Origin: Burkholderiales bacterium
GTDB taxonomy: Bacteria > Pseudomonadota > Gammaproteobacteria > Burkholderiales > SG8-39
DNA: 33,591 nt
Assembly: GCA_919902965.1 (NCBI GenBank)
Contig: CAKKSJ010000276.1
Span: 1-33,591, forward strand
Direction of reading: 5' to 3'
The notes under the pieces are model-generated. The model was given only the letters and a program-made list of their open reading frames with translations, did no database searches and was not told the origin of the DNA. The translations under genes and the position numbers were made by a program. Positions 1-33,591 of this stretch are shown here, one piece after another; within the stretch, counting starts at the first letter, position 1; each line of letters starts with the position of its first letter.

Positions 1-1154
1 CCCTTCGAGTTCGCCGTCGGTGCCTTGTTGGTGAGCTGCTTCACCGGCAGGTCGGCGCCCGGGTTCTGGTCGTAGTAGCCCGACTTGCGCGTCAGATCGA
101 AGGACGCCTGCGTGATCGGCACGTAGCCGGTCTTGGTGTGCCATTCCATCTGGATATCGGGCCGCGACAGGAAGGTGAGGAACTTCGCCACGCCCTTGTA
201 CTCCTCGGCCTTGCGGCCGGCCATCACCCACAGCGACGCGCCGCCGATGATCGAGTTTTGCGGCGCGCCCTTGACGTCGTCGTGGTAGGGCATGAAGGCC
301 ATCTGCCACTCGAACTTGGCCGCCTTCTTGATCCCCGCCTGCGCGCCCGCGCTCAGTGTGGCCATCGCGCACTCGCCGCTGGAGAACTTGGCATCGCCCT
401 GGTTGGTGCGCCCGGCATAGGTAAACAGCCCCTGCTTGGACATGTCGCCGAGCAGGCCTATGTGGCGTACGTGCAGCGGCGAGTTTATGGTGAACTCCGT
501 ATCGAAGCCGCCCATGCCGTTCTGCTTGGTGCCGATCGGTACGTTATGCCAGGCGCTGAAGTTCTCGATGTGCACCCAGGACGGCCAGCTGGTGGTGTAG
601 GCGCAGCCCTGGCCCGACGCCTTCAGCTTCTCGGCCGCGGCACGTAGCTCCTTCCAGGTCTTCGGCGGCACCGGCTCCAGGCCCGCCTTCTTGAACGCGT
701 CCTTGTTGATGTAGAACATGGACGTCGAGCTGTTGAAGGGGAACGACAGCATGTTGCCCTTCAGGTCGGAGTAATAGCCGGTCACCGTCGGCAGATAGGC
801 CTTGGGCTCGAACTTCTCCTTGGAGTTCTTCATTACCGTGGCGATGGGAACGATCGCGCCCTTGGCCGCCATCATGGTCGCGGTGCCGACCTCGAACACC
901 TGCACGATGTGCGGCGGGTTCTTGGCGCGGTAAGCCGCGATGGCCGCCGTCATCGACACAGGGTAGCCCCCCTTGAAGATGGCGTTGACCTTGTATTCCT
1001 TCTGCTCTTCATTGAACTTGTTGGCCAGGCCGTTAAGCGCCTCGCCCAGCGCGCCCCCCATCGAATGCCACCACTGGATTTCGGTCTGCGCCTGGGCACC
1101 GGTGCTGGTCAAGCCTAAGGTCAGCATTGCGGCGGCTAGTATCTTGATTTTCAT
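1..1154 (-). CDS. ugpB: sn-glycerol-3-phosphate ABC transporter substrate-binding protein (runs off the window start)
   Basis: Hand translation from the ATG at 1154 (RBS GGGGAG): MKIKILAAAMLTLGLTSTGAQAQTEIQWWHSMGGALGE...QVFEVGTATMM...PFNSST...GAPQNSIIGGASLW...WHTKTGYVP. These are UgpB motifs with a signal peptide. The ORF is absent from the ORF track because no stop codon falls inside the window. Confidence 0.93.
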   Translation of the reverse strand, partial: MKIKILAAAMLTLGLTSTGAQAQTEIQWWHSMGGALGEALNGLANKFNEEQKEYKVNAIFKGGYPVSMTAAIAAYRAKNPPHIVQVFEVGTATMMAAKGAIVPIATVMKNSKEKFEPKAYLPTVTGYYSDLKGNMLSFPFNSSTSMFYINKDAFKKAGLEPVPPKTWKELRAAAEKLKASGQGCAYTTSWPSWVHIENFSAWHNVPIGTKQNGMGGFDTEFTINSPLHVRHIGLLGDMSKQGLFTYAGRTNQGDAKFSSGECAMATLSAGAQAGIKKAAKFEWQMAFMPYHDDVKGAPQNSIIGGASLWVMAGRKAEEYKGVAKFLTFLSRPDIQMEWHTKTGYVPITQASFDLTRKSGYYDQNPGADLPVKQLTNKAPTANSK

Positions 1155-1191
1155 TGAATTCTCCCCTAGTGAGTTTTCATCGGATCGTGCG

Positions 1192-1225
1192 AGTATAGCA
1201 GAACCGGATTACCGGCTCGTGACTA
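1192..1225 (-). promoter_or_regulatory. PHO-box-like site plus extended -10 promoter of ugpB
   Basis: The minus strand reads TAGTCAC-gagc-CGGTAAT (7-4-7, resembling CTGTCAT-n4-CTGTCAT), then exactly 10 nt, then TATACT preceded by TG-n. ugp operons are classic PhoB targets. Confidence 0.55.
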
Positions 1226-1404
1226 ATCCAAGGTGAGACAAATCGACCCGCCGGGCAAGCTCAGACTGGCGGGCTTATGCATGCCCAATGAACCGGTTTT
1301 GACTTTCAAGGCGCGCATATCGCAACTATGGCAATGTAGACTTCAGACCCGATCTTAGCGGATGGACCAATCGAGAATCTACGACAAACCCAGAAGCGGC
1401 GCAA

Positions 1405-1437
1405 TGGCCTTGACTTCGCCTTGGCCTTGACTTCGCC
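1405..1437. repeat. 16-bp direct repeat TGGCCTTGACTTCGCC, two copies
   Basis: Identical copies at 1405-1420 and 1422-1437. Confidence 0.85.
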
Positions 1438-1524
1438 CGCGCGGTCATGGCGACGACGAATTCGCGCAGGCGGGGAAGGTTCTTCAAGGACTTTGCGCGC
1501 GCCTCGGCCGGACCAGGGCAAGAC

Positions 1525-1866
1525 TCATTTTGCCACGGGTTCCTTGACCATCGCCTTGCGCATGCTGCGCTTGAGGTGGTGGATCTGGTCAAGTGCGACC
1601 TTCAGCGCCTTGCGGTCGCGCCCGGCGAGCGCCTGGTCCCGCTTGGCCTTCCATTCCGTGATCCGGGCCTTGACCGCGGCCTTGTCTATGCCCTTGACTT
1701 CCTTGTGGGCTTTCATGTCGATGGCCAGAGCCTTGCACAGTGCGACCAGCAGGTGATCCTTGTTCAGTTGCGTGTAACCCTGCACGGCTTCGTGTTCGAT
1801 GCCGGCGGCGATTTCGCGCAGCTCGGTCAGGGGCTTGTGCTTCAGTTCCTCGTAGGTATGGGTCAT
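1525..1866 (-). CDS. Small basic hypothetical protein with a Rho-N-like helix-extension-helix N-terminus and a coiled-coil C-terminus
   Basis: ATG at 1866 with RBS GGAG. EELKHKPLTELREIA...GYTQLNKDHLLVAL resembles the Rho_N pattern. Host-like codon usage. Confidence 0.7.
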   Translation of the reverse strand: MTHTYEELKHKPLTELREIAAGIEHEAVQGYTQLNKDHLLVALCKALAIDMKAHKEVKGIDKAAVKARITEWKAKRDQALAGRDRKALKVALDQIHHLKRSMRKAMVKEPVAK

Positions 1867-1951
1867 AGCGTCTCCGGTTGGGTGTTCGAATCGAGCCGGG
1901 GTCAATTATATAGTCTCGGCTACCTACGCATGCCGTGAGCGGCTTTGCGCG

Positions 1952-2551
1952 CTAGCCCGGATCCGCGGACCGGTCCCAAAGATTGGGAATCGTGCTGTTG
2001 GAATATCCGGAAACGAAGGGTTTGATCACGCCGGTTTCGCGCGCATAGACATGGCGCTTTACCGCACCGATGTTGGCGCCGTAGACGTGGATGCTGACCG
2101 CCGGCCGGTCGCTGAGCGCGTTGGATACCGTGTGGATGTCGCCCACAGTGGGGGAGACCGCATCGATGCCGCCGGGCCCGACGATATGCTCGCCGGTCTT
2201 GCGCATAGCCCGGGCGTCGCCCGCGCGCTCGTATTCCTCGCATTTTTCGGATCCGCGCAGCACGCCGATCAGTCCCCAGACCGTATGGTCGTGCACCGGC
2301 GTGCAATGCCCGGGACCCCATACGAAACTCACCACTGAAAATCGCTCCAGCGGGTCGCAGTAGAGCAGGTATTGGCGATAGGTATCGGCATGCACCTGCG
2401 CGAACTCCGGCGGCAGCCAGTCGTCGCGCGCGATCAGGCGCGCGAGCAGTTTCTTTCCCGCGCGCAGCATGGCGGGTTCATCCTGGCCGAATTTTTCCAC
2501 CGCGTGCGTCAGCTCCAGGACGAAGTCGCGCAGCGGTTTGATGCTGTCCAT
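1952..2551 (-). CDS. Cysteine dioxygenase family thiol dioxygenase, Gln-type (3-mercaptopropionate dioxygenase-like)
   Basis: YRQYLL...RFSVVSFVWGPG.TPVHDHTVWG...GDIH...SIHVYG motifs. ATG at 2551 with RBS AAGGA. Confidence 0.9.
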   Translation of the reverse strand: MDSIKPLRDFVLELTHAVEKFGQDEPAMLRAGKKLLARLIARDDWLPPEFAQVHADTYRQYLLYCDPLERFSVVSFVWGPGHCTPVHDHTVWGLIGVLRGSEKCEEYERAGDARAMRKTGEHIVGPGGIDAVSPTVGDIHTVSNALSDRPAVSIHVYGANIGAVKRHVYARETGVIKPFVSGYSNSTIPNLWDRSADPG

Positions 2552-2667
2552 AGTCGGTCCTTTGTGTTCGATGCTCGTTGCCGCCATGATTCAAATTCCC
2601 GCCGCGCGCGATGCTAGAATGCGTCTGCGGCCCGGCAGGCGCGCAGCACCCAAGAACAGGCCCCGGC

Positions 2668-2770
2668 AGGAGTAAATCATTACCGATCCCTTGAAGCGTG
2701 TCCAGCAGTTGTGCTAGACCGCGTGTACCAGCGGGATGGCCTTCGCGCAGGTGTTATCTTATCGACTAAG
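2668..2770 (+). pseudogene. Decayed copy of the RBS and first ~30 codons of the MFS gene at 6920
   Basis: AGGAGtaaATCATtACCGATCCCTTGAAGCGtGTCCAGC... matches 6909-6960. It translates as ITDPLKRVQQLC*TA versus ITDPLKRVQRLRWTA, with TGG changed to a TAG stop. Confidence 0.8.
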
Positions 2771-2922
2771 CCTTACTGGTACGGCCTGCGCATAGCGCGT
2801 CGACCCGTCCATGGGACCGAGGATCCGGTGGACCGCCTGACAAAACGAAGCGGGCCCTGGTGAAACGGCCCGCTTCGGTTGTTTGCCACGCGTTGCCCGG
2901 CCAACCGGGCGAGTGGCGCAGG

Positions 2923-4359
2923 TCAGCTGTGGTCCGCGCGCTTGTCTTTTCCCGCGCGTCCGAGTTCGCTCCAAAGGCCCACGGTTGCGACCACGAAGGG
3001 AAGAATCAGGAAGAACAGGAAGGTGCGGTCAAGAGACTGGAACCATTGAAGCCAGATGTGATAGTCGAGCATTTCCAGTGCCGCTTGCGGTACCGAGCGG
3101 AAGCAGAATACCGCCACCAGCGTGGGGGGTAGCGCCGCAAGAAACAGCCCCAGCGGGTTGATCGAATGCTCATCGAATGAATTTTTCAGGATGGCAAAGC
3201 CCGCTGGATTGGGGGCGTTGGCGATGACGGTGAGCCCGCCTCCGCTAACGGCGCCTGCGACCAGGGCGTATTTGAATTCGTCGGAGACACCGCTGACCAT
3301 GGATCCCAGATAGGTAAGCGCGGCATTGTCGGTGATCGCCGTGAGGGCAGTCGCGCCGTAGTACAAGGTCGTTTCGCTGAGGCTAGCCAAGACTGCCTGC
3401 AGCCACCACTGCTGTTGCCCGCCAAGAACGACCAGACCGGCCAGAAAGAACGCCACCATCAGGCCTTCCCTCAGCATCAGGCGATTGTGATGCATCTTGT
3501 ACGCCTCTGCCAATCCTAGAAAGAACAGAAACAGGCCGATGAATATCTCCGGATGGTGATTGGTCGCCACGACTCCGGCCAGAAGCACGAGATTGACCAG
3601 GACGAAGGCAACCGGTGCCCGCGTGCCGGTTCCCTGTACGTAGGCTTTGGCCTTCCACGTCAGCTCCTTCCTGAAAAGTAGGGTCAGGATCAAAGCGTTG
3701 GTGAAAACGGCGACTAGCGCCTTCCAACCGAACATGGAAAACACCATGCCGCTATCCCACCCCCATTTGGCAGCAACCATGAGTATCGGCGGCGCAGCGA
3801 AATTGGTGAGCGTACCGCCTATGGAAACGTTTACAAAGAGCACGCCCAGGGTCAGGTATTTCAGCCGGTTCGAGGCCTGCCGGGAAAATATCACGTCGCG
3901 CAGCATCATTGCCGCCAAGGTCATCGCGGCGGGTTCGGTGACTATGGATCCGAACAGCGGCACCACGGACAAGGCGAGAAAATAGTAGGCCACGGCGGCC
4001 GGAAGAGGCACGACAACGGCCAGCTTTCTTACCGTGTCGGACACCAACTGCAGGATCGGCTTGCTCGCCGAGATCACCATGATCACGAAGACAAACATGG
4101 GTTCGACGAAGCGGGTATTGTCGAGATAGTCCGACGTGGCACCCCAGCCCAGGGTCGCGGCCATGAATACAAGGAGCACGAACGCCCAGAATCCGAATAC
4201 GGTCTCCACTTCGCCGAGCAAATGCCACAAGCCCGCGTGGCCGGGCCGCGTATGTGCGAGGTGATAGAAGTACTTGGTTGAAAAGGTATGCACAACGGCC
4301 AGACCGAACAGGGTTGCGCCGGTCAGGTGTATCCAGGTGACAGCAGTCAGTGTTTGCAT
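2923..4359 (-). CDS. Putative Na+/H+ antiporter (DUF1504 / ion-transporter superfamily)
   Basis: Multi-TM protein with LLGEVETVFGFW, TEPAAMT, NVSIGGTLT.FAAPP, TDNAALTYL and GGGLTVIANAPNPAG motifs. Confidence 0.88.
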   Translation of the reverse strand: MQTLTAVTWIHLTGATLFGLAVVHTFSTKYFYHLAHTRPGHAGLWHLLGEVETVFGFWAFVLLVFMAATLGWGATSDYLDNTRFVEPMFVFVIMVISASKPILQLVSDTVRKLAVVVPLPAAVAYYFLALSVVPLFGSIVTEPAAMTLAAMMLRDVIFSRQASNRLKYLTLGVLFVNVSIGGTLTNFAAPPILMVAAKWGWDSGMVFSMFGWKALVAVFTNALILTLLFRKELTWKAKAYVQGTGTRAPVAFVLVNLVLLAGVVATNHHPEIFIGLFLFFLGLAEAYKMHHNRLMLREGLMVAFFLAGLVVLGGQQQWWLQAVLASLSETTLYYGATALTAITDNAALTYLGSMVSGVSDEFKYALVAGAVSGGGLTVIANAPNPAGFAILKNSFDEHSINPLGLFLAALPPTLVAVFCFRSVPQAALEMLDYHIWLQWFQSLDRTFLFFLILPFVVATVGLWSELGRAGKDKRADHS

Positions 4360-4437
4360 GGCGATGCCTCGTCAGCAGTGAACTAGGTGTGGCAATGCTA
4401 GGATCCCCTCGAGGCCTTGAAAATTCGCATCTTGACG

Positions 4438-4453
4438 TACGGAAATCTACTTA
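4438..4453. promoter_or_regulatory. Candidate response-regulator binding site TACGGA-n4-TACTTA
   Basis: Imperfect 10-bp-period direct repeat in the divergent intergenic region between the antiporter and the kinase. The function is inferred only. Confidence 0.3.
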
Positions 4454-4518
4454 CTTGCCATCCCGCCCCCTTGGTCCCATCATTGGGAATCCTCGATCAA
4501 ACGATACCGGTTGCATTC

Positions 4519-6129
4519 ATGCTGGCTGATTCCCCGCAGATCGGAGCGCGCCGTTCGCTCGCCGTGCATCTCAGGGACGCGGCGATGTTCGCCGCGTGCT
4601 ATGTCGCGCTCGACTGGGCCAGCTACATCTATCCACTGGGCCCGTTCAACATCACGCCCTGGAATCCCCCGCCGGCGCTGAGCATCGTCTGGATGATGCT
4701 CGGCGGATTGGCTTACGCCCCTGTCATCTTTAGCACCATTTTCATTGCCGACATCATTATTCGCCAGGCGCCGGGTGGACTCATTTTCACCGCGCTGACC
4801 TCGCTGGTGCTGGCGGGTGGTTACACAGCGATCGCCGGAACGCTGCGCTATTTCCTCAAATCCGACGCCCGGCTGAGCGATACGCGCCATTTATGGATGT
4901 TCGTCGCCGTCACCACGGCCGGAACCGCGATCGTCGGGACGTTCTACGTGGGGGCCTTGTGGGCGAACGGCTTTCTCCTCGGCGAACTGTTTAGCGCCGC
5001 GGTGTTCCGCTTCTGGCTGGGCGACGCGGTTGGCGTGCTGATTACCGCGCCTCTGCTGCTGCTCGTGGCGGACGAGGTCGCGCGCAAATGCCTGCTCAAC
5101 TCCTGGCGCAGACCGGAAACCGCCTTGCAGTTCGCGGTCATGGTTGCAACGGTTTACTTTGTGTTCGAAGGCGCAGGCGGCGAACCGTCGAAATATTTCT
5201 ATCTCCTGTTCCTGCCGTTGATCTGGATCGCTCTGCGCGGCGGATTCGTCGGCGCCGCAGTCGCTTCAGGCGTCGTTCAGGTTGGCGTGGTGCTTGGTGT
5301 CCATGGTGGGCCCATGCATTCGCTGGCGCTGGTGGAATTGCAGGCGCTGGTGGCCGCGTTGTCGCTCACTGGCTTGTTTCTCGGCGTCATGGTCGACGAG
5401 CGCGAACGGGCCACCGAAAGCCTTAAGGCGTCGCTGCGGCTCGCCGCTGCGGGCGAGATGGCGGGCGCCATCGCCCACGAAATCAACCAGCCGCTTGCCG
5501 CATTGAGCAACTATGGCAGGGCCTGCCAGCTTTTTCTTGAGCGAGGCGAGGGTGCGGTTCCCTATGCCGAGCTCGACGCGACCATTGGAAAAATGCTTGG
5601 AGAGTCGAAGCGCGCGGCGGAGGTGGTCGGGCGCCTGCGGGACTTCTTTCGCAGCGGGACCACGCAGTTGGAGGAGGTGACAGTGGAAAGCCTGCTGGAA
5701 AGCGCGCGACGCATCGGTAGCAAGCTCGACGCATCCGGCGAAGTGGATTTCCGTGTCGAGACGGATACAAGCGCGTCGGTACTGCTGGCAGATCGACTGC
5801 AAATAGAATTGGTCCTGCGCAATCTGCTCGCAAATGCGTTTGAGGCCGTTGCGAATCAGCCGGCGGGAAAGAAAAGGGTCACAGTCTCGGCGCATGCGAT
5901 AGACGGCGGTCGGATTTCGTTCCGGACTACCGATACCGGACCGGGGCTTTCCCCGTCCGCGCGCGAGCTCTTGTTCGAACCTTATTCAAGCACCAAACCC
6001 ACGGGAATGGGATTGGGCCTGGTGATCAGCCAGGCGATCGCCGAAGCACACGGCGGATCGCTCAGTGCCGCGCACACCAAACATGGCGAGTTTCACCTGA
6101 TACTGCCAGGGTTGGCGGCCGATGAATAG
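4519..6129 (+). CDS. MASE1-domain membrane sensor histidine kinase
   Basis: N-terminal multi-TM region (PWNPPPAL, FWLGDAVG). H-box AHEINQPL, N-box LRNLLANA, G boxes DTGPG and GMGLGL. The start codon is uncertain. Confidence 0.92.
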   Translation: MLADSPQIGARRSLAVHLRDAAMFAACYVALDWASYIYPLGPFNITPWNPPPALSIVWMMLGGLAYAPVIFSTIFIADIIIRQAPGGLIFTALTSLVLAGGYTAIAGTLRYFLKSDARLSDTRHLWMFVAVTTAGTAIVGTFYVGALWANGFLLGELFSAAVFRFWLGDAVGVLITAPLLLLVADEVARKCLLNSWRRPETALQFAVMVATVYFVFEGAGGEPSKYFYLLFLPLIWIALRGGFVGAAVASGVVQVGVVLGVHGGPMHSLALVELQALVAALSLTGLFLGVMVDERERATESLKASLRLAAAGEMAGAIAHEINQPLAALSNYGRACQLFLERGEGAVPYAELDATIGKMLGESKRAAEVVGRLRDFFRSGTTQLEEVTVESLLESARRIGSKLDASGEVDFRVETDTSASVLLADRLQIELVLRNLLANAFEAVANQPAGKKRVTVSAHAIDGGRISFRTTDTGPGLSPSARELLFEPYSSTKPTGMGLGLVISQAIAEAHGGSLSAAHTKHGEFHLILPGLAADE

Positions 6130-6745
6130 CCCGGCTCATGAGGATCTCACCGTCTACATCGTCGAAGACGACGCCGGTATGCGCGACTCGCTGTCTCTGA
6201 TGCTGGGGCTTCTCGGCTTTCGTGCGGTGACGTTCGAAAGCGCCGAAGCGTTCCTCGAAACGTATCGGGACAATTGGTCCGGCTGTGTCGTGGCCGACCT
6301 CAGGCTTCCCGGAATGAGCGGCCTTGAACTGCAGGCGGATATTCGTGCTCGGGGAAAGAAATTGCCGTTTGTGATCATTACCGGACACGGTGACGTGAAA
6401 TCGGCCCGCGCCGCGTTCCAGTCGGAAGCCGTGGATTTCATCGAAAAGCCCTTCGACGAAGCGGAATTGCGGGTGGCGATCGAAAAGGGATTTGACCGGG
6501 AATCCCGGCGCATCCGACGTACGGAAGCAGTCAGCGATCAGATCTCGAAATTGACCAAGTTGACCAATCGCGAGCGTGAAGTCCTGGAACTGGTCGGGAA
6601 AGGGCTGCACGCGAAGGAAATCGCAGCGTCTCTGGATATCAGCGCGCGCACGGTCGAGGTACACAAGGCGCGCCTGATGGCGAAGCTCGAAGCGCGCAAT
6701 GTTTCCGAGCTGGTCCGGTTTGCGCTCGCCGCGGAAAAGCAGTAG
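6122..6745 (+). CDS. FixJ/TtrR-type response regulator (REC plus LuxR HTH)
   Basis: IVEDD, DLRLPGMSG, ITGHGD, FIEKPF, LTNREREVL...TVEVHKARLMAKL. It overlaps the kinase stop codon. Confidence 0.95.
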   Translation: MNSPAHEDLTVYIVEDDAGMRDSLSLMLGLLGFRAVTFESAEAFLETYRDNWSGCVVADLRLPGMSGLELQADIRARGKKLPFVIITGHGDVKSARAAFQSEAVDFIEKPFDEAELRVAIEKGFDRESRRIRRTEAVSDQISKLTKLTNREREVLELVGKGLHAKEIAASLDISARTVEVHKARLMAKLEARNVSELVRFALAAEKQ

Positions 6746-6919
6746 GGCGCCCCGTGCTATTCGGAACGGAACTCTGTGCTCAAGGCATCGAAGGTGGTTT
6801 TCCAAGATGCATTCGAATCCGCGTTTGCGGAACCGCACATGCGTAGCTTTGCCGAGCGTCGTCATGCTCGGACGTCCCTGCGGTGCCGCCGCCGCGCCCG
6901 GCACGAATAGGAGCAGATC

Positions 6920-8206
6920 ATCACCGATCCCTTGAAGCGCGTCCAGCGCCTGCGCTGGACCGCCTTTGCGCTGGGCGCCACGGCATTCGTGCTGGCGTTC
7001 TTTCACCGGCTCGCCCCGGGCGCGATCGCGGGCGAGCTGCAGCACGCATTCGCGACCTCCAGCGCCTCCCTGGGTCTGCTCGCGGCGACCTACTTCTACA
7101 TCTACTTCGCCATGCAGGTGCCCTCCGGCATTCTCGCCGACACGCTCGGGCCGCGCAAGCTGTTCACGGCGGGGGCGTTGGTGGCGGGCGCCGGGTCCGT
7201 GCTGTTCGGATTGGCGTCGGATTTCGGCCTCGCGCTGTTCGGGCGTTTTCTGGTCGGGCTGGGCGTGTCTGTGGCCTTCATTTCTGTGCTCAAGCTCAAC
7301 GCCGCCTGGTTTTCCGAGCGCCGCTTCGCGACCATGACCGGATTGCTGATGTTCATCTGCAACATGGGCGGATTGTTATCGGCGGTGCCGCTCGCCTGGG
7401 TAGCCGCGCACGGTGCCTGGCGCAGCGCTTTTGTCGGTGCCGGTGTCCTGTCGGTCCTGCTGGCGGTGTTGACCTGGCTGTTCCTGCGCGACAATCCGCG
7501 TCAGCTAGGACTGCCGTCGATGCAACAGCTGGAAGGCAAGCCCGAGTATCCGCCGGTACAGGAGAATTGGCGCGTGGCGCTCGCGACGGTGCTCGCGAAT
7601 CCGCGCACCTGGCCCGGCTTCGTCATGCAGCTCGGCATGGCCGGTTCATATCTTTGCTGGGGCGGACTGTGGGCGATTCCCTATCTGCAGGAAGTGCATG
7701 GCATGGAGCGGCAACTCGCCGCCTGGCATGTCAGTTTCATGATCCTGGGCCTTGCGACCTGCTCGCTCGCCGTGGGCGCGCTGTCTGATCGCGTCGGCCG
7801 GCGCACGCCGCTGATGCGCCAGCTCGGTTGCATCTATGTGCTGTGCTGGCTGCCCTGGCTCTGGGGCGGGCAATTGCCCGTGGCGGTTTCCCTGGGCTTG
7901 TTCGCGCTGACCGGGGCCTCGTTTTCGGCGATTACCCTGGTCTGGTCTTGCGCCAAGGAGGTGAATCCGCCCGCGTTCTCGGGCATGTCCACCAGCGTCG
8001 TCAACACCGGCGGATTTCTCGGTCCGGCCTTGCTGCAGCCGCTGGTCGGACTGGCGCTCGACCTTTCCAGCCTTGGCGCAAAGCACGACCTGGGTGACTG
8101 GCGCCTCGGCCTTGCGGTACTCTTCGCCTTTGCGCTGCTGGGCTGGCTGAGCACCTTCATGATCGCTGAAACGCATTGCCGCAATATTTATCAGGAACCA
8201 ATATGA
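6920..8206 (+). CDS. MFS transporter
   Basis: Multi-TM protein with motif A (GILADTLGPRK, GALSDRVGRR). The start is either TTG 6932 or a non-canonical ATC 6920, which lies 6 nt after AGGAG. Confidence 0.92.
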   Translation: MTDPLKRVQRLRWTAFALGATAFVLAFFHRLAPGAIAGELQHAFATSSASLGLLAATYFYIYFAMQVPSGILADTLGPRKLFTAGALVAGAGSVLFGLASDFGLALFGRFLVGLGVSVAFISVLKLNAAWFSERRFATMTGLLMFICNMGGLLSAVPLAWVAAHGAWRSAFVGAGVLSVLLAVLTWLFLRDNPRQLGLPSMQQLEGKPEYPPVQENWRVALATVLANPRTWPGFVMQLGMAGSYLCWGGLWAIPYLQEVHGMERQLAAWHVSFMILGLATCSLAVGALSDRVGRRTPLMRQLGCIYVLCWLPWLWGGQLPVAVSLGLFALTGASFSAITLVWSCAKEVNPPAFSGMSTSVVNTGGFLGPALLQPLVGLALDLSSLGAKHDLGDWRLGLAVLFAFALLGWLSTFMIAETHCRNIYQEPI

Positions 8207-8577
8207 GCACCCAGGCGATCATCCTGTTTGCGCACGGCGCACGCGATCCGGATTGGGCGCTGCCTTTCGTCCTCATCAGGAAGCAGGTGCAGGCGGCGCG
8301 TCCGAACGCGTATGTCGAACTTGCGTTTCAGGACTTCATGACCCCGGCACTTGAGGCGGCGGTGGGGCAAGCCGCGGCGCAGGGCGCAAAGCGCGCCGTC
8401 GTGGTGCCGCTGTTCATGGCGCAGGGCAGCCACATGAAACAGGACTTGCCGCGCATGGTCGGAAAACTGCGCGAGCAATATCCCGGGCTTGAAATCACGG
8501 CCCTGTCCGCCATAGGCGATGCGCCGGAGATACTGCAGGCGGTGACGAACTGGGTGCTGGGCGCGACGCCGGACTAG
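8203..8577 (+). CDS. cbiX: CbiX/SirB-family sirohydrochlorin chelatase (single domain)
   Basis: ILFAHGARDP.W, VVPLFMAQGSH..QDLP. ATGA overlap with the MFS stop. Confidence 0.85.
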   Translation: MSTQAIILFAHGARDPDWALPFVLIRKQVQAARPNAYVELAFQDFMTPALEAAVGQAAAQGAKRAVVVPLFMAQGSHMKQDLPRMVGKLREQYPGLEITALSAIGDAPEILQAVTNWVLGATPD

Positions 8578-8587
8578 TTGCGGCGCG

Positions 8588-9562
8588 CTATCGTTTCTGC
8601 AGCGACTCGCGCTCCATGAGCAGATAGGTGCCGTAGGCATTGCTACGATTGGCTGCGTTGAACGCCGGCATGCTCTGATAGCGGCTCCAGTCGGTCTGCT
8701 GGTAGGCTTCCTCGAAGGGCATCATGTCCGCGGCGGCTTTGCCCATGGCCGCGCGCAGATAGCGCAGGTAGTCGCGCGTGAACACGAGATCCGCGGCGGC
8801 ATCGCGTGAGGCCGCGCCGTGTCCCGGCACAATGACTTTGGGATTGTGGCGCAGCAGCTCGTCCATTGCCGCGAGCCAGCGCCGGCTGTCGGCATCACCG
8901 ACGAAGGGCACGCGCCCCGAGAACACCAGATCGCCGGTAAACAGCGCCTGATCCTCGCGCACCAGCACGACCATATCGTCCGGCGCGTGCGCCGGTCCGG
9001 CGTAAATCAGATCGAAGTGCAGTCCGCCGAGTACGAAGGAGCTGTTGCCGTCCAGCCAGCGATCCGGCGGCAGCAGCGGCGTGTCTTGGTCCAGCCAGGT
9101 TGCAAGGACGCCCCGCCGCTGGTCCAGGCGCGCCGCCGCCACGCTGCCCTCGAGATAGTCGCGCGCGCGCTGGTGCGCCCAGATTTCGGCGCCGGCGGCC
9201 TTGAATGCCGGAAGCCCGTAGAAATGGTCCGAATGATAGTGCGTGACGATAACGCGCCGGATCGGCGCGGCGCTGATGCTGCGTATCGCCGCGAGCAGCG
9301 CGCGGCCCAGCGCCGGAGTGCCCAGCGCGTCGATCACGACGATGCCCTCGGCGGTGAGCACGAATCCGGCGTTCGAAATGTAGCCCTGGTTGGCGGCGGA
9401 CGCGGGTCCTGATTGCCCCTGCACATACCAGACGTGTTCGCTCACCTGCACCGGTTTCACGCTGATTGCATCTGCGGCAAATGCCGCGGCGGCGAACAGC
9501 GCCAAGCTGCAGCCGGAAATTATGCGCAGGAGGCGCAGACCCCGCTTAGGCGAGGCCGTCAT
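8588..9562 (-). CDS. Exported metallo-beta-lactamase-fold protein (SoxH-like)
   Basis: Signal peptide, SNAGFV, THYHSDH, AHAPDD, FTGDLVF and VPGHG. It lies directly downstream of soxB. Confidence 0.85.
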   Translation of the reverse strand: MTASPKRGLRLLRIISGCSLALFAAAAFAADAISVKPVQVSEHVWYVQGQSGPASAANQGYISNAGFVLTAEGIVVIDALGTPALGRALLAAIRSISAAPIRRVIVTHYHSDHFYGLPAFKAAGAEIWAHQRARDYLEGSVAAARLDQRRGVLATWLDQDTPLLPPDRWLDGNSSFVLGGLHFDLIYAGPAHAPDDMVVLVREDQALFTGDLVFSGRVPFVGDADSRRWLAAMDELLRHNPKVIVPGHGAASRDAAADLVFTRDYLRYLRAAMGKAAADMMPFEEAYQQTDWSRYQSMPAFNAANRSNAYGTYLLMERESLQKR

Positions 9563-11267
9563 TTCCTTGCATGCCCTTCAGGCGCGGGAGTTCGAGTTGC
9601 AGCGGTTTGATCAGCTTGCGGCTGCGCAGGTAGCGCGCCATCAGATCCCAGATCGGCTCGCCGCCCCTCGCTTTCGCTTCTGCCGATACCGGTGCCCAGC
9701 CCGCGACTTTGTATATCTTGGCCGCTTCCAGCGGCTTGCCCTTGATCGACATGCCGCTGATGCGCGCACCGGATTTCCCGTTGGGATCGCAGGTATAGCG
9801 CAAGCCGCCCACGCGCACCATGTCGCCGCCCTGCTGATAGTAGGGATCGGGATTGAACAGATTGTAGCCCACGTCTTCGAGGATAATCTTGACCGTTTCG
9901 CCCGTCATTTCGGTCACGGTGGTGTAGGGGTAGGTGATCGCCGTCTGGTCCAGCAGATGTTCCATCAGGATGGGCTCGCCCGGCAGCATGCTGGTGCCCC
10001 AGCGGAAGCCGGGCGAAAAGGCGATAGGCGTATCTTTTTCCGCCATCAGGCCCTCGAGTATCAATTGATCGAAGGTGCCGTTGAAACTGCCGCGGCGGTA
10101 AAGCAGGCCTTCGGTCAGCGCGAGCTTTTCGCCGAGCTTTTCCGCATAGGGCGCGCGCGCCTTGCGGATCAGCGCCTCCATTTCCGGGTCGGCGGGGAGC
10201 AGGTTGGCGAACACCGGCAGCAGCTTGTAGCGGAAATCCGCAAGCTTGCCGCTTTTGACTTCGAAATCCAGTACGCCGAGGAATTTGCCGTTGGATCCGG
10301 CGTTGGTGACCAGGGTCTTGCCGCCGGCGTTGCTCACGATGGTCGGCGCAGGCACGCCGTCGTGGGTATGCCCGCCGAGTATCGCATCGATGCCGCGCAC
10401 GCGCGTGGCGAGCTTGAGATCCACGTCCATGCCGTTGTGCGAGAGCAGGATCACCGCCTGCGCGCCCTTGGCGCGCGCCTCATCGACGGTTTTCTGCAGG
10501 GTTTCTTCCTGGATGCCGAAACTCCAGTCCGGAATCATGTAACGCGGATTGGCGATGGGCGTATACGGAAACGCCTGGCCGACGATGGCTACCGGCACGC
10601 CGTTCATGTTCTTGATGACATAGGGCGGGAACACCGCGTCGCCGAAGTCGGCGGTCTTGATGTTCTGCGCGAGGAAATCGATCCTGCCCTTGAAGTCGCG
10701 GTCCACGATTTGCTTGACGCGCGCGGCGCCGAGGGTGAATTCCCAGTGCCCGGTCATCACGTCCACGCCCAGCAGTTTGCAGGCATCGACCATGTCCTGG
10801 CCCTGGGTCCACAAGGCGGTGGCCGAGCCCTGCCAGGTGTCGCCGCCATCGAGCAGCAGCGCGCCGGGGCGATCCGCCTTCAGCTGCTTTACCAGGGTGG
10901 CGAGATGGGCGAAACCGCCGACCTTGCCGTAAGTCCTGGCAGCCGGTTCGAAATCGAGGAAAGTGAAAGCGTGCGCCTCGGCCGTTCCCGCCTTGATGCC
11001 GAAATGCCGCAGCAATGCCTCGCCCACCAGGTGGGGCGGCCGGCCGCTCATACCTGCAACGCCGAGATTGACGTTCGGCTCGCGAAACCGCAGCGGCAGG
11101 AGCTGCGCGTGGCAGTCGGTAAAGTGCAGGAAATGCACATTGCCGAAACGCGGCAGATCGTACAAGCGCGCCGCTGCCTGCGCCTGCGCGCGCCCGGAAA
11201 AATGCGCCAGGGGCAGGCCGCAGGCGGCGGCCATTCCCATTACATGCAGGAACTCGCGCCGGTTCAC
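9546..11267 (-). CDS. soxB: Thiosulfohydrolase SoxB
   Basis: Tat signal NRREFL. HFTDCHAQL, LLDGGDTWQGS, GHWEFT, SHNGMDVD, GGHTHD and NPDPYYQQGGDMVR motifs. Confidence 0.97.
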   Translation of the reverse strand: MNRREFLHVMGMAAACGLPLAHFSGRAQAQAAARLYDLPRFGNVHFLHFTDCHAQLLPLRFREPNVNLGVAGMSGRPPHLVGEALLRHFGIKAGTAEAHAFTFLDFEPAARTYGKVGGFAHLATLVKQLKADRPGALLLDGGDTWQGSATALWTQGQDMVDACKLLGVDVMTGHWEFTLGAARVKQIVDRDFKGRIDFLAQNIKTADFGDAVFPPYVIKNMNGVPVAIVGQAFPYTPIANPRYMIPDWSFGIQEETLQKTVDEARAKGAQAVILLSHNGMDVDLKLATRVRGIDAILGGHTHDGVPAPTIVSNAGGKTLVTNAGSNGKFLGVLDFEVKSGKLADFRYKLLPVFANLLPADPEMEALIRKARAPYAEKLGEKLALTEGLLYRRGSFNGTFDQLILEGLMAEKDTPIAFSPGFRWGTSMLPGEPILMEHLLDQTAITYPYTTVTEMTGETVKIILEDVGYNLFNPDPYYQQGGDMVRVGGLRYTCDPNGKSGARISGMSIKGKPLEAAKIYKVAGWAPVSAEAKARGGEPIWDLMARYLRSRKLIKPLQLELPRLKGMQGNDGLA

Positions 11268-11280
11268 GCTCCGACGCGCT

Positions 11281-11904
11281 TTACTTGTTTACCGGCGAGT
11301 TTGGATCGAGCAGGAGGGCGACCAGGTCCTTGATCTGCGTCTCGGTCAATGTACCGGAATGACCCAAGCGCGGCATGTTGGAACACAGATTGAACGCCTT
11401 GGCGTTGTAGATCTTGCCGTACACGTACTTCTGCACATCCGGGCCGTAGCCGCGGATCTTGCCGAAGTGGAGCAGGCTGTTGCCGATGTCGCCGAAGGAA
11501 GTCGTGGCCGGTCCGATCTGGTGGCAGTTGTAGCAGCTGCCGCCGTTCGGCTCACCGCGCGAGGTCTTCCCGAGCTTGTCCTTCCAGGTCATGGCGCGCC
11601 CGCGCTGTGCGATTTTCTCGCCCGCTTTCCAGTCGCCCAGGAACTTGCCGTCCGCCGGATACTTGATCGTCGCGAGCTGGTCCTGCTGCAGGCGTTCGCC
11701 TACATCCTTGGGCGGGTTGTTGCGGCTGCGATTGCATATGGTCTGCAAGGTGTCTTCGTCCAGCCGGTCTTTGCCGGCGATGCCTTTGGCGTGGAAATCC
11801 CGCTTCATCATGTTGATGGCCTGAGCACGGTAGTCCTGGGCCTGCGCCGCGAACGCGATGGCCAGGGTTACGGCGCCGAATATCGATGCTTGAAATGTTT
11901 TCAT
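11281..11904 (-). CDS. soxX: Sulfur oxidation c-type cytochrome SoxX
   Basis: GDWKAGEKIAQ, NGGSCYNCHQ heme motif and CSNMPRLG, located between soxA and soxB. Confidence 0.94.
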   Translation of the reverse strand: MKTFQASIFGAVTLAIAFAAQAQDYRAQAINMMKRDFHAKGIAGKDRLDEDTLQTICNRSRNNPPKDVGERLQQDQLATIKYPADGKFLGDWKAGEKIAQRGRAMTWKDKLGKTSRGEPNGGSCYNCHQIGPATTSFGDIGNSLLHFGKIRGYGPDVQKYVYGKIYNAKAFNLCSNMPRLGHSGTLTETQIKDLVALLLDPNSPVNK

Positions 11905-11919
11905 GTTATTTCCCTCCGG

Positions 11920-12765
11920 CTAGCGCTTGATTCCCGGGCCCGAATACCGGTTCCCGTTGGCGTTGACGCCCATATAGGTCAGAAGGTCCGCGATGGTCTC
12001 GGACGCGTATCCCGGCTCGGGAAAGCGCTGCTGGCGGAAACAGTCGTTCATGCGCCATTGCAGCGTATGCATCAGGCCGCCGGTCATGCGATAGCCGGGC
12101 CAGCCCTGGAACGCGCGATTCGCCCCCTCTTTCTTGCTGAGGTTGGGCAGGTTCTGCGTACGTATGCGCTTGCCGTCCTCGCCGTGACAGCTGGCGCAGG
12201 AAAAATCCCAGGGCCCGGCGCGGTAATTGAATATTTCCTCGCCGATCTTGTAGGCTTCACGTTCCATTGCATGTTTCTGCGGGACGGCGATTTTCATGCC
12301 GCGCGATTGCGCGGCTACGTAGGTGACCAGCGCCACCGGAGCGGGTACGTATGCGCCATTGCTAAAGGGCTTCTTGGCGAGATCCGCCTCCTTGAATCCC
12401 TGCAGCGTCACCATGCAATAGACGATGCGCCGCTCGGCATCCATCATCTGGCCCGCGTCGGCAAAGTAGCGCGGCATCTTGACATAGGCGCCCTTCACTA
12501 CGCCGGGTCCCAGGCCCAGGTCGCATTTCTCCAGCGAGGCGTTCTTCGGCCCGCGCTTGGCTTTCCACAATTCCTCGCCCTTGGCTTCGAACAACTCGGC
12601 GGGACTCGCTTCCGCCATCATTTTGTTGAATTTCTCGAACTCGGCCGCGACCCGATCGACTTTTGCCGCCGCCTTCTTGGGCGCGGCGGTTTGCTGGGCC
12701 TGCGCGGCGCACGCCAGGGCCAGACCGGACAGCGCAACGACTACCCTTAGCTTGATGCTTGACAT
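11920..12765 (-). CDS. soxA: Sulfur oxidation cytochrome SoxA (mono-heme type)
   Basis: A single CASCH heme motif, SLEKCDLGLGPG and the active-site RMNDCFRQQRFP. ATG at 12765 with RBS GGAGGA. Confidence 0.95.
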   Translation of the reverse strand: MSSIKLRVVVALSGLALACAAQAQQTAAPKKAAAKVDRVAAEFEKFNKMMAEASPAELFEAKGEELWKAKRGPKNASLEKCDLGLGPGVVKGAYVKMPRYFADAGQMMDAERRIVYCMVTLQGFKEADLAKKPFSNGAYVPAPVALVTYVAAQSRGMKIAVPQKHAMEREAYKIGEEIFNYRAGPWDFSCASCHGEDGKRIRTQNLPNLSKKEGANRAFQGWPGYRMTGGLMHTLQWRMNDCFRQQRFPEPGYASETIADLLTYMGVNANGNRYSGPGIKR

Positions 12766-12855
12766 GGAATCCTCCTCCAAAGTTTTTTGCCTGCCGCGCG
12801 GGACTGTTTGCCCGGCGCGCCTCCTGCACCCACTCTTGGGGTGGGTTGTGACGCT

Positions 12856-13167
12856 TCAGTTAATCGTAGCCTCGTCAGTGCGTTTATCGCCCTTGTTGTC
12901 GGTCCAGATGATCTGAATCTTGTCGCCTTTCTTGCCGCCTTTGAAATTGAACTCGAGAAACGGGTTCTTCGCTATCGCGGGTCCCCAGGTCGCCGACAGC
13001 ACTTCCTTGCCTTGCCAGCTTGCGCTGACATGCTGGATGAAGTGGGCGGGTATGGGCTTGCCGGCGCTGTCCTTGCGCTGGCCGGTCTCCATCTCGTGGG
13101 CCATCAATACTTTTACGTTTACACCGCCGTCTTTGGCGGTGGCGCGGATGCGCATCGGATCTGCCAT
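12856..13167 (-). CDS. soxZ: Thiosulfate oxidation carrier complex protein SoxZ
   Basis: VKVLMAHEMETGQRKD..G..IPAHFI, AKNPF and WTDNKG. Confidence 0.96.
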   Translation of the reverse strand: MADPMRIRATAKDGGVNVKVLMAHEMETGQRKDSAGKPIPAHFIQHVSASWQGKEVLSATWGPAIAKNPFLEFNFKGGKKGDKIQIIWTDNKGDKRTDEATIN

Positions 13168-13256
13168 GTTGCTCCTCCTGTTTTAGTCCCGGCATAACGC
13201 GCTGCGCGCGTCAGCCTCGTCTGGAATTTCGTTATTCCCCAGCCTATCGGTGGCGC

Positions 13257-13727
13257 TCAGCCGCCGCATCCGCCGATGGTGACTTTGATCTCTTTCTTGG
13301 TGATGTAGTACTTGCCCTGCGCCTTCACCAGTACATGCACATCGGTCGTTTGCGCCAATTTCACGCGCGTGCTCACCGAGGCTGCGGTTCCGGAGGGGAT
13401 GTTGAAGCTTGCGGCCAGCGCGGTCGGGTTCTTGGCGATCAAAAACGCGATCGATTCCGTGCCCGGGATATTGCTTAGCGCGGCGACCGGCACCACGGCG
13501 CCGTTCTCGGCGATTTCCGGCGCGGTCATTACGATGTCATTGGAATTGGCGGGATTGCCGGCGCCGAGTGCGTCCAGCGCGTCCTTTATGCTCTTCGCCG
13601 CGTATGCCTTTTGGTTCCACTCAGCGGCCTGCGCCGGGCCCGGTCGAAGCAGTCCGGCCGCGGCGAGCATGGTGAACAGGCCGGCGCCGCCACCCGCGCG
13701 TAGTACGTTTCTGCGTGTTTGATTCAT
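13257..13727 (-). CDS. soxY: Thiosulfate oxidation carrier protein SoxY
   Basis: Tat signal TRRNVL, APEIAENGAVVP and the C-terminal swinging arm VTIGGCGG. Confidence 0.97.
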   Translation of the reverse strand: MNQTRRNVLRAGGGAGLFTMLAAAGLLRPGPAQAAEWNQKAYAAKSIKDALDALGAGNPANSNDIVMTAPEIAENGAVVPVAALSNIPGTESIAFLIAKNPTALAASFNIPSGTAASVSTRVKLAQTTDVHVLVKAQGKYYITKKEIKVTIGGCGG

Positions 13728-13937
13728 GTCTCCTCCTTGGTTCTGGAAATTCTAAAAATATTTTCGGCAGGCTTCTTGGAGCTTGTCGCCGGCATGATAA
13801 CCATGATCCGGACACGCAGCGCTTCGAGTTTTTCTATGCGTACATTAACTGAGTTTGGGACGGAAAGAAAACCACGCCGCGTGCGCTTGAGTCTGTGCCG
13901 CCCGCGCCGCTTCCTTTCAAATCCGCAAATCAGCTGC

Positions 13938-14378
13938 TCACGGCTTGATGTAGACATAGCCCTCGCGGGACTGCAGCTTCGCAAGTTCGCCCACGCCCGA
14001 GGGAACAAATTTCGCCTCCGGAATGAACTGGTTTTTGTTCAGCTTGCGGCTACTCAGGGTAATTTCGCACACGTCGAAAGTCACGCCTTTGGCCGCAAGC
14101 TCCTCCACCTTGATATTATAGGGATTGCCGTTCTTGTCCTTGGCATTTTCCATGAGGAAATCCACGCCGCGCGCATGGCTCACGATCACGATCCTGGCCG
14201 TCGGGTCTACGCTCAGATGGTTGCCGACGTTGCGCATTACCGCAGCAGCATTGGCGGAGTCGTTGATGTGATAGACGGCCTTGTCGGGTCCGAAGCCGCG
14301 CATCGAGGCGCAGCCGCTCAGACTGATGGCAGCGACCGCTGCGAGTATCAAGATGCCACGCCGGCACAGGTTTGTCAT
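13938..14378 (-). CDS. DsrE/DsrF-like family protein, predicted lipoprotein
   Basis: ATG at 14378 with RBS GGAGG. Signal MTNLCRRGIL...LSGC (lipobox). KAVYHIND, NHL, FDVCEITL and VPSGVGELAKLQ..GYVYIKP. Confidence 0.85.
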   Translation of the reverse strand: MTNLCRRGILILAAVAAISLSGCASMRGFGPDKAVYHINDSANAAAVMRNVGNHLSVDPTARIVIVSHARGVDFLMENAKDKNGNPYNIKVEELAAKGVTFDVCEITLSSRKLNKNQFIPEAKFVPSGVGELAKLQSREGYVYIKP

Positions 14379-14622
14379 TTGTGTTTCCTCCAGTAATTGT
14401 GCTGATCCTTCAACACTGTTGCCCGGCATGTTATTGACCTGCGCTGCTGCCATCGACAACGAGAGCCCCGGAAAAACGCTGTGCTGTCCCCCGGGGCGGC
14501 CGCCAGCATAACCGGGTTCGTCTTGAACAGCAAGCACCCGAATATCCTTCGACGCGCAGGCCGTGGCGAGTGGCAGGCGCATTCCTTTTCGGCTAGTATT
14601 TGCGGCGTTCAGGAGCAATCTG

Positions 14623-15066
14623 TTGAAGAAGACCCTCTTTGCCACGCCACAGGATGCGGAAGCCGCGTTTTATGAAGCGCTCCAGCGCGCCGACCTGGAT
14701 GCGATGATGGAGGTCTGGGCCGAGGACGAGGAGGTGAGCTGCATCCATCCCGGCGGGGCGCGCCTCAGCGGAATCGAGCAGGTGCGCGAAAACTGGGCGC
14801 AGATCTTCAAGTCCGGACAGCGCCTGCAGGTCCAGCTGTCGGATCTGCTCATCGTGTCCGGCGCGATGTTCTCGCTGCATAGCCTGCACGAAAACATACT
14901 GGTGCTGGGCGGACAAGGCGAGGGCGCGCGCCGCATCGTGGTCACGACCAACGCCTACCTGCGCGCAGGCGGCGGCTGGCGCATGGTGCTGCACCACGCG
15001 TCGCACTCGCCCGCGCCCGTGGTGCGCCGCGAGCTTCCGCTGGAAGCGCCCAAAGTGCTGCATTGA
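14623..15066 (+). CDS. NTF2/SnoaL-like protein
   Basis: AEAAFYEALQRADLDAMM.VW, CIHPGG and WRMVLHHAS. A TTG start follows AGGAG. Confidence 0.85.
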   Translation: MKKTLFATPQDAEAAFYEALQRADLDAMMEVWAEDEEVSCIHPGGARLSGIEQVRENWAQIFKSGQRLQVQLSDLLIVSGAMFSLHSLHENILVLGGQGEGARRIVVTTNAYLRAGGGWRMVLHHASHSPAPVVRRELPLEAPKVLH

Positions 15067-16036
15067 TTGCCGCATCAGGCGTTTACGCCGCGCCGCGCTG
15101 GCTGCGCGGCAGCCACGCGCAGACCATCTATCCCGCCCTGTTCCTGCGTGCATCGCCGCCGCGCTACCGGCGCGTACGCTGGGACACGCCCGACGGCGAT
15201 TTCATCGACCTGGATTTTGTGGATGGTGGCGCCGCCGGCGCGCCGTGCGTCGCCTTGTTCCACGGACTCGAAGGCGATTCGTCCAGCCACTATGCCGTGG
15301 CGCTGATGCGCGCGCTCGCGCGCGCTGGAACGGCGTGGTGGTGCATTTTCGCGGCTGCAGCGGCGAAATCAACCGCCTGCCGCGCGCCTATCATTCCGGC
15401 GACGCGCCCGAGATTGGCTGGATCCTCGCACGCCTGGCGCTGGAGGCAACACCGCTGTTTGCAGCGGGCGTATCCCTGGGCGGCAACGCATTGCTCAAAT
15501 GGCTGGGCGAGAGCGGAACCGGGGCGCGCCGCCACCTGCATGCGGCTGCAGCGGTGTCGGCGCCGCTGGACCTGATGGCGGCCGGGACGGCGCTGGGGCG
15601 GGGGCTGAACCTGATTTACACGCGCATGTTCCTCGCCAGCCTGCGTAGCAAAAGCCTGCACAAACTCGAACGCTATCCCGGCCTGTTCGATCGCGCCAGG
15701 ATGCTCGCGGCGCGCACGCTGCGCGAGTTCGACGATGTCGTCACGGCGCCGCTGCACGGTTTTCGCGATAGCGACGATTACTGGACGCGCGCCAGTGCGA
15801 AGCCCGTACTCGCCGGCGTGCGCGTGCCGGCGCTGGTGCTCAATTCTAGAAACGATCCGTTTCTGCCTGCGTCCTGTCTGCCGCGGCCGGAGGATGTGTC
15901 AGCCGCAGTGCAGCTCGAGCGGCCCGAAGAGGGCGGCCATGCCGGATTTGCCGGCGGCGCGTTTCCGGGCAATCTCGACTGGCTGCCGCTGCGCCTGCTG
16001 GCGTTTTTTGGCAGCCATCTACACCCGGTGCGTTAA
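15063..16036 (+). pseudogene. YheT-family alpha/beta hydrolase with a frameshift near 15325 (pseudogene or sequencing error)
   Basis: Frame A: WLRGSHAQTI...TPDGDFIDLD...FHGLEGDSSSHYA. Frame B: WNGVVVHFRGCSGE.N..PRAYHSG...GVSLGG...NDPF...GGH.GF. Confidence 0.8.
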
Positions 16037-16072
16037 AATGCAGCTCCTTCATTTTCAAGCAGCGCAGCGCCC

Positions 16073-17449
16073 ATGAGGTCCGTCCCCGCAGAGATTTTCA
16101 AGGCCTATGACATACGCGGTATCGTCGGGCGCACGCTCACCCCCGCAATCGTCGCCGCCATCGGCCGCGCGCTCGGATCGGAAGCGCGTGCGCGATCGCA
16201 AACGGCGCTTGCCATCGGCCGCGACGGCAGGCTGTCCGGCCCCGAATTGTCCGGCGCGCTGGCGCAGGGCTTGTGCGCTGCCGGGGTCGACGTCATCGAC
16301 ATCGGCATGGCGGCCACGCCCATGGGCTATTTTGCCGCGCATCACCTGGGCTGCGGCAGCGTGGTCATGGTCACGGGCAGCCACAATCCGCCTGACTACA
16401 ACGGCCTCAAGATGGTGCTCGGCGGGGTGACGCTGGCGCTCGATGACATCCAGCGCCTGCGCGCGCGGATCGAGGCCGGCGATTTTTCGAAAGGCGCTGG
16501 AAGCCGCACGACGGCCGATGTGCGTGAAGCTTATCTCGCGCGCATCGCATCCGACGTCAAGCTCGCGCGGCCCATGCGCATCGTCATCGACTGCGGCAAT
16601 GGCGTGGCCGGCGCGAGCGCGCCCGAGCTGTTCCGCCGCCTGGGCTGCACGGTGAGCGAGCTCTATTGCGAGGTCGACGGCAATTTCCCGAATCATCATC
16701 CCGATCCGTCCAAGCCGCATAACCTGCAGGAGCTGATCGCGGCGGTACGCGATACAGATGCAGAGCTGGGCCTTGCGTTCGATGGCGACGGCGACCGCCT
16801 CGGCGTGGTCACCAGGGATGGCAATATCATTTATCCCGACCGGCAGCTGATGCTGTTCGCCGACGACGTGCTCAAGCGCAACCCGGGCGCGGAGATCATT
16901 TACGACGTCAAGTGCACGCGCCGGCTCGCCCTCTGGATCAGCGAGCGCGGCGGCAAGCCGCTGATGTGGAAAACCGGGCATTCGCTGGTCAAGGCGAAAA
17001 TGAAGGAGCGCCATTCGCCCCTCGCCGGCGAGATGAGCGGGCATATATTCTTCGGCGAGCGCTGGTACGGTTTCGACGACGCGCAGTACGTGGGCGCGCG
17101 GCTGCTGGAAATCCTCAGCCGCCACACCGACCCGGACGCGGTGCTCGACGCGCTGCCCGACTCGATCAACACACCCGAGCTTAACTGGAAGCTTGCCGAA
17201 GGCGAGCCGCAGCGTCTGATCGAGGCGCTGCAGCACAGCGCGCGCTTTCCCGGCGCGCGCGAAGTCATCAAGCTCGACGGCCTGCGCGTGGAATACGCCG
17301 ACGGTTTCGGCCTCGCGCGCGCGTCCAACACCACGCCGGTGATCGTGCTGCGCTTCGAGGGCGACACGCAGGCGGCGCTAGAACGCATCCAGGCGGAATT
17401 CCGCGCCGTGCTGCAGGCGGCCAAGCCCGGCGCGCAACTGCCTTTTTAG
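16073..17449 (+). CDS. algC: Phosphomannomutase/phosphoglucomutase
   Basis: IFKAYDIRG, TGSHNP, FDGDGDR, GEMSGH and RASNTTP. Confidence 0.96.
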   Translation: MRSVPAEIFKAYDIRGIVGRTLTPAIVAAIGRALGSEARARSQTALAIGRDGRLSGPELSGALAQGLCAAGVDVIDIGMAATPMGYFAAHHLGCGSVVMVTGSHNPPDYNGLKMVLGGVTLALDDIQRLRARIEAGDFSKGAGSRTTADVREAYLARIASDVKLARPMRIVIDCGNGVAGASAPELFRRLGCTVSELYCEVDGNFPNHHPDPSKPHNLQELIAAVRDTDAELGLAFDGDGDRLGVVTRDGNIIYPDRQLMLFADDVLKRNPGAEIIYDVKCTRRLALWISERGGKPLMWKTGHSLVKAKMKERHSPLAGEMSGHIFFGERWYGFDDAQYVGARLLEILSRHTDPDAVLDALPDSINTPELNWKLAEGEPQRLIEALQHSARFPGAREVIKLDGLRVEYADGFGLARASNTTPVIVLRFEGDTQAALERIQAEFRAVLQAAKPGAQLPF

Positions 17450-17599
17450 GCAGCGGACGTTTATTGTATAGAGCTTGGGGGCGGCGCGCGGCCGCGTGTA
17501 GGCATGGATCCCGCAGACCGTACAAAAGTGGTGCTTTGCGAGCATGGTTCCAAATTGATAGGTGCCGAGCTCGTCTAGACCCGACACAAGCCGAAAGAG
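17447..17599 (-). pseudogene. C-terminal remnant of a GFA/CENP-V family protein
   Basis: LFRLVSGLDELGTYQFGTMLAKHHFCTVCGIHAYTRPRAAPKLYTINVRCL. There is no start codon, and the frame runs on antisense into algC. Confidence 0.8.
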
Positions 17600-17642
17600 G
17601 GCGTGCTCCTTTTCACGCGTTCCCTTCAAACGCAGGTTCGGG
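17599..17642 (-). repeat. Left-half remnant of an attC site
   Basis: CCCGAAC CTGCG TTTGAAGGGAACGCG... resembles R''/L''. The right half is missing. Confidence 0.45.
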
Positions 17643-18341
17643 GCGCCATTTGACAAGCGCCTCCTCTGCCGCCGCCCGCGCGTGTATGGTCGTGGTATCA
17701 AACAGCGGTACCACGGAATCCTGCTGGCTGACGAGAAGAGATATTTCCGTGCAGCCGAGAATAATGGCCTGCGCGCCTTGTGATGCCAGGCTATCCATGA
17801 CGCGTCGATACGCGCTGCGGGACTCGGGCAGAACAAGCCCTAAACACAGTTCTTCGTAAATGATGCGATGGATGGTCTTGCGGTCTTCCGCTTTCGGGAC
17901 GATCACTTGCAGCCCGTGACGTTCGCTCAAGCGGTCGCGGTAGAAGGCATCTTCCATCGTGAACCGCGTCCCGAGCAGGCCGACGCTGGAGTGGCCCGCC
18001 CGTTTGATTTCCGCTGCGGTCGGATCGGCGATGTGAAGCAATGGAATGCTGACAGCCGACTCAATGCTGGGGGCTACTTTGTGCATGGTGTTCGTGCATA
18101 AGACCAGGAATTCCGCACCGGCAGTCTCGAGCGAGCGAGCCGCTTTGGCCAAAACGGCTCCGGCAGCTTCCCAGTTGCCGGCATGCTGAAATTGCTCGAT
18201 GTCATGGAAGTCGACACTGTAGAGAAGCAATTTTGCCGAATGCAATCCACCCAGGCGGTCTTTGATCGTCTCGTTGATCAGCCGGTAATACGGAACTGTC
18301 GACTCCCAACTCATGCCGCCGATCAAACCGATGATTTTCAA
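17613..18341 (-). CDS. Aspartate/glutamate racemase family protein (gene cassette)
   Basis: IGLIGGMSWEST, LCTNTMH, LLGTRFTM and ILGCTEI. TTG start after GGAG. Confidence 0.93.
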   Translation of the reverse strand: MKIIGLIGGMSWESTVPYYRLINETIKDRLGGLHSAKLLLYSVDFHDIEQFQHAGNWEAAGAVLAKAARSLETAGAEFLVLCTNTMHKVAPSIESAVSIPLLHIADPTAAEIKRAGHSSVGLLGTRFTMEDAFYRDRLSERHGLQVIVPKAEDRKTIHRIIYEELCLGLVLPESRSAYRRVMDSLASQGAQAIILGCTEISLLVSQQDSVVPLFDTTTIHARAAAEEALVKWRPEPAFEGNA

Positions 18342-18368
18342 GTACGCTCTCCAGTGGTCAATGCTGAC

Positions 18369-18409
18369 GCGCAAGCTTTCCTTCAGCGGCGCGCAATGGA
18401 TGCTTGAGC
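18369..18409 (-). repeat. Internally shortened attC-like site (R'' GCTCAAG, R' CTTGCGC)
   Basis: 41 bp: GCTCAAG CATCCATTGCGCGCCGCTGAAGGAAAG CTTGCGC. It shares GCGCCGCTGAA with the site at 19394. Confidence 0.55.
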
Positions 18410-18817
18410 ATCCGCCACACCGATATACCACTTCGGCTTTATGCGTCCGAAGTCGCTGCGGATGTGTTGCCGGAGACCTTGCCTCGAGTCCAGGACGGAC
18501 GGCCGCTCGTTCTCCCGGGCGAACACTACCCAATGCCAGAAGGGTCGCCCACGTTCGAGATGCCATTTGATCGACAACAGGGCCAGATCGGGAAGCGCGT
18601 CCCAGGATCGGAACGGCGTCTCGGTGGCGTCTGCTTTAAGGCCAAAGCGGCGAAGCAGCTTGCGCACATGGGCAGTCTCCGACCAGAGCCTCTGGTCGTC
18701 CGCGTAAATGTCAAGAGCGCTGGCTACGTATTTCGCGCGCGAATACGATACGCCCGCAATCGCGGCGACACTCGCGATACCGCAACCTGTGGGCTCAAGT
18801 TGAATTACCGGCTTCAT
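18383..18817 (-). CDS. Hypothetical protein, peptidase C39-like (papain-fold) cassette
   Basis: Q-x4-GCG near the N-terminus, HWVV and VLD give a putative Q/C/H/D catalytic set. Confidence 0.65.
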   Translation of the reverse strand: MKPVIQLEPTGCGIASVAAIAGVSYSRAKYVASALDIYADDQRLWSETAHVRKLLRRFGLKADATETPFRSWDALPDLALLSIKWHLERGRPFWHWVVFARENERPSVLDSRQGLRQHIRSDFGRIKPKWYIGVADAQASIARR

Positions 18818-18823
18818 GCGGAT

Positions 18824-18881
18824 GCTCAAGCAGATGCAATCGGGCTGCGCGCTGCCGCGCCAGCTTGACCGCACTTTGGGC
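18824..18881 (-). repeat. Degenerate attC-like site (R'' GCCCAAA, R' CTTGAGC)
   Basis: 58 bp starting at the GNAT stop codon. R'' GCCCAA is complementary to the cassette start TTGGGC at 19394-19399. Confidence 0.55.
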
Positions 18882-19375
18882 TACACCGGCAGATGATACT
18901 CGAAACGTTGTTCATTGACCTCGGCGCCCCAGTGACCGCCGCGTTGCTGTCGGGTCAGGCGGAACCCGTACTTCTCATATAGATGACGCGCAGCAGCCAA
19001 GCCTTCAAAGGTCCACAAATAGATCTTTTTGTATTCTCGCGCGCGGCAAAAATCGAGCGCGGTACTTATCAGTTTGTTGCCCGCCCCGTTCCCGCGCAGG
19101 GCGTCGGAGACGATAAACCAGCGTAGATGTGCGCCTTCCGTTTCGGCCTCGCCAGCATCGATAGTGATCGAGCCTTCGATACGACCGTCGGAGAGCGCTA
19201 GCCACATGCCGTCGCGGGCGGCATCAAAACGGCGCAGGAACTCAGACAGCTCGCAAGCTACCTTGCTTTCAAAGTAAAGGCCGAATCCGCTGTGCCGCTG
19301 ATAGTAGGTGCCGTGTAGCTCGGTGATGCGGCCAATCGCGCCCGGCGCGTAATCTGCGGAGATTTCCAGGCTCAT
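18881..19375 (-). CDS. GNAT family N-acetyltransferase (gene cassette)
   Basis: AHLRWFIV..ALRGNGAG, IYLWTFEGLAAARHLYEKYGF. ATG at 19375 with RBS GGAG. Confidence 0.92.
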   Translation of the reverse strand: MSLEISADYAPGAIGRITELHGTYYQRHSGFGLYFESKVACELSEFLRRFDAARDGMWLALSDGRIEGSITIDAGEAETEGAHLRWFIVSDALRGNGAGNKLISTALDFCRAREYKKIYLWTFEGLAAARHLYEKYGFRLTRQQRGGHWGAEVNEQRFEYHLPV

Positions 19376-19393
19376 TCGAGATCTCCCATCGAG

Positions 19394-19460
19394 GCCCAAG
19401 GTCTGAATTCAGCGGCGCTGCGCGGCTTCATGCGCGTCGCCCTGCAAGCCGTGCTTGGGC
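19394..19460 (-). repeat. attC-like site (R'' GCCCAAG, R' CTTGGGC)
   Basis: 67 bp with perfectly complementary 7-bp outer boxes. Inner TTGCAG/CTGAA pair with an extrahelical base around a GC-rich central region. Confidence 0.75.
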
Positions 19461-19509
19461 GGCAGCGCGATTGAATCGGCCGGATCCCGATAGTCGCCGG
19501 CGCCGGCGT

Positions 19510-19965
19510 TCAGATTCCCGGGTAGCCGCGTTCCTCCAGGTCGAAACGATCCTCCTCGAGTGCGGTCGCCACGTCGCGCTGCAGGCCTATGCGTACCAGC
19601 GGCGCAAGGAGACTGAGCACTCCGTTCAACGGCATCTCGACCGTAGTCCGAACGCGCGTGCGGTCCGGGCCCACCGATTCGAATTCCTGGGTGATTAGCA
19701 GTCCCGCGTTCGATCCAGAGAGACTGCGCAGGGTCGAGCTGCCGTCGGTACGGCGCAAGACTTCGATCTCATCCTCCTGAAGCATGCCGAAAACGCGTCG
19801 GCGCCCCGTGAACCGACATCCGCCTTGCGTCGGGCGCACGCTGCTCACCTCAAGGTCGGCGTGCACCCGCGTCGACGCGTGATGCTCCATGTCGATGAAC
19901 TGCTTCTGCACCACCCCGATCGGGCGCGCGATGAGCTTTTCGCCGTGGACGACAATGCTAGCCAT
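19510..19965 (-). CDS. SRPBCC/polyketide cyclase-like protein (gene cassette)
   Basis: RBS AAGGGGG. Size and pattern (IARP...F.D..H, C-terminal amphipathic helix) fit an SRPBCC fold. Confidence 0.65.
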   Translation of the reverse strand: MASIVVHGEKLIARPIGVVQKQFIDMEHHASTRVHADLEVSSVRPTQGGCRFTGRRRVFGMLQEDEIEVLRRTDGSSTLRSLSGSNAGLLITQEFESVGPDRTRVRTTVEMPLNGVLSLLAPLVRIGLQRDVATALEEDRFDLEERGYPGI

Positions 19966-20098
19966 ATTTCCCCCTTCGGTGACCCTTGATAGACATCGCT
20001 TATCGACGAATGCTGCGTAAGTTTGGCCGAATGCGCAATTCTCCGGCGACCCTTACACCTGCCATAGCCGCATGGCGACAATCTTCAGACGGCGTCCC

Positions 20099-20200
20099 CT
20101 ATGCCGCCCAGCGCCAAAGCTCAGCTGCGGCAGTCACCTCGGAGATGACGCCAACATCGTCCTTTGTCTCGTCTCTTATCACGATTCCTTGTGTCGTCAC
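20099..20200 (-). pseudogene. Truncated GNAT (YhbS-like) cassette fused to the right half of an attC
   Basis: MTTQGIVIRDETKDDVGVISEVTAAA, followed directly by GCAGCTGAGCTTTGGC-GCTGGGC (L'/R'-like, 20106-20128). Confidence 0.65.
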
Positions 20201-20226
20201 GGCAATCTCATTTTACGTCGTTGCAG

Positions 20227-20297
20227 GCCCAACGTGAAAGTAACCGGCGCTGCGCGGTTTTCCCGCGCAGCGTCCGTGTTTGACTGCCGGCTTGGGT
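20227..20297 (-). repeat. attC site (R'' ACCCAAG, R' GTTGGGC)
   Basis: 71 bp with a central perfect stem CGCTGCGCGG/CCGCGCAGCG and a canonical GTTRRRY right end. Confidence 0.85.
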
Positions 20298-20325
20298 CGA
20301 TTTGGCGAGGGTCAACGGACGGCTC

Positions 20326-21414
20326 CTAAGCGGAAAACCGCTCAACCGCCTTTTCATTCCAGGCAACGCCGCTTCCCATGGATCCCTCTATGTTGGCCAT
20401 GCCCTTGTTGATCTCCAGGGGTTCGCTCATGATCGGATTCCACCAATCCACATATTCGAGCCAGTGGGCCGTCGGCGCCAGGCATAGAAGCTGTGCGCTT
20501 ATCTCCGGCCAGAGATGGTTGGAAAGGCGAATGCTTTTGGCTTGCGCGAGGCTCGCAGCCCGCAACCAACCCGTTACACCACCAATTTTCATAACGTCTG
20601 GCATCATGAAATCCGAGGCGCGTGCATCGATTGCATGCTGCATGTCCAGAGTGCCCCACCAGTTCTCACCACACTGGATCGGTGTTTTTGCTTCAGCGGC
20701 GATGACTGCATGCCCGGCATAGTCATGGGCGAGTGTCGGTTCCTCCACCCAGGTGAGGCCTTCTTCATCCAGTACGCGCAAGCGCTGCACCGCCTCCACC
20801 GGGGTCAAGCACTGGTTGTAGTCCACCATGATTGCGACCGAGTCGCCCACGGCGCTTCGCATGGCGCGAATCACCGCCAAGTCGTCCTGGACCGTGGCAT
20901 AACCAATCTTTGCTTTGATTCCGGCAAATCCCTGTTTGACCCACTCCCGCGCAGTCTTGGCGGAACCTTCGACCCCGTCATATCCCACTGCGCCGTAGGC
21001 CGGAATTGGTTTTGCGACGCCGCCGAGCAGACGCACCAGCGGTACGCCGTGGCTACGCGCAAGCGCATCCCAAAGTGCCATGTCAATGGCGGAAAGAGCG
21101 ATGCCGACAAGGCCTTGTGTGCCCAACAAACGAAAGCGCCTGGAGAGTTTCTGCTCGATCTCGGCCGGGGCTAGCAGATCGCCCGTGATAAGTGACTCCA
21201 GATTTCGAATCAGGTCCGCCGTCGGCTTCAGCGCAGCGGCAGTGTACGTAAACACTACGCTGTGGCCGACAACCCCGTCCTCGGTCGTGATGTCTGTCAG
21301 CACAAGGGGCGATTCTGAAACGGTGCCGCCGGCAGTCTGGTGCGGGTGCGCCATCGGCACACGGACTGCGCGCACCTCTACCGCTCGTATTCTGGACCTC
21401 ATGTCATGCGTCAT
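20326..21414 (-). CDS. mdlA: Mandelate racemase (enolase superfamily; gene cassette)
   Basis: KxK (IKAKIGY), IMVDYNQ, WVEEPTL.HDY.GH, GENW, MPD.MKIGGVTGW, S.HL..EISA and PTAHWLE. These match my recollection of the Pseudomonas putida mandelate racemase motifs. Confidence 0.8.
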   Translation of the reverse strand: MTHDMRSRIRAVEVRAVRVPMAHPHQTAGGTVSESPLVLTDITTEDGVVGHSVVFTYTAAALKPTADLIRNLESLITGDLLAPAEIEQKLSRRFRLLGTQGLVGIALSAIDMALWDALARSHGVPLVRLLGGVAKPIPAYGAVGYDGVEGSAKTAREWVKQGFAGIKAKIGYATVQDDLAVIRAMRSAVGDSVAIMVDYNQCLTPVEAVQRLRVLDEEGLTWVEEPTLAHDYAGHAVIAAEAKTPIQCGENWWGTLDMQHAIDARASDFMMPDVMKIGGVTGWLRAASLAQAKSIRLSNHLWPEISAQLLCLAPTAHWLEYVDWWNPIMSEPLEINKGMANIEGSMGSGVAWNEKAVERFSA

Positions 21415-21435
21415 GGCAGGCTCCATCTGAGGTAG

Positions 21436-21492
21436 ACCCAAGGCAAAGCTAAGTCGCAGCCGAAGGCGGTCGCCTTGAGCGCCATGTTATGC
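21436..21492 (-). repeat. attC site (R'' GCATAAC, R' CTTGGGT)
   Basis: 57 bp. R'' contains the methyltransferase TAA stop. L'' GCTCAAG pairs with L' CTTAGC with an extrahelical C, and the centre is GCC-TTC-GGC. Confidence 0.85.
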
Positions 21493-22131
21493 CCGCCTTT
21501 TTCTGGCATCAATCAACGTGTAGACGCCAAAGACCATTTCACGCGTTTCGACCTGTGCAGCTTTTTCATTTATGAAATCCACAATCGCCCCAACAGGCTT
21601 GGCGCCTACAACCATCGATTTCAGATATATGTAGGCATTTGCTAGCGGATGGTACCAATTGGACTTGAGAGGAATTGAGTCAATAATTAGCAATTGGCCG
21701 CCCGGCTTCAGAATAGAGATGCCTTTTTCTATTGCTCTTTGATAATCAGGCATCGCAGTGAGGGCGAGGCAAAACACTACTGCATCGGCCTTGTTCGTCG
21801 GTGAGAAGTCATACATGTCCATGCACTCAAAGCGGACGTTGCGCCAGCCATTGCTTACTCTTTTTTGGTTCGCCAGATCAATCATTTGACTGGAGAAATC
21901 AATGCCAATTATCTCTATTGATTCGCCGTATCTTCCTAAAATGCTTGGCACTACGGAGGCGGGGCCACAACCCAACTCAACCACGGTGCCCCCTTCGGGG
22001 AGGTCAAGCCTATTTGCCACCTCATCATAAAGCCGGGAGGCCTGACCGAGGCTCAAAAGGAAAGCAACGAAGTCGTAACTTGAAGCCACAAGATCATATT
22101 TGTTCTTATTAGCTACTTGCCTGATGTCCAC
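21487..22131 (-). CDS. Class I SAM-dependent methyltransferase (gene cassette, low GC)
   Basis: VVELGCGP, GIDFS..M and LKPGGQLLI. GTG start with RBS GGAGG. Visibly more AT-rich than the flanks. Confidence 0.9.
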   Translation of the reverse strand: MDIRQVANKNKYDLVASSYDFVAFLLSLGQASRLYDEVANRLDLPEGGTVVELGCGPASVVPSILGRYGESIEIIGIDFSSQMIDLANQKRVSNGWRNVRFECMDMYDFSPTNKADAVVFCLALTAMPDYQRAIEKGISILKPGGQLLIIDSIPLKSNWYHPLANAYIYLKSMVVGAKPVGAIVDFINEKAAQVETREMVFGVYTLIDARKRRA

Positions 22132-22204
22132 CTTAACCTCCCCGAAGTTTATTCAGTATTCCATCGTGTTTCGGGCATAAGGTCGTCGCCAACCGGCGGC
22201 CCGC

Positions 22205-22945
22205 TTAGCTGAAGTCCGGCGCAATCAGGTCCAGCCGGTCGGTGACAATCGCGTCGACGCCCCAATCGAGCAGCACGCGCGCAGTCTCCGGGTCGTTGAC
22301 GGTGTAGCACAGCAGCCAGTAGCCCGCCTCGCGCACCGCGCGCGCCTGCTGCGGCAGCAGCATGCGGTAGTCGCAGTGCAGCGACACGCAGCCGAGCTTT
22401 TGCATCCAGTGTTTCCAGTCGGCCGGGATGGTCTGGGTCAGGCCGCCGCGCGGCAATTCCGGCACCGCTTCCCTGGCGGCAGCGAGCGCTGCGGGCTGGA
22501 ACGAGCACAGCAGGGGCTGCACCGCCGCGCCGCGCCAGAGTTCGCGCGCGGCGCGCGCCGCCGCTGTGCCGGTCTGCGCTTCGAATCCCTTGCTTGGCTT
22601 GATTTCGATGTCGGCCCAGAGCCCGAGTTCCACGCACAAGCGGCCCGCCTGCTCGAAGCTCGGCACGGGTTCGCCGGCGTGTTGCGCGGAGAACCAGCTG
22701 CCGGCGTCGAGCGTGAGCATGTCGCGGTACGCGGTCGCGGCGATAGCGCCGCTGCCGCTGGTGGTGCGCGCCAGCGTCTCGTCGTGCATCAGGATCGGGG
22801 TGGCGTCGCCGGCCAGCATGACGTCGAATTCGACCCCGGCAAAGCCGAGTTGCTTCGCCTTGCGCATGCCGGCGAGCGTGTTTTCCGGCGCAAGCGTGCC
22901 GCCGCCGCGGTGCGCGATGATGCGCGGATAGGGCCAGGGCTTCAT
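22205..22945 (-). CDS. ugpQ: Glycerophosphodiester phosphodiesterase
   Basis: WPYPRIIAHRGGG.LAPENT, VEFDV, LMHDETL.RT, IEIKP, YTVND and IVTD. Confidence 0.95.
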   Translation of the reverse strand: MKPWPYPRIIAHRGGGTLAPENTLAGMRKAKQLGFAGVEFDVMLAGDATPILMHDETLARTTSGSGAIAATAYRDMLTLDAGSWFSAQHAGEPVPSFEQAGRLCVELGLWADIEIKPSKGFEAQTGTAAARAARELWRGAAVQPLLCSFQPAALAAAREAVPELPRGGLTQTIPADWKHWMQKLGCVSLHCDYRMLLPQQARAVREAGYWLLCYTVNDPETARVLLDWGVDAIVTDRLDLIAPDFS

Positions 22946-23388
22946 TTTTGTTTCTTCCGTATATATAGCGTATGCACCACGCGGGCGACCACTGCGCCGG
23001 CTTCGTTTTTGACTTCCACCGGAAATTGCGGCAGGTATTTCTCGCCAGCGGCGGTGTGCGCCTTGATGTCGGCGATGGTCGCGTCGTCAATCGCGAAATG
23101 CGCATGCACCTTGCTCTTTTCGGCAATCAGGTATTCGATTGCGCCGCCTTTGTGCGACACCACATAAGCGCTGCCGAGGATGTGGATCAGCATCAGCATG
23201 TAGAACGGATCGGTCATGGCATAGAGGCTGCCGCCGAAATGGGTGCCGATGTAATTGCGGTTATGCCACTTGCGCGAGAGTTCGACCTCGATCTCGCGGT
23301 AATCGGGCGCAATGCGCTTGACGCGAATGCCGGTGGCGCGAAACGGCGACCACAGGTTCATGCCGACGCGCAGCCACCTCGCTTTCAC
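22942..23388 (-). CDS. DUF4442 hotdog-fold (thioesterase-like) protein
   Basis: MNLWSPF..TGIRV, NRNYIGTHFGGSLYAMTDPFYMLML and LYIRKK. The probable start is GTG 23388. Confidence 0.88.
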   Translation of the reverse strand: MKARWLRVGMNLWSPFRATGIRVKRIAPDYREIEVELSRKWHNRNYIGTHFGGSLYAMTDPFYMLMLIHILGSAYVVSHKGGAIEYLIAEKSKVHAHFAIDDATIADIKAHTAAGEKYLPQFPVEVKNEAGAVVARVVHTLYIRKKQK

Positions 23389-23400
23389 GGTTGAATACGA

Positions 23401-23424
23401 TATGAGGGGATATGTCCCCTCATA
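23401..23424. repeat. Perfect 10-bp inverted repeat
   Basis: TATGAGGGGA-tatg-TCCCCTCATA, about 12 bp upstream of the DUF4442 start. Confidence 0.8.
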
Positions 23425-23473
23425 CTCCCCCAAGTCAGGGCCGCTTCGGCAATTCGGAATCGGCTTGGGTAAG

Positions 23474-23665
23474 TCAAGCGATCTCCAGGCGCTCGGGTCG
23501 GATGCCCATCACCGGTTCGCGTCCGCTGAGCACTGCCGGCACTGGCACGGAAAGATGTACGCCGTCGGCGAGCGCAAAGCCGGATGTATCTGCGCGGCCA
23601 CGCAGGAAATTCATTGCGCGCGAGTCGACGAATCCGGCGACGTACTGGGTTGTCGGGCGCTGATT
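23474..23665 (-). pseudogene. ugpC: Internal remnant of a UgpC/MalK-type ABC ATPase
   Basis: QRPTTQYVAGFVDSRAMNFLRG...LADGVHL...VMGIRPERLEIA*, which matches the P..FVAGFIGSPAMNF...LGIRPEH region. Confidence 0.8.
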
Positions 23666-23796
23666 CGCCGATCGCGACCTCGCCGCCGGTGCTAGGCTGG
23701 CACAAAATCCTCCAGCTTCGCCGCCAAGAACAGGCTATCTTGCCTCCCGTCGTACCCCGTTTACACGTCATCGAAATTCAACAGCCTGTCAGCGCC

Positions 23797-25122
23797 TCAA
23801 CGCTTGCCAGCCTTGTAGGCGTGCTCGAACTTGCGCAACTCGGCGTTGCCGCGGGTCACCGCGTCGTCCAGCGCCTGTTTCGGTCCCTTCTTCCGCGCCC
23901 ACACCGCTTCCAGTTCCTCGTCGATGATGTCGCGGATCTGCGCGAAATGGCCCAGACGTATGCCCCTGGAGTCCTTGGTCGGCTGGTGCAGCAGCAGTTG
24001 CTGGACGGCGATATCGGCGCCGGGGTTGGCTTCATAGTAGCCCTGTTTCCTGGTGAGTTCGTAGGCCGCTTTGGTAGTCGGCAAATAGCCGGTTCTCTGG
24101 TGCCACTCGGCCTCGATCTCCGGCGAGGAAATGAAAGTGAAAAATTTCGCCACGCCCTTGTACTCGGCCGGCTTTTTGCCCGCCATCGCCCACAGGCTCG
24201 CGCTGCCGACGATCGTGTTTTGCGGCGCGCCCTTTACATCCTCGTAGTAGGGCAGTTGCGCCACGCCGAATTCGAACCTGGAATTGCGCTTGATGTTGGC
24301 GTAGGCGGAGGAAGAACTGGTCAGCATGGCGCAATCGCCGCCATAGAATTTCGCCTCGGCCTCGTTCCTGCGGCCGGCGTAGTCGAACAGCCTCGACTTG
24401 ACCCAGGACGAGAGCTTGGCGATGTGCCGCAGCATGATCTGGGTGTTGAACATGAGCTCGGCGTCCAGGCCGCCGTAGCCGTTCTGCTTGGTGGCGAATT
24501 CTAGGTTATGCCAGGCGCTCATGTTCTCCAGTTGCACCCAGGATTGCCAGCCGGTGGTGAAGCCGCAAGCCATGCCCGCGTCCGTGACTTTTATCGTTGC
24601 CGCCTCCACCTCGTCCCAGGTCTCGGGCGGCTTGGAAGGATCGAGCCCCGCTTTCCTGAACGCGTCCTTGTTGTAGAAGAACACCGGGGTGGAGCTGCTG
24701 AATGGCATCGACAGCATGCGTCCCTGGGTATCAGTGTAATAGCTGGCGACTGCCGGTATGTAGGCTTTGGGGTCAAACTTTTCCCCCGCCTGGGCCATCA
24801 CCTGGTACACCGGCTTGATCGCTTTTGCGCCCGCCATCATGGTGGCGGTGTCGGCCTCGGATATCTGTACCAAGTGCGGAGCCTTGCTGGTGTGAAACGC
24901 CGCCACCGCTGCGCGCATCGACTCGCCGTATGTGCCCTTGAACTCCGGTATTACCTTGTAGGCCGATTGCGCGGCGTTGAACTTGTCGGCGATGTCGTTG
25001 ACGGAATCGCCCAGGTCGCCGGTCATCGAGTGCCACCACTTGATCTCGATGGCGGCCTGGACGCTACCCGCAGCGAATGCGCAGGCCGCGGCGAGTGCGA
25101 GGCAAAGCTTCTTGGTCCTCAT
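23797..25122 (-). CDS. ugpB: Second UgpB-family substrate-binding protein
   Basis: EIKWWHSM, GWQSWVQLENMSAWH, GAPQNTIVGSASLW, WHQRTGYLP and SRGIRLG, plus a signal peptide. Confidence 0.92.
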   Translation of the reverse strand: MRTKKLCLALAAACAFAAGSVQAAIEIKWWHSMTGDLGDSVNDIADKFNAAQSAYKVIPEFKGTYGESMRAAVAAFHTSKAPHLVQISEADTATMMAGAKAIKPVYQVMAQAGEKFDPKAYIPAVASYYTDTQGRMLSMPFSSSTPVFFYNKDAFRKAGLDPSKPPETWDEVEAATIKVTDAGMACGFTTGWQSWVQLENMSAWHNLEFATKQNGYGGLDAELMFNTQIMLRHIAKLSSWVKSRLFDYAGRRNEAEAKFYGGDCAMLTSSSSAYANIKRNSRFEFGVAQLPYYEDVKGAPQNTIVGSASLWAMAGKKPAEYKGVAKFFTFISSPEIEAEWHQRTGYLPTTKAAYELTRKQGYYEANPGADIAVQQLLLHQPTKDSRGIRLGHFAQIRDIIDEELEAVWARKKGPKQALDDAVTRGNAELRKFEHAYKAGKR

Positions 25123-25314
25123 ACTACTTCCCTTGCGAAACGAGGAGTGAGGGATGCAAGGAAACACTTATCGCCGATGCCCATAGTCCTTGCGATGTTA
25201 CAGCAATCCCAGCCTTGCCATGGGTTTTCCATCCGCGCCGGGATGGCGCACCATGGGCCGGTGACAGCCTATGCTAACATCGGTGCAAGCATTGCATTCG
25301 CATTACACGACACT

Positions 25315-26289
25315 ATGCCGCCTAGCCGCTTCGATCTGCTGCGCCTGCTCTCGGACGCGCGCCTGCGTTCCGGCGCCGCCCTGGCGCGCGAACTGGGCAC
25401 CACGCCTGCCGCCATTCAACGCGGGCTGCGCGAACTGCAGGATCTTGGTCTCGAGATGCACCAGCGGGCCGGCCGCGGCTACCGCCTGGCCGAAGCCTAC
25501 GACTGCCTGGACGCCGCCGCAGTGCGCGCGCAGCTCGGCGCGCGGGCGCAGCATTTCCACCTGGAACTGCTCGATACCTGTAGCTCCACCAATACGCTGT
25601 TGCTCGAGCGTGCGCGCAGCGGCGCACCCTCCGGCAGCGTACTGGCCTGCGAACTGCAGAGCGCCGGCCGCGGCCGGCGCGGCAATGACTGGCAATCCGG
25701 TCTGGGCGGCAGTCTCACTTTTTCCCTGCTGTGGCGCTACGCGCAGGGTGCCGCCGGCCTCTCCGGCCTGTCGCTCGCAGCCGGCGTGGCGTGCGCGCGC
25801 GCGCTTGCGTCCCTGGGGATCGCCGGCGTGCAGCTCAAGTGGCCGAACGACCTGCTGCACGCCGGGCGCAAACTGGGCGGGATACTGATCGAGGTGCAGG
25901 GCGGTACGGCGGGCCCCTGCGCGGCGGTGATCGGCATAGGGCTCAACCTGCGCCTGCGCGCGGGCCTGCGCACTGCCATCGCGCAAGCGGTGACCGACCT
26001 TGCCTCGATCGGCGAACAGCTGCCGCAGCGCAACCGCCTGCTTGGCGCCGCGCTGATCGAACTGGAGCAGGTGCTCACGCAATTCGCACGGTACGGGTTT
26101 GCGCCGCTGCGCGAGGAGTGGATGGCGCGCCATGCGCATCAGGGCAGGCCGGTCACGCTTTCCTCGGGCGCGGGCAGGACGATAGCGGGCGTGGCCGCGG
26201 GCGTGGCCGAGGACGGGGCCTTGTTGCTGGATACGGCGTGCGGCCTGGAACGTTTCGTCAACGGCGACGTGTCGCTGCGCGCCGCCTGA
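25315..26289 (+). CDS. birA: Bifunctional biotin-protein ligase/repressor
   Basis: N-terminal HTH (SGAALARELG), STN, QSAGRGRRG..W, KWPND and KLGGIL. Confidence 0.96.
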   Translation: MPPSRFDLLRLLSDARLRSGAALARELGTTPAAIQRGLRELQDLGLEMHQRAGRGYRLAEAYDCLDAAAVRAQLGARAQHFHLELLDTCSSTNTLLLERARSGAPSGSVLACELQSAGRGRRGNDWQSGLGGSLTFSLLWRYAQGAAGLSGLSLAAGVACARALASLGIAGVQLKWPNDLLHAGRKLGGILIEVQGGTAGPCAAVIGIGLNLRLRAGLRTAIAQAVTDLASIGEQLPQRNRLLGAALIELEQVLTQFARYGFAPLREEWMARHAHQGRPVTLSSGAGRTIAGVAAGVAEDGALLLDTACGLERFVNGDVSLRAA

Positions 26290-26399
26290 AACGGGCGCTC
26301 CTTGCGGGCAGGGCGCGCTTGTCGCGCCGCGCCGATTCACGCTAATCTTGTGCATCGCCGGCGCCAGTCTGCGCGGTTCGAGACCAGCATGGAGTACGC

Positions 26400-27905
26400 A
26401 TGAGCAAGCGCTTTGTCATCGCGATGATCAAGCACGAGACGAATACCTTCTCGCCGATCGCGACGCCCTTGTCGGCCTTCGGCCACGGCAACGGGCCGGG
26501 CTACGGCGCGGATGCCGAGGCGGCATTTGCCGGCTCCAACACGCCATTCGCTGCATTTCTGGACATCGCGCGGCGCGAGGGCGCCGAAGCGGTCACGCCG
26601 ATTGCGGCCGAATCCTGGCCCTCGAACATGGCGACGCGCGCCACATTTGAAGCGCTGCTGCAGCCGCTGGAGGAGGCGGTGCGCGCGGGCTGCGACGCGT
26701 GTTTTCTCGATTTGCACGGCGCCATGGTGGTCGAAGGCCATGAGGACGCCGAAGGCGAGATCCTCAAACGCCTGCGCCGCATCCGCGCCGACTTGCCGAT
26801 CGCGGTCACATTCGACTACCACACCAACCTGTCCCCGGATATCGTCGCCAACGCCAGCGTCATCACCGGCTACAAGACCTACCCGCACATCGATATGTAC
26901 GAGGCGGGGATGCGCGCGGGCGACATTCTGGCCAGATCGCTGCGCGGGGAGGCGCGCGTGGCGATGGCCTGGGGCTGGCTGCCGCTGCTGTCTTCGGTCA
27001 TGCGCCACGCGCCCGAGGACGGTCCCTCGGGCGAGATTCTCGATTATGCGCGCGCCATGGAAAAATCAGGCCGCGTGCTCGCTGCCACCCTGCTGCCCGG
27101 CTTCCCGCATGCCGATACGCCTTACACCGGTGTATCCGCCGTGGTCGTGGCCGACGCACTTGCGCACGCGGGGGCCCAGGCCGCGGCGCAGCAGGTGTGC
27201 GAGCGCATGCTCGCCATCGCCTGGGAACGGCGCACCGAATACGTGTTCCATGCCGAGCCGCTGGCGCGATCAGTGGCACGGGCACGCGCCTTGGGCACGA
27301 GCCGCCACGCGGGTCCGATCCTGCTGATCGATCACTGCGACAACTGCGGTTCGGGGGGCAGTCAGGATGTGATGCTGGTGGTGGAGGAGATTCTGCGGCA
27401 GAACCTGGACGATATCGCCATCGGCCCGATCCGCGACCCGCAGGCGGTGGCGCAGATGGTCGCGGCGGGCATAGGCAGCAATGTCACGCTCCTGCTCGGC
27501 GGCAAGACCGACATGCCGGCTATCGGCCTTGCAGGCAGGCCGCTAGAACTCACCGGGCGCGTGCGCAACATCACCGACGGCGAGATTGTGTTCACCGGGC
27601 CGATGTACACCGGGGTGAAAAGCCACCTCGGTCGCACCGCCGTGCTCGACAGCGGGCGTGCGCAGATCGTCGTCACCGAGCGCCATCATGAGCCTTTCGA
27701 CCTGGTGATTTTCCGCCATTGCGGCATCGAGCCGACGAAAAAGAAATTCATCATGCTGAAATCGCGCATCCATTATCGCGCCGGATTCAAGCCGATCGCC
27801 GCGCATATCGTCGAATGCGCCGGCGCCGGCGTTACCAATGCCGACCTGTCGGTTTACAACTACCGCAAGCTGGCGCGGCCGATTTTTCCCCTGGATGCTA
27901 TTTAA
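26400..27905 (+). CDS. M81 family metallopeptidase (MlrC-like)
   Basis: HETNTFSP, LDLHGAM, D.HTN, YKTYPHID, DNCGSG and LKSRIHYRAGF. Confidence 0.92.
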   Translation: MSKRFVIAMIKHETNTFSPIATPLSAFGHGNGPGYGADAEAAFAGSNTPFAAFLDIARREGAEAVTPIAAESWPSNMATRATFEALLQPLEEAVRAGCDACFLDLHGAMVVEGHEDAEGEILKRLRRIRADLPIAVTFDYHTNLSPDIVANASVITGYKTYPHIDMYEAGMRAGDILARSLRGEARVAMAWGWLPLLSSVMRHAPEDGPSGEILDYARAMEKSGRVLAATLLPGFPHADTPYTGVSAVVVADALAHAGAQAAAQQVCERMLAIAWERRTEYVFHAEPLARSVARARALGTSRHAGPILLIDHCDNCGSGGSQDVMLVVEEILRQNLDDIAIGPIRDPQAVAQMVAAGIGSNVTLLLGGKTDMPAIGLAGRPLELTGRVRNITDGEIVFTGPMYTGVKSHLGRTAVLDSGRAQIVVTERHHEPFDLVIFRHCGIEPTKKKFIMLKSRIHYRAGFKPIAAHIVECAGAGVTNADLSVYNYRKLARPIFPLDAI

Positions 27906-27950
27906 GCCCGATTCGCCGTAGAATTAGCGACTCTCCAGTTTCCATTCAGA

Positions 27951-28757
27951 ATGAGCGAAGCCTACAATCTGCTGGTCGACATCGGCAACACCTTCGTCAA
28001 ATGGGGGCGCTATAAGGCGCACTCGAACGCGGCCGCGCATGCGAGCTGCCTCGAATCGGGCCATGCGCTGCTGGAGGAAATCACGGCGCTGGCGCTGCAG
28101 TTGCGCAAGCACCCGGCGCCGGCGCAGATCGTGATTTCGAATGTCGCCGGCACGCGCGTGCGCGCGGCCATGCTGCGCCTGCTCGAGATCTGGCCCGACG
28201 CGCCGCCAGCCTGCTGGGTGATCCCGACAGAGGCGCAATGCGGAGTGAAAAACGGCTACCGCAACCCGGCGCAGCTGGGCAGCGACCGCTGGGCCGCGCT
28301 GATCGGCGCGCGTGCGCTGCATGGGCCGCGCCCGGTGCTGGTGGTGTGCTGCGGCACCGCCACCACCGTCGATCTGCTCACTGCAAGCGGCCAATTCGCC
28401 GGCGGTTGCATCCTGCCGGGCGTCGGCACCATGCTGCGTTCGCTGCACGAGAAAACCGCCGCGCTGCCCGACGCCGATGGGGTGTACACCGAATATCCGG
28501 TGCAGACCGTCGATGCCATCGTCAGCGGCTGTCAGCACGCGCAGGCCGGGGCGGTGGAACGCATTTACGATCTTTATCGGCGCGATCATCCGGATTTGCT
28601 GTGCCTGGTCTCCGGGGGGGCGGCCAAGGCGCTGACCCCGCATCTTTCCATTGTGTTTCGTTACCACGACAATCTGGTGCTCGAGGGACTGCATTGCATC
28701 AGCCGGGCGCCCGCGCAAACCGCGCTGCACGAGCTGCCTGGCGTGAAAAGGGCCTGA
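27951..28757 (+). CDS. coaX: Type III pantothenate kinase
   Basis: LLVDIGNT..KW, Y.NP.QLGSDRW, GTATTVD, GG.ILPG, SGG and LVLEGL. Confidence 0.95.
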   Translation: MSEAYNLLVDIGNTFVKWGRYKAHSNAAAHASCLESGHALLEEITALALQLRKHPAPAQIVISNVAGTRVRAAMLRLLEIWPDAPPACWVIPTEAQCGVKNGYRNPAQLGSDRWAALIGARALHGPRPVLVVCCGTATTVDLLTASGQFAGGCILPGVGTMLRSLHEKTAALPDADGVYTEYPVQTVDAIVSGCQHAQAGAVERIYDLYRRDHPDLLCLVSGGAAKALTPHLSIVFRYHDNLVLEGLHCISRAPAQTALHELPGVKRA

Positions 28758-28760
28758 GCG

Positions 28761-29486
28761 ATGCGCCTCCTGTTTTACATATTGATGCTGGCGAACGCGA
28801 CGTTCTTCGCCTACGGCTGGTTCGGGCCGGGCGCTCAGGCAGGCGGTGACGCCCAAATCATCAGCCAGCAACTCAATCCGGAAAAAATCCGTCTGCTCCG
28901 GCCTGAGCAGGTCGGCACGCTTACGCGCGATCCCGCGGCTGCGAAGCCCGAAGCGGTCAAGCCCGAAGCGGTCAAGCCCGAAGCGGCCAAGCCCGAAGCG
29001 GTGAAGTCCGTTTCGGCATGCCTGGAATGGGGTGCTTTCGGCAACAGCGACTTGGCGCGCGTGGAGCAGGCGCTGGCGCCGCTCGCGCTGGGTGCGAAAC
29101 TGAGCCAGCGCAGGCAGGAGGACATTGCGGGTTTTTGGGTCTATATCGGGCCGCTCGCCAGCCGCCAGTTCGCCGTGCAAAAGGCTGGCGAATTGAAGCG
29201 CCTGGGCGTGGACGACTATTTCATCGTGACGGACGACCCGAAGTGGCGCAACTCGGTTTCCCTGGGCGTGTTCACGACCGAAGACGCGGCGAAGTCCCGC
29301 CTCGCAGCCTTGCGCGCCAAGGGTGTGAGGAGCGCCACCATCGGCGCACGCGAGACGCAACAGGGCCGCACATATTTTCAGGTGCGCGACGCCAATCCGG
29401 GCCTGGTGGCAAAGCTGAACGAATTCAAACAGGGCTACGCGGGCACCGAGCTGCGCGAGTGCGCGGCCGATGAGAAGAAAGGATAG
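28761..29486 (+). CDS. Membrane-anchored SPOR-domain protein
   Basis: N-terminal TM LANATFFA, QLNPEKIRLL, CLEWG.F and SLGVF. Usual position after coaX. Confidence 0.88.
   Translation: MRLLFYILMLANATFFAYGWFGPGAQAGGDAQIISQQLNPEKIRLLRPEQVGTLTRDPAAAKPEAVKPEAVKPEAAKPEAVKSVSACLEWGAFGNSDLARVEQALAPLALGAKLSQRRQEDIAGFWVYIGPLASRQFAVQKAGELKRLGVDDYFIVTDDPKWRNSVSLGVFTTEDAAKSRLAALRAKGVRSATIGARETQQGRTYFQVRDANPGLVAKLNEFKQGYAGTELRECAADEKKG
28944..29003 (+). repeat. In-frame 15-bp tandem repeat, four copies (KPEAV/KPEAA)
   Basis: AAGCCCGAAGCGGTC x2, AAGCCCGAAGCGGCC, AAGCCCGAAGCGGTG. Confidence 0.92.
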
Positions 29487-29494
29487 GCGGCAGG

Positions 29495-30109
29495 ATGTAT
29501 ACGCCCAGGCATAACCAGCTTGAAGACCGCGCTGCGCTGCTCGCTTATATGCGCGCCTATTCCTTCGCCACGCTGACGAGCGCCGGCCCGGCGGGACTGA
29601 CCGCCACGCATCTGCCGTTCGTGATCGAGGCGGCGGGCGGCGAGATCAGGCTGCTCGCGCATATGGCGAAAGCCAATACCCAGTGGCGCGATTTCGAAGC
29701 AGCGCAGGATGCCATGGTGGTATTCATGCAGCCGCACGCCTACGTCTCGCCGCGGCTCTACGACAGCCGGCAGAACGTGCCCACCTGGAACTATGTCGCA
29801 GTGCACGCCTATGGCCGGCCGGTGCTGATCGAGGATCGCGAGGCCAAGCTCGAGCTGCAGAAGCAGCTGATCCGCCAGCACGATGCAGGCTACCTCGAGC
29901 AGATGGCCGGGCTGCCCGAGAGCTACATGAACGCCAAGCTCGCCGCCATCGTTTCCTTCTCCATGCTCGCGACCCGGATCGATGCGCGCTACAAGCTGTC
30001 GCAGGACAAGAATCCTGCCGAGCGCGAGCGCATCGCGCGCGATCTGGAGGCCGGAGGCGACAGCCTAGCTGCCGAAACCGCGCGGCTGATGCGCGAACAC
30101 AATCGCTAA
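29495..30109 (+). CDS. FMN-binding negative transcriptional regulator (PaiB family)
   Basis: MYTP, ATHLPF, HMAKAN.QW, HAYVSP..Y, VPTWNY.AVH.YG and KLSQ. Confidence 0.92.
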   Translation: MYTPRHNQLEDRAALLAYMRAYSFATLTSAGPAGLTATHLPFVIEAAGGEIRLLAHMAKANTQWRDFEAAQDAMVVFMQPHAYVSPRLYDSRQNVPTWNYVAVHAYGRPVLIEDREAKLELQKQLIRQHDAGYLEQMAGLPESYMNAKLAAIVSFSMLATRIDARYKLSQDKNPAERERIARDLEAGGDSLAAETARLMREHNR

Positions 30110-30600
30110 ACTGGCTTGCCCGCGCGTATTCTTTGCAGGGTCGCGCTGGTCGAGCGCTCGAACTCGAACGGGATCGAATGCACCGACCCGCCCCAGGCGC
30201 CCACTTCCTTTGCGCCGACGATGGCCTCGGCTTTCCAGTCACCGCCTTTGACCAGCACGTCCGGGCGGCACGCAAGGATCAGCGCCAGCGGCGTGTCCGC
30301 ATCGAACCAGGTAACCATGTCCACCGCCTGCAAGGCCGCGAGCACCGCCGCGCGGTCCTCGAGGCGGTTGATCGGACGGTCCGCGCCTTTGCCCAGGCGC
30401 CGGGCGGAGGCGTCGCTGTTGGCTGCAACCACGAGGCTCGCGCCCAGGGCGCGCGCCTGCGCAAGGTAGCTCACATGGCCGCGATGCAGGATGTCAAAAA
30501 CGCCGTTGGTGAATACCAGCGGGCGCGCGAGGCTTGCAATGCGGCCGGCAAGTTCTGCCGGATCGCACAGCTTCGCTTCGAATTCGGGCCGCTTGGGCAT
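30106..30600 (-). CDS. rfaE2: D-glycero-beta-D-manno-heptose 1-phosphate adenylyltransferase
   Basis: VFTNGVFDILHRGH, NSDAS..LGKG..RPIN, LVKGGDW and STS. Confidence 0.94.
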   Translation of the reverse strand: MPKRPEFEAKLCDPAELAGRIASLARPLVFTNGVFDILHRGHVSYLAQARALGASLVVAANSDASARRLGKGADRPINRLEDRAAVLAALQAVDMVTWFDADTPLALILACRPDVLVKGGDWKAEAIVGAKEVGAWGGSVHSIPFEFERSTSATLQRIRAGKPV

Positions 30601-30657
30601 GCAGGTGACAGGCGGCAGGCTAGGCGCTGAACCCGCTTTCCTGCCAGGCCGCAAGCA

Positions 30658-31883
<1,226 letters not shown>

Positions 31884-31893
31884 TCATTCTACA

Positions 31894-32274
31894 TCACTCG
31901 ACATACACCTCGAACTCTATGCGTTTGCGCGGATTGCGGTGCGGCTGCAGGCGGCTTACACGGGCGGCCAGGAACTCGCCGCGGTCCATGGCCCAGGCGA
32001 GCGCGGCGTTGTGCGCGCGCGGCACGTAGCCGAGCTTGTGACCCTGCCAGTCCACGCGCACCGCCCGCGTGTCGTAGGCGTTGTCCGGCTCGCGCGCGAG
32101 TTCGAGCGCGTCGCCGATGCGCATGCCGCGCCATAGCGCGGGCGCCTGGTGGTGCTTGAATCCGGCTAGCGGCGAACTTTGCACCAGCAGCCGCACCTGC
32201 TGGGCTGGCGCCGGCCGCGAGGGCAGAACCAGCCCGGCCAGAAGCGCGAGCACGATAACTGCAAGTTTATTCAC
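31894..32274 (-). CDS. HIRAN domain protein with an N-terminal signal-like sequence
   Basis: LAGF.H, L.REPDNAYD.RAV and KLGYVPR..N. The GTG start overlaps the yraN stop. Confidence 0.85.
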   Translation of the reverse strand: MNKLAVIVLALLAGLVLPSRPAPAQQVRLLVQSSPLAGFKHHQAPALWRGMRIGDALELAREPDNAYDTRAVRVDWQGHKLGYVPRAHNAALAWAMDRGEFLAARVSRLQPHRNPRKRIEFEVYVE

Positions 32275-32614
32275 CGAAGGCATCCTTGATCCATTCAATC
32301 CGGTTCGCGGCCAGCGCATCGAGCAAAATGACATCGAAGCGGCAAGCGCGTTCCGGCTTGCCTGCAAGGTAATGACGCGCGGCCATCAGTATGCGTTGAC
32401 GCTTGGCTGCGTTTATGCTCGCTGCCGCGCCGCCGTAGGCGGGATCGCGCCGCAGCCGTACTTCGACGAACACCAGTACCTGCCCGTCGCTCAGCATCAG
32501 GTCGATTTCGCCCAGGCGGCAGCGGTAGTTGCGCTTGATCAGGCGCAGGCCGCGTGCCTGCAGATAGTCCGCCGCCAACGCTTCGGCGCGCTTTCCGTCC
32601 GCCTGGCGCCTCAT
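32267..32614 (-). CDS. yraN: YraN family (UPF0102) putative endonuclease
   Basis: G..AE..A..YL, RNYRCR.GEIDL, LVFVEVR, CRFDV and WIKDAF. Confidence 0.94.
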   Translation of the reverse strand: MRRQADGKRAEALAADYLQARGLRLIKRNYRCRLGEIDLMLSDGQVLVFVEVRLRRDPAYGGAAASINAAKRQRILMAARHYLAGKPERACRFDVILLDALAANRIEWIKDAFGE

Positions 32615-32688
32615 GCTCCGGCCGCCGTTCCGGACCCGGCATCGTCCGCGCTTGCTTCATTACCCGCTGCAACGCACAATCCCATGCC

Positions 32689-33591
32689 ATGGAACAGCGG
32701 GGCAAATCGCGCGGCGCGCAGCGGCAGGACCATGGGGTGCAATCCTCAGGGGGTGCCGGAAAATTATATGTCGTCGCCACGCCAATTGGAAATCTGGGCG
32801 ATATCAGCGCGCGCGCCCTAGCCGTGCTCGCGCAGGCAGACCTGATCGCTGCCGAAGACACGCGCACTACGGGGAATCTGCTCGCCCACCATGGCATTTC
32901 GGCAAAGCTGATCGCCTTGCACGAACATAACGAAGCGCAGCGCGCGGCCGAGCTGGTGGCACGCATCGTTGCAGGCAAAAGCATCGCGCTGGTGAGCGAT
33001 GCCGGCACCCCCGGCATCTCGGATCCGGGAGCGCTGCTGGTCGCGCAGGCGAGGCAGGCGGGGGTCGTGGTCTGCCCGATACCCGGCGCCAATGCGGCGA
33101 TTGCGGCGCTGTCGGCTTCCGGGCTGGTGTCAGCGCGTTTTCTTTTCTACGGTTTCCTGCCGGCGAAAGCCGCGGCGCGGCTGGCGGCGCTGGAGGCGCT
33201 GCGCGAGCACGCTTGCGCTCTCGTATTTTATGAGGCGCCGCACCGTGTGATGGAGTGCGTCGCTGCGCTCGCCGGGGTATTGGGCGGGGAGCGCGACATC
33301 GTAATTGCGCGCGAACTGACCAAATTGTTCGAGACCATCCACTGCTGCCGACTGGATGAGGCGGGTGCCTGGCTCGCAGAAGACGCCAACCGGCAACGGG
33401 GAGAGTTCGTCTTGATAGTCTCAGGCGCCCAGGCAGCGGCGCCTGAAGGCTTGTCGGCCGAGTCCGAACGGATTCTGCGCCTGCTGCTGGCGGAGTTGCC
33501 GCTGAAGCAGGCGGCGGCGCTAGCCGCCGCGATTACCGGCGCGCGCAAGAATGAGCTGTATGCGCGCGCGCTCGCGCTGCGGGAGGACTAG
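32689..33591 (+). CDS. rsmI: 16S rRNA (cytidine1402-2'-O)-methyltransferase
   Basis: LYVVATPIGNL.D, AAEDTR, VSDAGTPGISDPG, FYEAPHR and ARELTK.FE. The start codon is uncertain. Confidence 0.96.
   Translation: MEQRGKSRGAQRQDHGVQSSGGAGKLYVVATPIGNLGDISARALAVLAQADLIAAEDTRTTGNLLAHHGISAKLIALHEHNEAQRAAELVARIVAGKSIALVSDAGTPGISDPGALLVAQARQAGVVVCPIPGANAAIAALSASGLVSARFLFYGFLPAKAAARLAALEALREHACALVFYEAPHRVMECVAALAGVLGGERDIVIARELTKLFETIHCCRLDEAGAWLAEDANRQRGEFVLIVSGAQAAAPEGLSAESERILRLLLAELPLKQAAALAAAITGARKNELYARALALRED

Follow-up and report, generated by a model that had tools for sequence, protein, structure and literature searches.

The crossover base pair of attC recombination sites has changed repeatedly from G/C to C/G (R' base first) in a gene-cassette array carried by a Burkholderiales bacterium. 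The changes are real and derived, are confined to this pair, and are concentrated in integrase-less arrays at one chromosomal locus. The pair, which docks in strand exchange, normally joins the C of AAC in the R'' box to the G of GTT in the R' box (C/G in this order); here it reads G/C or is half-changed, as AAC with CTT or AAG with GTT. The window, that is, the whole stretch of 33,591 nucleotides analysed, holds a real integron cassette array that is decaying and whose integrase is gone. Its six cassettes are the array of the genus' chromosomal integron, sited between genes for a glycerophosphodiester phosphodiesterase (GDPD) and a phosphoglucomutase/phosphomannomutase (PGM).

The locus and its cassettes

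The features below follow the minus strand from GDPD to PGM; R3 denotes a covariance model seeded with 95 hits taken exclusively from the IntI loci of other organisms.

22205-22945, minus: GDPD gene, conserved chromosomal flank upstream of the array (Pfam PF03009, 139 bits)
22182-22204, minus: 23-nt stretch from the GDPD stop to the first cassette; its 3' end, ..GGCGACGAC, looks like an attC 3' spacer
22175-22181, minus: left boundary junction C|TTATGC, start of cassette 1; TTATGC complements R'' GCATAA
21487-22131, minus: cassette 1 ORF, SAM-dependent methyltransferase (Pfam Methyltransf_25, 63 bits)
21436-21492, minus: attC1, GCATAAC...TTTGC C|TTGGGT; AAC with CTT, crossover pair mismatched (R3 36.4 bits, E 5.7e-7)
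20326-21441, minus: cassette 2 ORF, mandelate racemase / muconate lactonizing enzyme family (Pfam MR_MLE_C 167 bits, MR_MLE_N 81 bits)
20227-20297, minus: attC2, ACCCAAG...TTCAC G|TTGGGC; AAG with GTT, mismatched (R3 49.6 bits)
20113-20232, minus: remnant cassette, N-terminal ORF fragment joined to an apparent attC 3' end (..CTGAGC TTTGGC G|)
20106-20112, minus: junction G|CTGGGC, start of cassette 3, a T2>C variant of GTTGGGC
19510-19965, minus: cassette 3 ORF, 151 aa, without Pfam family
19394-19460, minus: attC3, GCCCAAG...CAGAC C|TTGGGC; AAG with CTT, compensated (R3 36.3 bits)
18881-19399, minus: cassette 4 ORF, GNAT acetyltransferase (Pfam Acetyltransf_1, 58 bits)
18824-18881, minus: attC4, degenerate, GCCCAAA...ATCTG C|TTGAGC; matched by R2, of which it was a seed, and missed by R3
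18383-18874, minus: cassette 5 ORF, 163 aa, without Pfam family
18369-18409, minus: attC5 remnant, 41 nt, GCTCAAG...GGAAAG C|TTGCGC, with an internal deletion of ~21 nt
17613-18341, minus: cassette 6 ORF, Asp/Glu racemase (Pfam Asp_Glu_race, 150 bits)
17598-17642, minus: attC6 5' stump, R'' CCCGAAC, deletion-fused to the middle of a GFA gene
17449-17597, minus: GFA-family gene fragment, the array's last remnant (Pfam GFA weak, 17.8 bits; 85% identity to G020:C34)
16073-17449, plus: PGM gene, conserved chromosomal flank at the far end (Pfam PGM_PMM I-IV)

In sister species the GDPD-PGM locus is the chromosomal integron site. GDPD orthologs in genomes of the same genus show 79-86% DNA identity and are near full length in 19. 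An intI gene lies directly downstream of GDPD in G010 and G004, and G015 keeps a 5' remnant of intI together with attI beside it. Both elements are absent from the locus in the present genome, and profile searches of the contig returned neither a TIGR02249 match nor a tyrosine recombinase. PGM ends 1.1-1.45 kb from GDPD in G013 and G021; in G020 the gap is about 7 kb.

The array decays through deletions within attC sites and cassettes. Alignment of attC5 with its G009 homolog (GCCCAAC...GGAAAC GCTGCGC) shows the internal deletion. Homology to the GFA cassette of G020 starts at 17597, and the interval between racemase and GFA in that genome holds one further cassette and the 5' half of GFA. The piece at 20113-20232 looks like an ORF fragment fused to an attC 3' end.

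The R3 model matches three sites (attC1-3, at 36.3-49.6 bits) and at E<=1 finds no match for 18824-18881, 18369-18409 or 17581-17642. The three sites that it misses are remnants damaged by deletion, and the earlier note's description of attC-like sites holds with this division. Under an independent model attC1-3 obtain the scores of ordinary sites and so show no broad decay; attC1 has the usual extra base (L'' GCTCAAG, L' CTTAGC).

The cassettes differ in their relatives. Cassette 1 has no homolog in 22 other genomes of the genus, and no genus homolog was found for cassette 2. Metagenome contigs supply 13 relatives of cassette 3, of which three reach 85-86% identity. Cassette 4 has a homolog in G015 (83% DNA identity, R'' GCCGAAC), and cassette 5 one on G009:C167 (83% DNA identity), in first position at an attI; the ortholog of cassette 6 (81%) occupies the same GDPD-PGM locus in G020.

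Changes at the crossover pair

All 7-mers quoted in the earlier note were located on the minus strand of the window and are reproduced by independent metagenome contigs; its single coordinates are the low (plus-strand) ends of these minus-strand 7-mers. The R' boxes read CTTATGC (22175-22181), CTTGGGT (21436-21442), GTTGGGC (20227-20233), GCTGGGC (20106-20112), CTTGGGC (19394-19400), CTTGAGC (18824-18830) and CTTGCGC (18369-18375). The R'' boxes read GCATAAC (21486-21492), ACCCAAG (20291-20297), GCCCAAG (19454-19460), GCCCAAA (18875-18881), GCTCAAG (18403-18409) and CCCGAAC (17636-17642). C replaces the crossover G at 5 of 7 junctions; in the R'' boxes the paired C is replaced by G in 3 of 6 and by A in 1 of 6. 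The change is thus recurrent, as had been claimed, with two sites compensated (AAG with CTT) and none across the window combining AAC with GTT. A figure of about eight independent events proved too high: the R'' at 17636 lies in a remnant made by deletion, and the C at 22181 is part of the left boundary, which is the edge of the array and not the end of an attC.

The 7-mers are cassette junctions because the first six bases of a cassette complement its own R'' (TTATGC/GCATAA, TTGGGT/ACCCAA, TTGGGC/GCCCAA, TTGAGC/GCTCAA). The deviant GCTGGGC at 20106 is also a true junction, since three metagenome homologs of cassette 3 (L247, L248 and L249) share its 5' UTR and begin G|TTGGGC GGCAT..; in L248 this junction is located at an attI.

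The source genome is a fragmented metagenome-assembled genome (MAG) of 514 contigs with 6.6% contamination, and an assembly or sequencing artefact might be suspected on that account. Such an artefact is hardly credible, given that 20 listed runs from 8 studies contain the stretch or part of it, and in 12 of these at least half of its words are present. Every site is covered with 0 differences by contigs of runs X4 and X10, which belong to other studies than the probable source study; the X4 contig over the left boundary (21718-22300) has 2 differing letters, their places unstated. Read-level data from the independent runs bear out the crossover bases.

Crossover C occurs in 3 of 6 model-supported sites in two integrase-less arrays at the locus, against 2 of ~163 other model hits (p about 2e-4, a value which, like the other p-values given here, is rough because kin are non-independent, the site sets were drawn from MAGs and the covariance models missed some sites). 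In the same six sites 5 of 12 positions of the crossover pair have changed, against 0 of 24 in the AA/TT neighbours. Uniform decay predicts otherwise, and the earlier argument against random decay stands. Among 89 minus-strand hits across 80 IntI loci, 80 keep AAC/GTT and a single one is a real C|TT; CTT is found in 0 of 60 fetched hits from the genus, and C|TT in 1 of 20 other attC hits of the same genome. Sporadic variants at these positions elsewhere amount to ATT twice, AAG/GTT once and C|TT once. AAG is linked with CTT in 2 of 7 cases versus 2 of ~160. Elsewhere a single IntI-linked array, L069, has a C|TT site, and no model hit of that array is more distal; this position, like the lack of AAC with GTT in the window, is consistent with the sieving considered below.

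Comparison with relatives marks C|TT and AAG as derived states, the same cassette or attC family reading AAC...G|TT elsewhere. Cassette 3, compared across its occurrences as the earlier note had proposed, is canonical in L247, L248 and L249 (GCCCAAC/GCTCAAC...GAAC G|T), and the crossover bases of its attC there differ from those of attC3 in the window. A derived state is likewise shown by comparison with G009 for attC5, and with members of their own attC families for attC2, the C136 site and the G020 site; the attC2 family has AAC in four other members within the genus. Half of the altered sites (attC1, attC2, the C136 site and the G020 site) are mismatched rather than compensated. In G020, ACCCAAG...C|TTGCGC stands ahead of the shared racemase cassette. 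Two adjacent canonical sites in that genome bracket a two-gene cassette encoding an HTH_3 protein and a 94-aa partner without a Pfam match, possibly a toxin-antitoxin pair whose loss would be counter-selected, and their persistence is consistent with sieving as well.

Deviations at the crossover pair are G<->C in 9 of 10 (tail probability 0.002-0.013, computed for 8 of 9 with the attC-body spectrum). The exchange is common within attC bodies here, where comparison of homologs gives it 25 of 101 substitutions, and the excess over other substitutions is explained in part only.

The resident integrase and the origin of the changes

The search of the genome for integrases that the earlier note had called for yielded one full-length IntI, on contig C15 (TIGR02249, 488 bits), which aligns over its full length with VchIntIA 2A3V (324 bits). 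Judged from its sequence, this IntI is canonical and apparently intact. Its gene shares 91% DNA identity with the GDPD-linked intI of G010, and its downstream flank is unrelated. The attI of its three closest relatives is G|TT; attI in L105, L106 and L107 reads G|TT, as do 15 of 15 genus attI sites readable beside a full-length intI. The earlier note had considered a recombinase that would act on C|TT junctions or give rise to them. Such a different or altered enzyme has only the pattern itself in its favour; the locus' own intI is deleted. The C15 enzyme is the ortholog of that intI, yet it and its relatives pair with G|TT attI; the contig has no tyrosine recombinase, 19 of 20 other attC hits in the genome lack C|TT, and the C-type states derive from canonical cassettes. 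A HAD cassette stands behind G|TT on contig C128 of the same genome and behind C|TT in G020, so it is the upstream site that supplies the crossover base, in line with the standard mechanism. Derived C|TT, G|TT attI in the IntI relatives and other arrays that are almost all canonical therefore leave hardly any place for a recombinase with a new code, a very improbable reading that is close to refuted.

Our tentative preference, for which we claim no firm confidence, is that after loss of the platform the canonical resident IntI removed the excisable cassettes and left those at crossover-mutated sites. The C15 enzyme would act in trans and keep excising segments flanked by two compatible sites, and excised cassettes would never be reinserted at a locus that has no attI. 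We infer that continued excision with no attI for return would sieve the array until no site recombined with a canonical partner. Cassettes would survive where mutation hit the sole position at which a single change blocks recombination. The restriction of changes to the crossover pair would follow from what is described for IntI1, in which a single-site change blocks (10^3-10^4-fold) only at the first nucleotide of GTT and its partner, and single changes at either T are tolerated (PMC2811028); between an attC or attI with CTT and a GTT partner, recombination falls to 1.5e-3 to 1.5e-4 of the wild-type level (PMC2811028, Table 4). The changed base should thus cut the cassettes off from the normal integron machinery, and the net effect, if the explanation is true, would be cassettes fixed, or domesticated, and no new recombination code. 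The earlier proposal that alteration of this base locks cassettes fits the IntI1 block, but attC1 (C,C) and attC2 (G,G) are mutually compatible by the docking rule, which leaves the cassette between them without an evident lock; the docking data belong to IntI1, another enzyme than the C15 IntI, and excision between half-changed attC sites lies outside them. Sieving also predicts any disabling base, with transitions expected commonest, yet nearly all deviations are G<->C. Contig C128, with intI reduced to its N-terminal 93 residues, has attI G|TT and 5 of 5 canonical attC hits, and this orphan array tells against sieving and indicates that integrase loss alone does not bring crossover change. 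The link of attI C|TT to degenerate intI is weak (2 of 6 integrons with degenerate intI versus 0 of 15 with full-length intI, p 0.07).

Two further explanations dispense with sieving. Neutral decay with a local mutational bias, which we consider possible though unlikely, would leave the sites unconstrained after platform loss, with the crossover pair a hot spot or G<->C common in GC-rich hairpins, and compensation arising from hairpin-templated (quasi-palindrome) correction instead of selection. The visible erosion by deletions and the T2>C junction suits it, as do the C<->G share in attC bodies, the scattered variants at the same positions elsewhere, and the 301-nt X12 contig, whose differences (4 of 4) sit within attC4; the AAG of attC3 is best aligned as a 1-nt insertion plus a 1-nt deletion. 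It fits poorly with the intact AA/TT neighbours and with the ordinary scores of attC1-3. We know of no mechanism that aims at exactly these two bases, and the hairpin-templated route cannot account for the C|TT at the double-stranded attI of G009. That attI could speak for a still-functional, orthogonal exchange group, in which ordinary IntI would recombine AAG/CTT sites only with each other, so that the cassettes here and in similar arrays would make up a pool separate from the canonical GTT one. IntI1 recombines CTT with CTT at 0.97 of wild type (PMC2811028, Table 4). The compensated attC3 and attC5, the ACCCAAG...C|TTGCGC of G020, the AAG-CTT linkage and the retained AA/TT agree with such a group, and cassettes 1 and 2, having no genus homolog, indicate that new cassettes entered the array once it had diverged from G020. 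Yet the cassette behind the G009 attI has a canonical-type attC with AAC, intact platforms with C|TT attI number 0 of 15, half of the altered sites are mismatched, and compensated attC5 carries deletion damage. No cassette was found twice with the same C-type attC, and cassette 3 is canonical in 3 of 3 other contexts; we regard the group as improbable.

Relation to known systems

The window shares with canonical attC arrays promoterless ORFs each followed by an imperfect palindrome R''-L''...L'-R', the extra base of the L box, cassette starts complementary to their own R'', and three sites matched by an independent covariance model. Unlike a canonical integron it has no site with AAC and GTT, and no intI or attI at the locus. 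All integrons characterised up to 2010 are stated to carry GTT (PMC2811028). The G1 mutants engineered in attC(aadA7) and attI1 by Frumerie et al. 2010 (PMC2811028) affect the same position with the same base as in the window, and CTT with an AAG partner is described there as a 'change of target specificity' obtained in the laboratory. Those sites were laboratory-made, whereas the variants of the window are natural, many are half-changed, and they are known here through sequence alone. Clusters of attC sites lacking an integrase (CALIN; PMC4889954, defined in the preprint 10.1101/2022.09.11.507474) likewise have several attC within 4 kb and no intI, and the portions of this literature accessible to full-text search do not mention a systematic change of the crossover pair. 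The origin of the window array by integrase loss is traceable, because sister species retain intI at the same locus. Chromosomal integrons in decay whose integrases are inactivated, such as those of Xanthomonas, reportedly keep a fixed locus within the genus and have degenerate recombination sites, and the array of the window resembles them in its fixed genus locus, its lost integrase and its degenerate sites.

The cassette array and its attC sites

The window carries on its minus strand a series of same-strand ORFs, each followed by an imperfect palindrome. The G+C content of the array region is 58%, against 62.7% for the whole contig, and only 23 nt separate the GDPD stop from cassette 1, with neither an intI gene nor an attI site there.

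Features of the window array (cassettes on the minus strand, numbered from the GDPD side)
16073–17449: PGM gene, convergent, one flank of the array
20113–20232: cassette stump
22175–22181: C|TTATGC, left edge of the array, only 23 nt past the GDPD stop
22205–22945: GDPD gene, the other flank of the array

All heptamers quoted in the earlier note as R' boxes (seven) and R'' boxes (six) were located, the single positions it gave being their low ends. The junctions behave like those of cassettes: the six bases that follow a junction match the R'' box of the same cassette by complementarity (TTATGC/GCATAA, TTGGGT/ACCCAA, TTGGGC/GCCCAA and TTGAGC/GCTCAA), exactly so in four of the six cassettes. 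The first six bases of cassette 3, which encodes 151 amino acids, have one mismatch (CTGGGC vs GCCCAA), and those of cassette 6, an Asp/Glu racemase gene, are not complementary to its R'' box (TTGCGC vs CCCGAA). Cassette 3 really begins with GCTGGGC at 20106; its homologs in three metagenome contigs, with 85–86% protein identity and the same 5' UTR, start with G|TTGGGC GGCAT..., so the window junction carries a T2>C change. Compared with its homolog in G009, a genome of the same genus, cassette 5 has an attC that is short of about 21 internal bases. Behind the racemase gene, the attC is truncated and fused to the mid-part of a GFA gene, which is whole in the related genome G020; CTTGTGT at 17581, considered as a further CTT site, falls within the GFA-homologous sequence.

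Rfam returns no family at the gathering threshold within the window. Structure-only scanners, combining R-box pairing with constrained folding energy and then an L-box bulge rule, proved to have no specificity for real sites, with 6533 matches in the genome against 5785 in a reversed-sequence control. The first MAFFT alignment and a two-strand alignment were unsuitable for building models, and a covariance model with one seed site (R1), under which the other window sites reach only 8–16 bits, within noise, served as a stepping stone only. The second model (R2) was seeded with four window sites and one canonical site from contig C6 of the same genome, with crossover bases left unpaired. On 80 loci gathered with the genome's IntI protein as query it gives 95 matches, 89 of them on the strand opposite intI, as expected of real arrays. 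A third model (R3) was made solely from these 95 matches in IntI loci of other organisms and contains nothing from the genome under study. R3 assigns 49.6 bits to attC2 (20227–20297), 36.4 bits to attC1 (21436–21492) and 36.3 bits to attC3 (19394–19460), all inside the range of 26.9–67.8 bits of the genome's canonical sites (E ≤ 1e-3). The palindromes at 18824–18881 (attC4), 18369–18409 (attC5) and 17581–17642 (attC6 stump) are not detected by R3 at E ≤ 1. With their triplets left as they are, the first three palindromes thus rank as sound attC sites; the other three are remnants. With three model-supported sites within 2.1 kb and the nearest intI on another contig, the array is a CALIN and, with no TIGR02249 match on its contig (C276), not a complete integron.

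Changes at the crossover pair

In the recombination sites of integrons, the GTT and AAC triplets are regarded as the only invariant element. AAC and GTT occur together in none of the six window sites; AA and TT are retained, and the change is confined to the C/G pair. Both complementary positions are changed in two of the six sites (attC3 and attC5), three are half-changed, and attC4 has A opposite C. Among the matches listed, the window or part of it is found in 20 metagenome runs from 8 groundwater studies, 12 of them with at least half its words. Two runs (X4 and X10), neither from the study that is the likely source, have contigs that match every site with no difference, which bears out the changed bases that the earlier note had left to be checked against read data; the X4 contig over the left boundary (21718–22300) has two other letters, at unspecified positions. 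Two further runs (X12 and X13) hold diverged strains. A 301-nt contig of X12 (18649–18949) has four differences, all within attC4, at positions that imply that the C at 18830 is retained. The changes are not an assembly artefact.

Contigs of the diverged strains also show joints. Within window positions 17451–19627, 17597 is joined to 19425 with 210 other letters between (X12), and 17554 to 17650 (X13); a further joint in the contigs of these runs connects 20103 to 20263. Such joints may be cassette-content variants, or cassettes of other organisms with common attC halves, and are too ambiguous to serve as signs of recombination. Summed contig depth over 20188–20351, the central stem of attC2, is well above that of the flanks in all four runs (1551 vs ~4 in X10), and a great many cassettes of these groundwater communities appear to share the attC2 family.

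Homologs of the affected cassettes and sites are canonical wherever one exists. Cassette 3 is found in three other loci (L247, L248 and L249) with GCCCAAC or GCTCAAC and ...GAAC G|T, followed by three different neighbours; one of these copies lies at attI, so this cassette is mobile and normal elsewhere. AAC and G|TT are present in four members of the attC2 family, in L156, a relative of the site on contig C136, and in L162, a relative of the G020 site, and the attC5 homolog in G009 has AAC and G|CT. By homology, the C-type states are thus derived, several times over. The occurrence of C before the 163-aa cassette (cassette 5) in this genome and G009, and before the racemase cassette in this genome and G020, had raised the idea that the crossover is shifted by one base and the C moves with the downstream cassette. 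The shifted and standard readings each fit two of five cassettes. The shift is contradicted by the HAD cassette, which is preceded by G|TTAGGC on contig C128 of this genome and by C|TTAGGC in G020; the crossover base is therefore part of the site that lies upstream, just as the standard mechanism has it.

AAC/GTT is found in 80 of the 89 minus-strand R2 matches in the 80 IntI loci. Their sole real C|TT is at L069:5497-5555, where a clean attC combines AAC with C|TTAGCC; L018:5366-5399, the other candidate, is a plain palindrome. The L069 site belongs to a different genus and is the most distal model match in its array, which is linked to intI. The genus scan, with 150 candidates scored per genome, has CTT in none of the best 60 of 71 matches outside this genome (the 11 weakest left out), against two cases of ATT, three of GCT and one of AAG/GTT; it misses at least the C|TT site of G020, and 0/60 describes retrieved sites only. 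In this genome outside the window, C|TT is present in one of 20 sites (C136:26892-26959, 46.8 bits), and a second candidate, C424:1673-1730, is a truncated terminal attC whose homologs L159 and L177 run on to ..GCGGAC GT. At the GDPD–PGM locus, C|TT occupies two of three sound sites in the window and one of three in G020, and the damaged junctions of both arrays are mostly C|TT as well. These two orphan arrays have C|TT in 3/6 sites against 2/~163 elsewhere (p ~2e-4, a rough value since neither kin nor the choice of sites is independent, on counts that are incomplete as the covariance models used miss sites). Across the six sound sites the crossover pair is changed at 5/12 positions, against 0/24 for the adjacent AA/TT (p = 0.002). 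Across the order, a census of the pattern GCCCAAGN{45,75}CTTGGGC that covered 401 genomes gives counts close to those of the reversed-pattern control, with no attC-like case among the matches listed. The census weighs neither for nor against, and nothing here depends on the three unpublished genomes in it (G318, G050 and G229). The base 5' of GTT is almost always C across attC matches (..AC GTT, bottom strand AACG), and the crossover G thus sits in a CpG.

Integrase, attI sites and history of the locus

The one full-length intI of the genome, on contig C15, has 91% DNA identity to the GDPD-linked intI of G010, and its downstream flank is unrelated to that of G010. Over its whole length, the encoded integrase can be aligned with VchIntIA. 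The contig stops 27 nt before the expected crossover; attI of the three closest relatives of this integrase reads ..TAAG|TT or ..CAAG|TT. Of the attI sites that lie next to a full-length intI in the genus, 15 are readable; all of these, with crossovers positioned by homology and pattern, have G|TT and none C|TT. The full alignment, the uniform attI sites and the derived nature of the C-type states all speak against a recombinase that uses or generates C|TT junctions, one of two possibilities raised in the earlier note.

Degenerate platforms in the genus and a second integron of this genome
L213 (G009:C167), ~840–1010: intI deleted to ~20 codons; LexA-box-like palindrome and attI retained
L214 (G015:C52), locus positions 1350–1560: intI start-codon remnant and partly deleted attI right after GDPD
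L002 (contig C128 of this genome), 8049–8327: intI matching only residues 1–93 of the family model, within a 567-aa frame
L189 (contig C128 of this genome), 9100–13850: array of the second integron of this genome, five canonical attC matches

The attI of G009 reads ..ATTATTGGAC C|TTGGGC, against ..GATTGAAC G|TT in relatives, and its first cassette is a homolog of window cassette 5. In G015, ..CCAATCA C|TTAGGC and just one cassette, itself degenerate, come after the attI remnant, at a junction that is uncertain because attI is partly deleted there. The attI on C128 is 2 nt shorter than those of its relatives (..CGACTTC G|TTAGGC). C|TT at attI thus occurs in 2/6 cases with degenerate intI and 0/15 with full-length intI (p = 0.07), a link too weak to use.

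GDPD is matched in all 22 other genomes of the genus compared, which are MAGs or species representatives, and in 19 of them near full length at 79–86% DNA identity. In G010 and G004, intI lies directly downstream of GDPD and points back toward it, with attI and cassettes beyond. The PGM end is 1.1–1.45 kb from GDPD in G013 and G021, and G020 has a second integrase-less array between GDPD and PGM, in which two elements of the window recur: the GFA gene and, at 81%, the racemase cassette. These comparisons identify the window array as the chromosomal integron array of the genus after loss of its platform. Among toxin–antitoxin-type ORFs, one Pfam scan places HicA above the cut-off and BrnT and CopG below theirs, and it finds no family for the 94-aa ORF of G020. 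The MAG contains at least four array ends (C136, C424, C6 and the window). At C136:26350-26420 the array ends in a truncated attC fused to a chromosomal gene, an OmpR-type response regulator by sequence reading, and at C424:1673-1740 a truncated attC is joined to an ordinary chromosomal gene.

Accounts of the changed crossover pair

In the excerpted text of Frumerie et al. (PMC2811028), IntI1 cleaves the bottom-strand AAC between A and C, and the released C docks on the partner, so that the first nucleotide of GTT must match in both. CTT in one partner leaves 1.5e-3 or 1.5e-4 of wild type and CTT in both 0.97; T2 or T3 changed in a single partner is tolerated. The authors, in 2010, stated that GTT was present in all integrons characterised so far and ascribed this to cassette exchangeability. 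The preprint of Loot et al. gives GWT as the consensus where insertion into the genome occurs, and notes that slippage readily deletes attC sites.

We tentatively favour, at not quite even chances, a sieve imposed by the resident canonical IntI as the explanation of an array devoid of canonical sites. The enzyme would cut out any segment flanked by two compatible sites, and with attI gone nothing would be put back at the locus. If the enzymology of IntI1 applies, single mutations would protect a site solely at the docking pair, and the end state would be an array without any canonical site, matching the window. Such a sieve predicts the contrast of 5/12 against 0/24, which uniform decay fails to predict; neutral decay or a mutational hot spot ranks next and seems unlikely. 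Weighing against the sieve, nine of the ten deviations at the crossover pair are exchanges between G and C, against 25 of 101 substitutions in attC bodies (tail 0.002–0.013, computed for 8/9), and the docking rule would make attC1 and attC2 compatible with each other. The sites of the C128 integron are canonical despite its truncated intI, and C|TT at attI is only weakly linked to a degenerate intI (p 0.07). By reasoning only, G>C specifically would not follow from avoidance of restriction sites or of CpG (ACGT), from a new promoter or start codon, or from insertion that is top-strand or inverted.

A bolder and rather improbable reading is that of a still-active, orthogonal C|TT pool. The compensated sites, the association of AAG with CTT (2/7 vs 2/~160) and the C|TT attI of G009 would agree with it; against it, no cassette is seen twice with a C-type attC, and half of the sites are mismatched. 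It is slightly less probable still that natural sites swap the crossover G for C and stay active, with an ordinary integrase moving cassettes among C|TT sites only.

The window provides a natural case in which the base pair critical for exchange, and it alone, is repeatedly changed in an array without a platform. Sieving by the resident integrase, if true, would show a route from cassettes to fixed chromosomal genes. Orphan arrays whose genomes still encode an integrase should then carry crossover-pair variants as a signature, which could be checked in thousands of genomes, and attC finders tuned to GTT/AAC would under-call such sites. An active C|TT pool would instead mean that nature partitions cassette exchange in a manner that the literature, as judged by full-text search, has yet to describe. 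Were sites to switch from G to C and keep their activity, nature would have its own version of the engineered 'change of target specificity', and the exchange of cassettes in a community would be divided by it.
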